DNA from: Dehalococcoidia bacterium
Lineage (GTDB): Bacteria; Chloroflexota; Dehalococcoidia; Dehalococcoidales; BS750m-G39
Length of the DNA: 64,000 nt
NCBI GenBank assembly: GCA_030608005.1
Contig: JAUWIX010000002.1
Location: 817-64,816, forward strand
Reading direction: 5' to 3'
Positions within the stretch are counted from its first letter, which is position 1, and every line of letters begins with the position of its first letter. Positions 1-64,000 of this stretch are shown here, piece after piece. The notes under the pieces were generated by a model. The model ran no database searches. It was not told where the DNA came from and was given only the letters and a program-made list of their open reading frames with translations. The position numbers and the translations under genes were made by a program.

Positions 1-81
1 AACAAGCTTCTGTAATTTCATTGTGGTCATAAGCCCTTGTTTCTCTAGTATATATTTTGCAACATCAAATACATTAGCCAT
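1..81 (-). CDS. Partial CDS (first 27 codons, continues past window edge): DUF4065/Panacea-domain (SocA/GepA-like antitoxin) protein
   Basis: The reverse strand from the ATG at 81 reads MANVFDVAKYILEKQGLMTTMKLQKLV, a typical N-terminus of Panacea/DUF4065 proteins. It is truncated by the window edge, so it is absent from the ORF track. Confidence 0.45.
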   Translation of the reverse strand, partial: MANVFDVAKYILEKQGLMTTMKLQKLV

Positions 82-204
82 ATCTATCCCCTCTGTCACA
101 CTCCTACTATAATTTTAACACTATATCCGCCTTTGTCAATACCCGTACTATGCATTTTAGCACATATGTTCCATTATTGCAAGTTACTTATGTCCCCGGT
201 ATAC

Positions 205-540
205 TTACCTTCTTTCTATATCCTGCTTGGTTAACTCTTGAAAGAAGCAGGTCTTGTTGCCGGTGTGACACACCGGACCGGTTGGCTTTCCTTTAATGAG
301 GATGGTATCGCTATCGCAGTCCTTCCATATTGAACGAACCTTGATAATGCTGCCCGAGGTTTCTCCTTTGTGCCATAACTCCTGTCGGCGGCGACTATAA
401 AACCAGACCTCACCGCTGGACAGGGTTCGGCGCAGTGCCTCTTCGTTCATGTAGGCCATCATCAGCACCTCGCCGGTGTCGGCATCTTGAGCTATAGCCG
501 GGATAAGCCCCTTTTCGTTGAACTTTAGATTTTCTATCAA
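205..540 (-). CDS. hisI: Phosphoribosyl-AMP cyclohydrolase
   Basis: The conserved HisI core is present (GLIPAIAQD...EVLMMAYMN...WFYSRRR...WHKGETSG...CHTGNKTCF). The likely start is the TTG at 540, directly after GGGGGTGAGG. The track ORF extends to a TTG at 615 through a repeat element. Confidence 0.85.
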   Translation of the reverse strand: MIENLKFNEKGLIPAIAQDADTGEVLMMAYMNEEALRRTLSSGEVWFYSRRRQELWHKGETSGSIIKVRSIWKDCDSDTILIKGKPTGPVCHTGNKTCFFQELTKQDIERR

Positions 541-627
541 CCTCACCCCCTGTGTCCCCCTCTCCTTTCCAGGAGGGGGGGAGGGATAATTCTTGAAGGG
601 GCGAAGCCCCTTCAAACTTCCCCCAGG
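541..627. repeat. GC-rich mosaic hairpin repeat (two hairpin modules)
   Basis: It has a cctcaccccc terminus and a ccccctctcc...ggaggggggg hairpin. It also has a ttgaaggggc-gaa-gccccttcaa hairpin at 593-615. The same modules recur at 9 other loci. Confidence 0.8.
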
Positions 628-648
628 TAAAACTGTTTTGGCTCCTAC

Positions 649-1365
649 CTAGCTAATAGCGTCTAGCGCCTGTTTTAAGTTTATATCCCCGGTATAGAGT
701 GCCTTGCCGACTATGGCGCCCTCGGCACCGAGTGATTTGAGCATTCTGAGGTGGTTTAGCGATGAGATGCCACCGGCGGCGATGACAGGCGCTCTGATGG
801 CGTTTATTAGCTCAGCGATAGCAGCAAAGTTGGGCTCGGTGAGGGTGCCATCGCGGTTGATATCGGTATAGATAAAGCGCCTTACCCCCAGTTTTACCAT
901 AGATTGGGCAAATTCTACCGCCCTTAGCTCTGTTTCCTGGCGCCAGCCATGGATAGAAATATATCCTTCTCTGGCATCAATGCTAACAATAATAGATTCT
1001 CTGAACTTCTGACACGCCTGTTCAATCAGCCTCGGGTCTTCCACGGCGGCTGTGCTCAGAATGACCCGCTCTATGCCAGCTTTGAGCATTTGCTTAACGG
1101 TTTCCAGTTGGCGGATGCCGCCACCCAGTTGAGTAGGAACTAATATCGCGCTGGCTATCTCGGTAACAATGTCCAGATTGTAGACCTCTCCCCTAACTGC
1201 ACCATCAAGGTCAACAATATGCAGTCTTGGTGCCCCTAATGATTGCCACTGTAAAGCTGCCTCTAGCGGGTCATCAGAGAATATCGTCTCCTGCTCATAA
1301 TCACCCTGATAGAGGCGAACGCACTTACCATCTCTAATGTCTACGGCAGGGATAATTTCTATAAT
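649..1365 (-). CDS. hisA: ProFAR isomerase (1-(5-phosphoribosyl)-5-[(5-phosphoribosylamino)methylideneamino]imidazole-4-carboxamide isomerase)
   Basis: The frame is open from the TAG at 1371-1369. Its translation IIEIIPAVDIRDGKCVRLYQGDY is the canonical HisA N-terminus. There is no ATG/GTG/TTG before 1089, so the start must be ATT (1365) or ATA (1362), after the SD AGGTAGG at 1374-1368. Confidence 0.85.
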   Translation of the reverse strand: MIEIIPAVDIRDGKCVRLYQGDYEQETIFSDDPLEAALQWQSLGAPRLHIVDLDGAVRGEVYNLDIVTEIASAILVPTQLGGGIRQLETVKQMLKAGIERVILSTAAVEDPRLIEQACQKFRESIIVSIDAREGYISIHGWRQETELRAVEFAQSMVKLGVRRFIYTDINRDGTLTEPNFAAIAELINAIRAPVIAAGGISSLNHLRMLKSLGAEGAIVGKALYTGDINLKQALDAIS

Positions 1366-1373
1366 AACCTACC

Positions 1374-2945
1374 TTATAGATTGATATTGGAATACTTTCG
1401 CCAGGGTCTGGCGAGGAATGCCTTGTTATCCTTATTCTTATCTTCCAGGATACCCAGCGCTCTATTGATGACTTTCCTGGTATCGCTGGGCATTATTATA
1501 TCGTCAATATAGCCTCGCTCGGCACCTCTATATGGGTTTTCATAAATTTCGTCGTATTCCTTGATTCTTTTGGCTCGCGTTTCTTCCGGGTTTGCTGATT
1601 CTCTTATCTCCCTGGCGAAGATAACGCTGGCGGCAGTTTCGGCACCAACGATGGTAACCCGAGCTGTGGGCCAGGCAAAGACAAGGTCAGCGCCAATACC
1701 CTTATCCAGCATGCCGTAGTGGGCGCCGGCGTAGGACTTGCGTAGGATGATTGAAATCAAAGGCACAGTGGCGTCAGCCCAGGCAAATAGCATTTTGGCG
1801 CCATGGCGCAGGATACCCTTCCAGTCCTGCTCAGAGCCTATCATATAGCCGGGGCAGTCGCCGAGAGTAACCACCGGGATGTTGAATAGGTCGCAGAATC
1901 TGACGAACCTTGCCCCCTTGTCTGCAGCATCAATATCAATAATTCCTGCTGCCCACATTGGTTGATTTGCCCAGATACCCACCGGGCGACCATTAAACCG
2001 AGCAAAACCGGTGATTACACTCTTGGCGTGGTCTTTCAGTGTCTCAAGGAAATAGCCATCATCTGCTATGGCATGAATTACCTTGTACATATCGTAGGGT
2101 TGGGTTGGGCGGTCGGGAATTATGGTATCCAGTTCGGGGCAGGTGCGCCACGGGTCATCCTTAGTCTCGATGCGAGGTGGCTTTTCTCTATTGTTAGATG
2201 GGAAGAAGGATAGAAGCTCCTTGGCTTTGTCTATGGCATCTTTATCGTCCTCGGCTATTATATGGGTTTGCCCAGATTTAATGGCATGGGCTTTCCAGCC
2301 AGAGAGTTCTTGAAGTGAGATTTCCTCCCCGAGCTGGGTCTTGACAAAAGCGGGACCGGCAATTCCCATAAAGCCAGTGTGTCTGGTTTGGATGAGGAAA
2401 TCCTGCATTATCGGGTGATAGGCTTGCCCTCCCAGGCAGGGACCCATCAGCAAGGCTATCTGAGGGACTATCCCTGACGCCAGGCATTGAGCCCGGAATA
2501 TCCGACCATAAGCCTCCAGGGTATCCATTCCTTCCTGGAGTCGGGCACCACCGGAATCGTTCATCCCTATAAATGGCCACCCCTTCTCCTTGGCGAAATC
2601 CATAGCTTGAGTTTCTTTCATGCCATGATATTCGCCGAAGGTTCCAGCCATAGCCATAAAGTCCTCGGCAAAGGCAACAACATATCTGCCATTTACCTTG
2701 CCGTAGCCGGTTACCACTCCCTCGGCGGGCACCTCCCTTTTATCCATGCCAAAATGGATGGTTCTATGCTTGACGAATAAGCCTATCTCGGTGAAAGTGC
2801 CGGGGTCAAAAAGGTATTCTATCCTTTCCCTGGCTGTCCACTGTCCCCCTTTATGGCGCTTTTCAACAACCTCGGGGGGTGCCATCTGCTCTATTTTGGC
2901 TCTCTTCTGCTTGTATTGCTCAATTAGCTCTTCGGTTGTTGCCAT
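1374..2945 (-). CDS. Acyl-CoA carboxyltransferase (methylmalonyl-CoA decarboxylase alpha / propionyl-CoA carboxylase beta family)
   Basis: The 523-aa protein has the typical carboxyl_trans organisation (FGMDKREVPAEGVVTGYGKVNGR, MNDSGGARLQEG, GPCLGGQAY, GYMIGSEQDWKGILRHGAKM). Confidence 0.85.
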   Translation of the reverse strand: MATTEELIEQYKQKRAKIEQMAPPEVVEKRHKGGQWTARERIEYLFDPGTFTEIGLFVKHRTIHFGMDKREVPAEGVVTGYGKVNGRYVVAFAEDFMAMAGTFGEYHGMKETQAMDFAKEKGWPFIGMNDSGGARLQEGMDTLEAYGRIFRAQCLASGIVPQIALLMGPCLGGQAYHPIMQDFLIQTRHTGFMGIAGPAFVKTQLGEEISLQELSGWKAHAIKSGQTHIIAEDDKDAIDKAKELLSFFPSNNREKPPRIETKDDPWRTCPELDTIIPDRPTQPYDMYKVIHAIADDGYFLETLKDHAKSVITGFARFNGRPVGIWANQPMWAAGIIDIDAADKGARFVRFCDLFNIPVVTLGDCPGYMIGSEQDWKGILRHGAKMLFAWADATVPLISIILRKSYAGAHYGMLDKGIGADLVFAWPTARVTIVGAETAASVIFAREIRESANPEETRAKRIKEYDEIYENPYRGAERGYIDDIIMPSDTRKVINRALGILEDKNKDNKAFLARPWRKYSNINL

Positions 2946-3052
2946 TTTGATAACCCTTCTCCTTTCAAATTTATTATCATTTTGGGGCTTAACAGGCTTG
3001 GTGTATTATATCATTATTGTTGCCGGGTTAACAACGCCGCCAGCTTGTTCCT

Positions 3053-3318
3053 GAGCTAGTTCAGATAGATAGGTGACACAGATTATCATGTTTCGTTTCT
3101 CTATAGCGTTGACCCTATCCCCCTGACCCCCTTCCCCTGGAGGGGAAGGGGGAAGTTGTTTTAAGAGGGGGCTTTGCCCCCTCTTTTTTATTCCTCCCCC
3201 TCCCTTTGTAAGGGAGGGGGAGGAAGCGGGTTCCCAGGAAAATCGAAGATTTTTCTGGTGCTTAAAGGGGGTGGGTTGCTAAGTAAATGTCCAAGGGGGT
3301 GAGATTAATAAACAATCT
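3053..3318 (+). mobile_element. MITE-like mosaic hairpin element (largest copy), flanked by a 12-bp direct repeat
   Basis: The T1 terminus gagctagttcagatagataggtgacacagattatcatgtttcgtttctc is followed by three GC hairpin modules and the T3 end taataaacaatct. The sequence cagcttgttcct occurs at both 3041-3052 and 3319-3330. Confidence 0.7.
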
Positions 3319-3348
3319 CAGCTTGTTCCTTGACACGGCTGGGTCAGG

Positions 3349-3963
3349 TTGTTAAACTATGCTCACTGTTGGTCAGCTTTTCGTTTAGGTGCTTCATTGG
3401 TTGGGAAGGCATCATCATATAACGCTCTGTCACCACAACCATGGCGCAGGGGTCTGGTTCAGATTTTCACTGGCGATGGGAAGGGGAAGACTTCAGCAGC
3501 CATAGGGGCAGTAATCCGAGCCTTGGGTCATGGTCTTAGGGTTTATATTGTCTATTTTATGAAAGGCGATTATCCCTATGGTGAACGCAATATCCTATCT
3601 CAGCTACCCAATGTTACTATGGGTAGTTTTGGGTGTGGGGGCTTTGTTGACCCAGCAAATATCAAGCCTGAGGAAAAGGAGCAGGCAAAACGGGCTTTAG
3701 CTGCTGCCCGTGAGGCTATGCTCAGCGGCGGCTATGAGCTGGTGGTTTTGGATGAGGTGAATCTTGCCGCAGCCTGGAACTTAGTTGAACTGGATGAGGT
3801 GGTCAGGCTTATTGATGATAAACCCGAGGATGTGGAGCTTATCCTTACCGGTCGCCGGGCTGATAGTAAGCTGGTTAAATCGGCTGACCTGGTTACTGAG
3901 ATGCTGAAGATTAAGCACCCTTATGATGAGGGGGTGATGGCGCGAGAGGGGATTGAGTATTAA
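3349..3963 (+). CDS. cobO: Cob(I)yrinic acid a,c-diamide adenosyltransferase (CobO/CobA family)
   Basis: It has the GLVQIFTGDGKGKTSAAIG P-loop and YELVVLDE, typical of CobA/CobO. The real start may be the TTG at 3397, after the SD TAGGTG. Confidence 0.8.
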   Translation: MLNYAHCWSAFRLGASLVGKASSYNALSPQPWRRGLVQIFTGDGKGKTSAAIGAVIRALGHGLRVYIVYFMKGDYPYGERNILSQLPNVTMGSFGCGGFVDPANIKPEEKEQAKRALAAAREAMLSGGYELVVLDEVNLAAAWNLVELDEVVRLIDDKPEDVELILTGRRADSKLVKSADLVTEMLKIKHPYDEGVMAREGIEY

Positions 3964-3991
3964 TCAAGCTCTGTAGAGGAAAGGAGGAATT

Positions 3992-5092
3992 ATGAGCATT
4001 ACATTGAGTGTAATCAAGGCTGATGTTGGTGGTTATGTGGGGCATTCTGAATCTCATCCCGATATTTTAGCCAAGGCTAGGGAGCATATGGCCAAGGCTA
4101 AGCAACAGGGGTTGCTGGTCGATTATCATGTAACCAAGTGTGGAGATGACCTGCAACTGATTATGACCCACCAGCATGGTGAGGAGAATGAAAAAATCCA
4201 TAAGCTTGCCTGGGATACCTTTGTTGACTGCACCCAGGTAGCCAAAAGTCTGAAGCTTCACGGTGCTGGGCAGGATTTGCTGGTTGAAGCTTTTACCGGC
4301 ACGGTTAAGGGGATGGGTCCCGGGGTAGCTGAAATGGAATTTGAGGAACGCGCTGCTGAGACCGTTATTATCCTTATGGCTGATAAGACCTCAGCTGGGG
4401 CATGGAATATGCCGCTATATAAGATGTTTGCTGACCCATTTAATACTATTGGATTAGTTATCGCACCTAATATGCACACCGGTTTTGCCTTTGAAGTGCA
4501 CGATGTAAAGGAGCATCGGAGAATAACCTTTAACGCCCCTGAGGAGATTTATGATTTACTTGTTTTCATAGGGGCGCCCTCACGCTACATGGTAAAGGCA
4601 GTCTATCACCGAGAAACCAAGGAGATAGCCGCTGCATCTTCTACCCAGCGTCTATCCCTGATTGCTGGTCGGTATGTGGGCAAGGATGACCCGGTGTGTA
4701 TTGTGCGTTCTCAAGGGCAATTCCCGGCGGTAGGTGAGGTGCTGGAACCATTCACTTTACCCCTGCTGGTGGAGGGCTGGATGCGAGGTTCGCACCACGG
4801 TCCCCTTATGCCGGTAGCTATTGAGGATAGTACCCCCACCCGCTTTGATGGACCACCACGAGTGGTAGCTCTTGGCTTCCAGCTCTCTGGAGGCAAGCTG
4901 ATAGGGCCCCGTGATATGTTTGCTGATAAGTCCTTTGATAACGCCCGTCAGCAGGCGAATGACATAGCCGATTTTATGCGTCGCCACGGTCCCTTTGAGC
5001 CGCATCGTCTGCCCTTGGAAGGGATGGAGTACACCACCATGCCTCAGGTAATGGAGAAGCTGGAGGGAAGATTTATCCCCCTGGCGGATTAA
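3992..5092 (+). CDS. fbp: Fructose-1,6-bisphosphate aldolase/phosphatase (class V FBPase)
   Basis: The N-terminus is MSITLSVIKADVGGYVGHS, the length is about 366 aa, and overall conservation matches the archaeal-type bifunctional FBP aldolase/phosphatase. Confidence 0.9.
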   Translation: MSITLSVIKADVGGYVGHSESHPDILAKAREHMAKAKQQGLLVDYHVTKCGDDLQLIMTHQHGEENEKIHKLAWDTFVDCTQVAKSLKLHGAGQDLLVEAFTGTVKGMGPGVAEMEFEERAAETVIILMADKTSAGAWNMPLYKMFADPFNTIGLVIAPNMHTGFAFEVHDVKEHRRITFNAPEEIYDLLVFIGAPSRYMVKAVYHRETKEIAAASSTQRLSLIAGRYVGKDDPVCIVRSQGQFPAVGEVLEPFTLPLLVEGWMRGSHHGPLMPVAIEDSTPTRFDGPPRVVALGFQLSGGKLIGPRDMFADKSFDNARQQANDIADFMRRHGPFEPHRLPLEGMEYTTMPQVMEKLEGRFIPLAD

Positions 5093-5096
5093 GAGC

Positions 5097-5696
5097 ATGC
5101 CTAAGCTCCTCCTGGCAACAAACAATAAAGCCAAGGTGCAGGAATATAAGAGTCTGCTCCAGAACCTACCCTTTGAGCTGGTTACCTTGGCTGAGCAGGG
5201 TATTACTACTACGGTCAGTGAGGTGGGGGAAAGCCTGGAGGAGAATGCTAGATTAAAGGCAACGGTGCTGGCTGCCGAGAGCCACTTATTAGCCCTGGCT
5301 GATGATTCTGGGCTAGAGGTGGATGCCTTGGGCGGTGAGCCCGGTCGACTTTCAGCTCGCTATGCTGGCGAGGGTGCCTCAGATAGGGATAGGGTTGACT
5401 ACTTATTAGCTAAGCTCAGGGGGGTGCCCTGGGAGAGGCGCTCTGCTCGTTTCAGGTGTGTTATTGCTATAGCTACACCTGATGGTGAGGTAGAGCTTTG
5501 TTCCGGCGAGTGCCGTGGCTTTATAACCTTTGAGCCAATGGGAGAGCAGGGCTTTGGCTATGACCCGGTGTTCTACCTTGCTGAGCTAGATAAGACCATG
5601 GCTGAGCTATCTTTGGAAATAAAAAACCAGGTTAGCCATCGGGGGCAAGCAGCAAGGAAGGCATGCCAGTTGCTCAGGAGGAGGTATAATCTATGA
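5097..5696 (+). CDS. rdgB: Non-canonical purine NTP pyrophosphatase (RdgB/HAM1)
   Basis: Motifs LLATNNKAKVQE, ALADDSGLEVDAL, GFGYDPVF and SHRGQA are present. Confidence 0.85.
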   Translation: MPKLLLATNNKAKVQEYKSLLQNLPFELVTLAEQGITTTVSEVGESLEENARLKATVLAAESHLLALADDSGLEVDALGGEPGRLSARYAGEGASDRDRVDYLLAKLRGVPWERRSARFRCVIAIATPDGEVELCSGECRGFITFEPMGEQGFGYDPVFYLAELDKTMAELSLEIKNQVSHRGQAARKACQLLRRRYNL

Positions 5697-6679
5697 CCGG
5701 ACTTTCTGACTCCTTCCAGCGTCCCATAAATTATCTGCGTATCTCGGTAACCGACCGCTGTAATCTGCGCTGTATCTATTGCCTGCCACCTGGTGGTGTT
5801 CGCCTGCTCTCTCATGGGGAAATCCTCACCTATGAGGAAATCCACACCATAGCCCGGGCAGCCGCTGAGCTAGGGATAAATAAGATAAGGCTCACTGGTG
5901 GCGAGCCCCTGGTGAGGTCGGGGTTGCCCGAGCTGATACAGATGCTGGCTCAGATAGAGGCTATAGATGATATTTCTCTGACCACAAACGGGACTTTGCT
6001 CAGTCACTATGCTGCTGAGCTAAAGCAGGCAGGGCTACGGCGAGTTAATGTCAGTCTAGATACCCTTAAGCAGGATAAATTTGAATTCATTACCCGCCTT
6101 GGCAATAATCTTGGCCAGGTGCTGGAAGGCATTGAGGTTGCCAAGGCGGTGGGGCTTAATCCAGTTAAGCTTAATATGGTGGTTATGTCTGGTGTTAATG
6201 ATGATGAGCTTCTTGATTTTGCTGGCAAAACCATCGCCGAGGATTGGCATGTTCGCTTTATTGAGCTTATGCCTGTTACTGGTGAGGGCAGCACAGCCCC
6301 GAAGTTTGTCTCAGCCGGCGAGATGAGGCAGCGGCTTGAGCTACTGGGGGAGCTGGAGCCCTGCCTGCCCAGTATAGGCAATGGACCAGCCAAGTATTTT
6401 CGTCTTCCTCATGCCAAGGGCACCGTTGGCTTTATTACTCCGGTGAGCGAGCATTTCTGCTTTCGCTGCAATCGGCTGCGGCTTACTGCTGATGGTAAGC
6501 TCCGCCCCTGTCTGTTGAGTGACTACGAAATAGACCTTAAGCAGCCTCTGCGTAGTGGCATATCTTCGGCAGGGTTGAAGCAACTGTTCGAGGAAGCAGT
6601 GGCTAATAAGCCACTGCGCCATCATCTGGCAGAGGGCTACGTGCCTAAAGAGCGACCGTTCTCTCAGGTGGGAGGTTAA
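5693..6679 (+). CDS. moaA: GTP 3',8-cyclase (radical SAM)
   Basis: It has LRISVTDRCNLRCIYC (CxxxCxxC), a C-terminal CFRCNRLRLTADGKLRPCL and an ATGA overlap with rdgB. Confidence 0.9.
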   Translation: MTGLSDSFQRPINYLRISVTDRCNLRCIYCLPPGGVRLLSHGEILTYEEIHTIARAAAELGINKIRLTGGEPLVRSGLPELIQMLAQIEAIDDISLTTNGTLLSHYAAELKQAGLRRVNVSLDTLKQDKFEFITRLGNNLGQVLEGIEVAKAVGLNPVKLNMVVMSGVNDDELLDFAGKTIAEDWHVRFIELMPVTGEGSTAPKFVSAGEMRQRLELLGELEPCLPSIGNGPAKYFRLPHAKGTVGFITPVSEHFCFRCNRLRLTADGKLRPCLLSDYEIDLKQPLRSGISSAGLKQLFEEAVANKPLRHHLAEGYVPKERPFSQVGG

Positions 6680-6681
6680 TC

Positions 6682-7158
6682 GTGGAGGAGCTAACTCATA
6701 TAGATGCGCAGGGTCGCCCCCGCATGGTGGATGTTTCTGGTAAGCCTGATACCCAGCGTGAGGCGGTGGCTAAAGGCGTGGTCAGGATGCAGGCTTCTAC
6801 CCTTGACCTATTAAAGAAAGGTCCCATGCCCAAGGGGGATGTTCTGGCTGTAGCCCAGCTAGCTGGCATCATGGCAGCCAAGCAGACGCCTCATTTAATA
6901 CCTTTGTGCCATCCAATCCTTATTGCCGACATTAAGGTTGAGTTCAGCCTGGACGAGGAAAATAGTGCCGTGGAGATTACCACCACGGCGAAGAGCACAG
7001 GTAAGACCGGGGTGGAGATGGAGGCACTTACCGCTACGGCGGTCGCCGCTCTAACCATCTATGATATGTGTAAGGCGGTAGACCGGAGCATGAAAATTGA
7101 GAATATACATCTGGTTAAAAAAAGCGGTGGCAAAAGCGGGACAATTACCCTTGAGTAA
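6682..7158 (+). CDS. moaC: Cyclic pyranopterin monophosphate synthase
   Basis: It has LTHIDAQGRPRMVDVSGK, TPHLIPLCHP and GVEMEALTA motifs, with a GTG start. Confidence 0.9.
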   Translation: MEELTHIDAQGRPRMVDVSGKPDTQREAVAKGVVRMQASTLDLLKKGPMPKGDVLAVAQLAGIMAAKQTPHLIPLCHPILIADIKVEFSLDEENSAVEITTTAKSTGKTGVEMEALTATAVAALTIYDMCKAVDRSMKIENIHLVKKSGGKSGTITLE

Positions 7159-7215
7159 AAATAATTATTGGTATATACTACTCTATTATCAGCAATGTGT
7201 TTTTGGGGGTGTATT

Positions 7216-8358
7216 ATGAAGTTATCATGTCTTCAGGAGAACCTAAATCGGGGACTCGGTGTGGTGGGGAGGGCAGTAGCTACCAGGACCACCCTGCCTA
7301 TAACCAACAACGTCCTCTTATCTACAGACCAGTCGCGGCTCAAGCTGGCTGCCACCAATCTGGAAATGGCTATTAGCTGCTGGATTGGTGCTAAGGTGGA
7401 GGAGGAAGGGGCAATCACTGTTCCCGCCCGGCTTCTCACCGAGTTTATCAGCTCCCTTCCCAGCGAGAAGGTGGATATTAGCCTTTCCCCTCAGACCAAG
7501 ACCTTAGGGTTAAAGTGTGCCCGATTTGAGGCGCGAATCAGCGGGGTTGATGCCAAGGACTTTCCTCCTATACCCAAGGTTGATGAGGGTATTACCACCA
7601 AGGTTGATGTAGAAGCTCTCCGTCAGGGGATTACCCAGGTTGTGTTTGCCGCTGCCACTGAGGAGTCTCGCCCGGTACTTACCGGTATTGATGCTGAGTT
7701 TGACGGTGATTTGCTGACACTAGCGGCGGCTGATGGCTTTAGATTAGCCGTATATAAGCTACCTCTTGCCGAACCAGTTAGCCAGAAGACTGAGGTCATT
7801 ATTCCAGCGCGGACACTGGCTGAGCTAAATCGGCTTATGGCTGAGCAGGAGGAGGCGGTTGAGATAACGGTAAACCCCAATAAGAGTCAGGCTCTATTTC
7901 GGCTGAAGAATATTGAGCTAGTTTCCCAGTTGATTCAGGGCACCTTCCCCAATTATGCCCAGCTCATTCCCCAGAGCTACAATACCAGAGCGGTAGTTAG
8001 TGTTAACGATTTCGTGAGAGCAACCAAGACAGCCTCTATCTTTGCCCGTGATGGCAGTGGCATTGTCCGCTTGGTGATAGCCCCTGGTGGTGAGCTAACC
8101 CCGGGCAAGGTAATAGTTTCAGCCAGGTCTGAAGAGATTGGCGATGATGTTGGTGAGATTGATGCCATCGTCGAGGGTGAGGAGGCGAAGATTGCCTTCA
8201 ATGGCAAATATCTAACCGATGTCCTGAGTGTACTTCGTGAGGCGCAGGTAGCCCTGGAGACCACCAACTCATCAAGCCCCGGTGTTGTCCGCCCTGTCCG
8301 CCCAGTAGGGGTAGATAACTACATCCATGTGGTCATGCCGATGTTTGTTCAGTGGTGA
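7216..8358 (+). CDS. dnaN: DNA polymerase III beta sliding clamp
   Basis: MKLSCLQENLNRGL... is a typical DnaN N-terminus, and the C-terminal PMFVQW is like the clamp terminus. The ATG at 7216 is preferred over the track start at 7168. Confidence 0.9.
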   Translation: MKLSCLQENLNRGLGVVGRAVATRTTLPITNNVLLSTDQSRLKLAATNLEMAISCWIGAKVEEEGAITVPARLLTEFISSLPSEKVDISLSPQTKTLGLKCARFEARISGVDAKDFPPIPKVDEGITTKVDVEALRQGITQVVFAAATEESRPVLTGIDAEFDGDLLTLAAADGFRLAVYKLPLAEPVSQKTEVIIPARTLAELNRLMAEQEEAVEITVNPNKSQALFRLKNIELVSQLIQGTFPNYAQLIPQSYNTRAVVSVNDFVRATKTASIFARDGSGIVRLVIAPGGELTPGKVIVSARSEEIGDDVGEIDAIVEGEEAKIAFNGKYLTDVLSVLREAQVALETTNSSSPGVVRPVRPVGVDNYIHVVMPMFVQW

Positions 8359-8582
8359 TAAAATCTACCGGAACAGTAGGCTAAGGCTAGAGTAGGTTAC
8401 TATTCTGCATAGAAACTGCTTATCCAGGGAGACCTCTCAGGTGCATCCCCTTTAGTCGTGCACCAGGTGTATGCCGGGCATGTTATACGGAAAGCCCGCA
8501 CAAGAGGGCGAAGTGTTACACAGAGGCGTAGCTGGTGTGGAAAAGTTCTCTTTGGTGGGCAGCATGGAGTTCGGCGCTTTAT

Positions 8583-8792
8583 CTATTTCAGAACCACCCC
8601 CGTCCCGTAGGTTAGCACCTCAGCCGCATTCTGCATTATCATTGAGGTAGAAAACCTCATGCTGACCACAGCGTTAGCCCCTTTTTTCTCGGCATCCTCC
8701 GCCATCCTCTGGATGGCTTCTTCTCTAGCCTCAGCCATCATCTTGGTGTACTCGGTTATCTCACCACCAACTATACCTCGCAGTCCAGCCAT
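8583..8792 (-). CDS. YbjQ/UPF0145 family protein, apparently N-terminally truncated
   Basis: GRDIMAGLRGIVGGEITEYTKMMAEAREEA...GANAVV matches the YbjQ core. The frame is open only to 8855, has no canonical start upstream of 8792, and overlaps the 3' end of the neighbouring gene. Confidence 0.55.
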   Translation of the reverse strand: MAGLRGIVGGEITEYTKMMAEAREEAIQRMAEDAEKKGANAVVSMRFSTSMIMQNAAEVLTYGTGVVLK

Positions 8793-8821
8793 AATATCCC
8801 TGCCTACATACCCCTTCTGGC

Positions 8822-10807
8822 TTACTCGGTTTCTAGGGTGGCGAACCAGGCTAGGTCAGCGTTGTCGCCTGCCGTTGCCGAGGCTGTGGTGACATTACAG
8901 ATAACGGTGAAGTCGTTAGCTGTCACGCTCTTTATCCAAACAACATAGGCGATAGCACTGGGGTCATCGGGATTAGTTAGATTTGCTATTACCCTGGGCG
9001 TCTTCACGAACGGCACAGAGAATGTGACGGTGTGCTCCTTCAAGCCTGTGCTGTCGATAGGAACCAGGTTCTGGGCTAGACCGCTTTGTGAAATTTCAAG
9101 GATGGTGCCCGTTCCAGCATCCGCAATGCTCCCGGCCACGTTTCCGTAGCAGTAGTTTGCCGTTAATTTGTTAAGGTCGCAGTTGGCGGTGGCAATGTTT
9201 ATGCCATAGTTCTGCTTACCATCGGTGGCAAAGCAGTGATTGGAAGCGATGAGGTTAGAGTCACAATCATCATTTACACAAATGCCGTCATATGTGCCGA
9301 CTCCGGCTCCAGAGTTATTGAAGCAGGTGTTGCCACTGATGGTGTTGTTGTCGCAATCCTCAACTAAGTAGATGCCGTGCCAAGCATGCCCTCCAACGGT
9401 ATTGCTGCTGATGGTATTGTTATCGCACCGTTCATCCAGGTGAATGCCATTCCGACTACTGCCCAGACAGGTGTTGCTGTCAATGGTGTTGTTGCTGCTG
9501 CGATCCAAGAAGATAAGCTGGCAGGTGTTGCTATCAATGGTGTTCCCATTGCACGTGGCGAGCAAGTAGATACCCACAGAGGTGTTACCGCTGATGGTGT
9601 TGTTATCGGCACCGGACATTAGGTGGATGTGGCCGAGCTCGCCCTGAATGTTATTGCCGTTAATAGTATTGTAGTCAGAGTTACTGCCATGCAGGCATAT
9701 ACCACCGTTATAATTATCCTTGACGATGTTGCTAGTGATTGCGTTGTTGCTTCCTACCACATCGATGCCTTTGTCTCCGTTCATCCGACAGATGTTGCCA
9801 TTGACGGTGTTGTCATTGCTTGAGGACAAGTAGATGCCGTGAAAATCTTCGTTCTCCTGGCAGATGTTGCCGATGATAGAGTTGTTGTTTGAGGACCTCA
9901 CGTAGATGCCGGTGTAGTAATTCCTCTCACAGGTATTGCCTCTTATAGTATTGTGGCTAGAGGATTCCAACTGGATGCCGTAGAACCAGTCATTGTCCCG
10001 GCAGGTATTGTTGATGATAGCGTTATAATCGGAGGAGGAGAGGAGACAAATGCCGTTACTTTTTAGGTTCTCTACCTGGCAATTGACGATTTTGGAGTCT
10101 TCGACGCTGGTGAAGTAAATGCCATTCATGGTGACCCAAGACTGATTGGCTTTATTGCCGTCTATACAGAGGTCTCTTATCAATAGCTTGCTCTGGCCAG
10201 ATGCATAAATCATGTTGATGTTGACATTGTGGCTGTCCCTGATTTTGATTACCGTCGAAGCGCCAGCACCCACCAGGGCTACGTTCGACTTCGAGATGAT
10301 GATGTCGCCGGAAAGGACGTAGGTACCTTCCCTGAGGTAGATTGAGCCTCCAATGGATGGTAAGTCGTTTATCGCCGTATTGATCTCAACCTGGTCATCC
10401 GTTCCATCACAGACATAATCTGCATTCGTGTTGTCTATTGAATTGTATGCCGCCACGACGAAACTCGTAAACCCGTACCCGCGTGGTCCCTCTGGCCCTT
10501 GAGGCCCCTGTTCACCTTGAATTCCTTGTGGCCCCTCTGGTCCTTGAGGTCCCTGTGGCCCCCGAGCCCCTCGTGGCCCCCGCTCACCTTGTGGCCCCTC
10601 TGGCCCTGGTGGTCCTGGCTCGCCGGCTGGGCCCTGTGGACCCTGTGGCCCTGGTGGTCCTGGCTCGCCGGCTGGCCCTTGCAGTCCTTGTGCTCCCGGC
10701 GGTCCTTCTGGTGCCGGCGTTCCTTGTGGTCCAGCACAACTCACCGCTGGAACCAGAGCAAGAGCTACAAGTGCCAGGACGATGAAGACTCTACTTGGCG
10801 TTTTCAT
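8822..10807 (-). CDS. Secreted collagen-like (G-X-Y) repeat / right-handed parallel beta-helix / H-type-lectin-like protein
   Basis: It has a signal peptide ([26 protein letters not shown]) and about 28 G-X-Y triplets. About 15 PbH1-like repeats follow ([17 protein letters not shown]). The C-terminus [15 protein letters not shown]...[12 protein letters not shown]...AWFA resembles the H-type lectin fold. Confidence 0.8.
10601..10690. repeat. 45-bp tandem duplication inside the collagen-like region
   Basis: The sequence tggccctggtggtcctggctcgccggctgg occurs at 10601-10630 and again at 10646-10675. It encodes [15 protein letters not shown] twice. Confidence 0.85.
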
Positions 10808-10923
10808 AACTAAATCACCTCCTCTTTTTATTTGTGGTTATAGCACTTTGTATCAATATAGCGACATAAATTAAATTTAATTATTATCGCTTACGCTTCC
10901 ACACCGTCCCCTTGGGGGTATCC

Positions 10924-12414
10924 TCAAAGGGCTATGCCTAGCTCATCCATAAGACTGTTAAGAGATTCTTCAGATGGAACACTTTTATATGTGACGTCTG
11001 TTACTGTTTTGGTATCTTCCAGGGCGACCCCAAGCTCAGCCAGCTTACTTCGTATTTCATCAGCCCGTTGCCATTTCTCCTCTTCCCGGCATTTCACGCG
11101 CTCCTCAACAAGACGATGGACACGGGCACTGACCGCATCAGGTATTATTCGTCTTATGCCAAGCCTTCCTGAAATCTTGACTGCACCCCCTCCTACAGAG
11201 ACTGTTTGCACTGTTCGCGTTTCCGGAAGCTTTAGCCCCAGAACTTCCCGTGCCAGCGATATGAGAGTACTTTGAGCCTTGTCAATACTAACACCCGCAT
11301 CGCCAGCCTGATTTATAGCCCTAGCTAAATCAAATAGTACCGCCAGCGCTTGAGCGGTATTGAAATCATCATCCATCGCCTCGATAAACTGCTTACGGTA
11401 AGGCTCAGCATCAAGAGCTTTGCTCTTGCCACCAGTGGGGTCTTGTCTGGAAATCGCTTGTGTTAGTCTCTCCACCCCCCTCTCCGCTGCCTCCAGTCCC
11501 TCCTCAGAGTAGGTGAGCGGGCTGCGGTAGTGGGAGCTTAAGATGAAGATGCGCATGGCATCAGGGCTATACTTTTCCAGCGCCTGCTTGATGGTTATCA
11601 GGTTGCCCAGGGATTTGCTCATCTTGTCTTCACCGAGCTGCACCAGCCCATTATGCAGCCAGTATTTAACGAAGGGTTTAATGCCAGTGAAGCTCTCCGA
11701 CTGGGCAATCTCATTCTCATGGTGGGGGAAGATTAGGTCCTGCCCGCCACCGTGGATGTCAAGGGTATCACCCAGATATTTTAGGGACATGGCGCTGCAT
11801 TCAATATGCCAGCCCGGTCTGCCCCGACCCCAGGGGCTTTCCCAGGAAGGCTCGCCCGGCTTTGATGCCTTCCACAGGGCAAAATCTATCGGGTCTTCCT
11901 TCTCTTCGCTACCCACAGCACACTCACTAGGCATCATAGAATCCAGACTGCGGTGAGCCAGCTTGCCATAGTCAGCCACCTTCCTTACCCTGAAGTAAAC
12001 GCTACCCCCCGCTGGATAAGCATACCCCTTATCTATTAAGCCCTGGAGCACTTCAATGATTTTTGGTATCTCTTCGGTAGCCCTAGGGTAAATATCAGCC
12101 CGCTCGATATTCAGGGCATCCATATCCTCAAAGTAGCTATTGGTGTATTTCTCTGCCAGCTCGCGGGGTGGAATACCGAGCTGGTTGGCTCGGTCTATAA
12201 TCTTATCGTCAATATCAGTGATGTTCTGCACATACTTAACCTTATAGCCCCGAAACTGGAGATAGCGCCTGACGACATCAAAGACGATGTAGCTCATGCC
12301 ATGACCAATATGGCAATGGTCATAGGGGGTAACCCCACAGACATACATCTTAACCACATCGCTCTGTGGTGAGAATTCCTCCTTTTGTCCTGAGAGGGTG
12401 TTATATACTTTCAC
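10924..12414 (-). CDS. cysS: Cysteine--tRNA ligase
   Basis: It has the HIGH-type CHIGHGMSY motif, the KMSKS motif and WHIECSAM. Confidence 0.9.
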
Positions 12415-13051
12415 CTTTCCTTCCTTCTGCTAAAGCTAAGCGCTTCTCTAGCTCAGCTATTCTTCTTTCCAGAGCCTCTAGCTTCTCTCCTACCGGGTCG
12501 GGTAACCTCTCCACGGTATCGGTATCGGGATTCCTGACCGCCACCACCCGCCCCGGCACTCCAATCACGGTAGCATTGGCTGGCGCCGAACTTACCACCA
12601 CTGAGCCGGCACCAACCTTGGTATTGTCACCGATAGTGATATTCCCAATAAGCTGTGCCCCAACCCCGACCACCACATTTTTGCCCAGGGTAGGGTGACG
12701 CTTTGTCCGCTGGTGACTGGTGCCGCCCAGGGTTACCCCCTGATATATGGTAACATTGTCACCAATCTCCGAGGTCTCACCAATAACTACACCCATACCA
12801 TGGTCAATAAAAAATCCTTCCCCAATCTTAGCCCCGGGGTGGATTTCGATGCCAGTAAGAAAACGGCTAATATGAGATATGAGCCGGGGCAAAACCGGAA
12901 TATGCCACCGGAACAGGGTATGAGCTAGCCGATGAGACTGACGGGCATGAAATCCGGGGTAAGCCAGCAACACCTCTAGGGTGCTGATAGCTGCCGGGTC
13001 ATGGTCAAAAACCGCTTTGATATCCTTTCTTATGCCAGTGAAAAATCCCAT
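12401..13051 (-). CDS. cysE: Serine O-acetyltransferase
   Basis: It has hexapeptide repeats ([44 protein letters not shown]) and overlaps cysS by 14 nt. Confidence 0.85.
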
Positions 13052-13196
13052 TAAATCAATCTCCTTCCCAGACTGAACTCTCTTGCCTAGTTACCCCAGA
13101 GGACTGGGGCACAAAACAGACGCAGTTCAGCATCCGGGGAAAGCAGACTACATCACTTATTTGGCTTACCATACCGCTAAGCATTATTAAGTCCAC

Positions 13197-13688
13197 CTAA
13201 CTTGAAACGCCTTCTATCAAGGCTACAACACAGGCAGCCATCCCCTCCTCCCGACCGACAAAACCCAACTGCGCTGAGGTGCTAGCCTTCAGGCTCACCT
13301 GGCTAGGAGCAATGCCCAGCGTCTGGCTTACCTGCTGCCGCATCGGGTCAATAAAATCTCCAAGTTTGGGCTTTTCAGCCACGATGGTAGCATCAACATT
13401 GACTATTTGCCAGCCATGAGCTAACAGCTTATCCCGCGTTCTTTCCAGCAGAGCCAAGCTGGAGATGTCCTTATATTGTGGTTCGCCGGGCGGGAAGTGG
13501 CTACCTATATCGCCCAGGGCAGCTGCTCCCAGCAGGGCATCAATAATGGCGTGGGTCAGCACATCGGCGTCACTCCAGCCATCGAGACCCTTATTAAAGG
13601 GGATATCTATCCCCCCCAGCACTAACCTGCGCCCTGGAGTCAGGGGATGGACGTCATAGCCTATGCCAACCCGCATCTTATTTCCCAT
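13197..13688 (-). CDS. ispF: 2-C-methyl-D-erythritol 2,4-cyclodiphosphate synthase
   Basis: It has MRVGIGYDVHPL, GWSDADVLTHA and LGDIGSHFP motifs. An alternative ATG lies at 13676. Confidence 0.9.
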   Translation of the reverse strand: MGNKMRVGIGYDVHPLTPGRRLVLGGIDIPFNKGLDGWSDADVLTHAIIDALLGAAALGDIGSHFPPGEPQYKDISSLALLERTRDKLLAHGWQIVNVDATIVAEKPKLGDFIDPMRQQVSQTLGIAPSQVSLKASTSAQLGFVGREEGMAACVVALIEGVSS

Positions 13689-14337
13689 GCTTTTGTCGCA
13701 AAGCCTCAGCTATTAGTAGGTCATGATTAGTGGTTATCTTTATATTATCATAGGAGCCCATGTATAGCTTAACCTTATAGCCCAATTGCTCTACCAGCGA
13801 GGCATCGTCGGTTACCTCACCCTTTGCCTGCTTATAGGCTTCAGCTATTATATCAAAGCGAAACACCTGAGGAGTCTGCACTGCCCATAGGTTTTGGCGT
13901 GGTGGCGTCTGGTGCACTATTCTATTGGTGTCTGCCACCTTAATAGTATCGGTGACGGGAATGGCAGCTGCAGCGGCACCGGTTTCTTGGGCTGCCTCGA
14001 GTCCGCGCTCAATTAAGTCTCTGGTTACTAGCGGTCGGGCGCCATCATGGATTACCACCCAATGGCAATGGCTAAGTCGACTAAGCCCAGCCGCCACTGA
14101 ATCCTGCCGCCGCCTGCCCCCGACACATACCTCAATCGGCTTAGACCATCCCTCCTCGGCTATCAACTGCTGGCATCGCTCCAGCTTTTCTTTACTTACT
14201 ACCACCACTATTTGACTCACTGAATCACAGCTTTCAAAGGCATCAAGCACCCGGGCTAAAGCCGGTTTTCCCCCTAACGGAGCGAAGACCTTATTCACCC
14301 CACCCATCCGCCGGCTCTCACCAGCAGCGGCAATTAT
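13678..14337 (-). CDS. ispD: 2-C-methyl-D-erythritol 4-phosphate cytidylyltransferase
   Basis: The conserved glycine loop IIAAAGESRRMGG lies upstream of the first ATG (14307). The frame opens after the TAG at 14364-14362 with no canonical start. The likely start is ATA at 14337 or ATT at 14334, after the SD AGGTAGG at 14348-14342. Confidence 0.8.
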   Translation of the reverse strand: MIAAAGESRRMGGVNKVFAPLGGKPALARVLDAFESCDSVSQIVVVVSKEKLERCQQLIAEEGWSKPIEVCVGGRRRQDSVAAGLSRLSHCHWVVIHDGARPLVTRDLIERGLEAAQETGAAAAAIPVTDTIKVADTNRIVHQTPPRQNLWAVQTPQVFRFDIIAEAYKQAKGEVTDDASLVEQLGYKVKLYMGSYDNIKITTNHDLLIAEALRQKHGK

Positions 14338-14363
14338 GGCGCCTACCTGAAGATTAGTTATCT

Positions 14364-14462
14364 ACCTCACCCCCTTTATCCCCCTCTCCTTTGAAGGAGA
14401 GGGGGGAGGGATTTATAAGAGAGGCGTAGCCTCTCTTGGACTCTCCTTTACTAACCTCACCT
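14364..14462. repeat. GC-rich mosaic hairpin repeat
   Basis: It has a cctcaccccc terminus, a ccccctctcctttgaaggagagggggg hairpin and an aagagaggcgtagcctctctt hairpin. Confidence 0.8.
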
Positions 14463-15392
14463 CTAGTGTCGCTTCAGCTCGGAGGCATATTTGACCCCTA
14501 TAGCATCGGCGTTTTCACCTAGCCATTGGCTCAGGCGTGTCTGTCCTGTGGCAGGGTCCTGGGAAATGAGCAGGTTGGACATCAACCCCTCCATTTCGTC
14601 CCTGGTTATCACCACATCCCCGACTATGTAGCCAGTCAATCTGGCAAGGAAAAGCGCCAGCCTAGGTCTGACGTGAACTATCCTAGCTCTGCTATGTATC
14701 TTGTCAGCAATGAGTCGAACTAGCTCCTCAAACTGGAAAATCTCTGGGCCCCCAGCATCCATAATCATATTATCATTTTTGTTTCCAGCGTTGACAGCTA
14801 TCTCTGCCACATCTTCCACAAAAACGGGCTGAATTCGGTAATCCCCTGAGCCAAAGATGGCAAATATCGGGGACCTCCTGAGGAGCCAGGCGATGTTGTT
14901 GATGAGGATGCCCTCCATCCCGAAGATTAGAGCAGGTCTAACGATGGCGTAGGATAACTTTGAATTGATAATAGCTTTTTCCACTAGCGCCTTTCCCTTG
15001 AAATAAGGAAAGGGTGATTCTTCAGAAGGGTTGGTGATGCTGATGTGTACCATTCTGCGGACACCGGCATCTTCCGCCGCTTTAATGAGTGTCTTGGTAT
15101 TTTCGACAGCCTTATCAAATGTGCCCCATCTTTGTGGGAAGCGAATCCAGTAAGTATTATACAGGGTTGTTGCTCCTTGTAAGCTTTCCACCAGTTGGCT
15201 CGGATTATCAAAGTTGAAAGGGTAGGCACTCACTTGGTCACCAAATGGGTTTTCACGGTTTGGGTGTCCGGTGAGGGTTTTGACTCTTTCCCCCATATAG
15301 AGGAGCCGCCGTGTTATGTATTTGCCGGTATGACTGAAAGCCCCCGTCACCACATTCAATTCAGACGTTTCCATGGCCTCTGACCAGCCCAA
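14463..15392 (-). CDS. NAD(P)-binding atypical SDR / NmrA-epimerase-like protein
   Basis: It has an N-terminal Rossmann motif VVTGAFSHTGKY and is about 300 aa. The start may be the M at 15374. Confidence 0.6.
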   Translation of the reverse strand: MGWSEAMETSELNVVTGAFSHTGKYITRRLLYMGERVKTLTGHPNRENPFGDQVSAYPFNFDNPSQLVESLQGATTLYNTYWIRFPQRWGTFDKAVENTKTLIKAAEDAGVRRMVHISITNPSEESPFPYFKGKALVEKAIINSKLSYAIVRPALIFGMEGILINNIAWLLRRSPIFAIFGSGDYRIQPVFVEDVAEIAVNAGNKNDNMIMDAGGPEIFQFEELVRLIADKIHSRARIVHVRPRLALFLARLTGYIVGDVVITRDEMEGLMSNLLISQDPATGQTRLSQWLGENADAIGVKYASELKRH

Positions 15393-16746
15393 CTCTTATC
15401 GCTTCCCTCAAGGTGCTGACTGGGATAGGCTTGATGTTTTTAGGGGCTGAAATTCTGGCGCTGGTTTTGGGCACCAGGCAGCGGTTAAATCCCAGTCTGG
15501 CTGCCTCAGCCACTCGCCGGTCTAGCTGGGAAACGGCTCTTAATTCGCCACTCAACCCCACCTCCCCCACTGCCACCAAGCTGGGGTCAACCGCCACATC
15601 ACGGAAGCTGGAGGCGATAGATAGGGCAATGCCCAAATCTGCCGCTGGCTCTCCAATCCTGAGCCCGCCGGTGACATTGGCTATAATATCCTGATTGCCT
15701 AGCTTCAAGCCTACCCGCTTGGTCAGAACTGCGGTAATCAACAGCAATCGACCGAAGTCAACACCGTTGGCAGTGCGCCGGGGTAAGCCAAAGGCGGTGG
15801 GAGTGGTTAGAGCTTGAATCTCCACCAGCAGGGGTCGGGTGCCCTCAAGGGTGGGCACCACCGTTGAGCCTATGGCTTCACCCCACCGCTGCGAGAGGAA
15901 GGCTTTGGATGGATTGTCTACCTCTATCAGACCCTGCTCCTTCATCTCAAAGACGCCCACCTCGTTAGTGGAGCCAAAGCGATTTTTCACCCCTCTAAGA
16001 AGTCGGTAGGCGCTGAAGGGCTCACCCTCAAGATAGAGCACCACATCAACGATATGCTCCAGGACGCGGGGACCAGCAATAGCGCCATCCTTGGTAACGT
16101 GCCCGGCAATAAAAGTGGGCACAGCTCTGAGCTTTGCCCAGTGCATAAGCCTCAAGGTGCACTCTCGCACCTGAGTTATGCTGCCCGCCGCCGTATCCAA
16201 CTCGGGCAGGTAAACAGCCTGGATGGAATCAATGACTACCAGAGATGGTGCTAATCGCTCCAGATGGCTTAGGATAACATGTAGGTCAGTCTCAGCCAGG
16301 AGGTAAAGCCTCTCCCCGGTTATCCCCAGACGCTCTGCCCTGAGCCTAATCTGAGGCAGTGTTTCCTCACCGGAGACATAAATTACCTTACCCCCAGCCT
16401 GCGCTACCAGGGCTGAGACCTGAAGCAGAAGGGTAGATTTGCCAATGCCGGGGTCGCCACTGATGAGCACCAGGGAGCCAGATACCAGTCCTCCCCCCAG
16501 CACGCGGTTGAACTCAGCCAGAGGGAGGGGGAGGCGGTCAGAGACAGCAGTTACCACTTGAGATAGCTCTTGGGGTGGGTTTTCTAGGGTAGAAATATCA
16601 GACGGGGTAGTTGCTGGGACTTTGGTTTCTACAAAGCTATTCCACTCATGGCAGTTAGGGCAGCGTCCCAGCCATTTCAGGCTCTCCTTGCCGCAATGCT
16701 GACAGATAAAGATGGTTCTGGTGCCGGATTTACCTGATTTGCCCAC
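15361..16746 (-). CDS. radA: DNA repair protein RadA/Sms
   Basis: It has a C4 zinc finger (CQHCGKESLKWLGRCPNCHEWNS), the Walker A motif GDPGIGKST, KNRFG and a Lon-like C-terminal domain. Confidence 0.9.
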   Translation of the reverse strand: MGKSGKSGTRTIFICQHCGKESLKWLGRCPNCHEWNSFVETKVPATTPSDISTLENPPQELSQVVTAVSDRLPLPLAEFNRVLGGGLVSGSLVLISGDPGIGKSTLLLQVSALVAQAGGKVIYVSGEETLPQIRLRAERLGITGERLYLLAETDLHVILSHLERLAPSLVVIDSIQAVYLPELDTAAGSITQVRECTLRLMHWAKLRAVPTFIAGHVTKDGAIAGPRVLEHIVDVVLYLEGEPFSAYRLLRGVKNRFGSTNEVGVFEMKEQGLIEVDNPSKAFLSQRWGEAIGSTVVPTLEGTRPLLVEIQALTTPTAFGLPRRTANGVDFGRLLLITAVLTKRVGLKLGNQDIIANVTGGLRIGEPAADLGIALSIASSFRDVAVDPSLVAVGEVGLSGELRAVSQLDRRVAEAARLGFNRCLVPKTSARISAPKNIKPIPVSTLREAIRVGLVRGHGNV

Positions 16747-16887
16747 AGATTGACTTTATCCGATTTTGGGCAGCAATGCAAGGGTTCTTCCCACCCGCTC
16801 ACCCTCTAGGGCTGATGAGCCAAGCTTCTACGAAAGGGTGGGTGGGGAGGTAAATGAGAGAAAGGTTGGGCTAAAGCAGAGTTATAA

Positions 16888-18063
16888 TTACATGAGCATG
16901 CCGAGGAATATGCCAGCAACAACAGAGGTGGCGACAGCCCCCGCCATATTGGGACCCATGGCATGCATTAACAGGAAGTTTCTCGGGTTTGCCTCTTGAC
17001 CCATCTTTTGCACTACTCTAGCCGACATAGGGATAGCTGACACCCCGGAGGCACCTATCAATGGGTTTATCTTTTCCTTTAAGAACAGGTTGGCAAACTT
17101 GGCTGCCCATAGACCCCCGGCGGTGCCGAAGGCAAAGGCTACTATTGCCAGCCCAATAATGGCTAGGGTTTGAGGTCTAAGGAAGACCTCGGCTGGCATT
17201 AGTGCCCCTACAATTATTCCCAGCAGAAAGGTGAGAACATCTATAAACACCCCCCCGGCTGATTGAGCCAGCCTATCAGTAACCCCGCTAGCCCTAAGCA
17301 AGTTACCAAACATAAACATGCCAATAAGTGGCACCGACTTGGGGACAAGCAGCGCCGAGACAATAAATATCATTATTGGGAAAATGATTTCCTCTAGCTT
17401 GGAGACCTGGCGCAGCTGCGGCTTCATATATATCGCCCGCTCTTTCTTAGTGGTCAGTAGCTTTATTACCGGGGGTTGAAGGATAGGCACCAGGGACATA
17501 TAGGAGTAAGCCACCAGTGTAATTGGCCCTAGAAGTCGCGGAGCAAGGGCAGCGGTAAGGTAAACCGTGGGCGGACCATCGGAACCGCCAATTATGCCTA
17601 CGCAAGCTGCCTCATTTACAGTGAACATGCCGGAGAGGTAAGCAATCATAAAGACAATGAAAACACCTAACTGGGCGGAGGCACCGAAAAGGAAAGATAT
17701 GGGGCGGGCGATAGTAGGTCTGAAATCGGTCATGGCTCCTACCCCGAGGAAGATGAGCAGGGGAATTACCTCGGATTCAATCCCATAGGTATAAAGCACA
17801 TTCAGCAGTCCAATTTTTCCCTCCCCTATAGCCTCTATTAGCCCGCCTAAAGTTGGTACCTCGGCGGGGAAGCCTGCGGGCGTGTAAATCATCAAGCCAC
17901 CGAGGGGAAGATTGACCGCAAAGATGCCGAAGCCTATGGGGATTAATAAAATGGGCTCCATCTTCTTGGCAATGCCTAGGTAGATAAGGAGTCCTCCAAT
18001 TAGGAGCATTAAGATATTGCCCCAGGTTAACGACCCAAAGGCAGTTTCATATAGACCAAACAC
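16888..18063 (-). CDS. Na+-translocating decarboxylase beta subunit (OadB/MmdB/GcdB family)
   Basis: It is a polytopic 391-aa membrane protein with the typical OadB-type sequence (IIGGSDGPPTVY, GVSAIPMSARVVQ). It has a GTG start overlapping the upstream stop by 1 nt. Confidence 0.85.
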   Translation of the reverse strand: MFGLYETAFGSLTWGNILMLLIGGLLIYLGIAKKMEPILLIPIGFGIFAVNLPLGGLMIYTPAGFPAEVPTLGGLIEAIGEGKIGLLNVLYTYGIESEVIPLLIFLGVGAMTDFRPTIARPISFLFGASAQLGVFIVFMIAYLSGMFTVNEAACVGIIGGSDGPPTVYLTAALAPRLLGPITLVAYSYMSLVPILQPPVIKLLTTKKERAIYMKPQLRQVSKLEEIIFPIMIFIVSALLVPKSVPLIGMFMFGNLLRASGVTDRLAQSAGGVFIDVLTFLLGIIVGALMPAEVFLRPQTLAIIGLAIVAFAFGTAGGLWAAKFANLFLKEKINPLIGASGVSAIPMSARVVQKMGQEANPRNFLLMHAMGPNMAGAVATSVVAGIFLGMLM

Positions 18064-18227
18064 TACTTATCCTTTGCTGGAGTCTCTCTGCCCGCTGTTG
18101 TGGGTTTCGCAGCTTTTTGCACCACTAGCCCCACTATCCAAGCTACCAAGGATAGGATTATCAAAACGAGGAGGGTTACCCCAAAGCCACCCCCGGCAAT
18201 CTTGGCTACTAAACCCCAGTCTATCAT
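18063..18227 (-). CDS. Small single-TM subunit (OadG/MmdD-like), 54 aa, not in ORF track
   Basis: The ATG at 18227 follows the SD AGGAAGG. The product is MIDWGLVAKIAGGGFGVTLLVLIILSLVAWIVGLVVQKAAKPTTAGRETPAKDK. Its position between the biotin carrier and the beta subunit matches the decarboxylase operon layout. Confidence 0.55.
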   Translation of the reverse strand: MIDWGLVAKIAGGGFGVTLLVLIILSLVAWIVGLVVQKAAKPTTAGRETPAKDK

Positions 18228-18257
18228 TTTAAACCTTCCTCAGATTATAGAACCCTA

Positions 18258-18479
18258 TCAGTATTCTATAATAGCTACTAAATCACCAGTCTCAACCACT
18301 TGTCCCACGGAAAGCTCTAACTTGGCAATTGTGCCACTAACCGGAGCCAATATAGGATTTTCCATCTTCATCGATTCTAGTAGACAGAGTATATCCCCCT
18401 CCTCAACCTTGCTCCCCTGACTAACATTCACGCTGGTTATCTTGCCTGTTATAGGGAACTCGACATTCTCTTGTGCCAA
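18258..18479 (-). CDS. Biotin carboxyl carrier (biotinyl/lipoyl domain) subunit
   Basis: The 73-aa protein has the biotinylation motif LESMKMEN. Confidence 0.8.
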   Translation of the reverse strand: MAQENVEFPITGKITSVNVSQGSKVEEGDILCLLESMKMENPILAPVSGTIAKLELSVGQVVETGDLVAIIEY

Positions 18480-18597
18480 TTTCTAGTCTCCTTTCTCTTT
18501 CTTCTTCCTATTTTGGGCGAATTAAAAGGGCGGTTCCGATATTCATCCTATTTCCCGCCCTTCATATACAAAAAGCTAGCCTGTTAGCCATGGTAAC

Positions 18598-21069
18598 TTA
18601 CGGTTTATCATCTCCTAGCAATGCCCCCACGGCTGCTGAATGCACTACAATCTCTTCCCCTTCCAGGTCAACTATAGCGGTATCCCCTGCCTTGAATTTG
18701 CCGCGGAGTAAATCTTCAGAAAGTTTATTTTCAACCATATCCTGGATTACCCGGCGTAGCGGTCGAGCCCCGAAGACCTCATCGTAGCCCTTTTCACCCA
18801 GGAAATCTTTAGCGGCATCAGTTACCTCTAGCTTTATCTCCTTCTCAGTCAACTGCTGGGAAACTTGAGCCAGCATCAAGTCAACTATCTTTCGGATGTG
18901 CTCCTTGGTCAATGCGTGGAATACCACCACACCATCAACGCGGTTGAGAAACTCAGGGCGGAAGGTCTTCTTTAGCTCGCCAAGCAGCTTCTCCTTCATC
19001 CTCTCATAGTCCATCTGCTGAGTCTTGGCCTCATCACTGCGGGCAGTAAAACCGATTGAGCTGCCCTTCCTGATTAGCTCGGCACCTATATTGCTGGTCA
19101 TAACAATAATGCTGTTGCGGAAGTCGACCCGCCGACCCTTAGCATCAGTCAGATGACCATCATCAAATATCTGGAGCAGGATATTAAACACATCAGGGTG
19201 AGCCTTTTCAATCTCATCCAGGAGTATGCAGCAATATGACTTACGCCTTACTGCCTCAGTCAATTGCCCGCCTTCGTCATAGCCAACATATCCCGGGGGT
19301 GCCCCGACCAGTCGGGCTACAGCATGCCTCTCCATAAACTCAGACATATCAAGCCTGATTAGGGTGTCCTCACTACCAAACATGAACTCAGCCAGGGCTC
19401 TGACCAACTCTGTCTTACCCACGCCGGTAGGACCGAGAAAGACGAAGTTGCCTATAGGATGCCTCGGGTCCTTGAGCCCGGCTCGGGCTCGTCTTACTGC
19501 CTTAGCAATGGTATTAATCGCCTCATCCTGACCGATAATGCGCTTATGCAGTGCCTCCTCCATATTAAGTAGTCGGCTGGTCTCATCGCTAGCCAACTGC
19601 ACTACCGGAATCCCTGTCCACATACTAACTATTTCAGCGATATTCTCCTCACTTACTACCGGCTTATCCTGTTCCTGCTTGGCTTGCCACTCCTGTTCCA
19701 TCTTCTTTATTTTCTCTTCAATCTGAAGCTCGCGCTGGCGCAGCTCAGCAGCATAGTCATACTGCTGGGTAGCCAGGGCAGCTTCTTTATCCTTACGCAC
19801 ACTATCCTCTGCTCGCCTGGCTTCCTTCAAGGTGATAGGTATAGTCTGATGTTGAATCCTTACCCTTGATGCCGCCTCATCAATCAGGTCAATAGCCTTA
19901 TCGGGCAGGAAACGGTCGGGGATATACCTAGCGGATAATGTTGCCGCTGAACTCAACGCCTTATCACTTATTATTAGCTGATGATGCTCCTCATAGCGCT
20001 CCTTAACCCCGCGTAGGATATCCAGTGTTTCGTCTACGGAAGGCTCCTCCACCAAAACCGGCTGGAAGCGGCGCTCCAGAGCTGCATCCCGCTCTACGTA
20101 CTTACGGTAATCATCAAGGGTGGTAGCGCCGATGCACTGTAGTTCCCCTCGTGCTAGTGATGGTTTGAGGATATTAGCGGCATCAATTGCCCCCTCAGCC
20201 GCCCCAGCACCCACCATAGTGTGAAACTCATCAATAAAGAGCACACAATTACCTGAAGTTTTTATTTCATCAATGACCTTCTTTAGCCGTTCTTCAAACT
20301 CGCCCCGGTACTTTGTCCCAGCTACTACCGCTCCCATATCCAGGGTGATTACCCTTTTCCTCTCCAATGTCTCAGGGACATCGCCGGCTATAATGCGGTG
20401 AGCCAAGCCCTCAACAATTGCTGTTTTTCCCACCCCAGGCTCGCCAATGAGAGCTGGGTTATTCTTGGTGCGGCGGCTGAGAATCTGAATTACCCGCTCA
20501 ATCTCCTTACCCCGCCCGATAACCGGGTCAAGTTTCCCGGCACGGGCAGCGGCGGTTAGGTCAATACCTAACTGGTCCAGAGCCGGGGTGCGACTTGTGG
20601 TGCGGGCGGGTCTGGCTCTAGCTGTACCTTCACCTAGCACACGAGCAGTCTCGGCGCGCGCCCGCTCAAGGGTGATGCCAAAGCTATCTAATACATCAGC
20701 GGCTACCCCTCCCCCCTCACGCAGCAATCCTAATAGGAGGTGTTCGGTGCCAATATAGTTATGACCGAGGTGGCGTGCCTCGTCTATAGCCAGTTCAATG
20801 ACCCTCTTAGCTCTGGTGGTGAGCCCGATTTCACTGGTGCTTGGTTTCTCACCACGTCCAATAATGAATTCCACAGCAGAGCGCGCCTTGCTCAGGCCTA
20901 CACCCAGGTTGGCTAGAACCTTAGCTCCTACCCCCTCCTCCTCCCGCACCAAACCAAGCAGGATATGCTCTGTGCCAATATAGCTGTGGTTGAATTGTTT
21001 TGCCTCTTCTTGAGCTAGAGTGAGAACCCTGCGAGCTCGCTCCGAGAATTTCTCAAATCGGCTGGCCAT
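18598..21069 (-). CDS. clpC: ATP-dependent Clp protease ATP-binding subunit ClpC
   Basis: It has two Clp_N repeats, two AAA+ modules ([16 protein letters not shown]) and a UVR-like middle domain, and is 823 aa. Confidence 0.9.
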
Positions 21070-21104
21070 CCCTTCTCCTTAGGTCTGCTCCTATTTCATA
21101 ACCT

Positions 21105-21134
21105 ATTATAAAGCAACCGAGGTCAAAGGTCAAA
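21105..21134 (-). promoter_or_regulatory. clpC promoter (TTGACC-17-TATAAT) overlapped by a tandem GGTCAAA direct repeat
   Basis: On the minus strand the -35 TTGACC is at 21133-21128 and the -10 TATAAT at 21110-21105, with a 17-nt spacer. On the plus strand GGTCAAAGGTCAAA is at 21121-21134. Confidence 0.55.
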
Positions 21135-21135
21135 A

Positions 21136-21260
21136 GCCTCCTGGCAGTGGCATATTTTCCACAAAGGGTTGCCCCCTCAGTATCGTCTGCGCTGGGGCGT
21201 TTCACTTCCGTGTTCGGAATGGGAACGGGTGGTTCCACCCCGCTCTAACCACCAGAAGGC
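21136..21260 (-). rRNA. rrf: 5S ribosomal RNA (solitary)
   Basis: The reverse complement reads GCCUUCUGGUGGUUAGAGCGGGGUGGAACCACCCGUUCCCAUUCCGAACACGGAAGUGAAACGCCCCAGCGC...CCACUGCCAGGAGGC. This aligns along its length with bacterial 5S, and the ends pair as helix I. The ends are accurate to about 3 nt. Confidence 0.88.
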
Positions 21261-21267
21261 AGCCTCT

Positions 21268-21276
21268 ATTTTAGCA
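21268..21276 (-). promoter_or_regulatory. Extended -10 promoter (TGCTAAAAT) for the 5S rRNA
   Basis: The minus strand reads TGCTAAAAT, ending 7 nt upstream of the predicted 5S 5' end. Confidence 0.4.
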
Positions 21277-21301
21277 CATTTTGTGCAACAAAAAAAGGGG
21301 G

Positions 21302-21460
21302 TGTACTCGTTCATATGATTAGTGACACCTCAACTTTCTGCACCTCACCCCCTTAGTCCCCCTCTCCTTCTAGGAGAGGGGGAGGGGGACAGGGGGATGG
21401 GGTCAATGCTGCAGAGAAACGAAACATAATAATCTGTGTCACCTATCTATCTGAACTAGA
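21302..21460 (+). mobile_element. MITE-like mosaic element (T2 - hairpins - T1rc)
   Basis: It has the ends tgtactcgttcatatgattagtgacac... and ...gtgtcacctatctatctgaactag, which form imperfect terminal inverted repeats. It is an inverted copy of 27545-27676. The direct repeat aggggg flanks it (21296-21301 and 21464-21469). Confidence 0.7.
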
Positions 21461-21513
21461 GCAGGGGGGTAGAGAAGAATAGAGCACAATGCCACAGCTT
21501 GACGGCAAGGGGC

Positions 21514-21563
21514 TTGACAGGGCTAGAAGGTAGGGCTATAATATTTGTTAGAGGCGTCTAACA
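21514..21563 (+). promoter_or_regulatory. Consensus sigma70-type promoter plus palindromic operator upstream of the DtxR-family gene
   Basis: TTGACA is at 21514-21519 and TATAAT at 21537-21542, with a 17-nt spacer. The palindrome TGTTAGA-GGCG-TCTAACA is at 21546-21563. Confidence 0.6.
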
Positions 21564-21580
21564 TCTACCGTGAGAAGCAA

Positions 21581-22060
21581 ATGGAAAGAACACATAGCGC
21601 CAGCATGGAAGATTATTTAGAGTCAATAATTGTGCTCCGTGAAGGGAAGGAGGCGGTCAGGGTAAGCCAAATGAGCAAGGCTCTGGGGGTTAGGATGCCC
21701 AGTGTCACCTCTGCCCTGGGGAAGCTTTCCCAGCAGGGGTTGGTAGAACATAAAAGGTATGGGCGTGTGCAGCTTACCCCTGATGGTGAAAAGATAGCTG
21801 AGGATGTATTTCGCCGTCATGAGGCATTGCGTTGCTTGTTGGCTGAGATACTCAATGTTGACCCTGAGATAGCTGCGGTTGATGCCTGTAAGATGGAACA
21901 CTCTGTCAGTCCGGTTACTCAGGAGAAGCTGGCAAAGTTTGTAGAATTTGTGCTCAGCCGCCCTAATGGGCAGCCAGAGTGGTTGAAAATTTTTCAGCAC
22001 TACTTCAAGTATGGAGAGATTCCTGATGAATCCGTGGCCAGATGCTCAAAGGGGAAATAA
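21581..22060 (+). CDS. DtxR/MntR/IdeR-family metal-dependent transcriptional repressor
   Basis: It has MEDYLESIIVL... (wHTH) and the dimerisation/metal-binding region HEALRCLLAEILNV...ACKMEH. The ATG at 21581 is preferred over the TTG at 21545. Confidence 0.85.
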   Translation: MERTHSASMEDYLESIIVLREGKEAVRVSQMSKALGVRMPSVTSALGKLSQQGLVEHKRYGRVQLTPDGEKIAEDVFRRHEALRCLLAEILNVDPEIAAVDACKMEHSVSPVTQEKLAKFVEFVLSRPNGQPEWLKIFQHYFKYGEIPDESVARCSKGK

Positions 22061-22078
22061 ATATTTTTTTAAGGCTAA

Positions 22079-22100
22079 AAAGTTAGACAAGGCTAACTAA
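22079..22100 (+). promoter_or_regulatory. Candidate DtxR/IdeR-type operator upstream of feoA
   Basis: The sequence AGTTAG-ACAAGG-CTAACT is an inverted repeat. It contains TTAGnnnAGGCTAAC, resembling the iron-box consensus TTAGGTTAGGCTAACCTAA. aGGCTAA half-sites also occur at 22071 and 22110. Confidence 0.4.
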
Positions 22101-22146
22101 TTTCAGGCGTAGGCTAATCGAGTTCAAGATAGACAGGAGGTAATAG

Positions 22147-22380
22147 ATGGCAGTGAAACTATTAACTGAGTTGAAGCCCGGCGAGAAAGGCAGAATCGTC
22201 AAGATTGGCGGCACAGGCAGTATCCATCAGCGGCTTCTGGATATGGGGCTGGTGTCCGGGAGCGAGGTTGAGATGCAGAGGGTAGCCCCGCTGGGAGACC
22301 CCATTGAGATTAGGGTCAAGGGATACAATCTGTCGCTCCGCAAGGAAGAGGCTGCCAGTATACAAGTAGAGGTAACTTAG
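22147..22380 (+). CDS. feoA: Ferrous iron transport protein A
   Basis: The 77-aa protein has an SH3-like FeoA signature (L..L..G..g.I..i......rL.dmGl.pG). Confidence 0.85.
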   Translation: MAVKLLTELKPGEKGRIVKIGGTGSIHQRLLDMGLVSGSEVEMQRVAPLGDPIEIRVKGYNLSLRKEEAASIQVEVT

Positions 22381-22620
22381 ATGATAAACCAAGGAATGCC
22401 GCTAGCCATGGCCCGACCCGGTGAAGTGGTAACGGTAATCGGGGTTAGAGCTGGCTGGGGCTTACAAAGAAGGCTTGCCGACATGGGGCTTACCCCCGGA
22501 GTCCAGATAAGAGTCATAAACAGTCAGATGCCCGGCCCGGTGCTTATTGACCTTAGGGGGACGAGGCTAGCTCTGGGTCGCGGCATAGCCCAGAAGATTA
22601 TAGTTAGAAAAGAGGAGTAA
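22381..22620 (+). CDS. feoA: Ferrous iron transport protein A (second copy)
   Basis: The 79-aa protein has the RRLADMGLTPGVQIRV FeoA motif. It starts immediately after the first feoA stop. Confidence 0.85.
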   Translation: MINQGMPLAMARPGEVVTVIGVRAGWGLQRRLADMGLTPGVQIRVINSQMPGPVLIDLRGTRLALGRGIAQKIIVRKEE

Positions 22621-22622
22621 AC

Positions 22623-23306
22623 ATGGCTAAAAAAGAGATAACTATTGCCCTTGCCGGCAATCCCAATTCGGGCAAGACCACAGTGTTCAACAATTTGACC
22701 GGAGCCCGCCAGCATGTAGGAAACTGGCCAGGGGTAACCGTGGAGAAGAAGGAGGGAAGCTGTAGCTATCAAGGCTATCACATCAAGGTGGTTGACCTGC
22801 CTGGAGTCTATAGCCTTACTGCTTATTCCCCGGACGAGGTTATTGCCCGAAATTTCATCGTTGACGAGAAACCGGATGCGGTGGTGGACATTGTTGATGC
22901 CTCAAATCTGGAGCGAAATCTTTATCTTGCCGTCCAGATTCTGGAGATGGGGGCGCCACTTATCATAGCCCTCAACATGATGGATATGGCTGAATCCAGA
23001 AAGTACAGAATTGATGTTGAAGCTCTGGCTCAGGAAATTGGTGCCCCGGTAGTCCCCATGGTGGCTAACCGTAACCGAGGGACTGATGAGCTACTCAGGG
23101 AAATAGTGAATGTGTTTGAGGGAAAAGCTAATAAGAAAAAGATTAAGTTATATTATGGAAGTGAACTGGAGGAACACATAAACCAGCTGGAAGACCTCAT
23201 TTCTCATGACGAAGAGCTTTCCCGCCAGTTCTCACCGAGGTGGCTGGCAATAAAGCTCATTGAGCAGGATAAGGAAGTGCTCCAGAGGATAGGGGGTAAA
23301 TTATGA
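22623..23306 (+). CDS. feoB: FeoB N-terminal GTPase (G-domain plus part of the helical domain), separate polypeptide
   Basis: It has G1 [10 protein letters not shown]3 DLPG and G4 NMMD. It ends with a TGA inside an ATGA overlap with the next ORF. Confidence 0.85.
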
Positions 23307-24643
23307 GCCGGGAAGAAATTCTACAAACTAAGGACAAGATTATTACCCACCTCCGAGGCATTTTGGGCGATGATGCCGAAACTATAATTGCTGAGAGAAG
23401 GTACGGTTTCATCAGCGGACTGCTTAAGGATGTTTTAAAGAAACCTCCCATTGAGCGGCTTACCCTCTCAGACAACATTGATAAGGTAGTCGTCAATCGC
23501 TGGCTGGGTATTCCTCTGTTTCTGGCGCTACTGTATGGGGTGTTCCAGTTTGTCTTCACCCTGTCGGGACCATTTATGGACTGGATTGACCAGTTCTTTG
23601 GCTGGCTGGGAGGATATGCTTCTGGCGTTTCTCCAGACTGGCTAGGTTCGCTACTGGCTGACGGTATTATTGGCGGCCTCGGCTCGGTGCTCATCTTCAT
23701 TCCGCCAATATTCTTGTTGTTTATCGCCATTGCAGTTCTGGAGGACTGCGGCTACATGGCTCGGGGGGCGTTCGTTATGGACCGAATAATGCACAAAGTC
23801 GGACTTCATGGTCGTTCCTTCATTCCGATGATTCTGGGCTTTGGCTGCAATATCCCGGGGATTATGGCCTGCCGCACCATAGAGAACCCCAAGGACAGGC
23901 TGACTACTATCTTAATCAATCCCTTCATGTCCTGCGGCGCCAGGCTCCCCATATTCGTGCTCCTGGCGGCTGCCTTTTTCACCGCCAACCAGGGGCTGGT
24001 GGTCTTCTCTATGTACATCATCGGGATTATCGTTGCCATCTTCATGGCACTGGTACTCCGTAAGAGCATTCTAAAAGGTCCCAGTGGCCACTTCGTTATG
24101 GAACTACCGCCTTACCGCCTGCCTACTGTAACCGGGGTGCTGGTGCACATGTGGGAGCGAGGGAGCTTGTTCTTAAGGAAGGCAGGAACCATCATCTTTG
24201 GCGTGGTGGTGCTGGTCTGGCTGCTTAGCAGCCTGCCCTGGGGGGTAGAATACGCCAGTGCTGAGAGCTGGATAGGTCAGATTGGTAGCTTCATTGCCCC
24301 GGTGTTTGCTCCCTGCGGCTTCGGCCAGTGGCAGGCAGCGGTCAGCCTACTCTTTGGCTTCTTAGCCAAGGAGGTAGTGGTCGGCACTATGGGCGCCATA
24401 TTTGCTGTTGAGGAAGGAATTTTAGGTGGGGCTATTGCTGCTCAGCTTGGCTGGACGCCACTTATTGCCTTTGCCTTCATGGTCTTCTGCCTGCTCTATG
24501 CCCCCTGCGTGGCTGCTATCGGTGTCATCCGGGGTGAGACCAACTCCTGGAAGTGGGCTGGGTTTGCCGCCCTCTACACCACCGTAGTTGCCTGGATAGC
24601 TGCCACTCTTATCTTCCAGGTCGGAAGGCTTTTCGTGGGTTAA
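23303..24643 (+). CDS. feoB: FeoB membrane permease domain, separate polypeptide
   Basis: It is 446 aa and polytopic, with gate motifs typical of the FeoB C-terminal domain ([22 protein letters not shown]). Confidence 0.85.
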
Positions 24644-24647
24644 AAAG

Positions 24648-24672
24648 AGGGGAAGGAGCGAAGCTCCTTCCC
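24648..24672 (+). terminator. Stable stem-loop after feoB (ggggaaggagc-gaa-gctccttcccc)
   Basis: It has an 11-bp perfect stem with a GAA loop and no clear U-tract. It resembles the GCGAAGC-core hairpin modules of the repeat family. Confidence 0.35.
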
Positions 24673-24736
24673 CGAGCTTGAATTCTGCTCAACCTCCAGC
24701 TATGCTAGAAACCATGTGCCAAGTTTGGAGGTTGAA

Positions 24737-25024
24737 ATGAATTTCTACGGTCTAGCGATGGGTAGCACCATGATACTGGCAGTGGGATTAGGCCATATAC
24801 TCGTTATCAAGTGGGAATATTTTTGGGGAAGTAAATCATGGCCTGGGCTGCTCGCCGTTGGTTCTCTTCTGGTTATAGTGTCTATCCTAGTGGATAACAT
24901 ACTTCTCTCAGGTAGCCTTGGGATTTTGGGAGCTACTCTATTGTGGGGCGTTGTTGAACTCTTCAAGCAGAGGAAGCGGGTTGAGAAAGGGTGGTTCCCC
25001 AGAAATCCCAAGAAAAAGACATAG
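24737..25024 (+). CDS. Small membrane protein (DUF4491-like), 95 aa
   Basis: The SD GGAGG precedes the ATG at 24737. The protein has three predicted TM helices and a basic C-terminus. The family assignment is from memory only. Confidence 0.4.
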   Translation: MNFYGLAMGSTMILAVGLGHILVIKWEYFWGSKSWPGLLAVGSLLVIVSILVDNILLSGSLGILGATLLWGVVELFKQRKRVEKGWFPRNPKKKT

Positions 25025-25064
25025 TGTTTGGTAATTGTCCGAGAGCTTTATCTCATAAGCTAGA

Positions 25065-25871
25065 TTGGGCGATATTGTGGAAATTAACCTACCATTTGCC
25101 ATGCTGCTTACTACCCTGGCTGGGTTATCCACTGGAATAGGCAGCACCATTGCTTTCTTTATCCGGAGACCAAAATACTCCTATTTAGCCGTCCTGCTTG
25201 GCTTCTCTGCCGGCGTAATGCTCTACATCTCTTTCGCCGAACTCCTCAGAACAGCTATCGCAGATGTTGGCTTTCTCACCGCCAATATAGCATTTTTCAT
25301 CGGCATATTGGTTATTGCAGTGATAGATATACTTGTTCCCCATGAGTATGAGGAAGAGCATGTAGAGCGGCGGGAGAAATCAGGCTTGCCCCCAAAGCTT
25401 GCAGCTCCTTCACAGTCAACTCTTATGAGGTCTGGTATCTTTGTCGCACTTGGTCTCGCTATCCACAACTTTCCAGAGGGGTTGGTCACTTTTAGTTGTG
25501 CCGCTACTGGTGATATTGCCTTCGGGATAATGATAGCTGTGGCTATTGCTATCCACAATATTCCCGAGGGCATTTCGGTATCGGTGCCCATCTTTTATGC
25601 CACAGGCAGTCGTCGCCGGGCTTTCACCATATCATTCCTATCGGGGGTAGCTGAGCCTGTGGGCGCTCTCATTGGCTACGCGATACTACTTCCCTTCCTG
25701 ACCCCTGCGCTGCTGTCAAGCCTCCTGGCTTTCGTGGCGGGTATAATGATTTTTATAAGCTTGGATGAAATACTCCCACTAGCTCACCGATACGGTCAGG
25801 AGCACCTCGTCATCATAGGGGTAACGGCTGGCATGCTGGTCATGGCAGTTAGCTTGCTATTGCTACATTAG
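25065..25871 (+). CDS. zupT: ZIP-family zinc transporter ZupT
   Basis: It has AIHNFPEGL and IAIHNIPEGISV motifs and about 8 TM helices. Confidence 0.85.
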   Translation: MGDIVEINLPFAMLLTTLAGLSTGIGSTIAFFIRRPKYSYLAVLLGFSAGVMLYISFAELLRTAIADVGFLTANIAFFIGILVIAVIDILVPHEYEEEHVERREKSGLPPKLAAPSQSTLMRSGIFVALGLAIHNFPEGLVTFSCAATGDIAFGIMIAVAIAIHNIPEGISVSVPIFYATGSRRRAFTISFLSGVAEPVGALIGYAILLPFLTPALLSSLLAFVAGIMIFISLDEILPLAHRYGQEHLVIIGVTAGMLVMAVSLLLLH

Positions 25872-25917
25872 CCTTGGAGAAAAACCGAGCTGCCAGATGT
25901 GAGAGGACTATTACCCG

Positions 25918-26229
25918 TTATTCCTCTTCTTTGCCCCAATTTTGCATTATTTGCTTCAGCCGTTGGGCAAGCTTGGGGTTAGCTCGCAAGCGTTCAATGA
26001 AGACGGGGCATCCTTCCAGCAGAGAGTTTTGGGCGGCAGTTGCCATACTGGAAAGGAGGTTCTGCATACCTAGGTCGGCCTGTTGCGAGATATTCATCCC
26101 TGGTGCTGAGGATTCTAGCTGACGGCGGATGTCCTCGGCGGTGAACTTCATCGGTGCCACACAGGACTTATACCAGGGGCAATCCTTGCACTGGACTATA
26201 GCATAGGCTTCATCTAAAACGTCACCCAT
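25918..26229 (-). CDS. Hypothetical Cys-containing protein (103 aa)
   Basis: The ORF has a CKDCPWYKSC motif plus a distal EGCPVF. It lies immediately downstream of tlpA/ccdA on the same strand. Confidence 0.4.
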   Translation of the reverse strand: MGDVLDEAYAIVQCKDCPWYKSCVAPMKFTAEDIRRQLESSAPGMNISQQADLGMQNLLSSMATAAQNSLLEGCPVFIERLRANPKLAQRLKQIMQNWGKEEE

Positions 26230-26240
26230 ATCAACCTCCT

Positions 26241-26747
26241 TTACTTTGTAATTGCGAGCTTACTCAGGCTACTTTCTATTTCCCCCTTGCTCTGGAAAGC
26301 ACCAACCTTCATATCTTGAATTATGCCATCTCTATCAATGAAAAAGCTAGTAGGAATGGCTCGGATGCTGTATCGTTCGGCTATCTTTCCTTCCATATCC
26401 AGTAGTACCGGAAAGGAAAGCCTCTGACTTTGCATAAACTCCGCCACTTGGGAAGGGCTCTCGCCAATATTGATAGCCAGCAATACCAGCCCCTTATCTG
26501 ACCATTCATCATAAATCTGCTGTAAATAGGGCATTTCCATGCGGCAGGGGGGACACCGGATTTGCCAGAAGTTGATTAGCACTGGCTTACCCTTAAGGTT
26601 GCTGAGGGAAGTGGGTTGTCCGTCAAGAGTATTAAGCTGAAAGTCGGGCGCTGGCTTGCCTACCTCTGGAGCCTCAGATTGACAGGAAGTCGTTATTGAG
26701 CCCAGAACAATCAGTATCACCAGTATTACTTTTAGCATTTTATTCAT
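26241..26747 (-). CDS. TlpA/ResA-like thiol:disulfide oxidoreductase (secreted thioredoxin fold)
   Basis: It has a signal/lipobox-like N-terminus and the active site FWQIRCPPCRMEMP. Confidence 0.8.
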   Translation of the reverse strand: MNKMLKVILVILIVLGSITTSCQSEAPEVGKPAPDFQLNTLDGQPTSLSNLKGKPVLINFWQIRCPPCRMEMPYLQQIYDEWSDKGLVLLAINIGESPSQVAEFMQSQRLSFPVLLDMEGKIAERYSIRAIPTSFFIDRDGIIQDMKVGAFQSKGEIESSLSKLAITK

Positions 26748-26783
26748 GATTAACCCCTTCTAATTTTACCTCTAAATTGTATC

Positions 26784-27464
26784 CTAAAACCAGGTCAGGG
26801 TGTTGGTCAGGATAAGTATACCTACGGCTATAAGCAGTAAGCCGCTAACAATATAGCTCCAGGTGGAGTAACGGTGGACACGCTTTAACAGTGGTCTAAT
26901 GGAATCAAAGGTCACTCCTATAACGAGGAAGGGGAGCCCTAATCCTAGGGAATAGGTAGCCAAGAGGTAAGCTCCACGCCAGGCTGTTTCTGAACTCCAG
27001 GCAAGGGTCAGGATGCCTCCCAGTATGGGACCAACGCAGGGAGTCCAGGCTAGGGAAAATATGGCTCCGATGAGGAGGGAGCGTAGGTAACCGGCAGTGG
27101 TACCCAGGGTTGGAGCCAGCCGCCTCTCATAATTTAGCCACGGGATTTTTAGGGCAGCAAGCAGGAACAATCCAAAGGCTATCAGTAGGCTGCCGGCTAT
27201 TTTGTGGATTAGAGCTAGATTAGTGCTGAGGGCAAACCCAGCCAACCCAGCACCGGCACCCAGGATAATAAAAACCAGGGAAAAGCCAGCAACAAAGCTA
27301 AAGGAGTGGAAGAATATGGGGACACGACCTCTGCCAGCCCCTGACTCAAGTATTTCAGGTCCGCATACGCTAGCTAGGTATACTGGAACTAGCGGCAGCA
27401 CGCAGGGGGATAGGAAAGACAGTAGCCCGGCACCGAAGGCAACTAAAAGTGATACCTGTTCCAT
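26784..27464 (-). CDS. ccdA: Cytochrome c biogenesis/thiol-reductant transfer membrane protein CcdA (DsbD-beta family)
   Basis: It has six TM helices and conserved Cys in LSPCVLPLVP and WTPCVGPILG. Confidence 0.85.
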   Translation of the reverse strand: MEQVSLLVAFGAGLLSFLSPCVLPLVPVYLASVCGPEILESGAGRGRVPIFFHSFSFVAGFSLVFIILGAGAGLAGFALSTNLALIHKIAGSLLIAFGLFLLAALKIPWLNYERRLAPTLGTTAGYLRSLLIGAIFSLAWTPCVGPILGGILTLAWSSETAWRGAYLLATYSLGLGLPFLVIGVTFDSIRPLLKRVHRYSTWSYIVSGLLLIAVGILILTNTLTWF

Positions 27465-27544
27465 CTTCTACCTGCAATCAATAAGCTTAATGCTAATCAA
27501 TTTGACCCGAAATATCAAGCTAGTCAGCGTTATTCAGAGCAGGT

Positions 27545-27676
27545 GAGCTAGTTCAGATAGATAGGTGACGCAGATTATCATGTTTCGTTTCTCCGCAGCA
27601 TTGACCCCCTTCCCCTAGAGGGGAAGGGGGTGAGGTGTAGAAAGTTGAGGTGTCACTAATCATATGAACGAGTACA
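27545..27676 (-). mobile_element. MITE-like mosaic element (inverted copy of 21302-21460)
   Basis: The T1 end gagctagttcagatagataggtgacgcagattatcatgtttcgtttctc is followed by one ccttcccctagaggggaaggg hairpin and the T2 end. The direct repeat gcaggt flanks it (27539-27544 and 27677-27682). Confidence 0.7.
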
Positions 27677-27718
27677 GCAGGTTACATCCAGAGCAAAAAA
27701 GTCTATAATAGCCATGTA

Positions 27719-28744
27719 ATGCCAGCAGGTAATATGACCATGCCCTTTGCCGACACGCCTGATATGAAGCAAGTAGAGGCGATTATCAATAGCTGGCAGA
27801 GACCTGCGCTGCCCATCCGCTGGAGATACCTCGGTGAGAGCAGTGTGGTGGAATTGGCTCACCTGGTGAGCCAAGGCTTAGCCGAGATACAGAGCGGTGG
27901 CTATAAGAGTCGGCTTGAAGTCAGTCTCACCGGCTGGCTCTACGATTTTATCCGAGCAAATGTAAAACGAGGCAGGGTTTTTGATTTGGGTCAGGTGCTA
28001 TTGCAGGGCAGTGCCGACTGCGTAGGTTATGCCAAGTTACTCACCCTGCTGGGTCGGCTATTTGGTCTTGATGTGGGCGTTATAGAGGTGGTGGTGGATA
28101 ACGCCGGCAGGTATGTGCCTCATACTGCTGTCCTGGTCAGGCTGGAGAACCGTCGCTGGCGCTTTATTGATTTGTGGTATGGGTCAAAGAATATCCGGCA
28201 TCTAAGGGTGGGATTGTGGGTGAGGTGGGGTGGAGCGTGGTGGATTGAAGACTTAGACCTGAAGGAGCTGGGCGGTGGGGAAGGGGTATGCTACCTGCCT
28301 GACCCTTGCGTGGATGCCATAACCCTCTATATTCGGGGGAATCGACATCTGGACAGGCAGGAGTATGCTGCTGCTATCGACTGCTATTCCGAGGCGATAC
28401 GCCTTTATCCCGGCAATGCCAGGTTGTTCTATAATAGAGCCATCGCCTATGAAAATTTGGGCGAATATGAGAAGGCAAAGGCTGACTATGCCCGCGCCTT
28501 TTCTGATGATGCTGCCCTAATACGCATTTTAGCCACTGAGCACGATGAGGTTATTTCTTTGCTTGACCTGGATGCCAGGGGGATTAGTAGCTCGGCTCAG
28601 GGAATATACTTGCTTTACCATGGGTTTGCCACCGGTAGGAAGGTTCCGCTACCGAGGGTAGCTAGGAGACTTGGCTTGTCTGAGGCAGAGACCGAGGCTA
28701 TCCTGTCCTCGGTGGAGGCTAAGTTAGCCATTGGTTCAGATTAA
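27719..28744 (+). CDS. Transglutaminase-like cysteine-protease-fold protein with C-terminal TPR repeats
   Basis: GSADCVGYAKLL...PHTAVLV...FIDLWYG suggests a Cys-His-Asp core. TPR repeats follow (AAAIDCYSEAIRLYPGNARLFYNRAIAYENLGEYEKAKADY). Confidence 0.55.
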   Translation: MPAGNMTMPFADTPDMKQVEAIINSWQRPALPIRWRYLGESSVVELAHLVSQGLAEIQSGGYKSRLEVSLTGWLYDFIRANVKRGRVFDLGQVLLQGSADCVGYAKLLTLLGRLFGLDVGVIEVVVDNAGRYVPHTAVLVRLENRRWRFIDLWYGSKNIRHLRVGLWVRWGGAWWIEDLDLKELGGGEGVCYLPDPCVDAITLYIRGNRHLDRQEYAAAIDCYSEAIRLYPGNARLFYNRAIAYENLGEYEKAKADYARAFSDDAALIRILATEHDEVISLLDLDARGISSSAQGIYLLYHGFATGRKVPLPRVARRLGLSEAETEAILSSVEAKLAIGSD

Positions 28745-28771
28745 GCCCAAGATATTTAACGGAGGAAGAAA

Positions 28772-29908
28772 ATGAAGCCCCTAAGCTACACCCAGATTTC
28801 TCTATACCAGTCCTGCCCCTTGTGCTACAAGCTACAATACATTGATGGATTAGAGTCAAAGGAGAGGGGGTATTTTAGCTTTGGCACTACCATGCATGCC
28901 TGTGCCGAGTACTTCTTTAAGGTGAAGGTACCTCCGCCACCCTCGTTGGATGAACTGCTTCAGTTTTATGAGCAGAATTGGCTTTCTGAGGGATATGAGT
29001 CAGCCGAGGAGAAAGCCAATTACAAGGCTTATGGTCGGGAGATGCTGGCTAAGTTCTGGGAGATTCACAGCTCCGATTTCAGGATGCCGATAGCTGTGGA
29101 GCACAGGTTTTATATTGATATTGAGGGGGTGAAGCTAAGGGGTTTTATTGACCGGATAGATAAGCTGGATAGCGGAGGGCTATCCATTGTTGACTATAAG
29201 ACAGATAGGGAACTATTTACCAAGGAGGATTTAGAGAAAAATCTCCAGTTGACTCTATATCAATTGGCGGTTGAGCAGTCCTGGTATCTTCCGGTGGAGA
29301 GGCTCACCCTGTATCACTTCAGGTCAAACACCCCTTGTAGTTGCCAGCCCAGGGGTGAGGCGCAGCTTGAGGAAGCTAGAAGCCTGGTGTTGGCGGTGGC
29401 AAAGGGCATTGCCGAGGAGAGATTTCCAGCTATTGAGAATGTGCATTGCCCCTGTGATTTCGCTGAGCACTGCCCCTACTACTGGCAGAAGACTATGCCT
29501 GAGCCCAAGGATACTGAGATTCTGGGGGGAATGCCGGTGGCTGAGGCGGTAGAGCGCTATGTTTCCTTACAGAGTCAGATAAAAGAGCTGCAGTTGAAGT
29601 TTGATGAGATAAAACAGATGGTTATTGATTTCTGCCAAGGTGAGGGGTTAAATCGGGTTTATGGCAGGGAGTATGCCATTACCTATAAGCTGGTGGAGAA
29701 AGCGGGTTTTAGTGAGGATGAGGTTAGAGCCTTACTTGAGCCTGAGGGGCTGTGGAATCGGGTGCTCGGCATTGACCCATCCAGGCTCAGGCAATTGGCT
29801 GCCGACGAGGCGGTAGCCAGGGATATCAGGCATAAGCTAGAAGCTCTAAGGAAGGTTATTTCCACCCACCCACAGCTATGGGTCAGGAGGCTTATTGAGG
29901 AAGAATAG
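28772..29908 (+). CDS. PD-(D/E)XK nuclease family protein (Cas4/AddB-nuclease-like, Cys-cluster)
   Basis: It has YQSCPLCY at the N-terminus, GFIDRIDKL...IVDYKT, QLTLYQ and HCPCDFAEHCPYY. An extension of about 130 aa follows at the C-terminus. Confidence 0.7.
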   Translation: MKPLSYTQISLYQSCPLCYKLQYIDGLESKERGYFSFGTTMHACAEYFFKVKVPPPPSLDELLQFYEQNWLSEGYESAEEKANYKAYGREMLAKFWEIHSSDFRMPIAVEHRFYIDIEGVKLRGFIDRIDKLDSGGLSIVDYKTDRELFTKEDLEKNLQLTLYQLAVEQSWYLPVERLTLYHFRSNTPCSCQPRGEAQLEEARSLVLAVAKGIAEERFPAIENVHCPCDFAEHCPYYWQKTMPEPKDTEILGGMPVAEAVERYVSLQSQIKELQLKFDEIKQMVIDFCQGEGLNRVYGREYAITYKLVEKAGFSEDEVRALLEPEGLWNRVLGIDPSRLRQLAADEAVARDIRHKLEALRKVISTHPQLWVRRLIEEE

Positions 29909-29931
29909 CTATTTCTTTATAGGAGCAAGAT

Positions 29932-30261
29932 ATGATTACATATGACGATTTTCTGAAGGTAGATATGAGGGTAGGGAGGGTGATTATGGTGGAGGATTTT
30001 CCCAAGGCTCGCCATCCATCATACAAGTTTGACATTGATTTTGGTCCTGAGATAGGGACTAAGCATTCTTGTGCTCAGTTAACCAACTATGGCAAGGATG
30101 AGCTTATGGGACGGCAGATAGTGGCGGTGGTCAATTTCCCGCCCAAGAATATCGCTGGCTTTCTGTCGGAGATGCTTATCCTTGGGGTGCCGATGGAGGG
30201 TGGGGTGGTTTCTCTACTGGAGCCGAGGGATGAGGCTGTAATCGGGGGCAGGGTTTACTAG
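29932..30261 (+). CDS. csaA: tRNA-binding domain protein CsaA
   Basis: F.KVDMRVGRV..VEDFP.AR.P.YK..IDFG is the typical CsaA/Trbp111 OB fold. Confidence 0.8.
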   Translation: MITYDDFLKVDMRVGRVIMVEDFPKARHPSYKFDIDFGPEIGTKHSCAQLTNYGKDELMGRQIVAVVNFPPKNIAGFLSEMLILGVPMEGGVVSLLEPRDEAVIGGRVY

Positions 30262-30309
30262 ACAATATGCTTGCATTTTTATCTAAATCCTTGTATCCTT
30301 ATCGAAAAG

Positions 30310-30535
30310 AATAGATGACCTGGAGGTGTCCGAGCTAGCTTGGGCATAACGGAGAGCAAGTCGGTGGAAGTCCGACGCAGTCCCGCCTACTGTGACTGAT
30401 AGATAATCTCTATCAGAAGCCAGAACGCCAACCTCCGGGCATCCTCAAACCTCCGCGGAGAAAGGGGGCGGGATGATGCTCAGAATGGATTGAGGAATCC
30501 CCCCTTGCACTAGAAGCAGAGGGGGATTAGTTTTG
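30310..30535 (+). promoter_or_regulatory. Cobalamin (B12) riboswitch with terminator-type expression platform
   Basis: The core is GGUGGAAGUCCGACGCAGUCCCGCCUACUGU (30363-30392) followed by GAAGCCAGAAC. P1 is cctggaggt/acctccggg. The hairpin aatccccc...gggggatt at 30496-30528 is followed by UUUU. Confidence 0.8.
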
Positions 30536-30564
30536 TCCGATACTAGCAGGAGGTAAATGTTTTA

Positions 30565-31482
30565 ATGAGAGTTATGAGATTAGTCATTGGTGTATTTATC
30601 ATTTTGAGCTTATTGGTAACTATGAGCGTGGGCTGCGCCCAGCCCTCTTTGCCAGCAACCTTTGTTGATGATATGGGCAGGGAGGTAACCATAAACGAGA
30701 TTCCACTGAAGATTGTGTCTCATGTGCCAAGCATCACCGAGACCCTTTTTGCCCTTGGCTTGGGGGAAAGGGTGGTTGGAGTCAGCGACTATTGTGACTA
30801 CCCTGAGGAGGCGAAGTCAAAACCAAGCGTCGGGAATTACTTTAACCCTTCCATTGAAAGTATCGTGGCTCTAGAACCGGATTTGGTGCTGACCGATGGG
30901 CATAGTGAAAGCATTAAACAGCTTGATGAACTGAGACCGCCAATTACCTATATGGTTATAGACCCTAAGGACATTGATGGCATTTTTAGAGACCTTGAAT
31001 TGCTGGGGAGGGTTACCGGCACCGAGAGGGAAGCTGAGAAGCTCATTGAGGATATGCAGAAGGATATATCTCATGTTCTCGCTTTGGTGGAAGGTGCTCC
31101 CCCAATTAGGGTTCTCTATATAATTGATGCTACTGACCCAACCCTGCCCTGGACGGCTGGTCCTGGCTCCTTTGTTGACTGGCTTATCACTATGGCTGGT
31201 GGGGAAAATATTGCTGCTGGAGCCCAGGGTGCCTGGGTGCAATTCAGCATCGAGCAGATAGTTAGCTCTGACCCTGAGGTTATCATACTCCCAGCTAAGC
31301 ATGGGACGGTGTTTACATCACCAGAAGTGCTACAGGGACACCCTATCTGGCAGAAGGTAACAGCGGTCAAGCAAGACAGAATCTGCATTATTGATGGAGA
31401 CCTTGTTGACCGCTCTGGACCCAGAATTGTTCAGGGTCTGGAGGAGATGGCAAGAATCATTCACCCTGAGCTATTTGAATAG
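30565..31482 (+). CDS. btuF: Corrinoid/siderophore-type ABC transporter substrate-binding lipoprotein (BtuF-like)
   Basis: It has a lipobox (MSVGCAQ) and a class III SBP pattern (IVSHVPSITETLFALG, VVGVSDYCDYP, PDLVL). It lies immediately downstream of the B12 riboswitch. Confidence 0.8.
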   Translation: MRVMRLVIGVFIILSLLVTMSVGCAQPSLPATFVDDMGREVTINEIPLKIVSHVPSITETLFALGLGERVVGVSDYCDYPEEAKSKPSVGNYFNPSIESIVALEPDLVLTDGHSESIKQLDELRPPITYMVIDPKDIDGIFRDLELLGRVTGTEREAEKLIEDMQKDISHVLALVEGAPPIRVLYIIDATDPTLPWTAGPGSFVDWLITMAGGENIAAGAQGAWVQFSIEQIVSSDPEVIILPAKHGTVFTSPEVLQGHPIWQKVTAVKQDRICIIDGDLVDRSGPRIVQGLEEMARIIHPELFE

Positions 31483-31507
31483 CAGAAACTTGATATGGGA
31501 GACAGAA

Positions 31508-32578
31508 ATGCCGGGACTTTTATCCGATACAATTGAAATGATAAAGCCTCTGGATAAAGAAGCAATGGCTGAAGCACGCTCCAGGCAGGACCAGTTGACC
31601 AAGCCCCAGGGTAGTTTGGGCAGGCTGGAGGAGCTATCTATTAAGTTGGCTGGCATTCAGGGTAAGCCTATACCTCAAATCAGGCACAAAGCCATTATCA
31701 TTATGGCTGGCGACCATGGGGTGGTGGTTGAGGGGGTGAGTGCTTACCCCGGGGAGGTAACCGCTCAGATGGTTTATAACTTCCTCAACGGCGGGGCTGG
31801 AATAAATGTGCTTGCTCGTCAAGCTGGAGCAAGGGTTGTTGTGGTTGATATGGGGATGGCAGCTGAGCTAGAAGCTAACCCTCGGCTTATATCCAGGAAG
31901 GTTGCCTTTGGCACCCAAAATATGTGTCTCTGCCCGGCTATGACCCTGGAGCAGGCAATGACATCAGTAGAGTCAGGGATTGAGGTGGTGGGGGCTGAGG
32001 TGGCTAGGGGTCTTGATATAGTTGGCACCGGTGATATGGGTATTGGTAACACTACTACCAGCAGCGCTATCTGTGCCGCTATGACTGGGAAACCGGTGGC
32101 TGAGGTAGTGGGTAGGGGCACTGGCATAACCGATGAGCAGTTGACACATAAAATAGAAGTGATAAAAAGAGCGCTAGCGGTTAACCACCCTGACCCCCGA
32201 AAGCCTTTAGATGTGCTGGCAAAGGTGGGAGGCTTTGAGATTGGTGGGCTGGTGGGGGTGATGCTGGCAGCGGCTGCTTACCGTATTCCTGTAGTTATTG
32301 ATGGTTTTATCTCTGGGGCAGCTGCCCTTATTGCTCTGGCGCTGGCACCGGGACTGCGGGACTTCCTTATCGCCGCTCATGTTTCGGCAGAGGCCGGTCA
32401 TAAACTGCTGCTCAGGCACCTGGGGCTTAAGCCCTTACTGGATTTGGACCTGCGTTTGGGTGAGGGGACTGGTGCTGCATTGGGAATATTTCTGGCTGAG
32501 GCGTCAGCCAGGACCCTAGCTGAGATGTCCACCTTCGCTGAAGCTGGAGTATCAGAAAGGGAGAAACCGGGCAATTGA
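31508..32578 (+). CDS. cobT: Nicotinate-nucleotide--dimethylbenzimidazole phosphoribosyltransferase
   Basis: It has LTKPQGSLGRLEEL, MAGDHGV, GDMGIGNTT and EGTGA motifs. The ATG at 31508 after GGGAGA is preferred over the track start, which overlaps btuF. Confidence 0.9.
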   Translation: MPGLLSDTIEMIKPLDKEAMAEARSRQDQLTKPQGSLGRLEELSIKLAGIQGKPIPQIRHKAIIIMAGDHGVVVEGVSAYPGEVTAQMVYNFLNGGAGINVLARQAGARVVVVDMGMAAELEANPRLISRKVAFGTQNMCLCPAMTLEQAMTSVESGIEVVGAEVARGLDIVGTGDMGIGNTTTSSAICAAMTGKPVAEVVGRGTGITDEQLTHKIEVIKRALAVNHPDPRKPLDVLAKVGGFEIGGLVGVMLAAAAYRIPVVIDGFISGAAALIALALAPGLRDFLIAAHVSAEAGHKLLLRHLGLKPLLDLDLRLGEGTGAALGIFLAEASARTLAEMSTFAEAGVSEREKPGN

Positions 32579-33324
32579 AGCTCTTAGCTGCTTTAAGATT
32601 TCTAACCATTATACCCTTGCCCGGGCGGCGCGAGATTAGCCCCGAGGAAGTAGGACGCTCTATAGTTTATTTCCCTCTGGTCGGTGTTATTATTGGGCTT
32701 ATTCTGGTTGGCTTGAATTGGCTACTGGGTCTGCTGTTGCCTTCAGCATTAGTTAATGTGCTGTTGGTCGTTTCTCTGGTGGCGATTAGCGGCGCTTTGC
32801 ACCTTGATGGCTTTATTGATACTTGCGACGGCTTAGCCAGTCACAAGACGGTGGAGGAGAGGTGGCGAGTGATGGCTGATAGCCGGGCTGGCAGTTTTGG
32901 TATTATCGGTGTCTGTTGCTTGCTGCTGGTCAAATATGTCTCACTGAATGCTGTGCCTGAGAGCTGGCTGATGCCGACCCTGGTGCTTATGCCGGTGGTA
33001 AGTCGTTGGGCAATGGTCTATGCTGTTTTTGCCTATCCTTATGCTAAGCCATCGGGTTTGGGAAAGGCATTTAAGCAGGGGGCTAGCTGGCAGAGGTTCA
33101 CTGTGGCAACGCTCATAACTTTGGCTGTGGCAGTGGTTCTGGCTCAACTGACAGGCTTTATTATAATGTTAGCTGTTTGGGTTATAGTAGTAGCTATGGC
33201 TGCCTATTTGAAGGGTAAGTTTGGTGGGCTTACTGGTGACACCTATGGGGCGATAAATGAAGTGGCTGAGGTTTGCCTTCTCATTCTGGTTTGTCTGCTG
33301 GCTCACCTCCGGTGGTTGGGCTAG
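32575..33324 (+). CDS. cobS: Adenosylcobinamide-GDP ribazoletransferase (cobalamin synthase)
   Basis: It has LRFLTIIPLP, HLDGFIDTCDG and GLTGDTYGA motifs. Its TTG start overlaps the cobT stop. Confidence 0.9.
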   Translation: MKLLAALRFLTIIPLPGRREISPEEVGRSIVYFPLVGVIIGLILVGLNWLLGLLLPSALVNVLLVVSLVAISGALHLDGFIDTCDGLASHKTVEERWRVMADSRAGSFGIIGVCCLLLVKYVSLNAVPESWLMPTLVLMPVVSRWAMVYAVFAYPYAKPSGLGKAFKQGASWQRFTVATLITLAVAVVLAQLTGFIIMLAVWVIVVAMAAYLKGKFGGLTGDTYGAINEVAEVCLLILVCLLAHLRWLG

Positions 33325-33371
33325 GTGAAAAATATTTTATTTAGGGGGGCAAGCTGAGCGAAAGGTGTGTT

Positions 33372-33923
33372 CTGATAATTGGCGGCGCTGGTAGTGGCAA
33401 GAGCCACTTTGCCCAGGAGCTTGCCAAAAAGCTGGGCGAGCCGGTGCTTTTTGTGGCTACGGCGGTGGCTGGCGATGAGGAGATGCGCCAGCGCATTGAG
33501 CAGCATCAGAGAACAAGGTCAGCAGCCTGGCGCACCCTTGAGGTTACCTCGCATCTCGGCAGCCAGATTGAGCAGAAAATCGGTGGTGCTCAGGTGGTGA
33601 TTGTGGACTGTATCACCCTTCTGGTTAACAATATTTTCAGTCAACACAGCGACCAAACTGGTGAGCAATTAGATGCCCCCCTTATTGAGAGGAAGCTTAT
33701 TGCTGAAGTTAGTGAGCTGGTAGAGTGCATCGGCCGGGTTAATGCCAACTTCATTATTGTTACCAATGAGGTTGGTCTGGGCTTGGTGCCAGCTAATAGA
33801 ATGGGCAGGTTATATCGTGATTTGCTGGCTAAAGCCAACCAGATGCTGGCGCAGGCTGCCGATGAGGTCTATATAATGGTCGCTGGCTTACCGTTGCCGA
33901 TAAAGCCAGCCAAGGGGTTATAG
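33372..33923 (+). CDS. cobU: Adenosylcobinamide kinase / adenosylcobinamide-phosphate guanylyltransferase
   Basis: The P-loop IIGGAGSGKS lies upstream of the first ATG (33444). There is no ATG/GTG/TTG after the in-frame TAG at 33342. The likely start is CTG at 33372 (SD AAAGG, 6-nt spacer) or CTG at 33354. Confidence 0.8.
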   Translation: MIIGGAGSGKSHFAQELAKKLGEPVLFVATAVAGDEEMRQRIEQHQRTRSAAWRTLEVTSHLGSQIEQKIGGAQVVIVDCITLLVNNIFSQHSDQTGEQLDAPLIERKLIAEVSELVECIGRVNANFIIVTNEVGLGLVPANRMGRLYRDLLAKANQMLAQAADEVYIMVAGLPLPIKPAKGL

Positions 33924-34682
33924 CCTTGGTCTTCGCCGTAGTGTTTCCTCTAGATTCAGGGGCACGACTTCTGGTTTTGGAGCCTGATACACATTTACCG
34001 CCTTTAGTCCGACAAATTCCTTTTCTATAATAGCCATTTCCTCTGGTGTTAATGGCTTGATAGGACAGGGGCGTAGCGGGGTGTCAAGCTGCACTTCATC
34101 AGGTGAAATTTGCCTAGCTATCTCTGCCATCTGTCTGGCATAGTCCTTATTTTTGGCGATGAACATCATTTGCAGGGCTAGCTTTCCCTTGAATTCCTTT
34201 CTGAATTGCTCTATGGAACGGAGTATTAGGTCAAGGGAATAGCCCACTATAGGTCTATTAATCTGGCGGAAAATCTGCTCAGCGGGGGCATCTATTTTGG
34301 CTACCACTACATCTGCCCCCATTAACTCATGACGCACTTCTTTTCTTGGCATGAGGGAGGAGTTGGTCAGAATTGCCACTGGCAGCGGCAGGATTGATTT
34401 GACTAGCTTTATAGCCTCTCCCAGGTTGCTGGCTAGGGTAGGTTCTCCTGTCCCGGAGAAGGTAACATAGTCAGCCGATATGCCTCTTACTGCCTCCAGC
34501 TCTTTGACTAACTGAGCAGTTAGCACGAACTGTTTTCGCTCCAGTTGGGGGTTGATTGTTCTGCCTAGCTGACAGTAGATGCAGTCGAAGGAGCAGGTCT
34601 TTTTCCCGGTAGAGATTAAATCTATCCCTAAGGACCTGCCTAGCCGCCACGAAGGGACGGGACCATAGATTATAGAGTTCAT
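33918..34682 (-). CDS. Radical SAM protein (function unknown)
   Basis: It has GPVPSWRLGRSLGIDL...CSFDCIYCQ (CxxxCxxC) and is 254 aa. Its stop overlaps the cobU stop (TTATAG). Confidence 0.7.
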   Translation of the reverse strand: MNSIIYGPVPSWRLGRSLGIDLISTGKKTCSFDCIYCQLGRTINPQLERKQFVLTAQLVKELEAVRGISADYVTFSGTGEPTLASNLGEAIKLVKSILPLPVAILTNSSLMPRKEVRHELMGADVVVAKIDAPAEQIFRQINRPIVGYSLDLILRSIEQFRKEFKGKLALQMMFIAKNKDYARQMAEIARQISPDEVQLDTPLRPCPIKPLTPEEMAIIEKEFVGLKAVNVYQAPKPEVVPLNLEETLRRRPRL

Positions 34683-34700
34683 CCTCCACCTCGTTTGTTT

Positions 34701-35531
34701 TTATATTGGCCACCCCAGCCAGTCAAAGACGCCGAGCATCTTTAGTCCCATGTAGAACATTATAGCAATGAAGATATAGCTTAGTTGTTTGGCTGGCAGC
34801 TTGTGGGCAGTTATAGCACCAATCTGTGCCATACCAACGCTGGTAACCGCCAGCAGAAACCATGATGTCAGGTTAACATAGCCGATGGTATAAGCCAAAT
34901 CTTGCAATTGGGGAACACCAAGACCATTTATAATATAACCGATAACACCACCGGTGCTGGTAAAGAGCATCACGGCTAAAGATGTGGCTATGGCATTATG
35001 CATCTTGAACCCGAGTGCCAGCACCATTACCGGAATCATCAATACCCCGCCACCAACTCCAAGAATGCCAGTTACCATACCTATTGGGATAGCCCAGGCT
35101 GCCCACAGCCATGGATTGTCCTTAGGCTCCTGTTCAATTTCTGGTGCTTTGGCGGTGAGCATTCTGATACCAGCCAGCAAAATTATAGCGCCAAAGGCTA
35201 TTTTTAGCCCTTCCCCGGGGAGGTGGGTAGCCAAGGTAGCCCCGCCAAAAGCACAAACTAGACCGCAGCTGCCCATGACAATGGCTGCTTTCCACCACAC
35301 CGCTTCCTTTTTGCTGTGCCTCCAGGCTCCGCTGGCGGCTGTGGGCAAAACAACCAGCAAACTGGTGCCAAACGCTAGCTTAATAGCTGTATCGGTAGGA
35401 ATGCCCATATCGGTGAATACCATGTACTGAACCGGGGTCATGATGAAGCAGCCGCCAACACCTAGAAGACCGCTGGCAAAGCCAACGCCAATACCGGTTG
35501 CTAGCAAAATAATGATATGAACTATGGTCAC
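34701..35531 (-). CDS. TauE/SafE family anion (sulfite-type) exporter
   Basis: It has 7-8 TM helices with duplicated G(V/L)GGG motifs (LLGVGGCFIMTP, ILGVGGGVLMIP). Confidence 0.8.
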   Translation of the reverse strand: MTIVHIIILLATGIGVGFASGLLGVGGCFIMTPVQYMVFTDMGIPTDTAIKLAFGTSLLVVLPTAASGAWRHSKKEAVWWKAAIVMGSCGLVCAFGGATLATHLPGEGLKIAFGAIILLAGIRMLTAKAPEIEQEPKDNPWLWAAWAIPIGMVTGILGVGGGVLMIPVMVLALGFKMHNAIATSLAVMLFTSTGGVIGYIINGLGVPQLQDLAYTIGYVNLTSWFLLAVTSVGMAQIGAITAHKLPAKQLSYIFIAIMFYMGLKMLGVFDWLGWPI

Positions 35532-36232
35532 CCGGCTATTTTCTCCACATCTAGCTTCACGCCGAGAAAGGCGCCAAAGGGGTTATTGACGAAAAGCAAC
35601 AACCTCTCCAGCTGGCGAAGATACTTATGCCAGCTTAATGGAAAAAACAGGGTGCTTCGCCACTCCAGAGGCACTTTCCCTACTGCTCTTTTGACTGTTG
35701 CTTCTATCTCCCAGATACTATAAAACTTCGCCCGGTTATAAACTGATTCCCGAAATCTACCCTTAATTCGGCGATTTATTGCCAGCAATGAGGTTTTGCT
35801 TAAAATTCCTAAGTAAATTTGTGCCCGCGCCACCCGAGACGCTTCCTTGAGCACTTTGGTTGGGTCGGAAACAAATTCTAACATGGTGATTAAAGTAACG
35901 ATGTCAAAAGAGTGTTTATCAAATGGCAATTTCTCAGCTTGCCCCAAATAAAGCTCAACATCGGTGCCGAGCCTCTTGGCTGCAATATCCAGCATCGGCT
36001 TGGAGGCATCAATGCCAACAGCCTTCAGCCCCAATTCCTTGAAAAACGCCAGGTTATATCCTGTGCCACAGCCGATATCGAGCAGGCTCTGACCACATTT
36101 AGGTTGAATCAGCTTGAGAAACAGCTCCTTTTCTAGGGCATCGGCGTATTGTCCCTGTGGTGTCTGATACCAAAGGTCATATTGCGTAGCCTGGGCATCA
36201 AACAGAGTCCTCTCCCAATTATATGCCATCAA
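35528..36232 (-). CDS. Class I SAM-dependent methyltransferase
   Basis: It has motif I LLDIGCGTGYN and a 4-nt overlap with the downstream gene. Confidence 0.7.
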   Translation of the reverse strand: MMAYNWERTLFDAQATQYDLWYQTPQGQYADALEKELFLKLIQPKCGQSLLDIGCGTGYNLAFFKELGLKAVGIDASKPMLDIAAKRLGTDVELYLGQAEKLPFDKHSFDIVTLITMLEFVSDPTKVLKEASRVARAQIYLGILSKTSLLAINRRIKGRFRESVYNRAKFYSIWEIEATVKRAVGKVPLEWRSTLFFPLSWHKYLRQLERLLLFVNNPFGAFLGVKLDVEKIAG

Positions 36233-36521
36233 ACCAACCGTGGTAGTATCTTCTTAGGTACTCATCGTGGGGATAGGTTCTTCTTACATCCTCTTCATTG
36301 AAGGAGTAACTATATTGAGCGCAATATTGCATTATTAGCTCGTATGCCTCGTTTATCTTTTTCATCATCTCGGCGCATTTTACCGTATCTGGGTCTTTAC
36401 ACTTATCAGGATGGTAGCGATTAGCCGCCCTTTTGTAGGCTGCTTTTATCTGCTTAAGTGTCGCTGTTTCTCCTAAGCCCAGTAACTCTCGTGCTTGACT
36501 TATTTGCTCAAAATCGGCCAC
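36219..36521 (-). CDS. J-domain (DnaJ-like) protein, 100 aa
   Basis: It reads LKQIKAAYKRAANRYHPDK, with the HPD motif. There is no G/F region or zinc-finger region. Confidence 0.7.
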   Translation of the reverse strand: MADFEQISQARELLGLGETATLKQIKAAYKRAANRYHPDKCKDPDTVKCAEMMKKINEAYELIMQYCAQYSYSFNEEDVRRTYPHDEYLRRYYHGWFDGI

Positions 36522-36523
36522 AC

Positions 36524-36829
36524 CTAATGCCCTAATTGTTTCTTCACTGATTCTATCTTGCCGCTCGTGCTGGAGGTTTTATCTCGCCGGTCATCAATCT
36601 CAATTATTGTTACCGCTCTCATAACTCCGGCATTGAAGACGGCTTCATGCATCTTCCGGGCTAAGGTGAGGAGGCGGTCTAAATCACCCTCAATAATTGT
36701 TCCCATTGCCGTTAGCTCATATTTTATATCCTTCTCACCCCGCAATACCTCCACCGCCCGGGCTACATATTGGCTAACTGAAGTGGTTCCAGTGCCCAAA
36801 GGAATAATGCTGACCTTAATTATTGCCAT
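36524..36829 (-). CDS. UPF0045 / MTH1187-YkoF-like (thiamine-binding-protein fold) protein
   Basis: It reads MAIIKVSIIPLGTGTTSVSQYVARAVEVL...YELTAMGTIIEGDLD, typical of this family. Confidence 0.75.
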   Translation of the reverse strand: MAIIKVSIIPLGTGTTSVSQYVARAVEVLRGEKDIKYELTAMGTIIEGDLDRLLTLARKMHEAVFNAGVMRAVTIIEIDDRRDKTSSTSGKIESVKKQLGH

Positions 36830-36870
36830 TTCTAGGACCTCAGCTTACTTTATCGAATTGAGTGGATGAT

Positions 36871-37263
36871 TTAATGCAGGCGCTCCATCAGGTTGGTCAG
36901 TTCGCCAGCTATATATAGTTGCACTGCTTGGTCAATGCTTTCTACATCGGTGACAATAGGCTCAATATTGTAGCTTTTCATGCTTTCATAGGCTCCCCAG
37001 CCCATCCCCCCGGCAAGGAGAACCTGGCAGTCAGAGATAGTCTCGGCCATGCTTTGATGCCTCGTCGGTGAGTCGGCGTGGTAGCCATGGCGCTCACCGG
37101 GGGCTAAATCAGGGTGGGAGGCAAAGCTGTGGTGCCCGCTCTTGGCTCGGGTCTCCTTATTCACAATTTCGCCCTCTTCCACTGTAACCACTACATAGAG
37201 AGACGCCCGACCGAAGTGCTGGCTGATAGTCTTTCCATCATCAGATATAGCTGCAATTTTCAT
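36871..37263 (-). CDS. NifX/NifB-C-terminal-like (dinitrogenase FeMo-cofactor-binding fold, MTH1175-like) protein
   Basis: It reads MKIAAISDDGKTISQHFGRA...CQVLLAGGMGWGAYESMKSYNIEPIV, the characteristic pattern of this family. Confidence 0.75.
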   Translation of the reverse strand: MKIAAISDDGKTISQHFGRASLYVVVTVEEGEIVNKETRAKSGHHSFASHPDLAPGERHGYHADSPTRHQSMAETISDCQVLLAGGMGWGAYESMKSYNIEPIVTDVESIDQAVQLYIAGELTNLMERLH

Positions 37264-37324
37264 CTGGTCTCCTTTGAGGTGTAAGTAAAGGTAAGCACTG
37301 CTGACATGAGATAACTGAGGGGAA

Positions 37325-37555
37325 TTATGCCCTTACCATCTTTGTGCCGCACTGGGGGCAGCTCAGACTATAGCAGGGAGCTCCTACTTGGTGAGGGAGC
37401 GTGGCGCCACAGTTGGGGCAAACACAATTTCCGCTTGGGCCGGCTCCGGGGCGGGTTCCTCCCATCCTGCCACCCCCCCTTCCCCCTCGGCCAATGCCTC
37501 CCCCTCTTCCTGCACCGCCACCCGGGGGCGGACCAGTTCTGTCTCCTCTAGGCAT
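37325..37555 (-). CDS. Gly/Arg-rich protein with C-terminal C4 zinc ribbon (DUF5320-type N-terminus)
   Basis: It reads MPRGDRTGPPPGGGAGRGGGIGRGGRGGGRMGG...CVCPNCGATLPHQVGAPCYSLSCPQCGTKM. Confidence 0.6.
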   Translation of the reverse strand: MPRGDRTGPPPGGGAGRGGGIGRGGRGGGRMGGTRPGAGPSGNCVCPNCGATLPHQVGAPCYSLSCPQCGTKMVRA

Positions 37556-37571
37556 GAAACACCTCCAACTC

Positions 37572-37796
37572 TTACTCCATTGGCGGCAGCCCGCAAACGC
37601 CCGAGGTGCAGGTGGGACAACTAATCTCTGAAGACTCAGTTGTTCTTGAACTCGGGCTAAAGAAAGGGGAGAGAAGTCTTCTCGGATTTTTTGTCTTGCA
37701 CTTAGGACACTCTAACTTAGAGCCATCCTCCCCAATAGATTGACGGACTTCAAACTTCTCTCCGCACTGGGGGCACTGGTATTCATAGAGTGGCAT
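37572..37796 (-). CDS. FmdB-family zinc-ribbon protein
   Basis: MPLYEYQCPQCGEKFEV...CPKCKT is the canonical FmdB/CxxC-CxxC ribbon. It has a Cys-rich tail, CPTCTSGVCG. Confidence 0.7.
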   Translation of the reverse strand: MPLYEYQCPQCGEKFEVRQSIGEDGSKLECPKCKTKNPRRLLSPFFSPSSRTTESSEISCPTCTSGVCGLPPME

Positions 37797-37800
37797 GGTA

Positions 37801-38427
37801 TTACTCCCCTCGCTTTTCTAGCTCTTCAATGTGGCGCTGCATCTCAGCTAATTGTTGCATTAGCATCTGTGATTGTGCCTTGAGTGTCTCTAGCTCCTGC
37901 TCCGGGCTTGACGGCTGGGGTGCCGGTTCAGTCATAGGCATCATCTCTGCTCCCATGCCCATTCCTCTACCCATACCCATGCCGCGCCCCATACCTCGCC
38001 CCATGCCCATTCCTCTACCCATGCCCATACCAGAGCCCATGCCCATACCAGAGCCCATGCCCGGTCCTACACCGAAGTGAGCTCCTACACTAGGCTGTGC
38101 AGTAGCCTGTGATTGTCCCGATTTATAGGTTTGGATAGCATCACTGATTTTCCCAGAAAGGCCGGTGATTATCTGAACCCCGGCTGCTGACAATACCTGG
38201 TAGGCATTGGGACCACAGTTGCCTGTAATCACCACTTGCACCCCTTTGCTGACAATCATCTGGGCGGTGGAAATACCAGCCCCACCCCCTGCCATAACAT
38301 TGGGGTTCTCCATAGATTCGTATTGCATTGTCTCCGGGTCGGCAATGATAAAATACTGACATCTACCAAAACGAGGGTCTATATCAGCATCCAGAGTTGG
38401 ACCTGTAGCCGAAATAGCAATTCTCAT
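37801..38427 (-). CDS. NifX/MTH1175-like domain fused to a (G-M-G/R)n repeat and a DUF5320-type C-terminal helix
   Basis: The N-terminus is MRIAISATGPTLDADIDPRFGRCQYF...VVITGNCGPNAYQVL. It is followed by GMGSGMGMGSGMGMGRGMGMGRGMGRGMGMGRGMGMG and then PEQELETLKAQSQMLMQQLAEMQRHIEELE. Confidence 0.75.
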   Translation of the reverse strand: MRIAISATGPTLDADIDPRFGRCQYFIIADPETMQYESMENPNVMAGGGAGISTAQMIVSKGVQVVITGNCGPNAYQVLSAAGVQIITGLSGKISDAIQTYKSGQSQATAQPSVGAHFGVGPGMGSGMGMGSGMGMGRGMGMGRGMGRGMGMGRGMGMGAEMMPMTEPAPQPSSPEQELETLKAQSQMLMQQLAEMQRHIEELEKRGE

Positions 38428-38430
38428 AAC

Positions 38431-38754
38431 TTACCCCTTTGTCCCTAACTCACGCATTCGGGACTCAATTTGCTCCAGTTGGCTCTTTATAGTTTGGGCT
38501 TGATTCTTCAGGAAGTCAAATTCCTGCTCGGGGGTCATCTGTGGGGTGGGAGATATAGTCCCAGGAGCGGTTGTTGGCGCTCCATAAAATGGGTATGGTA
38601 TTCCTGCACCGTAATATGGATAGCCGTATCCCATCCTCGGAGGAATCCCATACGCACGAGGAGCTGCACCTATTCCCCAAGGGCTGCAGAATCCCCTACC
38701 TCCTCCTGTCATTGGTCCCATTCCTCTAGGACCCATTCCATCAAATCCTGGCAT
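38431..38754 (-). CDS. DUF5320-type low-complexity protein (paralog B)
   Basis: It has the N-terminus MPGFDGMGPRGMGPMTGGGRGFC, a Tyr/Pro/Gly-rich middle region and the C-terminal helix TPEQEFDFLKNQAQTIKSQLEQIESRMRELG. Confidence 0.7.
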   Translation of the reverse strand: MPGFDGMGPRGMGPMTGGGRGFCSPWGIGAAPRAYGIPPRMGYGYPYYGAGIPYPFYGAPTTAPGTISPTPQMTPEQEFDFLKNQAQTIKSQLEQIESRMRELGTKG

Positions 38755-38784
38755 AATCCACCTCCTTCATCAATTGTACGATAA

Positions 38785-39111
38785 TTATTCTCCTGTCCCT
38801 AACTCATGCATTCGGGACTCAATCTGTTCCAGCTGGCTCTTTATAGTTTGGGCTTGATTCTTCAGGAAGTCAAGTTCCTGCTCAGGGGTCATCTGGGGGG
38901 TGAAAGGTGCAGTCTCAGGAGCGGTTACTGGTGCTCCATAAAATGGGGAAGGTGCTTGCATTGCTGGCCAGTAAGGCGCTGTATATAGTCCGGGATACCA
39001 GCACCTAGGCAATCCTCCTCTACCCAGACCAACATAAGGCCAGGACGGAGAAGCACCTCTGAAACCGAATCCCCTTCCTCCCCGAAATCCATAGCCAAAT
39101 CCATTGGGCAT
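38785..39111 (-). CDS. DUF5320-type low-complexity protein (paralog A)
   Basis: It has the N-terminus MPNGFGYGFRGGRGFGFRG, an aromatic/Pro-rich middle region and a C-terminal helix nearly identical to that of paralog B. Confidence 0.65.
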   Translation of the reverse strand: MPNGFGYGFRGGRGFGFRGASPSWPYVGLGRGGLPRCWYPGLYTAPYWPAMQAPSPFYGAPVTAPETAPFTPQMTPEQELDFLKNQAQTIKSQLEQIESRMHELGTGE

Positions 39112-39160
39112 AACATCACCTCCTATTATAAATGTTAAACTTGGCTCGGTTCAATGGCTA

Positions 39161-39394
39161 CTACCATCGGTAAGGGGTATAAGGTGGATAGTAGGCGCCA
39201 GAGTATGGGTAACCATATCCCATATAAGGAGTGGTTGCCGCATGCTGACCGGCATAAGGTGTTGCCCACCACCATCTTGGTAGCCAAGGGTAAAAGCGGC
39301 AGAAGGGATAAGGGTTACCCCTTCCCCATCCTAGACCACGTCCCCAGCCACGTCCCCAGCCACGTCCCCATCCAAACCAGCCTCTCCCTCTCAT
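39161..39394 (-). CDS. Gly/Trp/Arg-repeat, Tyr/Pro-rich small protein (77 aa)
   Basis: The ATG at 39394 follows the SD GAAGGTGA. The product is MRGRGWFGWGRGWGRGWGRGLGWGRGNPYPFCRFYPWLPRWWW...YYPPYTPYRW. The track start at 39496 lies upstream of the predicted promoter. Confidence 0.55.
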   Translation of the reverse strand: MRGRGWFGWGRGWGRGWGRGLGWGRGNPYPFCRFYPWLPRWWWATPYAGQHAATTPYMGYGYPYSGAYYPPYTPYRW

Positions 39395-39437
39395 TTTATC
39401 ACCTTCCCTTTGATATTCGCTTTTTCCTAGCAAAATT

Positions 39438-39480
39438 ATGAACTTATGTTCATAATAATACAGTAGGTTAAGTTTGTCAA
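39438..39480 (-). promoter_or_regulatory. Near-consensus promoter (TTGACA-17-TATTAT) with overlapping palindrome ATGAAC-N4-GTTCAT for the low-complexity/NifX-like operon
   Basis: On the minus strand the -35 is at 39480-39475 and the -10 at 39457-39452. A perfect 6-4-6 palindrome is at 39438-39453. Confidence 0.55.
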
Positions 39481-39502
39481 GTCTTTGGGACAACATCGCA
39501 AA

Positions 39503-39531
39503 TTGCGAATAAGACTCCTTGTTGCTATAAT
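39503..39531 (+). promoter_or_regulatory. Promoter for tRNA-Ala (TTGCGA-17-TATAAT)
   Basis: The -35 is at 39503-39508 and the -10 at 39526-39531. The tRNA begins 14 nt downstream. Confidence 0.5.
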
Positions 39532-39544
39532 ATCCTTAACAGGT

Positions 39545-39617
39545 GGGGCTGTAGCTCAGTTGGGAGAGTGCCTCCTTTGCACGGAGGAAGTCAGGGGTTC
39601 GAGTCCCCTCAGCTCCA
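39545..39617 (+). tRNA. tRNA-Ala (anticodon UGC)
   Basis: It folds as a cloverleaf. The acceptor stem is GGGGCUG/CAGCUCC with the G3:U70 alanine identity pair, and the anticodon loop is CUUUGCAC. The T-arm is GGGGUUCGAGUCCCC. CCA is not encoded. Confidence 0.95.
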
Positions 39618-39640
39618 CTTAGAGACTCAGTGGCAGGTAG

Positions 39641-40420
39641 ATGAGCAAGCTTATAGATGAATTGAGTCAGGTTTCACAGGTTGGGCTCCAGCCTATGGGG
39701 TTTAGGGCGGCGCAGGCGGTGCCACACAAGCCCAAGATGTTGCTCATTGCCAGTCTAGCTCAGGTCGATGTTGACCGTTTGGCTGATTGTGTGGCTGGGG
39801 CTGATGCCGGGCTGTTACAAATCCCCAAATCGAGTTCAGGGGTTAAAGCCCTTCAGGAAATATGTCAGGCGATGTCTGACATTCCTTGGGGTGGCTGGCT
39901 GAGGGATATCGGCAGGGAAAAAGGAATAAGGCAGATGGTGAAGGCTGGCTGTGATTTTGTGGTTTTCCCGGCAGCAAAGACATCGCTGGCAATACTTCAG
40001 GATGATGAGTTGGGCAAGATATTAGAGGTCGAGCCATTGCTCAACGAAGGCTTATTGAAAGCAGTCGATGACCTACCTATAGATGCTGTGCTTATTGCCA
40101 GTGAGCAAAGGAAGGATTATTTTCTTACTTGGCATCACCTCATGCTCTTTCGGCGTTGTGCCGACCTGTTTACTAAACCCTTGTTGGTCTCTGTGCCGTC
40201 AGGTGTGGTAGCCAACGAGCTTCAGGCTCTATGGGAAGTGGGGGTGGGTGGCGTGGTGGTGGAAGCCGGAATTGAACAGCCTGTGGGAAGATTAGCCGAG
40301 CTGCGCCAGACGATTGATAAACTGACCTTCCCGCCACCAGGCAAGCGGCGAAAAGCAGAGCCTTTGCTTCCTTATATTCGTGGAGAGACAGAAATAGTAT
40401 CTGAAGAGGAAGAAGAATAG
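39641..40420 (+). CDS. Hypothetical protein (259 aa, acidic EEEEE C-terminus)
   Basis: It is a long ORF with coding-like composition. No motif was recognised. The alternating beta/alpha-like pattern could indicate a TIM-barrel. Confidence 0.4.
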   Translation: MSKLIDELSQVSQVGLQPMGFRAAQAVPHKPKMLLIASLAQVDVDRLADCVAGADAGLLQIPKSSSGVKALQEICQAMSDIPWGGWLRDIGREKGIRQMVKAGCDFVVFPAAKTSLAILQDDELGKILEVEPLLNEGLLKAVDDLPIDAVLIASEQRKDYFLTWHHLMLFRRCADLFTKPLLVSVPSGVVANELQALWEVGVGGVVVEAGIEQPVGRLAELRQTIDKLTFPPPGKRRKAEPLLPYIRGETEIVSEEEEE

Positions 40421-40426
40421 GTAGCA

Positions 40427-41572
40427 TCAAGGGCTAGATTGTAATATTTGCCAGGATTTCCCTTCAGTGGTAATGGCAGGGGCAATTACCATCTCAACCT
40501 TGTGCATTTCCTGGATGTTAAATATGCCGCAGACGCCCATTGCAGTGCGAAGAGCCCCAATGAGGTTTTGGCTACCATCGGTAACCGAGGTAGGACCGAA
40601 TAGAATTTGCTCCAGTGTGCCAGTAGTCCCAACTTTTATCCGTGTTCCCCTGGGTAGTGCTAGGTGGGGATGGGACATACCCCAGTGATAACCTAGTCCT
40701 GGCGCCTCTTTGGCTTGGGCAAGAATGGAGCCTAGCATTACGGCGTCAGCACCGGCGGCGAAGGCTTTACATAAGTCACCACCCCTGCGGAAACCACCGT
40801 CGGTAATTATCGGCACATATCTTCCGGATTCTTTAAGGTATTGGTCTCTAGCTGCAGCACAATCTATCGTTGCCGTTACCTGGGGGACACCAACACCTAG
40901 CACTTCCCTAGTGGTGCAGGCTGCCCCTGGTCCTACCCCCACCAGAACCCCAGAGATTCCGGTTCTCATAAGCTCTAAACAGGCGCTGTAGCTTACACAA
41001 TTACCAGCAATTATGGGCATAGGTATGGATTGGCGAAGCTCGGGAAAGATTAGCCCCCGATAACTTTTGGATATATGCTTGGCAGAGGTAACCGTGGACT
41101 GGACGACAAAAATATCGGCCTTGGCTTCAGCAGCTATGGGAGCAAGGCGTTTGGTATTAGCCGGCGCCACTGAAACAGCGCATACCGCCCCTGACTTTTT
41201 AATTGCCTCAATTCGTTCGCCAATAAGGTTTTCCTTAATCGGCTCAGAATATACCTTTTGCAGTAAGGGGGTGACTTCAGCATCGGAAGCCTGAGCAATT
41301 TCAGCCAGAACCTCCTGGGGGTGAGCATACCGAGTTTGCACCCCTTCTAAATTGAGAACGGCAAGCCCTCCCAGCTTGCTCATCAGGATAGCCATGTTGA
41401 CATCGGTCACGGCATCCATTGCCGCTGCTAGGATAGGGGTGGAGAAGGTGAAGTTGTCTATCTTGAAATCAATATCTGTCTGGTCGGGATTGGTAGTTAT
41501 ATCTCCAGGGACAATAGCTACCTCATCAAATCCGTATGAACGCCGCAGTTGCTTAAATTCGGGTGTAGCCAT
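40427..41572 (-). CDS. IMP dehydrogenase-family protein without CBS domains (GuaB3-like)
   Basis: It has RRSYGFDEVAIVPGD at the N-terminus, GVLVGVGPGAACTTR and ITDGGFRRGGDLCKAFAAGADAVMLGS. The ATG at 41572 is preferred, because the track N-terminal extension runs into a repeat. Confidence 0.8.
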   Translation of the reverse strand: MATPEFKQLRRSYGFDEVAIVPGDITTNPDQTDIDFKIDNFTFSTPILAAAMDAVTDVNMAILMSKLGGLAVLNLEGVQTRYAHPQEVLAEIAQASDAEVTPLLQKVYSEPIKENLIGERIEAIKKSGAVCAVSVAPANTKRLAPIAAEAKADIFVVQSTVTSAKHISKSYRGLIFPELRQSIPMPIIAGNCVSYSACLELMRTGISGVLVGVGPGAACTTREVLGVGVPQVTATIDCAAARDQYLKESGRYVPIITDGGFRRGGDLCKAFAAGADAVMLGSILAQAKEAPGLGYHWGMSHPHLALPRGTRIKVGTTGTLEQILFGPTSVTDGSQNLIGALRTAMGVCGIFNIQEMHKVEMVIAPAITTEGKSWQILQSSP

Positions 41573-41726
41573 TTTGCTATCCTTCTTAAATTCGAACTCT
41601 AGCAGAAGCAGCGGTCTGAAGTCAAGAAACTTTAGTGAGATGTTTGGAAACCTATCCCCAGCCCCTCCCCCGTTTTTAGTTGTCTTTCCTCCCACTCTCC
41701 CACCCTCAGAGGCTTTTGCCCTCAAT

Positions 41727-41772
41727 TCCCTCTTTAATTGGGGTGTCTAAGGGAGGCGAAGCCCCCTTTATA
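41727..41772. repeat. GC-rich hairpin repeat module (ggggtgtctaag-ggaggcgaagccccc)
   Basis: It is homologous to 53463-53495 (ggggtgtctaagagggggcaaagccccctc). Confidence 0.7.
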
Positions 41773-41885
41773 TCTGCGCGATTTTTAATGAAGTCTTAAC
41801 AGCCATTTTAGGAGAAATAAATGTCAGCATCCTATGATGGAAGTATGCAGATGGAAAACTTGAGTCAAGAAGGCAGGAGTCAGGA

Positions 41886-42068
41886 ATGAGGGGCTTATTG
41901 ATATTGCTGGTCTGCCTTTTAACCTTATACGCACCGATAGAGTTGACCAGGGTAATAATCGTCTGGGGCTTATCTGGTCGTTTCATACTTGAGGTATGCT
42001 TTATGTGGTTCTTGTATGCCCTAGCTATATTTGTATTCTCAGCAGTAGTGCTTCGAAAGCACGTATAA
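41886..42068 (+). CDS. Possible small two-TM membrane peptide (60 aa)
   Basis: The product is hydrophobic (MRGLLILLVCLLTLYAPIEL...FMWFLYALAIFVFSAVVL). It lies in an AT-rich intergenic tract and has no clear SD. Confidence 0.25.
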   Translation: MRGLLILLVCLLTLYAPIELTRVIIVWGLSGRFILEVCFMWFLYALAIFVFSAVVLRKHV

Positions 42069-42097
42069 AGAATAGGTACAAATGTGTAGCTCAGGCT

Positions 42098-43240
42098 CTA
42101 ATACTGCCTGCGCCTCCGCAATACCACCACTAGCAAGATAGCCATACCGATGATGAGCACGCCGGCAGCAATACTAACTATGAGCAGCAGGTTGAAGGGT
42201 GCAGTAACAGCGGTTGGAGCCGCGACTTCTAGCTCCTCTTCCAAGCTTGTGGTGTATAGCTTTCCACCCACATAGAGTTCAGCTTGGAAGGTATAGGTAC
42301 CAGCTTCCCATCCCTGGGGTGGAGTGTACTCCCAGCTGCCTCCGATGTCGCCCAGACTCAGCTCGCTTAGTGAAAGGAGAGGAATCTCTTCCAAAGCTTC
42401 CCCGTCTAGGCTGACCTTGAGGACAAGCCCAACATCAGCCATTGGCTGGTATAAGTTACTTATCTGATAGACCACCTTGACGAAGGCAAGCTCGCCGGTT
42501 TCGGTATAGTAGTTGAGCACGATGCCGAAGTGGGCAAAGTAGACCGTCTTCACGGTGAGGGTGATGGTTTTTGTCTCACCGGCGGCTACATCAAAGAATT
42601 CCTCAGCTAACTTCTTGCCGCCAACGTAGGCTCTTGCTACATAGTGCCCTGGCGAGACCTTGACCTCTAGAATACCCGTATTGCTGAAAGCGAACTCGTT
42701 TTCCCTGCCATCAATGAGCTTGAACAGCCTTACCTCAGCTACCACCGGCTGACCATCAGGGCTAACCACCCTTGCTTCTACCAAGGCTGACTGCCCGGTC
42801 ACCGTCAGCTTTGCCCTCTGGGCAACGGCAGTACCTATAGCAATCCCCTCAACCTTCTCTGGTGCTGCCTCGGCACGGACTAGAAGCTGGTATTCACCAG
42901 GCACAGCATTCTCCCCAACCCTCACTGTTACATAAACCTTCATCTGCTCGCCTGGCTTCAGAGGGAACTCATCCTCTGAGAAAAGAGCCTCTACCCCAAA
43001 AGGGGCTTCAGAAGCCATTCTCACCTGCAAATCCCTGTCCCCTTCATTAAATACCACTACATAGATTGTTGAACCGCTTACCTCTGCCCCTTGTGGTATC
43101 TGAAACTGCTGCTGACCAAAGGTGCCTGACATGGCAAACCCACCCTGGGCATGAGCCACATTGCCAAGCAAAGACAAAACTAAAAGCAGCGCAAGGGGGG
43201 CTAAGAAAGCCCCCCTCTTGCCTAAAGTCACTAAACTCAA
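42098..43240 (-). CDS. Cell-surface protein: signal peptide, beta-rich ectodomain, C-terminal TM anchor with RRRRQY tail
   Basis: The N-terminus is LAPLALLLVLSLLGNVAHAQG. The C-terminus is LLLIVSIAAGVLIIGMAILLVVVLRRRRQY. The ectodomain has an Ig-like/CARDB-like strand periodicity. Confidence 0.6.
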   Translation of the reverse strand: MSLVTLGKRGAFLAPLALLLVLSLLGNVAHAQGGFAMSGTFGQQQFQIPQGAEVSGSTIYVVVFNEGDRDLQVRMASEAPFGVEALFSEDEFPLKPGEQMKVYVTVRVGENAVPGEYQLLVRAEAAPEKVEGIAIGTAVAQRAKLTVTGQSALVEARVVSPDGQPVVAEVRLFKLIDGRENEFAFSNTGILEVKVSPGHYVARAYVGGKKLAEEFFDVAAGETKTITLTVKTVYFAHFGIVLNYYTETGELAFVKVVYQISNLYQPMADVGLVLKVSLDGEALEEIPLLSLSELSLGDIGGSWEYTPPQGWEAGTYTFQAELYVGGKLYTTSLEEELEVAAPTAVTAPFNLLLIVSIAAGVLIIGMAILLVVVLRRRRQY

Positions 43241-43256
43241 AGCCTCAACTCCTTAA

Positions 43257-44732
43257 CTAATTGGTCACTTGCAAGTAGATAGTGCCGGTGAAGGTGCCTA
43301 CATAGATTCCTGTTGAACCCAGTATGATGTCCATATAAAGGTTCGTGGTAGTGGCGACTTCAGGAGCGTCAGCAATAGTCGCGGTACGAGCCGGTGCAAC
43401 ACTATCTATGTCAACATAGTCAGCAGTGGTCAAATACTGCGGCGTGCTTGGGTGCCCAGAACCACTGGTAGCGTCATCAATGGTCAGACAAAACTCATTG
43501 CTACCTGGACCGGCTGTGATTTTCAGCGCCATGGTATGTCCGGGGACGCCGTCTGACCAGGTAGTAGCGGACTTAACCTGGAGAGTATGAGTGTCATTGG
43601 CTATAGTCTCGCTTAACAGTATATTGTCACCAGGGGTTTGGATAGCTGCTGTTGCCCCCAGAGCCACATTGCCAAAGTCGATGTCAGCTGTGGTGCTGAT
43701 TGAGCAGTAGGCGCCCATTGAATTTAGCACTTTACTGACATCCTCCACACTGGCGGCCGCCAAGTCAACCACCTTAACATAGAAGTCCCACGAAGCTGCC
43801 GAGACGTCTACCTCTTGGGCAATCTTTCCTGGCGTGAATTCAAGCGTCCATGTGTCTGAAAGGTTTGTAAAAACAATTGGCGTCACGCAGTTATCGGTAT
43901 CAATAGTCCAGGTGTTGGTGGTGACTCCAGCACTCACCTCCATGCTCCAGCCATCGGTATCGTCCCACTTATAGATGGCACAAGCATCGGCGTCCCAGGC
44001 ACCCGGCGATGCCGATGGTATCCATGCCTGCGTGCCCTTAGGCTGAGTGGCTAAACTGGTGTACGCCGTCACCTCTGCCTTCACCCAGTAGAGACTTGCT
44101 ATAGCCGCTACTGTTGTTGTTGCCCAGTCCGCTGGGGTGTCAAAGGTAACATCGTGACTTCCGGCAGCAGCGGTAAAGCCATCGGTACCGTCCGTTACAT
44201 TGGAGAGAGCTGTCCAAGCTGAGCCATCCCAGTACTTCCAGGTTATTGTCCAGGTGCCTGCACCAGCCGTTCCAACATTCAGGCGCGCATAACCAAACTT
44301 ATGGTCAGCCCCAATGTAGTAAGCATCCTCCACTGCTGGTGTTTCCGGCAGCAGGGTCATGTCATCAGCAGTTGCTTCATTGGCTTCCGTAGTTTCAACG
44401 GTCGTACTTCCACCATCATCGGCTACAGCCCCACCAACAGCCGCCGGTGCGCTATAGTAAACCTCGATATCTATATAGTCGATGTGGTCTATGGTGTTGG
44501 AGTCACCAGCCACAATTTCCAACAGGAATGTGTCCAGTGGCACCAAGGTAGAAGTAGGGTCACCGTCAGAGTCCTTGAGCGTCACTGAGGTGATGGTAGG
44601 GGTATTGTTGGTTGATGTGGTTGAGCCGGTGGTAGTATCTGGGCCAGTAGCGGCTAAGGCTGCTACTCCTGGCACCAGCAGAACTGCTACCAGAGCCAAT
44701 GTTCCAACTAAAGCTAGAATTCTCTTTTTCAA
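43257..44732 (-). CDS. Secreted Thr/Asp/Trp-rich beta-sandwich surface protein (491 aa)
   Basis: A TTG start follows the SD AAAGGAG. It has a signal peptide (LALVAVLLVPGVAALAA) and a Thr-rich linker. The C-terminal strand motif is GIYVGTFTGTIYLQVTN. Confidence 0.6.
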   Translation of the reverse strand: MKKRILALVGTLALVAVLLVPGVAALAATGPDTTTGSTTSTNNTPTITSVTLKDSDGDPTSTLVPLDTFLLEIVAGDSNTIDHIDYIDIEVYYSAPAAVGGAVADDGGSTTVETTEANEATADDMTLLPETPAVEDAYYIGADHKFGYARLNVGTAGAGTWTITWKYWDGSAWTALSNVTDGTDGFTAAAGSHDVTFDTPADWATTTVAAIASLYWVKAEVTAYTSLATQPKGTQAWIPSASPGAWDADACAIYKWDDTDGWSMEVSAGVTTNTWTIDTDNCVTPIVFTNLSDTWTLEFTPGKIAQEVDVSAASWDFYVKVVDLAAASVEDVSKVLNSMGAYCSISTTADIDFGNVALGATAAIQTPGDNILLSETIANDTHTLQVKSATTWSDGVPGHTMALKITAGPGSNEFCLTIDDATSGSGHPSTPQYLTTADYVDIDSVAPARTATIADAPEVATTTNLYMDIILGSTGIYVGTFTGTIYLQVTN

Positions 44733-44875
44733 CCTTTTCTCCTTTCATTTTTTATTTTAGTCCTAGTTTGTTAAAACCCAGTGTTTTCATAGGCATCACC
44801 CCCTTTTCAAAGTTTGTTATCAGAAGTGCCAACTGTCTATATTGTCGCTATTTAAGTGCCTATAGTCACCCTAAT

Positions 44876-45007
44876 ACTAAATAGTATTTTTGTTGCCAAT
44901 AAAGACATCTGGGTTCGCTAGAGGTCAAGAGGCTTATAGACAAAAGTACTAAGGACTAATTGGTAACTTACCTATGCCACTACCACTTGACAAAAATACT
45001 ATTTAGT
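44876..45007. repeat. 18-bp perfect inverted repeat pair flanking a 96-bp segment
   Basis: actaaatagtatttttgt at 44876-44893 is the exact reverse complement of acaaaaatactatttagt at 44990-45007. The pair lies between the surface-protein operon and the recombinase gene. Confidence 0.9.
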
Positions 45008-45042
45008 TAGCTGGTATGCTAGTGCCTTAAAGGAGGAACATT

Positions 45043-45981
45043 GTGAAGAGCAAGTTAAACAAATTTTTGCGTTATCTTCAGATTGAGAAGGGGTTTTCTC
45101 AGGGCACTATCAAAGCATACCAACTTGATATAGAGAAAGGGCTGATTCCCTTCCTGCATCAGCGAGGTAAATTTGAAGTAGGAGAAGTCACCAAGAATGA
45201 CATTCGAGACTATCTGGACTATGTAGCTACTAGCAGAGGTAACTCCAATGTTACCAGGGCACGAAAACTGGCAGCGATAAAGTCGTTCTTCAACTACCTG
45301 ATAGAGACTGAAGAGTTAGAACTTAACCCAGCAGCCTCAATAAGGAGCCCTAAGATACCAGAGAAGGAGCCAGTGTACCTTACCGATGACGAGTCTATTC
45401 GCCTTTTGAGGACAATAACTCGAAAGGGCAGGCCACGGGTTCGTGAACGGGACTTAGCGATGGTTGTCCTCTTCCTTCACACTGGGCTGAGGGTATCGGA
45501 GTTGACAAAACTGAAGCTAGTCAATGTTGACCTTGACCGGGGTCAGATAAAGATAACCAGGAAAGGAAATAAAGAGCAGCATCTCCATCTGAATGGCGAA
45601 ACAGCAAGGGCATTGGCAAATTACCTAGCCAACCGTCCGGGGGCTCGAAACGGTAGATTCTTCGTTGGCACCAATGGGGGCAATCTGGATCGTGGCTATG
45701 TTTATGGTGTGGTACGAAGATACTTAAATTTGGCAGGCATCAATAAGGGTAAGCAGGGTCCTCACCTCCTAAGGCACACCTTCTGCACCAGATTACATCA
45801 GAAGGGAGTGGCACCCTTCACCATAAAAGACCTCGCTGGTCACAAAAGTCTTAACACCACCATGAGGTATATTAAGATTGAGAATAAGGAGCAGGCTGAA
45901 GCGATTGACCGGCTGGAATTTGGTATCCTTATAGGGGGGGGGTGCTCAATCTCGCCAAAGGTTGATAAGCAATCTAGGTAG
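45043..45981 (+). CDS. Tyrosine recombinase (XerC/XerD-integrase family)
   Basis: It has an N-terminal SAM-like core-binding domain (FLRYLQIEKGFSQGTIKAYQLDI). The catalytic residues are R (HTGLRVSEL), HLLRHTF and Y (TTMRYI). It has a GTG start after AAAGGAGG. Confidence 0.85.
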   Translation: MKSKLNKFLRYLQIEKGFSQGTIKAYQLDIEKGLIPFLHQRGKFEVGEVTKNDIRDYLDYVATSRGNSNVTRARKLAAIKSFFNYLIETEELELNPAASIRSPKIPEKEPVYLTDDESIRLLRTITRKGRPRVRERDLAMVVLFLHTGLRVSELTKLKLVNVDLDRGQIKITRKGNKEQHLHLNGETARALANYLANRPGARNGRFFVGTNGGNLDRGYVYGVVRRYLNLAGINKGKQGPHLLRHTFCTRLHQKGVAPFTIKDLAGHKSLNTTMRYIKIENKEQAEAIDRLEFGILIGGGCSISPKVDKQSR

Positions 45982-46014
45982 ACGGGCGACGAAGTGTAAG
46001 CTATAATAGCTCAG

Positions 46015-46848
46015 TTGAAGAAGATAGGAGACATGCCTGCCCTCTATATTGTGGCTACCCCTATTGGTAATTTAGAGGATATTTCCCTGCGTGCCCTGCG
46101 GACTCTGCGTGAGGTGAAGCTTATCGCTGCTGAGGATACCCGCCGGACGAGGCAGCTTCTTAACGCTTATGATATCAAAACCCCGATGACCAGTTATCAT
46201 GAGCGCAATAAGTGGAGCAAACTGGATTATATTTTGAGCTGCCTTGAAGACAGGGATGTGGCTCTGGTTTCTAACGCAGGAACGCCGGGCATATCCGACC
46301 CCGGCTATGAGCTTATTGTGGCGGCTAACCAGCGAGGTATTGCGGTAGTTCCCATTCCTGGGGCTTCTGTGGTTATCACTGCCCTGGTTGTCTCTGGGCT
46401 GGATACGAGGCAATTTACCTATCTCGGCTTTTTGCCCCATAAGGCCAGTGCCCGGCGGCATCTTTTACAATCTGTTACCGGTGAATATGCCACCATTGTA
46501 GTTTTGGAGTCCCCCCATCGCCTATTGGCGGCGCTGAACGATATACTGCTTGTTCTTGGAGATAGAAGATTGGCTGTTTGCCGCGAGCTCACCAAGGTTT
46601 ATGAAGAGGTTTTTAGGGGGAGGGTAAGCCAAGCTATAGACCACTTCGCCGAGCCGAGGGGGGAGTTTACTCTGGTTATTGAAGGCAAGAGAGAGCAGGA
46701 AAAACCGCAGTTGACAGAGGCTATAGAGAAGCAATTACAGCATATGCGCCGCTCAGGGATGACGGCTAAAGAAGCGGTAGCCAGAGTAGCTGGGGAAACA
46801 GGTTTGTCAAAGAAAGAGCTATATCGGGCTTGGCTCAGGCTAGCTTAA
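46015..46848 (+). CDS. rsmI: 16S rRNA (cytidine1402-2'-O)-methyltransferase
   Basis: It reads LYIVATPIGNLEDISLRALRTL..V.LIAAEDTR and has the tetrapyrrole-methylase fold. The start may be the ATG at 46033. Confidence 0.85.
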   Translation: MKKIGDMPALYIVATPIGNLEDISLRALRTLREVKLIAAEDTRRTRQLLNAYDIKTPMTSYHERNKWSKLDYILSCLEDRDVALVSNAGTPGISDPGYELIVAANQRGIAVVPIPGASVVITALVVSGLDTRQFTYLGFLPHKASARRHLLQSVTGEYATIVVLESPHRLLAALNDILLVLGDRRLAVCRELTKVYEEVFRGRVSQAIDHFAEPRGEFTLVIEGKREQEKPQLTEAIEKQLQHMRRSGMTAKEAVARVAGETGLSKKELYRAWLRLA

Positions 46849-46876
46849 GGTTTTGGGCATAGAGAGGAGTTGATAA

Positions 46877-47083
46877 ATGCGCCGTGGTTGTATATCTTTA
46901 GGGGATGTCCAGTGCGATGAGTGCCACCGCATTATACCATATCCTGAGCGTTATCTAATTATTGACCAGGCGGGAGACACTATATTGTGTTTATGTGTTG
47001 ATTGCTGCCTAAACAAAGGTTATGCTCGTTATACCGAGGAGAAGGGTCAGCGAGTGCTTACTTTCTTCCCGGAAAAGCCTTAA
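46877..47083 (+). CDS. Small Cys-rich hypothetical protein (68 aa)
   Basis: CDECH...CLCVDCC suggests a zinc ribbon. It follows the SD GAGAGGAG. Confidence 0.4.
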   Translation: MRRGCISLGDVQCDECHRIIPYPERYLIIDQAGDTILCLCVDCCLNKGYARYTEEKGQRVLTFFPEKP

Positions 47084-47128
47084 TTGTTATGTCCAAGTTG
47101 TGATAAAGTATTAGCTGAGGAATAGATT

Positions 47129-48802
47129 GTGAGCGAGAGGATTTTTATTGCTGTAGCCTGGCCCTATGCTGACGGTCCGCTACATTTAGGTCATATTGCC
47201 GGGGCATATTTACCTGCGGACATATTTGCCCGTTACCATCGCCTCAGGGGTGATGAGGTATTGATGGTATCTGGTTCGGACCAGCATGGCACACCAATAA
47301 CCATTAAGGCTGAGCAGGAGGGGAAGAAGCCCGGCGAAATAGCCGCCCAGTATCATCAACAGTTTCTTGACTCCTGGCAGAGGTTAGGTATTTCCTTTGA
47401 TTTATTTACTACTACCAGCACGGCTAACCACGCTGAGGTATCACAGGATATGTTCCTCACTCTGCTAAACAAGGGCTATATCTATAAGGCTACTGTGTCG
47501 CAGCCCTACTGCCCTCATTGTCTGCGTTTTCTGCCTGACCGCTATATTGAGGGCACTTGCCCTTATTGTGGCTCTCCTGGGGCTCGTGGTGACCAGTGTG
47601 ATGACTGCGGTAAGCCGATGAATCCGGCGGAGTTACTCGACCCTCATTGTCGCTTGTGTGCTGCCACTCCTCAGTTCAAGGATTCAGAGCACTTCTTTTT
47701 AAAATTGACTGCCTTTAGGGACAGGCTCCTAGCCTGGGTGAAGCAGCAGAGCCATTGGCGACAAAATGCGCTTAACTTTACCATGCGCTATTTAGAGGAG
47801 GGGCTAAGGGATAGAGCTATCACCCGAGATATAGACTGGGGAATACCGGTACCGGTTGATGGCTTTGATAGTAAACGTATTTATGTGTGGTTTGAGGCGG
47901 TTATTGGTTATCTATCGGCAGCTAAGGAATGGGCTAAGTCTAGCGGGGATGAGGAAAGGTGGCGCTCCTTCTGGCAAGATAAAGATGTAAAGGGCTATTA
48001 TTTCATCGGTAAGGATAATATTGCCTTTCATACCATCATCTGGCCAGCGATGCTGATGGGCTATGGTGGGCTCGCTCTCCCTTATGATGTACCAGCTAAC
48101 GAGTTCTTAACTATTGAAGGCAAGAAGCTTTCTACCAGCCGCAACTGGGCAGTTTGGCTACCTGATTATCTATCACGCTATGAGCCTGACCCGCTGCGTT
48201 ACCTATTATCCATAAACATGCCTGAGACGGGGGACACCGATTTTTCTTGGCGTGAGTTCTTTCGCCGTAATAATGATGAGCTGGTGGCTACCTATGGAAA
48301 CCTGGCTCACCGGGTGCTTACCTTTGTCTATCGCCGCTTCAATGGCTGTGTTCCCCAACCCGGGGAATTTGATAGCCATAGTCAGGCTCTCATTGCTCAG
48401 GCGGAGGATACCCTCGAGAGCATGGATAGGCTTCTTTACCGCTGCCATTTTAGGGAGGCAATAAGGTCGGCTATGTTCTTAGCTCAGGAGACCAACCGCT
48501 ATCTGGACAAGAAATCTCCTTGGAAAGCAATAGAGCAGGACAGGCAGGCTTCAGCCACTGCGTTATATGTTGCTATCTCAGTGCTCTCTTGCCTTAAAAC
48601 GGCGCTATATCCCTTCTTACCTTTTAGCTCTCAGAAGTTGCACCAGCTTCTTGGTTTTGATGGCAATGTGGAAGATGATGGCTGGCAGCTACATTTCCCA
48701 CCGCCGGGGCAGAATTTACCCTCCCCCACGCCCTTATTTTCTAAATTGGATGAAGAGCTGGTCGAGGAGGAGACCGGTCGGCTGGGGCAAGTAAGATATT
48801 GA
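47129..48802 (+). CDS. metG: Methionine--tRNA ligase
   Basis: It has the HIGH variant PLHLGHIAG, the zinc knuckles CPHC...CPYCG...CDDCG...CRLC and the KMSKS-like KLSTS. Confidence 0.9.
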   Translation: MSERIFIAVAWPYADGPLHLGHIAGAYLPADIFARYHRLRGDEVLMVSGSDQHGTPITIKAEQEGKKPGEIAAQYHQQFLDSWQRLGISFDLFTTTSTANHAEVSQDMFLTLLNKGYIYKATVSQPYCPHCLRFLPDRYIEGTCPYCGSPGARGDQCDDCGKPMNPAELLDPHCRLCAATPQFKDSEHFFLKLTAFRDRLLAWVKQQSHWRQNALNFTMRYLEEGLRDRAITRDIDWGIPVPVDGFDSKRIYVWFEAVIGYLSAAKEWAKSSGDEERWRSFWQDKDVKGYYFIGKDNIAFHTIIWPAMLMGYGGLALPYDVPANEFLTIEGKKLSTSRNWAVWLPDYLSRYEPDPLRYLLSINMPETGDTDFSWREFFRRNNDELVATYGNLAHRVLTFVYRRFNGCVPQPGEFDSHSQALIAQAEDTLESMDRLLYRCHFREAIRSAMFLAQETNRYLDKKSPWKAIEQDRQASATALYVAISVLSCLKTALYPFLPFSSQKLHQLLGFDGNVEDDGWQLHFPPPGQNLPSPTPLFSKLDEELVEEETGRLGQVRY

Positions 48803-49794
48803 GGGGGAGATTGTTGCAGTTAAGCGAGATTTATCAGCTGGTTGAGGAAGATTTAGCCAAACTGGAGAGCCGGATAAAGTCTGTCAGTGAGGTTGATTTC
48901 TCCGGTGTGGCTGAGCTATTGGACTATAGCCTGAAAGGTGGTGGCAAGAGGATTCGTCCCGTGCTTACTTTGCTATCAGGCAGGTTTTACCACTACAACC
49001 TTGAGCTGCTGCTGCCTATGGCTACTGCCGTTGAGCTTATGCACACCGCTACCCTGGTGCATGATGATTCTATTGACAACTCCCCAATTCGCCGGGGTAG
49101 GCCAACGATTAACAGCATCTGGGGTGAAGATAAAGCAGTGCTTTTGGGCGACTATTTATTTGCTAAGGCGGGGGAATTTGCTACTTCTACCGGGAATCTG
49201 CGAGTGACAAGGCTGTTTACTCAGACCCTGGGGACTATTTCTGCTGGGGAGTTAAGCCAGAGCTTTGATGCTTTTAATCTTGAGCAAACCCGTGACCACT
49301 ACCTAGGGAGGATTTCCAGTAAAACCGCCTCCTTGTTCTCCCTGGCTACTGAATCAGGGGCTATCTTAAGCCAAGCTCCAGAAGAGTCAATCAAGATTCT
49401 AAAAGAGTATGGCTATAATCTTGGTATTGCCTTCCAGATTGTGGATGATATATTGGATTTTATTGGAACTGAGGAGGAAATGGGCAAGCCAACAGGCTCA
49501 GATTTAGCTCAGGGAACGCTTACCCTGCCAGCGATGCTTCTTGTGGAGCACGGACCTGAGGATAACCCGGTAAAAGAGTTGTTTAATAACCGTGATATGC
49601 CACAGAGGGATAAGCAGAAAAAAATAAAACAGGCGATAGAGTTAGTTCGCAACTCATCAATCGTTAAGCAATGTTATGAGGTTGCCTCAGATTATGCGGC
49701 TAAGGCTTGCCATAATCTTAAGCTATTACCCGATAACCCCAGTCGTCAGGCGTTAAAAGATTTAGCCGATTTGGTGATAAGTCGGAAAAGATAA
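48799..49794 (+). CDS. Polyprenyl diphosphate synthase (hepta/octaprenyl type)
   Basis: It has the two Asp-rich motifs LVHDDSID and FQIVDDILD. Confidence 0.85.
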   Translation: MRGRLLQLSEIYQLVEEDLAKLESRIKSVSEVDFSGVAELLDYSLKGGGKRIRPVLTLLSGRFYHYNLELLLPMATAVELMHTATLVHDDSIDNSPIRRGRPTINSIWGEDKAVLLGDYLFAKAGEFATSTGNLRVTRLFTQTLGTISAGELSQSFDAFNLEQTRDHYLGRISSKTASLFSLATESGAILSQAPEESIKILKEYGYNLGIAFQIVDDILDFIGTEEEMGKPTGSDLAQGTLTLPAMLLVEHGPEDNPVKELFNNRDMPQRDKQKKIKQAIELVRNSSIVKQCYEVASDYAAKACHNLKLLPDNPSRQALKDLADLVISRKR

Positions 49795-49817
49795 CCGGGG
49801 CAGGAACTCGTTGATTA

Positions 49818-50225
49818 TCACTCCCTCTCAACCCAGATGCTACCGTCGGTATAGGTTTCCTTTTTCTGGGTGGGCATTATCTCTTTAAATCGGTCAATGG
49901 CATACTGGCAGGCAGCAAAGCCTTCCTGGCGGTGGGCAGCGGCTATGGCAACGACCAGGTTGATTTCACCTACTTTCAGCTTGCCTATTCTATGGCATAT
50001 AGCTACATTTTCCACTTGCCACTTTTGTCTGATTTCACTGGCTATCTCCCCAAGCCTGTCTTTTGCTGTTCCCTGGGCATCTTCATATTCTACTGAAGTG
50101 ACCTGTTTGCCCCGGGAGTAATTGCGAATCAAGCCGACATAGGTTACCACGCAGCCGCTGCTATTGGTCTTAACTTTATCCACTACGAGCTGGGGGGAGA
50201 TTGGTTTTTCTGTAATCTCTATCAT
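49818..50225 (-). CDS. moaE: Molybdopterin synthase catalytic subunit
   Basis: It reads GCVVTYVGLIRN...VAICHRIGKLKVGEINLVVAIAAAHR..F.AC.YAID.FK. Confidence 0.85.
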   Translation of the reverse strand: MIEITEKPISPQLVVDKVKTNSSGCVVTYVGLIRNYSRGKQVTSVEYEDAQGTAKDRLGEIASEIRQKWQVENVAICHRIGKLKVGEINLVVAIAAAHRQEGFAACQYAIDRFKEIMPTQKKETYTDGSIWVERE

Positions 50226-50303
50226 GCTGATATCGCTCTCTACCTATTATTTAGGTAATGGTCTCTCTCTTTACCAGAAGGCTTTGGGGAGCTTGCCTCA
50301 CTT

Positions 50304-52238
50304 CTAATCAGGTGTAGCTGAGGCTGGTTTCGGGAGAAGTCGGGGTATACCCGGAGCCTTCTTGAGTGCAGGCTTGGCTCTGGTTTTGGTCTTAGCCTTT
50401 GCTGGCGTGGGAATAGGTGTGGCTGTGGCTTCTACTTGGGGGGATAGAGGTTCGTCAAAGGCTGCTTCTAGCTCTTCGCCCTCTAGTGTCTCTTGAGCAG
50501 TGAGTTTTTCAGCAATATGGATTAATCTTGGCTTATTTCTGGTTAGAATCCGCTTGGCTTCGGCATAGGCATTTTGGATGATATTATGAACCTCCTCATC
50601 AATCTGCTGAGCTACCTTCTCACTGTAGTCCCTTTGCTCTGAGATTTCACGACCGAGAAAGACCAGCTCCTCCTTGCGCCCGAAGGTTCGTGGACCCAGT
50701 TTTTCGCTCATTCCGTAAGAGGTTACCATCTTGTGGGCAATCTTGGTGGCTTCCTCAATGTCATTTTGGGCCCCGGTGGTCATTTCATTGAAGATTAGCT
50801 CCTCAGCAGTATGTCCAGCCAACAAGGTGGCTAGCATGTCCTTGAATTGAGAGCGGGTCATCAGGTATCGGTCTTCAGTGGGTAAAAGTCGGGTATAACC
50901 ACCCATCATACCCCGAGCCACAATGGAGATTTTATGCACTGGGTCAGCATTGGGCAGCATTTTGGCGACAAGGGCATGACCTGCCTCGTGATAGGCGGTT
51001 ATTTCCTTTTCTTTGGGGTTTATCTTCCGGCTCTTCCTCTCTGGACCGGCAATCACCCGGTCTATTGACTCCTCAAGTTCCTGCATCTCAATGGCTTTCT
51101 TGCCTCGCCTGGCAGCCAAGATAGCTGCCTCATTGATCAGGTTGGCTAGGTCAGCACCGCTAAAACCGGCAGTCTGTTTGGCTAGTACCTCTAGGTCGAC
51201 TGACTTATCTAGTGGTTTGCCATTGGAGTGAACCTTGAGAATGGCTGTTCGACCGTTAATATCTGGTCGGTCAAGGATTACTCGGCGGTCAAAGCGACCA
51301 GGGCGAAGTAAAGCCGGGTCGAGTATATCAGGTCGGTTGGTAGCCGCCAGAACAATTACGCTGGTATTGGTGTCAAAGCCATCCATCTCCACCAGAATCT
51401 GATTGAGGGTCTGTTCTCTCTCGTCATGACCTCCGCCCAGTCCAGCCCCCCGATGACGACCTACGGCGTCAATCTCATCAATGAAGATAATGCAGGGGGT
51501 ATTGCGTTTGGCTTGCTCAAATAGGTCGCGCACCCTGGAGGCACCGACACCGACAAACATCTCCACAAATTCGCTACCGCTGATAGAAAAGAAGGGCACC
51601 CCGGCTTCACCAGCTATTGCCCGAGCCAGTAATGTCTTTCCTGTGCCAGGTGGACCTATTAGTAGTAGCCCCTTGGGAATGCGAGCCCCCAGACTTTGGA
51701 ACTTCTCACGTGACTTGAGGAAATCCACTACTTCATGCAACTCTTGTTTGGCTTCTTCTACCCCGGCCACATCATCGAAGGTTACTGTTGGTGTATTAGC
51801 CGGAAACAATCGGGCTCGGCTACGACCAAAACTCATCGCCTGAGTATTAGCCCCCTGTGCCCTGCGGAATAGCCAGAACAATAAAACACCAAAGAGTAGC
51901 AGAGGAATGAAACCTATCATTAGCCCACCCCAGTCAAATCCTGATGGTTTTACCTCATAGTCTACTCCATCAAGATTAAGCCCGAGTTCTTGAAGCTCAA
52001 CCAATGTTAGGATACCTATAGCGGTTTTTAGCTTTGTGCCCTCGGTAGTGGTAATGAGCAGCTCAGCATCATCCACTATAATCTCGGCTATCTCACCATT
52101 TTGCGACATGGCTATAGCTTTATCCAAGCCGATTTCAGCCGGTTTTTCTGCTATAGGAAAAAGTTGATAGAGGAGAGCTACAGCAGCAACCAGAATAATA
52201 ATATATATTAAGCCATTACGCATCCAGCTTGACTTCAT
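50304..52238 (-). CDS. ftsH: ATP-dependent zinc metalloprotease FtsH
   Basis: It has two N-terminal TM helices, the AAA motifs [11 protein letters not shown] and IIFIDEIDA, the SRH motif and the HEAGH zinc site. Confidence 0.95.
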
Positions 52239-52348
52239 CCTTCACCTCAGCCCTCAAACTTGCTCTCTATTTGTCCCAACATTTATATTATACCAAAAAT
52301 AGCTGCCAATGGGAAAAATTCTGCACTCTAACTTATAGGAAATTAGTC

Positions 52349-53188
52349 CTAGCCTGTTTTCGGCAGGTTATTATAGGTTTCCTGAAGGAGAATGGCATCC
52401 TCTTCCAGGCTGGGACTCTCGCAGATTACAATGCCCTTGACCTCGTAATCCTTTAGCGCTTTGAGAAGTTCAACATACTGTAAATCTGACTCTTTTAGGT
52501 TTAGGTGTTTTATTTCCCCCTTTTTACCATAGGCAATACCAGAGACATGTATATGCATATTATCCAGGGCTCCATCGCCCAGCCGTTGCTTAATCTGTTG
52601 GAGGACGGAGGCAAACTCTGAGTAGGAATTGAACTCTCCGGTTCGGGCATGCCAATGAGCAAAGTCCATGCAGATACCTACCCCTTCCAGCTCAGTGCAT
52701 AGGTTGAGCACTTCTTCTATGGTTCCAAACTGGCTGGGCTTACCCATGACCTCCGGTCTAATCCATACCCGATTATTTTCCCGTTTAAGCTGGTTCATTA
52801 CCTCCACCAGGGATTTCCTCACTGCATTGTAGGTTTTTTCTGGGGGGTCGCCGAGGTAGTAGGCAGCGTGGAAAACAATGCTTTCCGCACCACATACCCA
52901 GCCGATGCGGGCGGTCTGAAGTATCCTCTCCTGACTAGCGAGTATCTTTTCTGGCTCACGGGCATTAAGGTTGATGAAGTAGGGAGCGTGGGCCGATAGC
53001 TTTACTCCCTCTCTGGTTGCCGTTTCCGCGACCAGCCGAGCCCCTGCCTTCCCCATTTTTACTCCTTGGACGAACTCCAGCTCCATGCAACCAAGCCTAA
53101 GCTCGGCAATGCGCTTAATCCCATCTATGGTGGACGCTGTCCTGGAGCTATGGGGAGTGCCGGCGGTGCCAAATAGAAGCTTCTCCAT
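52349..53188 (-). CDS. Endonuclease IV-like / xylose-isomerase-like TIM-barrel protein
   Basis: It reads LSAHAPYFINL, IVFHAAYY, IRPEVMG, DFAHWHA, HIHVSG, consistent with the AP endonuclease family 2 metal-ligand pattern. Confidence 0.65.
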   Translation of the reverse strand: MEKLLFGTAGTPHSSRTASTIDGIKRIAELRLGCMELEFVQGVKMGKAGARLVAETATREGVKLSAHAPYFINLNAREPEKILASQERILQTARIGWVCGAESIVFHAAYYLGDPPEKTYNAVRKSLVEVMNQLKRENNRVWIRPEVMGKPSQFGTIEEVLNLCTELEGVGICMDFAHWHARTGEFNSYSEFASVLQQIKQRLGDGALDNMHIHVSGIAYGKKGEIKHLNLKESDLQYVELLKALKDYEVKGIVICESPSLEEDAILLQETYNNLPKTG

Positions 53189-53222
53189 TTATCTCGCCCT
53201 TTAACTCTACCAATGTCTGCTG

Positions 53223-53545
53223 TTCCCACCCTCCCACCCACCCATGGGAGCTTGGCTCACCAGCCTCAGGGAGTGGGTGGGTGGGAAAAAATAAATTGAT
53301 AAACAACCTCTCCCAATTAATATAAGTATAGCACAAATCTGAATGGGTATCTGGTTATGGGGAGTTTAGGAGAGGCTATGTCCCCAGCCCCTCCCTATTT
53401 TTATAGCTCTTTCTTCCCACCCACCCGCCCTCGGGGGCTTCGCCCCCAATCTCCCGCTTTATCGGGGTGTCTAAGAGGGGGCAAAGCCCCCTCTTTTCAA
53501 AAAACCTTCCCCCTCTCCAAGAGTGGAGAGGGGGATTAAGAGGGT
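53223..53545. repeat. Dense array of GC-rich hairpin repeat modules
   Basis: The long palindrome ttcccaccctcccacccaccc...gggtgggtgggtgggaa is at 53223-53287. A T3-like segment is ataaattgataaacaacct. Three further modules (cttcccacccaccc, ggggtgtctaagagggggcaaagccccctctt, ccttccccctctccaagagtggagagggggatt) lie at 53411-53540. Confidence 0.8.
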
Positions 53546-53566
53546 AAGGTTGATATAAATAATCTG

Positions 53567-53575
53567 TGGTATAAT
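53567..53575 (+). promoter_or_regulatory. Extended -10 promoter (TGGTATAAT) upstream of rsfS
   Basis: It has a TGn motif plus a perfect TATAAT, about 34 nt upstream of the proposed start. Confidence 0.4.
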
Positions 53576-53608
53576 ATTAAGTGAGCTTTAGTGCACGGAG
53601 GCTAGTTT

Positions 53609-53953
53609 CTGGAAGCGATAGAAGCAGCGCGCAAGGTGGTAGAGGCAGCCAGCGATAAGCAGGCAGGCAATATCGTGTTGCTGGATGCCCGGGGGGTGTG
53701 TAGCTTTGCCGACTATTTCGTAATATGTAGTGGCGAGTCCGAGAGGCAGATTTCGGCTATCTATGATGAGGTTGGACATAGATTGAAGCGCGAGGGCATC
53801 TTACCTCATCATTATGAAGGGACTATAGACTCCGGGTGGCTTCTGCTTGATTTTGGCGATATTATTGTTCATATCTTTGCTCCCTTTGAGCGGGAATACT
53901 ACCAGCTGGATGAGCTGTGGAGCCAGGCTATCCCGGTGCTCAGGATTCAATAG
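53609..53953 (+). CDS. rsfS: Ribosomal silencing factor RsfS
   Basis: It reads EAASDKQAGNIVLLD...FADYFVICSG.S.RQ..AI...V, typical of RsfS. The CTG at 53609 has the SD GGAGG with a 7-nt spacer, whereas the GTG at 53636 has no SD. Confidence 0.75.
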   Translation: MEAIEAARKVVEAASDKQAGNIVLLDARGVCSFADYFVICSGESERQISAIYDEVGHRLKREGILPHHYEGTIDSGWLLLDFGDIIVHIFAPFEREYYQLDELWSQAIPVLRIQ

Positions 53954-54366
53954 CTGAACATTTCATCCTGGGAGAAGAACAGTTTTATTTCCTCCTCGGC
54001 GGTGGCGGTTGAATCCGAGCCGTGAACGCTGTTTTTCTCAATATCCAAGCCGAAATCACCCCTTATGGTTCCTTTCTCAGCCTGGGCTGGGTCAGTTGCC
54101 CCTATTGCTTTCCTTATCGCCTCCACGGCTTGTTCGCCCTCAAAGACACAGGCAATTATCGGAGCTGAGCTAATATAATTCACCAAGCTATTATAGAAGG
54201 GTTTATCCTTGTGGATGGCGTAGTGTCTTTGGGCTAAGGCTTTATCCGGGTGAAGCATCTTCATTGCCACCAACTTCAGCCCCAGATTCTCCAGACGGGA
54301 GGTAATAGTGCCAGCTAAGCCTCTCTGCATAGCGTCAGGTTTGATTAGAACTAAAGACCTTTCCAT
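53947..54366 (-). CDS. ndk: Nucleoside-diphosphate kinase
   Basis: It reads MERSLVLIKPDAMQRGL and has the active-site motif NSVHGSDS. Confidence 0.9.
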   Translation of the reverse strand: MERSLVLIKPDAMQRGLAGTITSRLENLGLKLVAMKMLHPDKALAQRHYAIHKDKPFYNSLVNYISSAPIIACVFEGEQAVEAIRKAIGATDPAQAEKGTIRGDFGLDIEKNSVHGSDSTATAEEEIKLFFSQDEMFSY

Positions 54367-54414
54367 CTAGGCTCCTTTAGAGAATAATAGGTTATGAGTT
54401 TTTTAGCAACCTAA

Positions 54415-54475
54415 TTCTTCCCACCCTCTGAGGTTAGAGAGCACAGCTCCTAAGGGAGGGTGGGTAGGAACAACC
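54415..54475. repeat. GC-rich hairpin repeat (cccaccctc...gagggtggg subfamily)
   Basis: The arms are at 54419-54427 and 54456-64. The same subfamily occurs at 53223-53287 and 63818-63908. Confidence 0.75.
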
Positions 54476-54549
54476 AAGTAAGTTATGGGGGATGAAGTAG
54501 TCCCTCTATGTTGTTTATACTTACTCCTTCCAGTGTGTCCACGATAAAG

Positions 54550-54654
54550 TCAGCCTCCCTCAAGCTCCTGCCAGGCGCTGAGGTGAAAGGGAGCGGTATC
54601 GGCAATCACTCCATCCATATCCCAGATAACAGCCTTAGTCTCGATTTCAGGCAT
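54550..54654 (-). pseudogene. 34-codon remnant of a HAD-superfamily hydrolase (beta-phosphoglucomutase-like N-terminus)
   Basis: It reads MPEIETKAVIWDMDGVIADTAPFHLSAWQELEGG followed by a stop. This carries HAD motif I (DMDG) but terminates after the first helix. A repeat element lies just downstream. Confidence 0.5.
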
Positions 54655-55108
54655 TGCTTTTTGCCCCTTCCTCCCCTTGATTGAAGATAAACATAGTAGC
54701 TATGCTGTCGGCTACCGGCGTGCCATCCTTGAGTGATATTTCTGCTTTAGCCTGAGCCAGCTTTCTGGTCTTCTTGGTTAAAGATGCGGTGATAATGAGG
54801 GGCTCATCTATCTGGGCTGGGTGTCTAAACCTGGTTTGCATTTTGGCGGTTATGGTATTTACCCCTTCGAATAGGGCGGCGTAGCTCATAGCCTCATCAA
54901 GGAGGCAGCTTATAATTCCGCCGTGAACCAGTCCTGACCAACCTTGATGAAACTCATTGGGGGTAAACTCTGCCCTGGCTGCTTTGCCATCCCAGTCAAA
55001 ATTTAATTTCAAGCCAATGGGGTTTTTCTGCCCGCAGGCAAAACACATGTTGAATTCCTTTTCTATATCAATAGATACTTGGGGCCAGTTTGCCATTTTT
55101 GCCTCCAT
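54647..55108 (-). CDS. PaaI/hotdog-fold acyl-CoA thioesterase
   Basis: It reads CFACGQKNPIGLKL...GLVHGGIISCLLDEAM, typical of PaaI-family thioesterases. Confidence 0.7.
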   Translation of the reverse strand: MEAKMANWPQVSIDIEKEFNMCFACGQKNPIGLKLNFDWDGKAARAEFTPNEFHQGWSGLVHGGIISCLLDEAMSYAALFEGVNTITAKMQTRFRHPAQIDEPLIITASLTKKTRKLAQAKAEISLKDGTPVADSIATMFIFNQGEEGAKSNA

Positions 55109-55116
55109 CCTGATTA

Positions 55117-55791
55117 TTATCGGTGTTTGGGTTGGGTAATTGCTGGTCGTCTGAGGTATAGTGGTTGTAGGGTGGCAGGGTTATCATAATCGCCTGCCTC
55201 AAGCCGCTGCTTTCCCAGCTCAGCCAGTAAGCTGGCTCGCCGCAATTCGGTGGTGGGTATTATTGCTTTTTGCTTGAGATGCTTCCTTAGCTGGCTGGCG
55301 ATAAGCGGCACGAATTCCCCACAGAATATGGTTTTGCTGGTTATCTCTGAGCCTAGAGCTTCAACGGTGGTTATGTGCTCAGCGGCAAGTTGGCACCACT
55401 TATTGTCCTTCTTTTGATATATAGCAGTGGCAATCTCTCCTCTGCCGGCATTGAATATGGGGCAGATAGGTAAACCGGTTTCGGCATACCGGTAGGCTTC
55501 CAACTCCAGGCTGCTGATGCCGATGATGGGGATTCCCAGACTGAAAGCCAACCCCTTGGCAGTGCCGATTCCTACTCGTAATCCATTGAAGCTCCCCGGT
55601 CCTTTAGCCACCATAATACAACTGATAGATTGAAGACCAACCTTGGTCTCATTTAGCAGGCGAGCTAGGTGTGGCAATAGTTCAACGGTATGGTTTTGTC
55701 CACAGCGCCAGGTTGATTCGGCTAGCACTTCGCCATCTTGAACCAGAGCGATGCTGGCGGTATCTGTCGAAGTATCTATTGCTAATAGCAT
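55117..55791 (-). CDS. tsaB: tRNA t6A37 biosynthesis protein TsaB
   Basis: It reads MLLAIDTSTDTASIAL...GPGSFNGLRVGIGTAKGLA. Confidence 0.85.
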   Translation of the reverse strand: MLLAIDTSTDTASIALVQDGEVLAESTWRCGQNHTVELLPHLARLLNETKVGLQSISCIMVAKGPGSFNGLRVGIGTAKGLAFSLGIPIIGISSLELEAYRYAETGLPICPIFNAGRGEIATAIYQKKDNKWCQLAAEHITTVEALGSEITSKTIFCGEFVPLIASQLRKHLKQKAIIPTTELRRASLLAELGKQRLEAGDYDNPATLQPLYLRRPAITQPKHR

Positions 55792-55802
55792 TGTAGCCCT
55801 TT

Positions 55803-56276
55803 CTATGAGTTGAGGAGGTGTTTCAGTTGTGTCACTATTTTGCAGTAGCGTTTGCCTCTGGGCTTGAGTTTAAGGCTGCGCTCGGTATCGGAAAGATAGC
55901 TTATTTCAATTAGCAGGTGCTCTAGTGGCAGCAAAGTCACCCCCTTTTCCGCCCATTCCACTACGCAAACACCATTGCCATATAGATAATCATCCAGACC
56001 GAGCTCAGCAATTTCCTCTAAATGGTCGAGCCGGTAGAAATCTATGTGATATAGCGGCAACCTGCCGTGAAGCTCCCTGATTACCACAAATGAGGGGCTG
56101 ACAGCATATTCCTCAATATTCAGTCCCCAGGCAATGCCTTGAGTGAGGCAGGTCTTTCCCGCTCCCAAGCCTCCCACCAGGAGAAAGTTATCACCCGGCA
56201 GGGCGAGCTCGCCAATACGGACTCCAAATTTCTGGGTCTGTTCCGGGTTATGGCTGATTATCTCAAGGTGGTTCAT
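55803..56276 (-). CDS. tsaE: tRNA t6A37 biosynthesis ATPase TsaE
   Basis: It has the Walker A motif GGLGAGKTCLTQG and SPSF..I..Y....LYH.D.YRL. The ATG at 56276 forms an ATGA overlap with the thiL stop. Confidence 0.8.
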   Translation of the reverse strand: MNHLEIISHNPEQTQKFGVRIGELALPGDNFLLVGGLGAGKTCLTQGIAWGLNIEEYAVSPSFVVIRELHGRLPLYHIDFYRLDHLEEIAELGLDDYLYGNGVCVVEWAEKGVTLLPLEHLLIEISYLSDTERSLKLKPRGKRYCKIVTQLKHLLNS

Positions 56277-57265
56277 CTTGTAATAAAGTGCTCCCACCCC
56301 ACCTTGCCTAGGTTAAATGGATTTCCCTTGCTGTCAACTAGGGTTACTCCTTCCCTACCAGCCACAATTTCACCGATTACCGTTATCGGGCAGGCGGCTG
56401 CCCTTTTCACCCTATCTATAACCTCAGCCCTTCCAGTAAACAAAAGCTCGTAGTCCTCTCCCCCCGATAGTGCCAGTTCAAGAGATTTCTCACTGAACTC
56501 GGCTTTGACCATAGGCTCAATGGGCACCCGGTCAATTTCCACCCGGGCGCTAACCTGACTGCTCTTACATATCTGATTTAGGTCTGAAATCAGACCATCG
56601 CTCAAATCTATAGCTGTTTTTACCCCTTGGTCAGCTAACAGTTGCCCCTCAGCTATTCGGGGATAAGGGTGAAGGGAAGCCCCCTTAAAACAGGCAGTGG
56701 CTTGAGGGTCAAATTGAAGCTTTTTGGTGAGCATTTCCAGTCCAGCGGCGGCAGCCCCCAGCCCCCCAGTAACCGCTACTAGCTCTCCTGGCTTGGCGGC
56801 GGAGCGGGTGAGTATATGCTCGCCCCGATTTTTGGTGTTGCCTAGAATGGTAATAGTAATAGCGACCAAAGGGGCGCGGCTAATATCTCCACCAATTATG
56901 GCTACTCCATATTGCCTCGCCAGCTCAAGCATCCCGGTGTAGAGGGCGGTAACATCGTCCACTTCTGTATCCTTGGGCAAAGCTAATGACACCAAGGCAT
57001 ATCTGGGCAATCCACCCATAGCGGCAATATCGCTCAGGTTGACTGCCAGTGCTTTCCAGCCCAGTTCCTGCCAAGAAGCGGTGCCTGAGGGGAAATGGAC
57101 ATCCTGAATGAAGGAATCGACGGTAGCTAGTTGTATTGAGGTATCACCTTGCCAAGCAGCAGCATCATCACCGATACCAATCAGGAGATGCTCGTCCCGT
57201 GAAGCACCAACCATCCTGGCCAGGAGGTCAATCAGTCCAAATTCCCCCAGCTCCGAGACCTTCAT
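56273..57265 (-). CDS. thiL: Thiamine-monophosphate kinase
   Basis: It reads GEFGLIDLL...IGIGDDAA...DVHF...GWKALAVNLSDIAAMGG and has the AIR-synthase-like fold. Confidence 0.85.
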   Translation of the reverse strand: MKVSELGEFGLIDLLARMVGASRDEHLLIGIGDDAAAWQGDTSIQLATVDSFIQDVHFPSGTASWQELGWKALAVNLSDIAAMGGLPRYALVSLALPKDTEVDDVTALYTGMLELARQYGVAIIGGDISRAPLVAITITILGNTKNRGEHILTRSAAKPGELVAVTGGLGAAAAGLEMLTKKLQFDPQATACFKGASLHPYPRIAEGQLLADQGVKTAIDLSDGLISDLNQICKSSQVSARVEIDRVPIEPMVKAEFSEKSLELALSGGEDYELLFTGRAEVIDRVKRAAACPITVIGEIVAGREGVTLVDSKGNPFNLGKVGWEHFITR

Positions 57266-57325
57266 GGCAAAATTATAGCATGCCTATATCTGGGTCACAA
57301 CTTAGCGCACTCTTTCAGTACCTCA

Positions 57326-57590
57326 GTGGCACCTCAACTTTCTGCATCTCACCTCCTTCATTTACTTAGCAACCCTCCCCCTTTGTCCCCCTCCCTTAGG
57401 TAAAGGAGGGGGAATTAGTTGTGTAAGAGAGGCGAAGCCTCTCTTTGACTCTCTATTCTCTGTGGTGTTTAAGAGGGGCGCTAGCCCCTCTTAACAAAAT
57501 CTTCCCCCTTCCCCTCCAGGGGAAGGGGGTCAGGGGATGGGGTCAATGCCTGCAGAGAAACGAAACATAATAATCTGCGCCACTAATCTA
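57326..57590 (+). mobile_element. Degenerate MITE-like mosaic element (T2-like end, five hairpin modules, T1-like end)
   Basis: One end, gtggcacctcaactttctgcatctcacctcc, is T2-like. The hairpins include ccctcccttaggtaaaggaggg, aagagaggcgaagcctctctt, aagaggggcgctagcccctctt and ccttcccctccaggggaaggg. The other end, ggtcaatgcctgcagagaaacgaaacataataatctg, is T1-like in reverse complement. Confidence 0.7.
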
Positions 57591-57650
57591 TAACAGTCAC
57601 AACTTACCTCTAGCCATATGGCAAAAAAACTGGTATAGTGTTTGGTAAAC

Positions 57651-58385
57651 ATGCGTTATGCCATTATTGCTGATATTCATGCCAATCTAGCAGCTTTCCT
57701 GGCGGTGCTGGTTGATATTCAGCATAGGGGAGAGGTGGAGGAGGTGTGGTGTTTGGGAGATATTGTTGGCTACGGACCAGACCCACACCAGTGCATTGAA
57801 CTCTTACGCCAGACTAACCATATTTGTGTGGCTGGGAATCACGACCTGGCAGCAATAGGCAAAATAGATACTTCTGAATTTAACCCCGATGCTGCCGCCG
57901 CCTGTCAATGGACAGCAAAGCAATTAACCCCGCGGGATATAGACTATCTTAATGGTCTGCTACTGGTTATTGAGAGGGGTGATTTTACTCTGGTGCACGG
58001 TAGCCCCAGGGAGCCCATCTGGGAATATGTCCTGTCAATCAGTGGTGCTAAGGAAAATTTTGCCTACTTTAAGTCAAAGTTTTGCTTAATTGGTCATTCC
58101 CATATGCCTCTAGTGTTTAGGTATGGTGAAACTGGCTCTTGTTCCTTTAACCAATTCTCGACCAATACGGAGCTTGTTCTGGGCAAAGACCGATTGATTA
58201 TCAATCCCGGTGCCGTGGGACAACCTCGAGATGGTGACCCCCGGGCAAGCTATGCTATCTATGATAGCGAAACCGAACAGGTTAAGCTCTACCGTGTCTC
58301 TTATGATATGGGTGTCACTCAAGCCAAGATGGTAGAGCAAAGGTTGCCTATGCGCTTGGTGGCTCGTCTGAGTCATGGTGTATAA
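57651..58385 (+). CDS. Calcineurin-like metallophosphoesterase (YfcE/MJ0936-like)
   Basis: It has IADIHAN, LGDIVGYGP, GNHD and GHSH motifs. Confidence 0.75.
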   Translation: MRYAIIADIHANLAAFLAVLVDIQHRGEVEEVWCLGDIVGYGPDPHQCIELLRQTNHICVAGNHDLAAIGKIDTSEFNPDAAAACQWTAKQLTPRDIDYLNGLLLVIERGDFTLVHGSPREPIWEYVLSISGAKENFAYFKSKFCLIGHSHMPLVFRYGETGSCSFNQFSTNTELVLGKDRLIINPGAVGQPRDGDPRASYAIYDSETEQVKLYRVSYDMGVTQAKMVEQRLPMRLVARLSHGV

Positions 58386-58567
58386 CTGAGTTAAGCCATA
58401 CCCCCTATTGTTGACATGAGGCGGGCTCAGAAGATAAACTTATTATTTGGATTGCCCGAATCGTAGCTTGTGAAAATTCCTAGTGAGGAGGTGGTGAACC
58501 AAGAATAAAGGGTTGGATTTTGCCCCTCGGATTAATTAACAGATTGTAGAGTGAGGAGGTAAAGGAT

Positions 58568-59641
58568 ATGGCAAAAATACCTGACAAAATTGAAACCTGG
58601 CAGATGGTAGAGCCTGGCAAGTTGGCTAGAGCAAGTGTTGATGTCCCTGAGCTAAAGGCTGGTGAGGTGTTGGTTGAGATTGCTGGCTGTGGGGTATGCC
58701 ATACTGACCTGGGCTTTTTTTATGATGGCGTGCCCACGGTAAGTAAACCACCGCTCACCCTGGGGCATGAAATCAGTGGCATGGTAATAGCTGGTGATGA
58801 TAAGTGGCTGGGCAAGGAGGTGATTATCCCGGCGGTGATGCCGTGCAATAATTGCCCCATTTGCGCTGCCGGTAGAGGCAATCGCTGCCTGGCACAGAAG
58901 ATGCCGGGGAATAGCATGGGGATTTACGGCGGCAATTCCAGCCATATTGTCGTCCCTGCTCAAGATTTGTGTGAGATTCCGGATAAGAAAGGGATACCTC
59001 TTTCTCATTTCGCCGTGATTGCCGATGCGGCAACCTCACCCTATCAGGCAGCGATGAGGGCTGAGGTTAAACCCGGGGATTTAGCCATCATTGTTGGGGC
59101 TACCGGTGGACTGGGTGTATATGCCACTCAGATTTGCTCGGCATTAGGTGCCAAAGAGGTGATTGGTATTGCCCGAAACCCGGAGAAGCTGAAGAGAGCC
59201 CTAGACTTTGGAGCTACCCATGTTATTAGCTCGATAGATAAGAGTCCCAGGGATATTAGGGACGAATTTCGCAGTTATTGTAAGGAGAAGGGTCTGCCTA
59301 CAAACTACGGTTGGAAGATTTTTGAGTGGACTGGTATGCCGGCTGGTCAGGCAATTGCTCTGGAGCTACTATCATTTATCGGCAAACTGGTGATATGTGG
59401 CTTTGGTATGCAGAAGAACGAATATGCCCTTTCCCGATTGATGGCATTTGACGCTGATATTATGGGCTCATGGGGCTGTCTGCCAAAATACTATCCCGAG
59501 GTTCTTAACATGGTCTTGGATGGTAAGATACAGATAGAGCCTTTTGTCGAGACAAGACCTATGAGCCAGATAAAGGAAGCATATGAGGAAGCTCATGCTA
59601 CCAGCTTGATGAAGAGGATAGTATTGACCCCTGATTTCTGA
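58568..59641 (+). CDS. Zn-dependent medium-chain dehydrogenase, candidate 6-hydroxycyclohex-1-ene-1-carbonyl-CoA dehydrogenase (Had-like)
   Basis: It has GCGVCHTDL, GHEISG and the structural-zinc cluster CNNCPICAAGRGNRC. It is adjacent to a bamA/oah-like gene. Confidence 0.6.
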   Translation: MAKIPDKIETWQMVEPGKLARASVDVPELKAGEVLVEIAGCGVCHTDLGFFYDGVPTVSKPPLTLGHEISGMVIAGDDKWLGKEVIIPAVMPCNNCPICAAGRGNRCLAQKMPGNSMGIYGGNSSHIVVPAQDLCEIPDKKGIPLSHFAVIADAATSPYQAAMRAEVKPGDLAIIVGATGGLGVYATQICSALGAKEVIGIARNPEKLKRALDFGATHVISSIDKSPRDIRDEFRSYCKEKGLPTNYGWKIFEWTGMPAGQAIALELLSFIGKLVICGFGMQKNEYALSRLMAFDADIMGSWGCLPKYYPEVLNMVLDGKIQIEPFVETRPMSQIKEAYEEAHATSLMKRIVLTPDF

Positions 59642-59665
59642 AAATAAAAAAGGAGGTTATTATAA

Positions 59666-60814
59666 ATGGCTTTAGATTGGGTACCAAGAGCACCAAAGGA
59701 TGAGATTTTTAATCATCGGATTACCAGTGACGAGCGTCTTCAACGGACGGAGCCACCACGCACCACCTATGAACTGAAACCGCTGCTTGGCCCAGATGGC
59801 AATCCAGTAAAGGACCTTTATGTTGCCTGGGTTACCCTGGACAATCCAGCGCAGTATAATTCTTATACCCTAGATATGCTCGCTGCTACGGCGGTTGCCT
59901 TTGACAAAGCCTCACACGACCCCAGTGTGGTTTGTGTTGTTTTTACCGGCGCTGGCGATAGAGCCTTCTGCACTGGCGGTAATGTTCCCGAGTATTCTGA
60001 GCATTATGTGATGAGACCGATGGACTGCCAGGAATATATGTCAGTCTATTGGCGTGTCTTTGATACGGTATGGACTTCGCCCAAGCCTTTTATTCGCCGC
60101 TGTAATGGCATGAGCATTGGCGGCGGCGAGGAGATAGGCGGTGTTTGCGATTTAACTATTGCTTCTGACCTAGCTACCTTTGGTCAGGTGGGACCGCTTC
60201 ACGGTTCAACAGCTATGGGTGGCGCCTGTCAGTTCAAGTCTGCTGAAATGACCATACAGGATGCTATGTGGAATGCCGTTTCCTGCGAGCAGTGGAGCGC
60301 CTACAAGATGTTTCGCAAGAACTATATCCATAAGGTAGTGCCGGTTCTCAAACAGGATGGTAAGTTCATTCGGAATCCAGAGGTCATCACCGATGAGTGG
60401 ATTGGGGATGGCGAGATTGTCTATGGTGAGTTCAAGGCTCGCGAGGAGAGAAAACAAGCCAGGGAATTGGTCAAGTCATTGCCCAAGGATTTGTCCTTGC
60501 TGGATAAGGCGTGCATGGATATGGCCTGGACATTTGCCAATCTGTATCCCCAGCAGGTTGCCGTGTCATACGCCTTGCTGAGAGCACAGAAGAAGATAGC
60601 CTATGAGAGAACCAAGGCGGAGATAATCTGGTGGTGGGCAGCCAATGCCGGGGCATATGGGGAGTTTGATATGGGTATGAGCGCCTTCAATACCAAGAAG
60701 GTAACCGGTACCACCAACATTGATATCATAAAGCTAAGGCAGATGCTGGCTAAAGGTCATCCCTACGACGAGGAGATGTTTGAAGCGGTTATGCCCAAAC
60801 CCAAGCAGCAATAG
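59666..60814 (+). CDS. bamA: Long (382 aa) crotonase-family protein, candidate 6-oxocyclohex-1-ene-1-carbonyl-CoA hydrolase (BamA/Oah-like)
   Basis: It has a crotonase fold (VVFTGAGDRAFCTGGN). Its unusual length of about 380 aa is characteristic of Oah/BamA. It contains a QYNSYT motif and sits next to a Had-like dehydrogenase. Confidence 0.6.
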   Translation: MALDWVPRAPKDEIFNHRITSDERLQRTEPPRTTYELKPLLGPDGNPVKDLYVAWVTLDNPAQYNSYTLDMLAATAVAFDKASHDPSVVCVVFTGAGDRAFCTGGNVPEYSEHYVMRPMDCQEYMSVYWRVFDTVWTSPKPFIRRCNGMSIGGGEEIGGVCDLTIASDLATFGQVGPLHGSTAMGGACQFKSAEMTIQDAMWNAVSCEQWSAYKMFRKNYIHKVVPVLKQDGKFIRNPEVITDEWIGDGEIVYGEFKAREERKQARELVKSLPKDLSLLDKACMDMAWTFANLYPQQVAVSYALLRAQKKIAYERTKAEIIWWWAANAGAYGEFDMGMSAFNTKKVTGTTNIDIIKLRQMLAKGHPYDEEMFEAVMPKPKQQ

Positions 60815-60837
60815 GTCAAGCCCATCAACTTAGTTAT

Positions 60838-60866
60838 AGAAAGCCCGGGGTATACCTGGGCTTTCT
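60838..60866 (+). terminator. Intrinsic terminator-like hairpin after the bamA-like gene
   Basis: The stem agaaagccc/gggctttct is followed by atcttt. Confidence 0.5.
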
Positions 60867-60875
60867 ATCTTTAGC

Positions 60876-60904
60876 TTGACAAAGCGGTGTGCACAGATTA
60901 GCAT
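60876..60904 (+). promoter_or_regulatory. Promoter of SRP RNA (TTGACA-17-TAGCAT)
   Basis: The -35 is at 60876-60881 and the -10 at 60899-60904. The predicted TSS coincides with the 5' strand of the closing helix. Confidence 0.5.
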
Positions 60905-60910
60905 TTCACT

Positions 60911-61180
60911 GAGGTCGTGCTAGATGGGGAGCTAGCGGTGCCCTGAACTCGCAATCCGCTATAGCGGGGTTGAATTCCTGCTTGAGGCCTTTGTCTGGTG
61001 GGACTACTTGGGTTAAGTGGTGTTGAAGGCTGGGTCCTACGCGGCAGAGCCCTATGAACCCCGTCAGGTCTGAGAGGAAGCAGCGGTAAATAGGAGCCCT
61101 GGGTGCCGTAGGGCTACCTGGTTGGAGCTGGCTGGCTCAGGCAAGCTATGAGGCGAGGTCGAGGGCGGGTGCACGACCTC
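60911..61180 (+). ncRNA. ffs: Signal recognition particle RNA, long (Bacillus/archaeal-type, Alu-domain-containing) form
   Basis: Domain IV is GUCAGGUCU-GAGA-GGAAGCAGC (GNRA tetraloop plus a symmetric loop). The 5' gaggtcgtgc (60911-60920) pairs with the 3' gcacgacctc (61171-61180). The length is about 270 nt, and there are 5' hairpins with GGUGCC/GCAAUCC loops. Confidence 0.8.
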
Positions 61181-61214
61181 AAAGCTTATTATTTCCAGGA
61201 GGTGGCTGCTCTCA

Positions 61215-62009
61215 ATGGAACTTGGATTGGCAGGAAAAACGGTTATTGTTACCGGTGGTGCCTCAAATGTTGGTCGTGGTATAGTCCTGGCTTTTGCCAG
61301 GGAGGGTTTGGATATAGTGATTGCCGATATAGATGAAGTGCAAGGGCAGAGGACGGCTGAGTTAGCCAGGAAGCAGGGCGGCAAAGTAGTGGTGGTCAAG
61401 ACTGATGTAACCAATCCTGAGCAGTGCCAGGCGATGGTGAGGAGGACACTGGATGAGTTTGGGCGGCTGGATGTGCTGGTGAATTGCGTGGGGTGGATAT
61501 ATGACCGACTGTTCATTGAGAAATCTAGGGAGGAGTGGGAGAAAGAGGTAGATACTAATTACTGGAGTGTGATTAACTGCGTTAGGGCCGTGATTAACCA
61601 TATGATTGCTCAGAGAAGTGGTAAGATTATTACCCTTGCCTCCGATGCCGGCAAGATTGGGGAGTATAGAGAGGCGGTTTATGCTGGAGCCAAAGGGGCG
61701 GTCATTGCCTTTTCCAAGTCGTTGGCTAGGGAGGTTGGGCGTTATGGACTTAATATCAATGTGCTTTGTCTGGGAACGGTTCCTCCTGCCAGCGAGGAGG
61801 AGATAGGGGCGGAGAGCATGTGGCGGACCGGGGGTCTGTTTTATAAAATGACGCCTGAGGCAAAAGAGAAGATGGCTAAAGCCTATCCTCTGCGCCGATT
61901 GGGCAAGGCGGAGGATGTAGCCAATGCTGTGATGTTTCTGGCTTCAGATGCCGCTAGCTGGATAACGGGGCAAGCCATTAGCGTAGACGGTGGTTATACT
62001 ATGGCTTAG
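61215..62009 (+). CDS. Short-chain dehydrogenase/reductase (3-oxoacyl-ACP reductase/BadH-like)
   Basis: It has TGGASNVGRG, NCVG and YAGAKGAV (YxxxK) motifs. Confidence 0.8.
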   Translation: MELGLAGKTVIVTGGASNVGRGIVLAFAREGLDIVIADIDEVQGQRTAELARKQGGKVVVVKTDVTNPEQCQAMVRRTLDEFGRLDVLVNCVGWIYDRLFIEKSREEWEKEVDTNYWSVINCVRAVINHMIAQRSGKIITLASDAGKIGEYREAVYAGAKGAVIAFSKSLAREVGRYGLNINVLCLGTVPPASEEEIGAESMWRTGGLFYKMTPEAKEKMAKAYPLRRLGKAEDVANAVMFLASDAASWITGQAISVDGGYTMA

Positions 62010-62930
62010 ATGAGGGTAAAGGTGGCTGATAGAAGGTATAACCTGAAGGCAGGCTCACTCTTGGCTCAAACCAGGAGGTTACTGCGGCACTTTGACCTTC
62101 AGGCGAGAAAAGGACTGGGGCAGCACTTCCTTATTGATGGGGAGGTGCTCCAGCTTATCACTTCGGCAGCGGAGCTCACCCCTGCCGATGTTATTGTGGA
62201 AGTGGGTCCTGGCTTAGGCGTCCTGACCAGGGAGCTAGCCAAGCAAGCCGGCCGGGTAATTGCTATTGAGTTAGATAACAAACTGGCTGCCTTGTTAAAC
62301 CAAACTCTGGCTTCTTTTGATAATGTTACTATCATCAATGAGGATATACTTCAGATTGAGCCAGGAGCTTTATTAAACGAGGCAAAGGCGAGATTCCCTC
62401 AAGCTGTGAATAGCTATAAGGTAGTGGCTAACCTCCCTTACTATATTACCTCTCCTGCCCTGCGCCATTTTCTGGAGGCTTCAGATAAACCTCAAACTAT
62501 AATAGTGATGGTGCAAAAGGAGGTGGCTGAGGCTATTGTGGCTAAACCCGGTCAGATGAGCCTGCTGAGTGTCAGCGTTCAGCTCTACGGGGAACCCAGA
62601 ATAATCAGCTATGTCCCGGCTCAGTGCTTTTATCCTGCTCCGGAGGTTGATTCGGCTTTACTGCGAATTGACCTGTATCCCAAGCCAGCGGTGGCGGTGA
62701 CTGATGAAGACAGCTTTTTTAGTCTAGTGCGGGCTGGTTTCGCCGCCCCCCGTAAGCAGATTGGCAATTCTCTGGCTCAAGGTCTGGGACGAGCCAAGGG
62801 TGAGGTTTTATCCCTATTGGAAAGGGCAGATATAGCCTCACAGAGGCGAGCTGAGACCTTGACCCTTGAGGAGTGGGCAGGGCTGTGGCGAGTTTTTACC
62901 CGATTAAAGGGAAAAGAAATAGCATGCTGA
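62010..62930 (+). CDS. rsmA: 16S rRNA (adenine1518/1519-N6)-dimethyltransferase
   Basis: It has KGLGQHFL, VVEVGPGLGVLT and NLPYYITSP motifs. Confidence 0.85.
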   Translation: MRVKVADRRYNLKAGSLLAQTRRLLRHFDLQARKGLGQHFLIDGEVLQLITSAAELTPADVIVEVGPGLGVLTRELAKQAGRVIAIELDNKLAALLNQTLASFDNVTIINEDILQIEPGALLNEAKARFPQAVNSYKVVANLPYYITSPALRHFLEASDKPQTIIVMVQKEVAEAIVAKPGQMSLLSVSVQLYGEPRIISYVPAQCFYPAPEVDSALLRIDLYPKPAVAVTDEDSFFSLVRAGFAAPRKQIGNSLAQGLGRAKGEVLSLLERADIASQRRAETLTLEEWAGLWRVFTRLKGKEIAC

Positions 62931-63772
62931 CCCTTCTGGCGCCGGCAAAGATTAATCTGACCCTTGAGGTTTTGTGCCAGCGCCCCGATGGCTTTCATGA
63001 AATCCGCAGTGTTATCTTGACCATAAATCTGTGTGATAGTCTTCTTTTCCGTTCGAGTGGTAATATCGAGTTCGGCTGTGATAATCCTGACTTCGTTCTG
63101 GAGGAGAGCCTGGTATCTAAGGCAGCCGGTTTGCTCCAGCAGGCTACTGGATGTTCTAAGGGAGCAAGGATAGAAATCGGCAAGCGTATCCCTTTAGCCT
63201 CGGGGTTGGGTGGGGATAGCAGTGACGCCGCAGCTGTGTTGCATGGGCTTAACAGGCTTTGGCAATTAGGTTTATCGCTATCGGAATTGGTTGAGCTGGC
63301 GCCAAGGTTGGGTTCAGATGTGGCTTTCTTTCTCTATGGTGGCACGGCATTGGTCGAGGGTAAAGGTGAGATGGTAACCCCATTACCTTCATTACCTCAT
63401 AGGTGGGTTGTCCTGCTCATGCCTCCTGTGCCCAGGATGCCGGGAAAGACGCAGCGACTTTATGCCAGCCTAAAACCCAAACACTATACCCAGGGGCAAA
63501 TCACTGATAGGTTGGTGGCGGGGGTTAGTGCGGGTGAGGTAACATCATCTATGCTGTTTAATGTATTTGATGGGGTTGCCCTTGATAGCTTTGCCAGGCT
63601 GGGGGAATATCGTGAGCAATTTCTGAAGGCTGGAGCCAACGACGTTCATTTAGCTGGCTCTGGACCAGCGCTATTCACTTTGGTAGAAGATAAGGCTCAG
63701 GCTGAGGAGCTATATAGGCATCTACAGCAGCAAGGCTTGGAATGTTATCTCACTGAGACCCTGGCGGCATAA
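62924..63772 (+). CDS. ispE: 4-diphosphocytidyl-2-C-methyl-D-erythritol kinase
   Basis: It reads MLTLLAPAKINLTLEV..R.DGFHEI and has the GHMP motif PLASGLGGDSSDAAA. The ATG at 62924 overlaps the rsmA stop. Confidence 0.85.
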   Translation: MLTLLAPAKINLTLEVLCQRPDGFHEIRSVILTINLCDSLLFRSSGNIEFGCDNPDFVLEESLVSKAAGLLQQATGCSKGARIEIGKRIPLASGLGGDSSDAAAVLHGLNRLWQLGLSLSELVELAPRLGSDVAFFLYGGTALVEGKGEMVTPLPSLPHRWVVLLMPPVPRMPGKTQRLYASLKPKHYTQGQITDRLVAGVSAGEVTSSMLFNVFDGVALDSFARLGEYREQFLKAGANDVHLAGSGPALFTLVEDKAQAEELYRHLQQQGLECYLTETLAA

Positions 63773-63817
63773 AACAGGTGGAATGAATATATGATTGAGG
63801 TTGTTTATTAATTCTAT

Positions 63818-63927
63818 TTTTCCCACCCTAAGGTGAGTTTCGGGGGCTTTGCCCCTGTAGCCCCTAAGGCTGATAAGTGAAGCTTCTATGGGAGGGTGGG
63901 AGTAGGAGACGTTAGTAAACAATCTCA
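63818..63927. repeat. GC-rich hairpin repeat (tcccaccct...agggtggga) with T3-like end
   Basis: The arms are at 63820-63828 and 63893-63901. The inner hairpin is cgggggctttgcccctg. The terminal gttagtaaacaatctca resembles 3301-3320. Confidence 0.75.
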
Positions 63928-63943
63928 TGATGAGGGGGATAAA

Positions 63944-64000
63944 GTGGTAGGAAGCATAGTCCTGGCAATTGTTATTGGTTATCTCCTGGGTTCTATTCCT
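63944..64000 (+). CDS. plsY: Partial CDS (first 19 codons): glycerol-3-phosphate acyltransferase PlsY
   Basis: A GTG follows the SD GAGGGGG. VVGSIVLAIVIGYLLGSIP matches the PlsY N-terminal LLGSIP motif. It is truncated by the window edge. Confidence 0.5.
   Translation, partial: MVGSIVLAIVIGYLLGSIP

Follow-up and report, generated by a model that had tools for sequence, protein, structure and literature searches.

A probable reduced variant of the ORP gene cluster with DUF5320-type coiled-coil proteins in a Dehalococcoidia bacterium

The gene string and its promoter

Twelve co-directional genes, here called g1 to g12, occupy positions 33918-39394 on the minus strand of the window, the whole 64,000-nucleotide stretch of Dehalococcoidia DNA that we analysed. 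Nine of them had been described in an initial annotation as tightly packed behind a near-consensus promoter. They exist as described, with 2-61 nt between neighbours from g1 to g9, and the domain assignments made for them are all confirmed. The J-domain gene (36219-36521) lies outside the extent originally given for this group, 36524-39496. Three further genes, g10, g11 and g12, continue the string past g9 via overlaps or an 18-nt gap, and a tRNA-Ala gene on the plus strand (39545-39618) forms the upstream boundary of the operon. The absence of nitrogenase genes from the vicinity holds for the large open reading frames scanned across the whole window, and nifHDK, nifEN and nifB are not found there.

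The putative sigma-70-type promoter, TTGACA-17-TATTAT (39452..39480, minus strand), is located about 50 nt 5' of the g1 start codon, agrees with the consensus at 11 of 12 positions and is the top site within 33500-40000. Counted as a class, promoter-like sites are not enriched in this region over shuffled sequences (8 found, 7.0 expected), and the assignment consequently relies on the position and quality of the site only. Another promoter-like site, with 10 of 12 matches, is present immediately 5' of g2.

Low-complexity proteins, cluster carriers and accessory genes

The first gene, g1 (39161-39394, minus strand), encodes a 77-residue protein rich in Trp, Gly, Arg, Tyr and Pro, 75% of which consists of Gly, Met, Arg, Tyr, Pro and Trp. 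Its start is the ATG at 39394, preceded by the ribosome-binding site GGAAGGTG; a 111-residue reading frame beginning at 39496 was rejected, as its start would precede the -35 box. The single Cys of g1 resides in an NPYPFCRF motif, and the gene contains a coding tandem repeat, (WGRG)3 (39336-39374). No Pfam family was matched by g1, no coiled coil was found in it, and it falls outside the PF17253 model. Homologues occur in the related loci L008 (6e-32), L005, L006 and L010, and in the relatives L092 and L006 a g1-type tail is joined to a ferredoxin domain of the 2x[4Fe-4S] kind.

The second gene, g2 (38785-39111, minus strand), specifies a class C paralogue of the DUF5320 family (PF17253, E 5e-8; 34.3 bits against a cut-off of 27 bits), in which the N-terminal motif GFGFRGASPxWPYVGLGRGGLPRC precedes a disordered arm and a C-terminal coiled coil; class C proteins are present in at least 20 loci. 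The canonical member is g3 (38431-38754, minus strand; E 2e-19, 71 bits), built from the N-terminal motif MPGFDGxGPRGMGPMTGGGRGFC, an arm of Tyr, Gly and Pro, and a C-terminal helix. AlphaFold2 (AF2) models residues 1-74 of g3 with pLDDT values below 52 and the helix at residues 75-106 with values of 77-89, its homologues number more than 1,300, and an alignment of the family displays invariant columns. The signature MPxFDGxGPxGMGPMTGxGRGFC, previously attributed to three proteins, is a property of g3 alone: g1 and g2 possess other conserved N-termini, and g6 carries a degenerate copy. A 160-nt direct repeat of 89% identity (38440..38599 in g3 and 38794-38953 in g2, minus strand) codes for a linker and coiled coil common to g2 and g3, whose C-terminal halves are 77% identical at the protein level; this repeat indicates a recent duplication or gene conversion.

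At 50% identity, the DUF5320 family resolves into 2,125 representative clusters, and its proteins are modular. They start with a short, near-invariant motif whose last residue is the single Cys, or with a variant motif containing one Cys; next come a disordered arm of Tyr, Trp, Gly, Arg and Pro and a four-heptad amphipathic helix. Among the 150 best family representatives, nearly all have the motif at residue 1, and the C-terminal tails (n = 146) obey the strict 3-4 hydrophobic spacing of a heptad a/d pattern. With regard to the earlier idea of condensate- or matrix-forming proteins, the AF2 models and the 146 tails display a disordered arm plus a coiled coil only. Ferredoxin domains fused to a DUF5320 coil are also found among relatives. 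We conclude that g1, g2 and g3 are conserved paralogues of the DUF5320 superfamily. That the low-complexity reading frames are conserved and under coding constraint is borne out by their homologues, their invariant motifs and an excess of substitutions at the third codon position in g1, g2, g3, g4 and g6 (38/32/96 differences at positions 1/2/3 in g1; 139/119/223 in g2); their ribosome-binding sites are strong.

The fourth gene, g4 (37801-38427, minus strand), joins a Nitro_FeMo-Co domain (E 7e-25), a GMG array and a DUF5320 tail (E 4e-11) in a single protein. Its N-terminal domain (residues 1-104; 38116..38427, minus strand) has the ORP-type NifX/Nitro_FeMo-Co fold (PF02579), and its best PDB match is the orange protein (ORP) of D. 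gigas (2WFB_A, E 1.6e-20), with MTH1175 next. The TIGR nifX model does not match g4 and scores merely 1e-4 with g7, and in NCBIfam the NifX domains match the C-terminal domain of MrpORP. As judged from its sequence, g4 is nearer to ORP and MTH1175 than to NifX. The linker (residues 118-160; 37948..38076, minus strand) is a Met/Gly/Arg array of GMG and GRG units encoded by a tandem repeat of period 12/18 and disordered in the AF2 model; 40 of 63 orthologous NifX genes encode three or more G[MR]G units, in varying copy number. The C-terminal coiled coil (residues 172-206; 37810..37914, minus strand) is homologous to the DUF5320 helix: PF17253 matches residues 118-203 (E 4e-11), BLASTP aligns the tail with that of g3 (E 2e-7), and AF2 predicts a helix at residues 175-206 (pLDDT 73-93). 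The tails of g2, g3 and g4 are thus homologous to one another, and all three proteins exceed the PF17253 gathering threshold. The same fusion of an ORP domain, a (GMG)n linker and a coil recurs in 34-38 of 63 loci. We regard g4 as an ORP-fold protein and a predicted cluster carrier.

Two small Cys-rich proteins follow. g5 (37572-37796, minus strand) is a Cys4 ribbon of the FmdB type with the pattern CxxC...CxxC (Zn_ribbon_8; PF09723, E 3e-16; TIGR02605, E 1e-17), whose family is found in 39 of the best 80 of at least 478 related loci and also in the ORP-proper loci L084, L085 and L087. g6 (37325-37555, minus strand) is a small, Gly- and Arg-rich, conserved 6-Cys/1-His protein with a Cys-rich ribbon, in which the degenerate N-motif MPRGDRTGP is combined with a C-terminal module of the form CxCPxCG....H..GxPC....CPxCG. 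Its family extends over 52 loci, with each of the six Cys and the His at least 90% conserved, and 45 of 53 sequences begin with MPxx[DN]xTGP; an N-terminal MPxxDGTGP motif is common to the g6 family and DUF5320. In relatives, the g6-type gene is situated immediately 5' of a pair of ATPase genes, and its module is fused to NifX in L027 and L090; in the former, one protein unites it with the ORP-GMG architecture.

A second NifX-like protein and predicted carrier is encoded by g7 (36871-37263, minus strand; PF02579, E 7e-16). Its subfamily is distinguished by a conserved His-rich insert, GHHxFAxH..LAPGERHGY..RH, which is kept in each of its orthologues in L008, L011, L013, L014, L036, L044 and L071 (E 1e-41 to 2e-66). 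The next two genes had been regarded as members of the system, a view that the neighbourhood data contradict. g8 (36524-36829, minus strand), a protein of the MTH1187/YkoF type (Thiamine_BP, PF01910, E 4e-32; PDB 1LXN, E 2e-21), has a counterpart in none of the best 80 of at least 478 related loci and is a window-specific addition, gained relative to the related clusters. g9 (36219-36521, minus strand; PF00226, E 1.5e-13) consists of a J domain only; small J proteins occur in 13 of the same 80 loci, mostly beside methyltransferase and radical SAM genes, and g9 is an occasional accessory outside the conserved system.

The class I SAM methyltransferase g10 (35528-36232, minus strand; Methyltransf_11, E 6e-22) shares 14 nt with g9 and recurs as an accessory, a methyltransferase being found in 14 of 33 loci with good flanks. 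It overlaps in turn by 4 nt with g11 (34701-35531, minus strand), a TauE/SafE-like membrane permease with a weak match to the C-terminal (TauE) region of MamO and homologues in 11 loci, often immediately 3' of a g7-type NifX gene. The last gene of the string, g12 (33918-34682, minus strand), encodes a short radical SAM enzyme of 254 residues with 38% identity to its counterpart in the L003 cluster. Its NCBIfam matches (tungsten cofactor oxidoreductase radical SAM maturase, MoaA) are all below threshold, and with radical SAM genes in 21 of the 33 well-flanked loci it is likewise a recurrent accessory.

Related loci and kinship with the ORP cluster

Our neighbourhood sample consists of the best 80 of at least 478 loci and is consequently dominated by Dehalococcoidia MAGs. 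Within it, the co-occurrence of DUF5320 and NifX-like genes is near-exceptionless and fixed in order: 72 NifX-domain genes lie within the first kilobase 3' of the anchor DUF5320 gene and 27 at +3 kb, against 2 in the roughly 470 kb of upstream flank, which serves as an internal control. The genes that usually come after the DUF5320-NifX pair encode a small 6-Cys/1-His protein and two MinD-like [4Fe-4S] ATPases, then another NifX, followed by Mrp/NBP35, NifU and finally a radical SAM enzyme. Family counts in the 33 well-flanked loci are 32 for NifX, 31 for CbiA/Fer4, 29 each for the DUF134 regulator and the g6 family, 23 for NifU and 19 for Mrp. A relative with 66% identity (L003/L010) preserves g1 to g6 in identical order, followed by two CbiA/Fer4 genes, NifX, Mrp, NifU, MobB, a methyltransferase and a radical SAM enzyme; the Mrp protein of L003 reaches 323 bits against the P-loop part of MrpORP, more than against ApbC. 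A Firmicute, too, has the DUF5320-NifX pair, alongside an Mrp-like ATPase. In L090, the ORP is 70% identical to that of D. gigas and accompanied by two CbiA/Fer4 ATPases, and an OrpR-like PAS-sigma54 activator is encoded between the g6-type module and the DUF5320 gene.

The operon in the window does not constitute an unrecognised system, as had been supposed; it is a variant of the ORP gene cluster studied in Desulfovibrio (PMC6345978, PMC8359166). It follows that the NifX-like fold does have a described context outside nif, namely ORP and MrpORP, contrary to the initial annotation. The families of the related loci agree with the Orp3/4/5/8/9 composition described in PMC6345978, according to which Orp8 (ORP) homologues hold a non-covalent [S2MoS2CuS2MoS2] cluster. 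Biochemical work on the ORP complex has gone as far as its purification and a partial characterisation; its physiological role is given as "putatively cell division", with a role in septum positioning proposed and a polar MrpORP reported. DUF5320 (PF17253) has no described function and no literature. What we define here for DUF5320 is its modular anatomy, its paralogue classes, the N-motif held in common with the 6-Cys family and the near-obligate pairing with ORP-type NifX.

The orp operons of D. vulgaris Hildenborough encode Orp3, Orp4, Orp5, Orp8, Orp9/MrpORP and orp7 under OrpR/sigma54 control. Like them, the window possesses an ORP-fold protein close to D. gigas ORP and small Cys-rich proteins, its relatives carry two MinD-like [4Fe-4S] ATPases and an Mrp/NBP35 ATPase, the distribution is restricted to anaerobes, and the DUF5320 gene of L090 adjoins an OrpR-like activator. 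Judging by synteny only, g6 is a candidate Orp5-like Fe-S protein, and DUF5320 may be Orp7-like. Unlike Desulfovibrio, the window has a sigma-70-like promoter and no sigma54 activator, an ORP domain bearing a (GMG)n linker and coiled-coil tail, and three DUF5320-type paralogues in place of one orp7; it adds the His-rich NifX, MTH1187, the J-domain protein, the methyltransferase, the TauE-like permease and the radical SAM enzyme. The two MinD-like ATPases, Mrp, NifU and the DUF134 regulator, which define the canonical cluster, are absent from the window, and the operon may therefore be a remnant or may work differently. The NifX/NafY/NifB C-terminal and MTH1175-like proteins belong to the same fold family as g4 and g7, and in nif systems the PF02579 fold carries FeMo-co or its precursors; the window differs from those systems in lacking the nif genes named above.

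A tethering hub and its alternatives

Since the neighbours are Fe-S and cluster-carrier families, the metallocluster-handling role originally proposed is still the best reading. Taken jointly, our data are best explained, with a probability of about 0.6, by a reduced, Dehalococcoidia-type variant of the anaerobe-specific ORP cluster equipped with a tethering coiled-coil hub. We infer that the low-complexity proteins tether small metallocluster carriers. The homologous helices of g2, g3 and g4 would form a homo- or hetero-oligomeric coiled coil as the hub, from which flexible arms would present the ORP domain and the Cys-bearing N-motifs, bringing them near the Cys-rich g5 and g6 and near g7, the second carrier; there, Fe-S or Mo/W/Cu-S clusters would be held and then handed to client proteins. 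Direct ligation of a cluster by the N-motif is speculative, given just one conserved Cys per DUF5320 protein. In most relatives, the two MinD-like [4Fe-4S] ATPases, Mrp/NBP35 and NifU would supply assembly and energy, and DUF134 regulation. In the window organism, these genes would have been lost from the operon or be encoded elsewhere, the remaining ones being driven by the strong sigma-70-type promoter.

It is unlikely that the low-complexity proteins are instead adaptors for ParA/MinD-type ATPases in the manner of McdB, MinE or ParB, their MPxxDGTGP peptide contacting or stimulating the MinD-like Orp3/Orp4 or Mrp ATPases and their arm and coil forming a positioning or condensate-type hub that would match the role in cell division and polar localisation proposed for ORP. 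McdB-type partners of ParA/MinD ATPases act in carboxysome positioning; they resemble the DUF5320 proteins, by description, as small proteins with a disordered region and a coiled coil encoded beside ParA/MinD-family ATPases, and the McdB architecture, made up of a disordered arm, a coiled coil and a terminal aromatic residue, counts for this proposal. So do the near-constant placement of the motif at residue 1, its occurrence in two otherwise unrelated families adjoining two CbiA/ParA-family ATPases (31 of 33 loci), and the septum-positioning and polarity reports on ORP. However, motif proteins lack a cis-encoded ATPase in the window, L051 and L081, and also in L004, L058 and L068; the motif is Gly/Pro-rich, whereas ParA partners typically have a basic peptide; the ATPases of related loci, unlike those of McdB systems, carry ferredoxin inserts; and it is the NifX/ORP gene, rather than the ATPases, to which DUF5320 is most tightly linked.

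A little less probable again is a device for copper/molybdenum (thiomolybdate) sequestration, that is, detoxification or storage rather than biosynthesis, in which the Met-rich GMG arrays would take up Cu(I), either to supply or to buffer the Mo-Cu-S cluster that the ORP domain carries. The cluster of Orp8 homologues (PMC6345978) and the position of the Met-rich array straight after the ORP domain, kept in kind over 40 loci, are consistent with it, as is the recurrence in related clusters of MobB and of radical SAM enzymes with weak similarity to tungsten-cofactor maturases and MoaA. The sole non-NifX PDB similarities of the linker, to Met-rich loops of multicopper oxidases (E 0.003), also point this way but are compositional, a low-complexity resemblance only. 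Many orthologues have GRG-rich linkers instead of Met-rich ones or are tail-less, the operon has no copper or molybdate transporter or sensor, and the NifU, Mrp and ferredoxin-type ATPases of the canonical cluster indicate Fe-S chemistry.

A radical SAM enzyme, a SAM methyltransferase and a membrane permease are encoded together with several small tandem paralogous reading frames in one operon, an arrangement reminiscent of a RiPP-like system with g1-g3 as precursors, modified by the two enzymes and exported by the TauE-like permease. This is very improbable: g1-g3 are conserved over their full length across phyla, coiled-coil helix included, and show no variable core; their type of tail is also fused to folded ORP and ferredoxin domains; the short g12 exceeds the threshold of no SPASM or RiPP-maturase model; and the radical SAM and methyltransferase genes are present in merely 21 and 14 of the 33 loci. 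That only the domain-bearing genes are real and the low-complexity frames arose by chance in repetitive DNA, as their coding tandem repeats and mirror frames on the other strand might suggest, has next to no probability and is refuted by homologues in the thousands with invariant residues, strong ribosome-binding sites, the third-position excess of substitutions and a gene order kept in other phyla.

Layout of an operon related to the ORP cluster

The minus-strand operon at 33918-39394 is predicted to encode a set of small metallocluster-type domains. It resembles, and is related to, the gene cluster for the orange protein (ORP), the NifX-like (Nitro_FeMo-Co) metallocluster carrier of Desulfovibrio, and is a variant of that cluster. 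The tight string of nine genes described in the initial annotation was recovered by ORF listing, sequence reading and profile searches. In order from the promoter, it consists of g1 (39161-39394), a W/G/R/Y/P-rich protein assigned to no family; g2 (38785-39111) and g3 (38431-38754), both of the DUF5320 family (PF17253); g4 (37801-38427), in which a Nitro_FeMo-Co domain is joined to a GMG array and a DUF5320 tail; g5 (37572-37796), an FmdB zinc ribbon; g6 (37325-37555), a G/R-rich Cys protein; g7 (36871-37263), a second Nitro_FeMo-Co protein; g8 (36524-36829), of the MTH1187/Thiamine_BP type; and g9 (36219-36521), a J-domain protein. These genes are separated by 2-61 nt, and most of them possess AGGAGG-like ribosome-binding sites. 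Three more genes carry the string past g9 to position 33918: that for a methyltransferase overlaps g9 by 14 nt, that for a TauE-like permease overlaps the methyltransferase gene by 4 nt, and that for a radical SAM enzyme (g12) follows after 18 nt.

The top promoter-like site of the region is a predicted TTGACA-17-TATTAT promoter at 39480..39452. It falls within the 111-aa ORF originally proposed for g1, an assignment that we consequently abandon; the true start of g1 is the ATG at 39394. A tRNA-Ala gene marks the upstream boundary of the operon. A riboswitch in the operon leader, Moco or other, was rejected as Rfam gave no match in this cluster or in those of four related loci. A tyrosine recombinase with Phage_integrase and SAM-like N-terminal domains is encoded some 5.5 kb upstream of the operon (45043-45981, plus strand) and may mark a rearrangement in which the DUF134 and ATPase genes were lost. 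At its other end, at 33918, the string faces a convergent corrinoid-salvage operon (30565-33923) for a BtuF-like binding protein, CobT, CobS and CobU, which is preceded by a cobalamin riboswitch at 30306-30450 (plus strand) scoring 33.3 bits, barely over its gathering score.

The absence of nitrogenase genes in the vicinity, already remarked upon in the initial annotation, was confirmed: no nif family, and neither nifHDK nor nifEN nor nifB beside the NifX-like genes, turned up when large ORFs throughout the window were scanned. The TIGR nifX and nifB models scored far under their cut-offs, and an association with nif was rejected on both grounds. A defence system was likewise rejected, as the anti-phage models of PADLOC gave no match except for a generic radical SAM/viperin similarity of g12.

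Conservation and anatomy of the DUF5320 proteins

That the low-complexity ORFs might be chance frames is contradicted by their invariant residues, their thousands of homologues and an excess of third-position substitutions; they are conserved and coding, as their proposed role presupposes. Homologues of g3 exceed 1,300 at the 90% cluster level, a broader DUF5320 profile collects more than 6,200, and an exhaustive HMMER scan yielded 2,125 representative 50%-identity clusters, almost all of them 66-190 aa long and with the match beginning at residue 1. Invariant in the alignment are M1, P2, G3, F4, G6, G8, P9, G11, G13, P14, T16, G17-19, R20, G21 and C23, and the C-terminal helix is conserved as well. 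When substitutions were counted against four orthologous loci, they clustered at the third codon position in each of the genes analyzed (differences at positions 1/2/3: g1, 38/32/96; g2, 139/119/223; g3, 75/44/183; g4, 156/130/393; g6, 51/31/151). ORFs on the opposite strand were rejected as genes; they are mirror artefacts of the repeats.

The PF17253 profile scores 71.0 bits for g3, 44.2 for the g4 tail and 34.3 for g2, all above the gathering threshold of 27 bits, and does not match g1. DUF5320-type paralogues sort into classes by their N-terminal motif: MP[GFRN]xDGTGP...GPMTGxGxG[FY]C, the g2 type GFGFRGASPxWPYVGLGRGGLPRC, RNxYYATGLPGW, and the g1 type NPYPFCRF, which is found in the closest relatives only. 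The MPGFDG... signature that had been ascribed to several of the small proteins is indeed present in g3, and in g3 only. A lipoprotein reading of its ...GRGFC end was dropped because a hydrophobic signal region is absent on inspection of the sequence.

AlphaFold2 (AF2) models predict that residues 1-74 of g3 are disordered and that residues 75-106 form a confident helix. For g4, an alpha/beta domain is followed by a disordered stretch (103-174) and a confident helix (175-206) in a model that was built from a single sequence and has low confidence in its domain part. Hydrophobic residues in 146 tails recur at a strict 3-4-3-4 spacing through four heptads. A homologue of the g4 tail (E 2e-7) forms the C-terminal half of both g2 and g3, and these two halves are 77% identical to each other. 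A direct repeat of 160 nt with 89% identity (38440-38599 in g3, 38794-38953 in g2) underlies this identity and covers the linker and coiled-coil halves of both genes; it is far more alike than the remainder of the two genes, and the helices match at 27/29 residues, a pattern that suggests recent gene conversion keeping the helices near-identical.

These tails are repeatedly fused to cluster-binding domains. Among 63 ORP-type NifX proteins encoded directly 3' of a DUF5320 gene, a tail of 40 aa or more is present in 41, three or more G[MR]G units in 40 and a heptad coil in 38; the GMG array varies in repeat number and is a tandem repeat at the DNA level. In one related locus (L027), such a NifX-GMG protein, encoded directly downstream of DUF5320, is fused to a g6 module. 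Loci of close relatives join a 65-aa 2x[4Fe-4S] ferredoxin domain to a g1-type W/Y-rich tail (L092, 8114-8530; L006, 3157-3573) or a ferredoxin to a DUF5320 coiled-coil protein (L094, 983-1552); g1 of the window stands alone, without a ferredoxin partner domain. Tails joined to ORP, ferredoxin and 6-Cys modules point to a putative tethered assembly of several carriers. In an ORP-proper locus (L085, 6414-6752), a 112-aa (GQGR)n low-complexity protein is encoded between DUF134 and ORP; it contains Cys residues, lacks the DUF5320 motif, and may be an analogous but unrelated disordered partner.

Synteny with the ORP cluster and the features missing from the window

A scan of one genome per species returned at least 478 loci, of which the best 80 were kept; this sample is biased to, and mostly consists of, Dehalococcoidia MAGs, with further members from Bipolaricaulota, Atribacterota, Desulfobacterota, Thermotogae, Omnitrophota, Planctomycetota and Latescibacterota. 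In these best 80 of at least 478 loci, a domain-restricted, non-iterated search placed 72 NifX-domain genes less than 1 kb downstream of the DUF5320 anchor and 27 in a second peak at +3 kb, compared with only 2 in about 470 kb of upstream flank, which served as an internal control. The co-occurrence of DUF5320 with NifX-like genes, in fixed order, is thereby supported. DUF5320 lies immediately 5' of an ORP-type NifX gene in 57 of the 73 loci that extend 1.5 kb or more downstream. Good flanks are available for 33 of the best 80 loci; NifX is present in 32 of these 33, MinD-like ATPases with ferredoxin motifs (CbiA/Fer4) in 31, DUF134 and the g6 family in 29 each, NifU in 23, radical SAM enzymes in 21, Mrp in 19, the FmdB ribbon in 17, a methyltransferase in 14, ARMT1 in 10, the J domain in nine and TauE in eight. 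The J domain, TauE, the methyltransferase and the radical SAM enzyme recur as accessories, and MTH1187 (g8) is unique to the lineage of the window (0/33). Collectively, the metallocluster-type domains and the proteins built from motif, arm and coiled coil are in near-obligate synteny.

A Chloroflexota MAG (L003/L010) keeps the order g1-g6 at 60-70% identity. DUF134 and DUF364 are located 5' of these genes; two CbiA/ParA ATPases with ferredoxin inserts, a 112-aa NifX, Mrp/NBP35 and NifU_N lie 3' of them, followed by MobB, a methyltransferase, a radical SAM enzyme and ARMT1. A Firmicute locus encodes a minimal trio of Mrp-like ATPase, DUF5320 and NifX. On a Caldicoprobacter-like contig (L096), this trio is positioned directly 3' of ftsE/ftsX, a PcsB-like M23 peptidase gene and CtpB-like genes, a context of interest given the link to cell division proposed for ORP.

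The gene content counted in the related loci is that of the ORP complex of D. vulgaris, which comprises the MinD-like [4Fe-4S] ATPases Orp3 and Orp4, the small Fe-S protein Orp5, ORP itself (Orp8) and MrpORP (Orp9); the operon orp7-orp8-orp9 opens with orp7, directly 5' of ORP (PMC6345978, PMC8359166). The proposal of the initial annotation that the operon may represent an uncharacterised system can consequently not be upheld. Residues 2-112 of g4 find the D. gigas ORP (2WFB_A; E 1.6e-20) as their top PDB match, ahead of MTH1175, and the Mrp of L003 aligns with the P-loop part of MrpORP at 323 bits, better than with ApbC.

A search with the D. gigas ORP retrieved ORP loci (L084-L091), with an annotated DUF5320 in L090 only. 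This locus encodes an ORP 70% identical to that of D. gigas together with two CbiA/Fer4 ATPases; its OrpR-like PAS-sigma54 activator gene has a DUF5320 gene as one neighbour and, as the other, a gene (705-1313) for a NifX-like domain joined to a 6-Cys/1-His g6 module, an arrangement that mirrors orp5/orpR/orp7 of D. vulgaris. A deltaproteobacterial DUF5320 profile search gave no named Desulfovibrio match, and by synteny DUF5320 would be the equivalent of Orp7 (DVU2107). In the same manner, g6 is a candidate Orp5-like protein, by synteny only: its family is encoded directly 5' of the ATPase pair, as is orp5 in orp5-orp4-orp3. An Orp5 homologue binds [2Fe-2S]. The g6 family (53 sequences in 52 loci) carries the module CxCPxCG....H..GxPC....CPxCG, whose six Cys and one His are each at least 90% conserved, and 45 of the 53 sequences begin with MPxx[DN]xTGP, the same start as the DUF5320 N-motif. 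BLASTP between g3 and g6 of the window was not significant; the shared N-motif is supported at the family level only. The second NifX protein, g7, belongs to a conserved subfamily of 130-132 aa with a His-rich insert, members of which occur in seven other loci.

The window lacks three features that define the ORP cluster, namely its two ATPases, Mrp and control by sigma54/OrpR, and we therefore file the locus as an ORP variant rather than as a strict-sense member. tblastn with the L003 proteins detected no CbiA/Fer4 ATPase of the Orp3/Orp4 type in the 64 kb, nor are Mrp/NBP35 (Orp9/MrpORP), NifU or DUF134 present across them. Pfam scans of the window found no sigma54 enhancer-binding protein, and the operon has a predicted sigma-70-type promoter instead. 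Since relatives whose DUF5320 is 77-79% identical retain the full ATPase/Mrp/NifU/DUF134 set, the arrangement in the window is derived. It is repeated, free of ATPases, in two independent assemblies (L001 and L002), and the MAG occurs in the ENA samples ERZ4219663 and ERZ4220937; among the best 80 of at least 478 loci, the ATPases are likewise missing only in L051 and L081 and in the shorter loci L004, L058 and L068.

Possible function, and metal-related genes elsewhere in the window

The data lend themselves to a model in which the homologous coiled coils would oligomerise and thereby tether the ORP domain and Cys-bearing motifs beside the Cys-rich proteins and the second NifX, making an assembly in which Fe-S or Mo/W/Cu-S clusters could be handed off. 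Supply and drive would come from NifU, Mrp and the MinD-like ATPases where the gene cluster is canonical; the ATPase-less operon of the window would then be a natural minimal version consisting of tethers and carriers alone. Less probably, the DUF5320-type proteins may serve as adaptors for ParA/MinD ATPases or in positioning, or the Met arrays may sequester Cu/Mo. A reading of g1-g3 as RiPP precursors is very unlikely: the peptides are conserved end to end and lack a variable core, the radical SAM enzyme matches no SPASM/RiPP-maturase model above threshold, and a radical SAM gene is found in 21/33 loci only.

A bolder reading, which we consider unlikely, is that the DUF5320 and g6 families form an undescribed disordered-protein organiser that docks MinD/ParA-type Fe-S ATPases and builds a carrier hub. 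The strictly N-terminal MPxxDGTGP peptide shared by both families would dock Orp3/Orp4 and Mrp ATPases, and the coiled coils and aromatic/Arg-rich arms would generate a multivalent, possibly condensate-like hub that gathers small metallocluster carriers of the ORP/NifX, ferredoxin and 6-Cys kinds at one defined place in the cell. If true, this would explain both the biochemistry of ORP (Fe-S/Mo-Cu) and its cytology (polar localisation, cell division), and bacterial metallocluster trafficking would gain a disordered-scaffold principle.

We found no literature on DUF5320, and searches for DUF5320, DUF134, COG1433, COG1149 and MTH1175 yielded nothing relevant besides the Desulfovibrio ORP papers. 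In the literature searched, the attachment of DUF5320 to ORP clusters, its modular anatomy and tail fusions, and the N-motif common to DUF5320 and the 6-Cys family are undescribed. Few "anaerobe-specific" gene sets are as widespread as the ORP cluster, to which a large orphan family (about 2,100 clusters at 50% identity) is now firmly attached by synteny. The family gains a testable anatomy of N-terminal motif, disordered arm and coiled coil, and a concrete candidate role that can be tested.

The window also encodes, some 30 kb away from the operon, a radical SAM enzyme of the MoaA type (5693-6679, plus strand; Radical_SAM and Mob_synth_C domains). The organism hence synthesizes a cofactor of molybdenum or tungsten, a point of relevance to the Mo/W reading of ORP. 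A 446-aa ORF at 23303-24643 (plus strand) contains the FeoB Gate and FeoB_C membrane domains and is overlapped by 4 nt by a 227-aa ORF (22623-23306, plus strand) that may be a separate FeoB GTPase part, hence a split FeoB; a ZIP metal transporter gene follows at 25065-25871. A lone 5S rRNA gene is situated at 21139-21256 (minus strand, 91 bits), with 16S and 23S rRNA absent throughout the window according to Rfam. Finally, a 661-aa protein encoded at 8822-10807 (minus strand) combines collagen-like triple-helix repeats with a NosD/beta-helix domain.

Follow-up and report, generated by a model that had tools for sequence, protein, structure and literature searches.

In a 64,000-nt stretch of DNA from a Dehalococcoidia bacterium (assembly GCA_030608005.1, contig JAUWIX010000002.1, positions 817 to 64,816, forward strand; hereafter the window), a NifX-like protein and two small proteins encoded beside it end in what looks like one and the same helix. 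This raises the question of whether the likeness is real and, if so, what it says about the function of the three proteins. A preliminary description had read it as a Rosetta-stone link, and had proposed that the two small proteins dock onto the NifX-like protein or co-assemble with it through a coiled coil.

The genes concerned lie on the minus strand of the window and form an operon preceded by a promoter-like site, TTGACA-17-TATTAT (39452..39480; 11/12, a consensus match only). The first gene (39161..39394) has a ribosome-binding site ahead of its ATG at 39394 and codes for a 77-aa Gly/Trp/Arg- and Tyr/Pro-rich protein with a pI of 10.2 and one cysteine, which lacks the helix. It is followed by the two genes for small helix-bearing proteins: paralog 2 (38785..39111; 108 aa, helix at 38797-38886), which begins with the head GFRGASPSWPYVGLGRGGLPRC, and paralog 1 (38431..38754; 107 aa, helix at 38437-38532), with the head MPGFDGxGPRGMGPMTGGGRGFC. 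Next comes the 208-aa NifX-like protein (37801..38427), and then genes for an FmdB-type zinc-ribbon protein of 74 aa (37572..37796; PF09723, E 3.2e-16), a 76-aa protein combining an MPRGDRTGP head, a Gly/Arg tract and a six-Cys ribbon (37325..37555), and a second, tailless NifX-like protein of 130 aa (36871..37263; PF02579, E 6.9e-16). A DnaJ-domain gene lies further downstream in the window.

The three C-terminal sequences quoted in the preliminary description agree exactly with the minus-strand coding of 37801-38427, 38431-38754 and 38785-39111. The pattern it gave as common to them, EQE-x-x-LK-x-Q-x-x-x-x-x-QL-x-x-(I/M), is indeed shared but was miscounted by one residue in two places, and correctly reads EQE-x3-LK-x-Q-x6-QL-x2-(I/M). 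The isolated helices (41-42 aa) match positions 65/66-99 of the Pfam DUF5320 model with E-values of 1e-3, 2e-4 and 1.5e-4. The helix common to the three proteins makes up the C-terminal end of this already catalogued family (PF17253), and hence is not a new object. To compare the helix alone we used two 30-residue alignments, one of fused and one of free homologues, with 93 unique sequences each: hhalign joined the two with a probability of 98.4% (E 9e-15), their consensus sequences being 40% identical. Likewise, among the 18,603 six-frame ORFs of the organism's own genome, an HMM of the fused helix recovered both free paralogs (E 3.5e-6 and 2.8e-5; next decoy 0.89), and one of the free helix recovered the fusion (E 7.3e-7; next decoy 2), so that these three ORFs are its only carriers. 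Moreover, E2, Q3, E4, K9, Q11, Q13, Q18 and R25 are near-invariant in both the fused and the free subfamily, and because these polar residues are common to the two the similarity exceeds generic coiled-coil composition. Short amphipathic helices often match spuriously, and weak matches to unrelated coiled-coil families were seen here too (E 1e-3 to 0.1), but the helix-only Pfam matches, with the DUF5320 model spanning the helix in all three proteins, the hhalign comparison, and the cross-searches, which set the three ORFs four to six orders of magnitude apart from the decoys, virtually rule out chance or mere composition.

The fusion protein contains a PF02579 (Nitro_FeMo-Co) domain at residues 13-102 (E 6.6e-25, 87.7 bits) and a PF17253 match at residues 118-203. 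An AlphaFold2 model, built on an alignment of 89 sequences, resolves it into three parts: a globular head (aa 1-110; 38098..38427) with a pLDDT of about 96, a low-complexity linker (aa 111-171; 37915..38097) that is disordered, with a pLDDT below 50 at residues 117-171, and a C-terminal segment (aa 172-208; 37804..37914) forming a confident helix of 33 residues (175-207; pLDDT 83-90). The linker is a cationic, (GMGR)n-like tract with a pI of 11.5 and 22 Gly, 15 Met and 4 Arg among its 61 residues (36% Gly). Thus, the initial view that a single helix had been fused captures the helix itself but understates the fused piece: since the fusion carries the low-complexity as well as the helical part of DUF5320 (model positions 10-99), an arm of about 60 residues came with it. 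Of the solved structures, the head is closest in sequence to the orange protein (ORP) of D. gigas (2WFB; E 1.6e-20). Foldseek superimposes the two with a TM score of 0.90 and an rmsd of 1.3 A at 40% identity, and gives TM scores of 0.75-0.90 across ORP, TM1290, PH0822 and MTH1175. Matches of the Met-rich linker to PDB entries (Met-rich loops of multicopper oxidases, tails of ribosomal S10; E 1e-4 to 3e-3) were judged compositional.

DUF5320 is a family of unknown function found in archaea and anaerobic bacteria, and a literature search returned two incidental mentions of it but no functional work. Searches run as controls recovered it in Methanosarcina acetivorans and Thermotoga maritima. All three proteins score above its gathering cut-off of 27 bits: paralog 1 at 71.0 bits (E 2e-19), the fusion at 44.2 and paralog 2 at 34.3. 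The match of paralog 1 spans model positions 1-99 and includes the N-terminal motif MPxxDGTGPxGxGPxTGxGxGxC (positions 1-25), while the matches of paralog 2 and of the fusion start only at position 10, their heads differing from that of the model. The Pfam model in fact lumps distinct heads on one tail, namely type-1 (DGTGP, as in paralog 1), type-2 (SPxWPYxGxGRGGxPRC, as in paralog 2), type-3 (LTGLPGWMRFG) and Trp/Tyr-rich forms. The type-2 head is kept in 36 ORFs of related loci, and the homologues of paralog 1 fall into 1367 clusters. A search with the helix profile recovered 1733 cluster representatives at 50% identity, and in almost every one of the best 150 the helix sits at the C-terminus. 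It stands behind at least six other head types, among them two further Fe-S domains: PF04060 (P0064) and a 2x[4Fe-4S] ferredoxin (P0325). P0245, in which the helix follows a truncated PurE domain, was dropped as a probable assembly or gene-calling chimera.

We then examined the gene contexts of the fusion in relatives, its close homologues being found in at least 535 species-level loci. Among the best 80 of these, 63 have the fused architecture, and of the 60 fused loci that could be evaluated, which come from several phyla, 56 have an ORF for a free helix protein immediately upstream of the fusion. In 151 sampled genomes of the class, DUF5320 was found above the cut-off in 18, and 17 of the 18 encode a PF02579 domain on the same strand no more than 600 bp away, as a fusion or in a separate adjacent gene; in the host genome (1.12 Mb, 87% complete) all three DUF5320 matches and both NifX-like matches sit in the single operon described above. 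Together with the fusion itself, this strongly supports the proposed Rosetta-stone link between DUF5320 and the NifX-like fold, and the occurrence of the helix behind other heads, two further Fe-S domains among them, makes the functional link well supported. ORP cluster genes are present in most of the best 80 loci. The neighbours encoded in these 80 are two CbiA+Fer4 ATPases (68-69 loci), a second NifX-like protein (72), Mrp (66), DUF134 (58), an FmdB-type zinc ribbon (47-49) and NifU_N (35). The 76-aa six-Cys-ribbon protein is kept in 61 of the 80, usually just before the two ATPase genes, and one relative (L055) has a NifX-like domain to which this ribbon is fused. The gene arrangement of the window is common in anaerobes and is probably part of iron-sulfur or metal-sulfur cluster handling. 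The window's copy is an ordinary, somewhat reduced example: its operon lacks the ATPases, an Orp3/Orp4-like pair being encoded elsewhere, on contig C20, and a search of the 87% complete genome found no Mrp.

Among systems that have been studied, the orange protein of Desulfovibrio and IssA of Pyrococcus come closest. In Desulfovibrio the ORP complex comprises Orp3, Orp4, Orp5, Orp8 and MrpORP, and its proteins bind Fe-S and Mo-Cu-S clusters (PMC6345978). Beyond the similarity of the heads, the two ATPases, second NifX-like gene and Mrp of the related loci appear in the order of the orp operons. However, ORP is a single 120-aa domain with neither a low-complexity arm nor a coiled coil, to which the fusion adds a 100-aa extension, and the ORP complex is encoded with Orp3/Orp4-type ATPases and MrpORP, both absent from the window's operon. 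The part of the ORP literature covered here describes no DUF5320 partner, and two ORP papers mention neither DVU2105 nor DVU2107. IssA, the iron-sulfur storage protein A of Pyrococcus furiosus (PF2025; Vaccaro et al. 2017, PMC5524996), combines the NifX-type fold with a Gly-rich, cationic tail, for which thioferrate binding was proposed. The fusion likewise has a NifX-type IPR003731 domain followed by a disordered cationic Gly-rich segment, and the free Gly/Trp/Arg- and aromatic-rich single-Cys proteins of the operon recall the composition of the IssA tail. It differs in its acidic coiled-coil end and in an arm rich in Met rather than Trp, and in this operon separate genes partly supply the cationic arms. 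The operational rules for IssA call for an IPR003731 domain with fewer than 5 Cys, a pI of at least 9 and, over the C-terminal 40 residues, a Gly content of 20% or more (PMC5524996); the fusion has the PF02579 domain and 2 Cys, but with a pI of 5.2 and 2% Gly in its last 40 residues it departs from two of these three rules. The nitrogenase cofactor carriers NifX and NafY and the NifB C-terminal domain belong to the same fold family (PF02579), and Foldseek matches the fusion to NifX in the NifEN complex (9IAN) and to NafY (1P90). Nevertheless, the fusion has no match to the NCBIfam nifX model (TIGR02663, cut-off 112), to which the second NifX-like protein scores just 22.6 bits, and neither the operon nor the related loci contain nitrogenase genes, ORP-type and Fe-S assembly genes being found instead.

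We read the shared helix as the coiled-coil tail of the DUF5320 module, in which a variable head is followed by a cationic Gly-rich disordered arm and a helix of about 30 residues in four heptads. In the window's operon the tail is carried by three proteins, one with an orange-protein-like NifX-fold head and two with short conserved peptide heads bearing a single Cys each. The most likely role of the helix would be oligomerisation, bundling several cationic arms together with the NifX-like head into a multivalent assembly that may hold or hand on anionic material of iron-sulfur or thiometallate type. Such an assembly would amount to the IssA design, a NifX domain with a cationic tail, in split form and operating within ORP-type machinery. 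We favour this reading with moderate confidence.

As the composition of these proteins resembles that of RGG and aromatic sticker sequences, and a DnaJ-domain gene lies downstream in the window, the low-complexity Arg/Gly/aromatic proteins could alternatively serve in something other than metal-sulfur chemistry, such as RGG-like nucleic-acid binding or chaperone-like condensates, with a regulatory linkage to the NifX-like genes. We consider this very unlikely, given that the DnaJ gene recurs in just 3 of the 80 related loci, that the tail occurs in covalent fusion with three different Fe-S-related domains, and that the conserved neighbors are Fe-S assembly genes.

How the helix itself would act is best approached from its heptads. 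As the preliminary description had predicted, it has the make-up of a coiled coil, with four heptads, a core of hydrophobic residues at a and d, and no helix breakers: the a positions are L, S/A, L and I, and the d positions L, L/M, I and L. In both the fused and the free sets L, I, V, M or F fill 87% of the eight a/d positions as against 4% elsewhere. Pro and Gly do not exceed 3.7% inside the helix, the hydrophobic periodicity of the fused set is 3.53 residues, and conserved polar residues at e and g, including an E4-K9 pair, accompany the core. This stripe is typical of helix-helix bundling, which speaks against the helix being a common docking tag for a third partner, such as the Orp3/Orp4-like CbiA+Fer4 ATPases, Mrp or a regulator, to which the tailed proteins would be recruited independently. 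Such a tag would account for the near-invariance of E2, Q3 and Q13, and of Q11 and Q18 at g, which lie off the a/d core and suggest a surface read by something, as well as for the ATPase and Mrp genes that accompany the module in 66-69 of the 80 loci. Yet the window's operon and other reduced clusters retain the tailed proteins with no adjoining ATPases, and no partner interface was identified, so that we regard this explanation as improbable.

Under the favored reading of helix-driven bundling, physical co-assembly of the fused and free proteins is plausible, given the four heptads and the confidently modeled helix. Since fused and free helices share their register and their e/g residues, nothing visibly bars mixed pairing; we found no feature favoring mixed over self pairing, the e/g and core positions permitting both. 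The paralog 1 gene shares its reading frame with the fusion gene, and we modeled a pseudo-heterodimer by reading through the stop between them (15 paired and 97 unpaired rows in the alignment). In this chain the paralog 1 helix (residues 75-106) has a pLDDT of 88-94, and that of the fusion rises from 83/90/79 when modeled alone to 94/94/90, which is only a hint of contact between the helices. Docking of paralog 1 on the NifX-like domain is not predicted, because its N-terminal motif stays below a pLDDT of 50, and Foldseek matched the read-through model to NifX folds only. Nor does docking onto the NifX-like protein hold as a general rule, as several relatives pair a helix-less NifX-like gene, its product tailless or ending in a Gly/Arg arm, with free DUF5320 genes.

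The helix might instead self-associate only, giving a homo-oligomer of each DUF5320-type protein, with the likeness of fused and free helices reflecting common descent of a mobile tail rather than contact. The two types are indeed old, separately conserved subfamilies, each maintained across phyla and differing consistently at positions 7, 10, 16, 17, 20, 21, 23, 24 and 27. A search for co-variation or concerted evolution found no convergence of the fused and free helices of a genome, their identity being 0.392 within the own genome vs 0.399 between genomes (p 0.91), and the paralog helices within most loci are just 30-50% identical. Against this stand the tight linkage and probable translational coupling of the genes in 56 of 60 loci, the common register and e/g residues, and the higher pLDDT of the fusion helix in the presence of paralog 1. 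On balance, we think it unlikely that the helix pairs only with its own kind.

With the bundling of heads and arms by the tail as our preferred reading, a bolder extension can be envisaged, to which we assign a low probability. DUF5320 tails might act as a universal zipper, joining cationic disordered arms and interchangeable heads (NifX/ORP-like, ferredoxin, PF04060 and short peptides with a Cys) to form, in bacteria and archaea, an IssA-like particle or condensate that stores or channels thioferrate, Fe-S fragments or thiometallates. If true, anaerobes would possess a widespread, unrecognised iron-sulfur storage system made of split parts. DUF5320 is among the uncharacterised families most consistently linked to NifX-like and ORP-type genes in anaerobes, on the scale of the helix representatives and species-level genomes counted above. 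Its defined anatomy of head, cationic arm and coiled-coil tail and its three independent Fe-S-related fusions make the hypothesis concrete and cheaply testable, and link the ORP complex with iron-sulfur storage by IssA, both of them systems that are poorly understood.

The head of the 77-aa protein encoded by the first gene of the operon is joined to the DUF5320 helix in another genome (P0368), and the two paralog genes of the window have 5' halves that are unalignable and 3' ends that are about 93% identical over 165 nt.

The three proteins under study are encoded on the minus strand in a compact operon preceded by a promoter-like site (TTGACA-17-TATTAT; 39480-39452, minus strand). The operon opens with a 77-aa Gly/Trp/Arg and Tyr/Pro-rich protein (39161-39394), followed by DUF5320 paralog 2 (38785-39111), DUF5320 paralog 1 (38431-38754), a 208-aa NifX-like fusion (37801-38427), an FmdB zinc ribbon (37572-37796), a 76-aa Gly/Arg and six-Cys protein with the motif MPRGDRTGP (37325-37555) and a second NifX-like protein (36871-37263). 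The genes that follow encode a protein of the thiamine-binding fold, one with a DnaJ domain, a methyltransferase, TauE and a radical SAM enzyme. Paralog 2, paralog 1 and the fusion share one reading frame with spacers of 30 nt and 3 nt, and each has its own ribosome-binding site. The 76-aa protein and paralog 1 have a common N-terminal motif, MP(R/G)xD(R/G)xGP. The second NifX-like protein displays a His-rich insert, HHSFASHPDLAPGERHGYHADSPTRHQS, inside its domain, a possible metal-binding loop.

The preliminary description had reported a common heptad-like pattern at the C-termini of the fusion and both paralogs. The three quoted C-termini are indeed those encoded on the minus strand and the pattern exists, but two of its spacers were miscounted by one residue each; the corrected form is EQE-x3-LK-x-Q-x6-QL-x2-(I/M). 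The similarity is already within Pfam: paralog 1 matches DUF5320 (PF17253; cut-off 27 bits) end to end with 71 bits, paralog 2 from model position 10 with 34 bits, and the fusion matches PF02579 at residues 13-102 (E 6.6e-25) and PF17253 at residues 118-203 (44 bits). By these profile matches all three are members of PF17253 and the fusion is also a member of PF02579, an architecture that has already been catalogued automatically. Each isolated helix matches PF17253 at model positions 66-99 (E 1e-3 to 1.5e-4). The claimed similarity holds in profile comparison: using 30-residue helices from 120 fused homologues (NifX-like domain, low-complexity arm and helix in one ORF) and 120 free homologues, which gave 93 unique sequences per set, hhalign aligned the two classes over all 30 columns (98.4% probability, E 9e-15). 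Likewise, the helix HMM of each class recovered the other at E 7e-7 to 3e-5 among the 18,603 ORFs from six-frame translation of the genome to which the window belongs, with the best decoys reaching only E 0.9 to 2.

Numbered within the 30-residue helix, and with L5 as position a, the core comprises L, S/A, L, I/M at a and L, L/M, I, L at d. In fused and free classes alike L/I/V/M/F make up 87% of the a/d positions versus 4% elsewhere, and the hydrophobic periodicity of the fused set is 3.53 residues. E2, Q3, E4, K9, Q11, Q13, Q18 and R25 are nearly invariant in both classes, which differ consistently at positions 7, 10, 16, 17, 20, 21, 23, 24 and 27. The g-to-e' pairs E4-K9, Q11-x16, Q18-x23 and R25-E30 fit self and mixed parallel pairing alike, and no heterospecific signature was seen in them. 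An AlphaFold2 model of the fusion (89-sequence alignment) comprises the NifX-like domain at residues 1-110 (pLDDT about 96), a disordered stretch at 117-171 (pLDDT below 50) and the terminal helix at 175-207 (pLDDT 83-90).

The idea that this helix alone had been fused to the NifX-like fold captures only a part of the transferred piece, as a low-complexity linker comes with it (aa 111-171; a (GMGR)n-like tract of pI 11.5 with 36% Gly and 25% Met). Unlike this linker, the helix is acidic. The free paralogs follow the plan of the fusion: a cationic N-terminal part, rich in aromatic residues and Gly and with a single Cys in each (pI 9.4 and 9.7), precedes the acidic helix. The final ~165 nt of the two genes (38431-38600 versus 38785-38950, minus strand) share ~93% identity; upstream their DNA is unalignable, and there the 5' halves encode different head types: type 1 (DGTGPxGxGPxTG...C), seen in 38 ORFs of related loci, and type 2 (SPxWPYxGxGRGGxPRC), seen in 36. 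The near-identical 3' ends and separately conserved heads together indicate that the 3' halves were homogenised in this lineage. The close relatives L012, L021, L024 and L090 display similar homogenisation; elsewhere, the paralog helices of most loci share only 30-50% identity. Within the lineage and its near relatives, gene conversion appears to be limited to the tail.

A 36-position helix profile recovered 1733 representatives at 50% identity from 1.84 billion proteins, and the helix forms the protein end in almost every one of the 150 best. The heads preceding it are NifX-like domains, a PF04060 Fe-S domain (P0064), a 2x[4Fe-4S] ferredoxin with a type-2 head (P0325), type-1, type-2 and type-3 (LTGLPGWMRFG) peptides, Trp/Tyr-rich segments, and, in P0368 (161 aa, from another genome), a Gly/Trp/Arg head as in the operon's first gene; P0241 contains two DUF5320 helices in tandem. 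The operon's first protein is itself helix-less (head GRGNPYxFCRFYPWLPRWWW); since its head is joined to the helix in P0368 it is one more head of the modular family, its tail here either lost or never present. We also collected at least 535 loci encoding close relatives of the fusion from one-genome-per-species contigs and analysed the best 80, of which 63 are fused. Sorted by the tail on the NifX-like head, 65 have a low-complexity arm plus helix, five a Gly/Arg arm only, resembling the uncharacterised 'IssX'-type tails of the IssA paper (PMC5524996), and seven short or other tails; a complete NifX-like ORF is absent from the retrieved locus in two. In one of the 80, from a Dehalococcoidales MAG (L055:3188-3814), the NifX-like domain is followed by a Gly/Met/Arg arm and, in place of the helix, the six-Cys ribbon known from the 76-aa protein, which is a second Rosetta-stone link, connecting the NifX-like head and this small Cys protein (37325-37555).

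Every DUF5320 match (three) and every PF02579 match (two) of the window's genome (1.12 Mb, 87% complete) falls inside this operon. DUF5320 exceeds the cut-off in 18 of 151 sampled genomes of the class, and PF02579 is present in all 18. In 17 of them it lies at most 600 bp away on the same strand, as part of one fused ORF of about 195-216 aa or as a separate adjacent gene; the sole exception is at a contig end. The best 80 loci are for the most part from Dehalococcoidia MAGs, with others labelled Deltaproteobacteria, Aerophobetes, Acidobacteriota, Planctomycetes and Clostridia. A free helix-bearing ORF lies directly upstream of the fusion in 56 of 60 evaluable fused loci, and neighbours among the 80 include a second NifX-like gene (72), two CbiA+Fer4 ATPases (68-69), Mrp (66), the 76-aa Cys protein (61), DUF134 (58), a zinc ribbon (47-49) and NifU_N (35). 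The window's operon is a reduced, ordinary example: its 87% complete genome yielded no Mrp, DUF134, DUF364 or NifU_N, and an Orp3/Orp4-like CbiA+Fer4 ATPase pair lies on another contig (C20:4838-6531; 73-79% identical to the pair of related locus L006).

Assignment of the fusion to NifX proper was rejected by a NifX-family profile test. The closest relative of its head is the orange protein 2WFB (E 1.6e-20, TM 0.90, 40% identity). The orange protein holds an anionic Mo-Cu-S cluster non-covalently. Desulfovibrio ORP operons encode Orp3/Orp4, Orp8 and MrpORP, a gene content matched by the conserved neighbours of the related loci (PMC6345978), in which the 76-aa gene occupies the position of orp5 just ahead of the two ATPase genes; however, this operon context is missing around the window's fusion. 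Pyrococcus IssA combines a NifX-like fold with a Gly-rich, cationic tail for which wrapping of anionic thioferrate has been proposed (PMC5524996), but two of the three operational rules for IssA do not hold for the fusion. We do not class the fusion as an ORP or IssA member; it would at best work like them.

The helix most likely acts as a common C-terminal oligomerisation tail that gathers different heads and cationic arms, a coiled coil joining the NifX-like head to extra arms. We give an even chance to a split assembly, resembling IssA or ORP, that holds metal-sulfur material and is linked in this way, favoured because of the anionic cluster held by the orange protein and the wrapping proposed for the IssA tail. 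Helix pairing is inferred, and the one computational hint of it is an AlphaFold2 read-through chain of paralog 1 and the fusion, in which the fusion-helix pLDDT rises from 83/90/79 to 94/94/90 and the paralog's N-terminal motif stays disordered. Two observations count against docking of free proteins on the NifX-like protein via the helix, as earlier proposed, as a general model: helix-less NifX-like genes adjoin free DUF5320 genes, and within-genome co-variation between fused and free helices is absent. We found no functional work on DUF5320 in the literature, and the family as a whole is an attractive, testable unknown. In 26 of 56 loci (L012-L091) one reading frame holds both the free DUF5320 gene and the fusion gene, 9-18 nt apart, against ~19 by chance (roughly p 0.03, relatedness ignored); this excess, like the window's one-frame trio, may mean nothing or may be left over from repeated rounds of fission and fusion.

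Follow-up and report, generated by a model that had tools for sequence, protein, structure and literature searches.

Two copies of an 18-nt sequence face each other between a recombinase gene and two genes for secreted or membrane-anchored proteins in a 64-kb stretch of DNA (the window, by which we mean the whole stretch analyzed). The left arm, ACTAAATAGTATTTTTGT, is located at positions 44876-44893, and its exact reverse complement, ACAAAAATACTATTTAGT, at 44990-45007. The arms are 18 nt long, 100% complementary and 96 nt apart, and they enclose the segment 44894-44989, a minimal version without the structured RNA gene that most of the related loci outlined below contain. A sequence-only reading of the window had described 18-bp perfect inverted repeats around a 96-bp segment, and our measurements confirm this arrangement at 18 of 18 positions. 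Its figures for the distances to the neighboring genes, 36 and 144 bp, were both one too high: 35 nt lie between the right arm and the GTG start (45043) of the recombinase gene, and 143 nt separate the left arm from the TTG start (44732, minus strand) of a gene for a 491-aa protein. When we searched the 64-kb window for the 18-mer, allowing for up to three mismatches, only the two arms were returned, with 0.02 occurrences expected from shuffled sequences. The pattern ACWAAA-N6-TTTWGT, which describes the sites of the wider family, occurs at the same two places only (0.01 expected). Inverted repeats of 15 nt or more with partners within 600 nt number only five across the whole window, and the single other perfect one among them is a 16-nt hairpin closed by a 3-nt loop. 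We conclude that the 18-nt repeat is real and lies far beyond chance expectation.

To the left of the repeat, two genes on the minus strand represent the predicted targets. The first (43257-44732) encodes the 491-aa secreted protein, which contains a signal peptide and for which a Pfam search at E-values up to 5 returned no match. The second (42098-43240) encodes a 380-aa protein with a signal peptide, an Ig-like domain of the NEW3/NPCBM_assoc type and a C-terminal membrane anchor. To the right, a gene on the plus strand (45043-45981) encodes a 312-aa Xer-like tyrosine recombinase, the presumed invertase, and is followed in the window by rsmI, metG and a polyprenyl synthase gene. That a tyrosine recombinase is encoded beside the right arm, as had been proposed before, is borne out by the Pfam assignments, which comprise PF00589 and an N-terminal SAM-like domain. 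In an alignment to XerD (1a0p), all six catalytic residues (RKHRHY) are present, with an arginine in TGLRVSEL, the lysine in KGNKEQ, a histidine and an arginine in HLLRHTF, a second histidine in LAGHKSL, and the tyrosine in MRYIKI. All Xer equivalog models score below their cut-offs (XerC, 195.7 bits versus 335; XerA, 192.4 versus 220; XerD, 183.5 versus 329.6), and the FimB/E-type invertase models (NF007371, 56.5 bits versus 222; NF007370, 50.1 versus 221) and the integron integrase model TIGR02249 (91 bits versus 265) are not passed either. The best matches among solved structures are E. coli XerD (1a0p, 121 bits) and XerA (5hxy, 93 bits). We found 724 related proteins at E-values of 1e-20 or lower; the best 120 of the 724 are all at least 79% identical, and the few named relatives are annotated as 'XerD' or as 'tyrosine-type recombinase [Chloroflexi bacterium]'. 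Judged by these comparisons, the protein is an active-looking Xer-like enzyme outside all named families.

Paired Sites in Related Loci

A metagenome scan with the recombinase protein found 329 relatives and returned 80 of them as loci, at identities of 74-87%; locus L045 was added to these. A site with an inverted partner, at no more than three mismatches, was found in 62 of the 74 loci that reach far enough upstream, and 54 of these are non-redundant. The partners are spaced by 96-544 nt in 61 loci and by 15 nt in one locus, and the proximal site usually precedes the recombinase start by 27-36 nt, in a few loci by as much as 103 nt. Over positions 1-18, save positions 3 and 16, partner identity is 0.91 or higher, and directly outside the 18 nt it is only 0.04-0.3. 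The center hexamer (positions 7-12) is found in 21 variants among the loci and is identical between the partners in 61 of 62. Tyrosine recombinases of the Xer, Cre and FLP type use a core site in which two short arms surround an asymmetric 6-nt center. Because the centers vary among loci yet match between partners, we read the repeats as recombining sites and not as an operator. In the window, each arm would represent one core site, with the 6-nt half-sites ACWAAA and TTTWGT placed around the asymmetric center ATACTA. The distal (left) site, 44876-44893, would be composed of outer arm ACTAAA, center TAGTAT and inner arm TTTTGT, and the proximal (right) site, 44990-45007, of inner arm ACAAAA, center ATACTA and outer arm TTTAGT. 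Strand exchange in the centers of these inverted sites would flip the 96-bp segment. In our view, the element is probably an inverton, a site-specific invertible DNA switch operated by the Xer-like tyrosine recombinase next to it, with linkage pointing to this neighboring enzyme as the one that performs the flipping.

We next compared the genes around the switches. Neither rsmI nor metG is found downstream of the recombinase in the related loci (0/81), and L136 is the only one of the 81 with homologs of both surface proteins upstream. The recombinase and its upstream region thus form a unit that is present in many genomic contexts. In L136, a response regulator followed by homologs of both window proteins (44% identity to the 491-aa protein and 60% to the 380-aa protein) is located behind a switch of the same family. 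In L071, one switch is flanked by two recombinase genes. Past the distal site, the first open reading frame usually runs away from the recombinase gene on the other strand, and it belongs to different families in different loci. The distal genes that we compared with Pfam include genes for 950-aa secreted beta-helix proteins, response regulators (a cluster seen in 20 loci), an HTH_26/XRE protein and a LuxR-type protein, and in L067 and L152 a WxL-like protein is paired with a WxLIP_PGBD/CARDB protein. Further distal genes would, by sequence, encode large secreted proteins and a histidine kinase. The window operon, with its secreted protein and its membrane-anchored Ig-domain protein, appears to fit the surface-protein class.

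In 185,579 species genomes, the exact 18-mer is found at 64 loci, always as a single copy; 62 of these loci are from taxa that are unrelated by title, and two are from Dehalococcoidales MAGs. One of the latter, L045, contains a recombinase orthologue and a site pair 292 nt apart, with the 18-mer forming one arm of the imperfect pair; the other, L061, contains a lone copy of the 18-mer. The window locus belongs to a large family of such switches, hitherto undescribed, in uncultured Chloroflexi of the Dehalococcoidia type.

Promoter Geometry at the Segment Ends

One end of the segment (A end) contributes a TTGACA -35 hexamer (44987-44992, plus strand), which straddles the boundary between segment and arm and currently points at the recombinase gene. 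The other end (B end) carries a -35-like TTGGCA (44894-44899, minus strand). A candidate fixed -10 element, TAGGGT (44868-44873, minus strand), is located 2 nt outside the left arm and faces the surface operon. We propose that the promoter of the surface operon is split over the distal site, with the -10 fixed outside the segment, the arm acting as the spacer, and the -35 coming from whichever segment end abuts the distal arm. The present junction, TTGGCA-N20-TAGGGT, has the wrong spacing and is predicted to be OFF or low; the inverted junction, TTGACA-N17-TAGGGT, is predicted to be ON. A 17-nt spacer represents the canonical sigma-70 geometry, and a distance of 20 nt between -35 and -10 is strongly unfavorable. 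The junctions of the flipped state are predicted to read ...CCACTTG/ACAAAAATACTATTTAGT/ATTAGGGTG... and ...CTTTATTGGCA/ACAAAAATACTATTTAGT/TAGCTGG.... In such a design, the recombination site would double as the promoter spacer, and the segment would need to deliver only a -35 hexamer. It is this geometry that leads us to predict that the surface genes are ON or OFF depending on segment orientation.

In the 54 non-redundant loci, the outer flank of the distal site has TA at position +3 in 50 cases and TAnnnT in 34; the same counts for the proximal flank are 3 and 0. At the A end, the hexamer is TTGACA or differs from it at one position, as in TTGACT; facing out, this end gives TTGACA-N17-TAnnnT. 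L045 and L079 contain TTGACA-N17-TATAAA before an XRE-type gene, and TAGGGT is found at the same position also in L100 and L107. The TAGGGT of the window matches the consensus in three of six positions, including the critical A2 and T6. A generic promoter scan of 44600-45200 detected neither junction promoter in the present orientation, as would be expected if the switch is OFF. It did list two weak promoter-like sites within the leader of 143 nt (44774-44747, minus strand), which could provide orientation-independent expression. The B end, TTGGCA/GCCAAC, resembles the recombinase-side outer arm, with the consensus CAACTAAA, also given as GNCAAC-TAAA. Its conservation may reflect recombinase binding rather than promoter function, and the conserved TTGGCA/TTGCCA end could have some further role.

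The sequence-only reading had pointed out a TTGACC hexamer inside the segment (minus strand, 44923-44928) that faces the surface genes, with only a weak -10. This hexamer has no usable -10 and is not conserved in relatives, and we rejected it as the switch promoter.

The recombinase gene appears to have its own extended -10, TGgTATGCT (45012-45020, plus strand), and the motif TGnTATGCT is kept in most orthologous loci. Since the -10 hexamer begins 7 nt beyond the proximal arm, this promoter should be independent of orientation, and the recombinase would be expressed in both states. The offset between the proximal site and the recombinase -10 is 7-8 nt in 32 of the 54 loci (window included) and 0 nt in 11. 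In these 11 loci, where the -10 abuts the proximal site (N15 or N18), orientation may affect the recombinase too. With the proximal site overlapping its promoter, autoregulation of the recombinase is plausible.

Segment Orientation and Alternative Explanations

TTGAC(A/T), with at least five of six matches to TTGACA, is found at one segment end in 60 of the 62 loci with paired sites. The TTGACA end is located on the recombinase side in 34 loci, on the distal side in 26, and at both ends in 2; it reads ...TTG/ACAAAA, and the opposite end ...TTGGCA/ACTAAA or ...TTGACT/ACTAAA. Alignments of the inner segments fall on the minus strand in 313 of 332 cases for pairs in different states, and on the plus strand in 294 of 310 cases for pairs in the same state. 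Since 607 of 642 segment pairs align on the strand expected from their states, the inner segments are homologous and have been flipped many times relative to their flanks. L094 contains a window-type segment in the inverted orientation (83% over 103 nt, minus strand) next to a collinear recombinase leader, and the segments of L067 and L152 are homologous to that of the window and in the same orientation. Among the compared loci there is no pair of at least 97% identity in opposite states, the best pair sharing 92% identity over the distal flank and 83% over the recombinase gene. In the loci of the closest recombinase relatives, P0002, P0003 and P0009 (L152, L151 and L153), the window flanks were not found in the flipped state; L151 carries the RNA and has its TTGACA end on the distal side, and L153 is a truncated contig. 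The proposal that the element is an invertible switch, made in the sequence-only reading, gains support from the paired sites in relatives, from their covarying centers and from the presence of both orientations among homologs.

We looked up the exact 491-aa and 380-aa proteins. Four contigs with the exact surface gene were examined, and these extend for 161 nt or less before this gene. Those from ENA ERZ4220937 and from Logan SRR12623522 and SRR12623519, three different samples, all begin at the first base of the arm (ACAAAAATACTATTTAGT), which coincides precisely with the left arm's inner edge. The only contig found with the exact recombinase, L001 (ERZ4219663), starts 55 nt outside the segment edge, and among 54 truncated metagenome contigs, five stop at the proximal site. 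In de Bruijn assembly, a contig is terminated at a branch point, and we assume that the k-mers used were longer than 18 nt. Under this assumption, the 18-nt repeat alone would not break the assembly, and two different sequences would therefore follow the arm in the read sets. This suggests that both junctions are present in the reads behind these contigs, inversion heterogeneity being the simplest reading of the breaks. Alternatively, they could stem from a co-occurring strain with another segment beside the same flank and arm. Ongoing switching in this organism is likely, judging from these contig ends.

The locus could instead represent a fossil or locked switch, belonging to a family that inverts over evolution but flipping to no useful extent here, with the operon constitutively expressed or silent. 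Indeed, the window and L001 share a single orientation, the state of the window is also that of L067 and L152, its closest relatives, and the inverted homolog L094 has degenerate, mismatched sites and itself looks locked. We nevertheless regard a locked switch as unlikely in the window, where the arms are identical in 18 of 18 positions, the catalytic residues are intact and the contigs of three samples branch at the arm edge. There is very little to recommend a model in which nothing inverts and the arms are operators or promoter elements, forming a regulator palindrome in two divergent promoters. The arms are partly palindromic (ACWAAA...TTTWGT) and overlap promoter-like elements on either side, and in L045, the textbook promoter of an XRE-type gene (TTGACA-N17-TATAAA) contains one of the copies. 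An operator would, however, keep one sequence, whereas the 21 center variants change in both partners (61/62), the inner segments, which are homologous, are seen in either orientation with respect to their flanks, and partner identity stops abruptly at the 18-nt boundary. In addition, the pair is always tied to a tyrosine recombinase, and it is the other neighboring gene that varies.

Two further explanations are highly improbable. A 132-bp MITE with 18-bp terminal inverted repeats would be in line with the size of the element, with its terminal repeats and with the many contexts of the recombinase-switch module, but there is one copy in 64 kb, the 18-mer is single copy in each of the 64 loci from the genome collection, no target-site duplication is seen beside the arms (ccctaat/tagctgg), and in relatives the pair is always directly upstream of a recombinase, with lengths of 96-544 nt and conserved content. 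The MITE and the regulator-binding site had both been offered as alternatives on first inspection, the former being contradicted by the single copy, the lack of a target-site duplication and the recombinase linkage, and the latter by the covarying centers and the two orientations; the search for 18-mer copies elsewhere, proposed at the same time, revealed a sequence that is neither multicopy nor MITE-like. No more credible is a chromosomal Xer enzyme for which one arm is dif (as in XerS/difSL) and the second arm incidental: the best profiles are XerC, XerA and XerD, the best structure is XerD, relatives are named 'XerD', and the site has the arm-center-arm anatomy of dif, but all Xer equivalog scores are below cut-off, inverted site pairs are found in more than 50 loci, synteny is 0/81, there are hundreds of distinct close relatives, L071 has two recombinases, and the center varies by locus. 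The conserved XerC/D acting at dif, which had been named among the findings that would speak against a switch, is thus not what we observed, given the lack of synteny in 81 loci, the sub-cut-off scores and the paired sites.

Comparison with Known Switches and the Structured RNA of Relatives

The kind of element is known, being in its logic a fim-like or Bacteroides-like promoter inverton. As for fimS with FimB and FimE, a short inverted-repeat segment next to its recombinase gene would control an adjacent surface operon. In fimS, the whole promoter is located inside a 314-bp segment with 9-bp repeats, and FimB and FimE are proteins of ~200 aa without an N-terminal SAM-like domain. Our locus differs by its two-domain Xer-like 312-aa enzyme, its 18-nt arms and a promoter that is apparently split across the arm. 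The 'fim-type' layout initially ascribed to the locus holds for the switch logic but not for family membership, as the scores on the FimB/E models are far below cut-off. The PhaseFinder-class invertons of gut Bacteroidales and other bacteria and the RecV switches of C. difficile are likewise families of short invertible regulatory segments between inverted repeats, often beside tyrosine recombinases and numerous within a genome or lineage. They control surface proteins, polysaccharides and regulators; the Bacteroides invertons carry a complete promoter, and in C. difficile the cwpV terminator and flgB switches act post-initiation. In contrast to these systems, each cassette here has its own recombinase and its own center sequence.

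A moved DNA end that supplies a -35 is known from IS1, IS2 and similar elements, in which an outward -35 in the terminal repeat forms hybrid promoters, and Haemophilus hif varies the spacer between -35 and -10. Similarly, the segment end would supply the -35 in our locus, or spacing (17 versus 20 nt) would set expression. The process would differ in being a reversible site-specific inversion, where the known examples use transposition or slipped-strand mispairing. PMC9820224 mentions both an IS1 hybrid promoter and the spacer variation of hif. The apparent split promoter is closer to such hybrid promoters and to spacer-length phase variation than to the classical design with the promoter inside the segment. 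The single-recombinase Xer systems, XerS/difSL, XerH/difH and archaeal XerA/dif, show the closest protein similarity and have a core site with a 6-nt center near the gene. Our family differs from them in having two inverted sites, both orientations, a locus-specific center, a variable context and many close relatives, and the outcome would be inversion and not dimer resolution. From the fim-like and Bacteroides-like invertons, the family differs by its two-domain Xer-like enzyme, a putative split promoter, private centers, the host lineage and a structured RNA in most relatives.

A literature search for invertons returned no paper for Dehalococcoidia and only an hsdS survey for Chloroflexi. 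Phase variation by DNA inversion has been described mainly in host-associated bacteria. Here, a large and diversified inversion family is found in uncultured Chloroflexi from subsurface, sediment and groundwater. These organisms are regarded as slow growers with streamlined genomes, and their surface biology has hardly been described. The presence of the family suggests that their populations are heterogeneous in surface proteins and regulators, which may have to do with pressure from phages or predators, or with attachment. The compact design, in which the movable part would be only a -35, may interest builders of genetic switches, and the locus-specific centers would provide one recombinase family with naturally occurring sites that are mutually exclusive.

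A conserved RNA-like gene of ~140 nt is present inside the segment in 48 of 82 related loci. It has its own TTGCCA-N17/18-TATAAT promoter and a terminator-like hairpin, and compensatory changes are seen at 5 of the 12 pairs of its closing stem. The covariance model R1 returned no match in the window, and a search of L045 and of the L079 segment against Rfam 15 returned no family for the RNA, only noise. As a tentative model, the loci may represent portable cassettes with private crossovers that subject surface proteins and regulators (response regulators and proteins of the XRE and LuxR types) to stochastic ON/OFF control, with an RNA-gated (riboswitch-like) transcript being redirected to the target gene or to the recombinase gene. 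If so, the private crossovers would keep the cassettes from recombining with each other, and the RNA would couple a signal to switching. In all compared loci except L095, the RNA reads toward the TTGACA end. Model R1 matches only inside switches, and the strand of its matches follows the state. A structured RNA within most switches represents a separate new lead.

A conserved structured RNA in the switches of relatives

In most loci carrying orthologues of the window's tyrosine recombinase, we found that the invertible segment holds a conserved structured RNA of ~140 nt. Examples are provided by the related loci L079 (2434-2577, - strand), L045 (5152-5295, + strand) and L077 (233-374, + strand), and the RNA is present in about 45 further loci; the window lacks it. 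The element comprises its own TATAAT promoter, inner hairpins and a terminator-like hairpin, and its closing stem shows compensatory changes from GC to CG, UA to AU or GC, AU to CG, and CG to UA. In nearly all loci checked it is directed toward the TTGACA end, the segment end predicted to supply the -35 element, with related locus L095 being an exception. A comparison with Rfam 15 returned no match for the switch RNA. Its role could be that of a leader resembling a riboswitch, or it could be a small RNA travelling with the switch.

Switches with additional or degraded parts

In some related loci the recombination site is duplicated in tandem on the recombinase side (e.g. TTGACTAAAACATTATTTAGC-ATTGACAAAAACATTATTTAGT), giving three sites in total. 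The tandem copies are located just upstream of the recombinase gene in L111 (about 1155-1200), L133 (about 3925-3970), L135 (about 1415-1460), L124 and L117. Alternative inversions or deletions could occur at these three-site loci. L071 has a recombinase gene on either side of a single switch (1-560, - strand, and 1044 onward, + strand); the two genes are of the same family and both point away from the switch. The TGnTATGCT leader is shared by the distal and proximal flanks of this locus.

An inverted homologue of the window-type switch is located at positions 1-247 of L094, where the two sites are mismatched and partly deleted (ACAAAAATGTTATT-AGT versus ACAAAATGATTACTTTGT). Since this locus still forms TTGACA-N17-TAAAGT on its distal side, that of the predicted target genes, it resembles a locked switch whose fixed orientation is predicted to be ON.

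Leader and C terminus of the recombinase

Many orthologues contain a conserved GTGCC...GGCAC hairpin just upstream of the recombinase start, with the Shine-Dalgarno sequence located within its loop and stem (e.g. L079, AGTGCCTGAAAGGAGGGCACATG). This hairpin may limit recombinase translation in the orthologues. It is not present in the window, where the 3' half of the stem is lost (45022-45045, GTGCCTTAAAGGAGGAACATTGTG).

The window recombinase has 312 amino acids versus 296 in most relatives, with a C-terminal extension of ~16 residues (45934-45981). Contig NODE_3029 of assembly ERZ4220937 starts inside the final 26 codons of the window recombinase gene (L150, 1-81), and metagenome assemblies thus break inside this gene as well, possibly because similar recombinase genes are present in the same sample.

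Additional inverted repeats of the window

A GC-rich pair of 46-nt inverted repeats, 72% complementary and separated by 118 nt, is located at 53246-53455. Positions 3191-3225 form a hairpin in which perfect 16-nt arms (TTCCTCCCCCTCCCTT / AAGGGAGGGGGAGGAA) enclose a loop of 3 nt.
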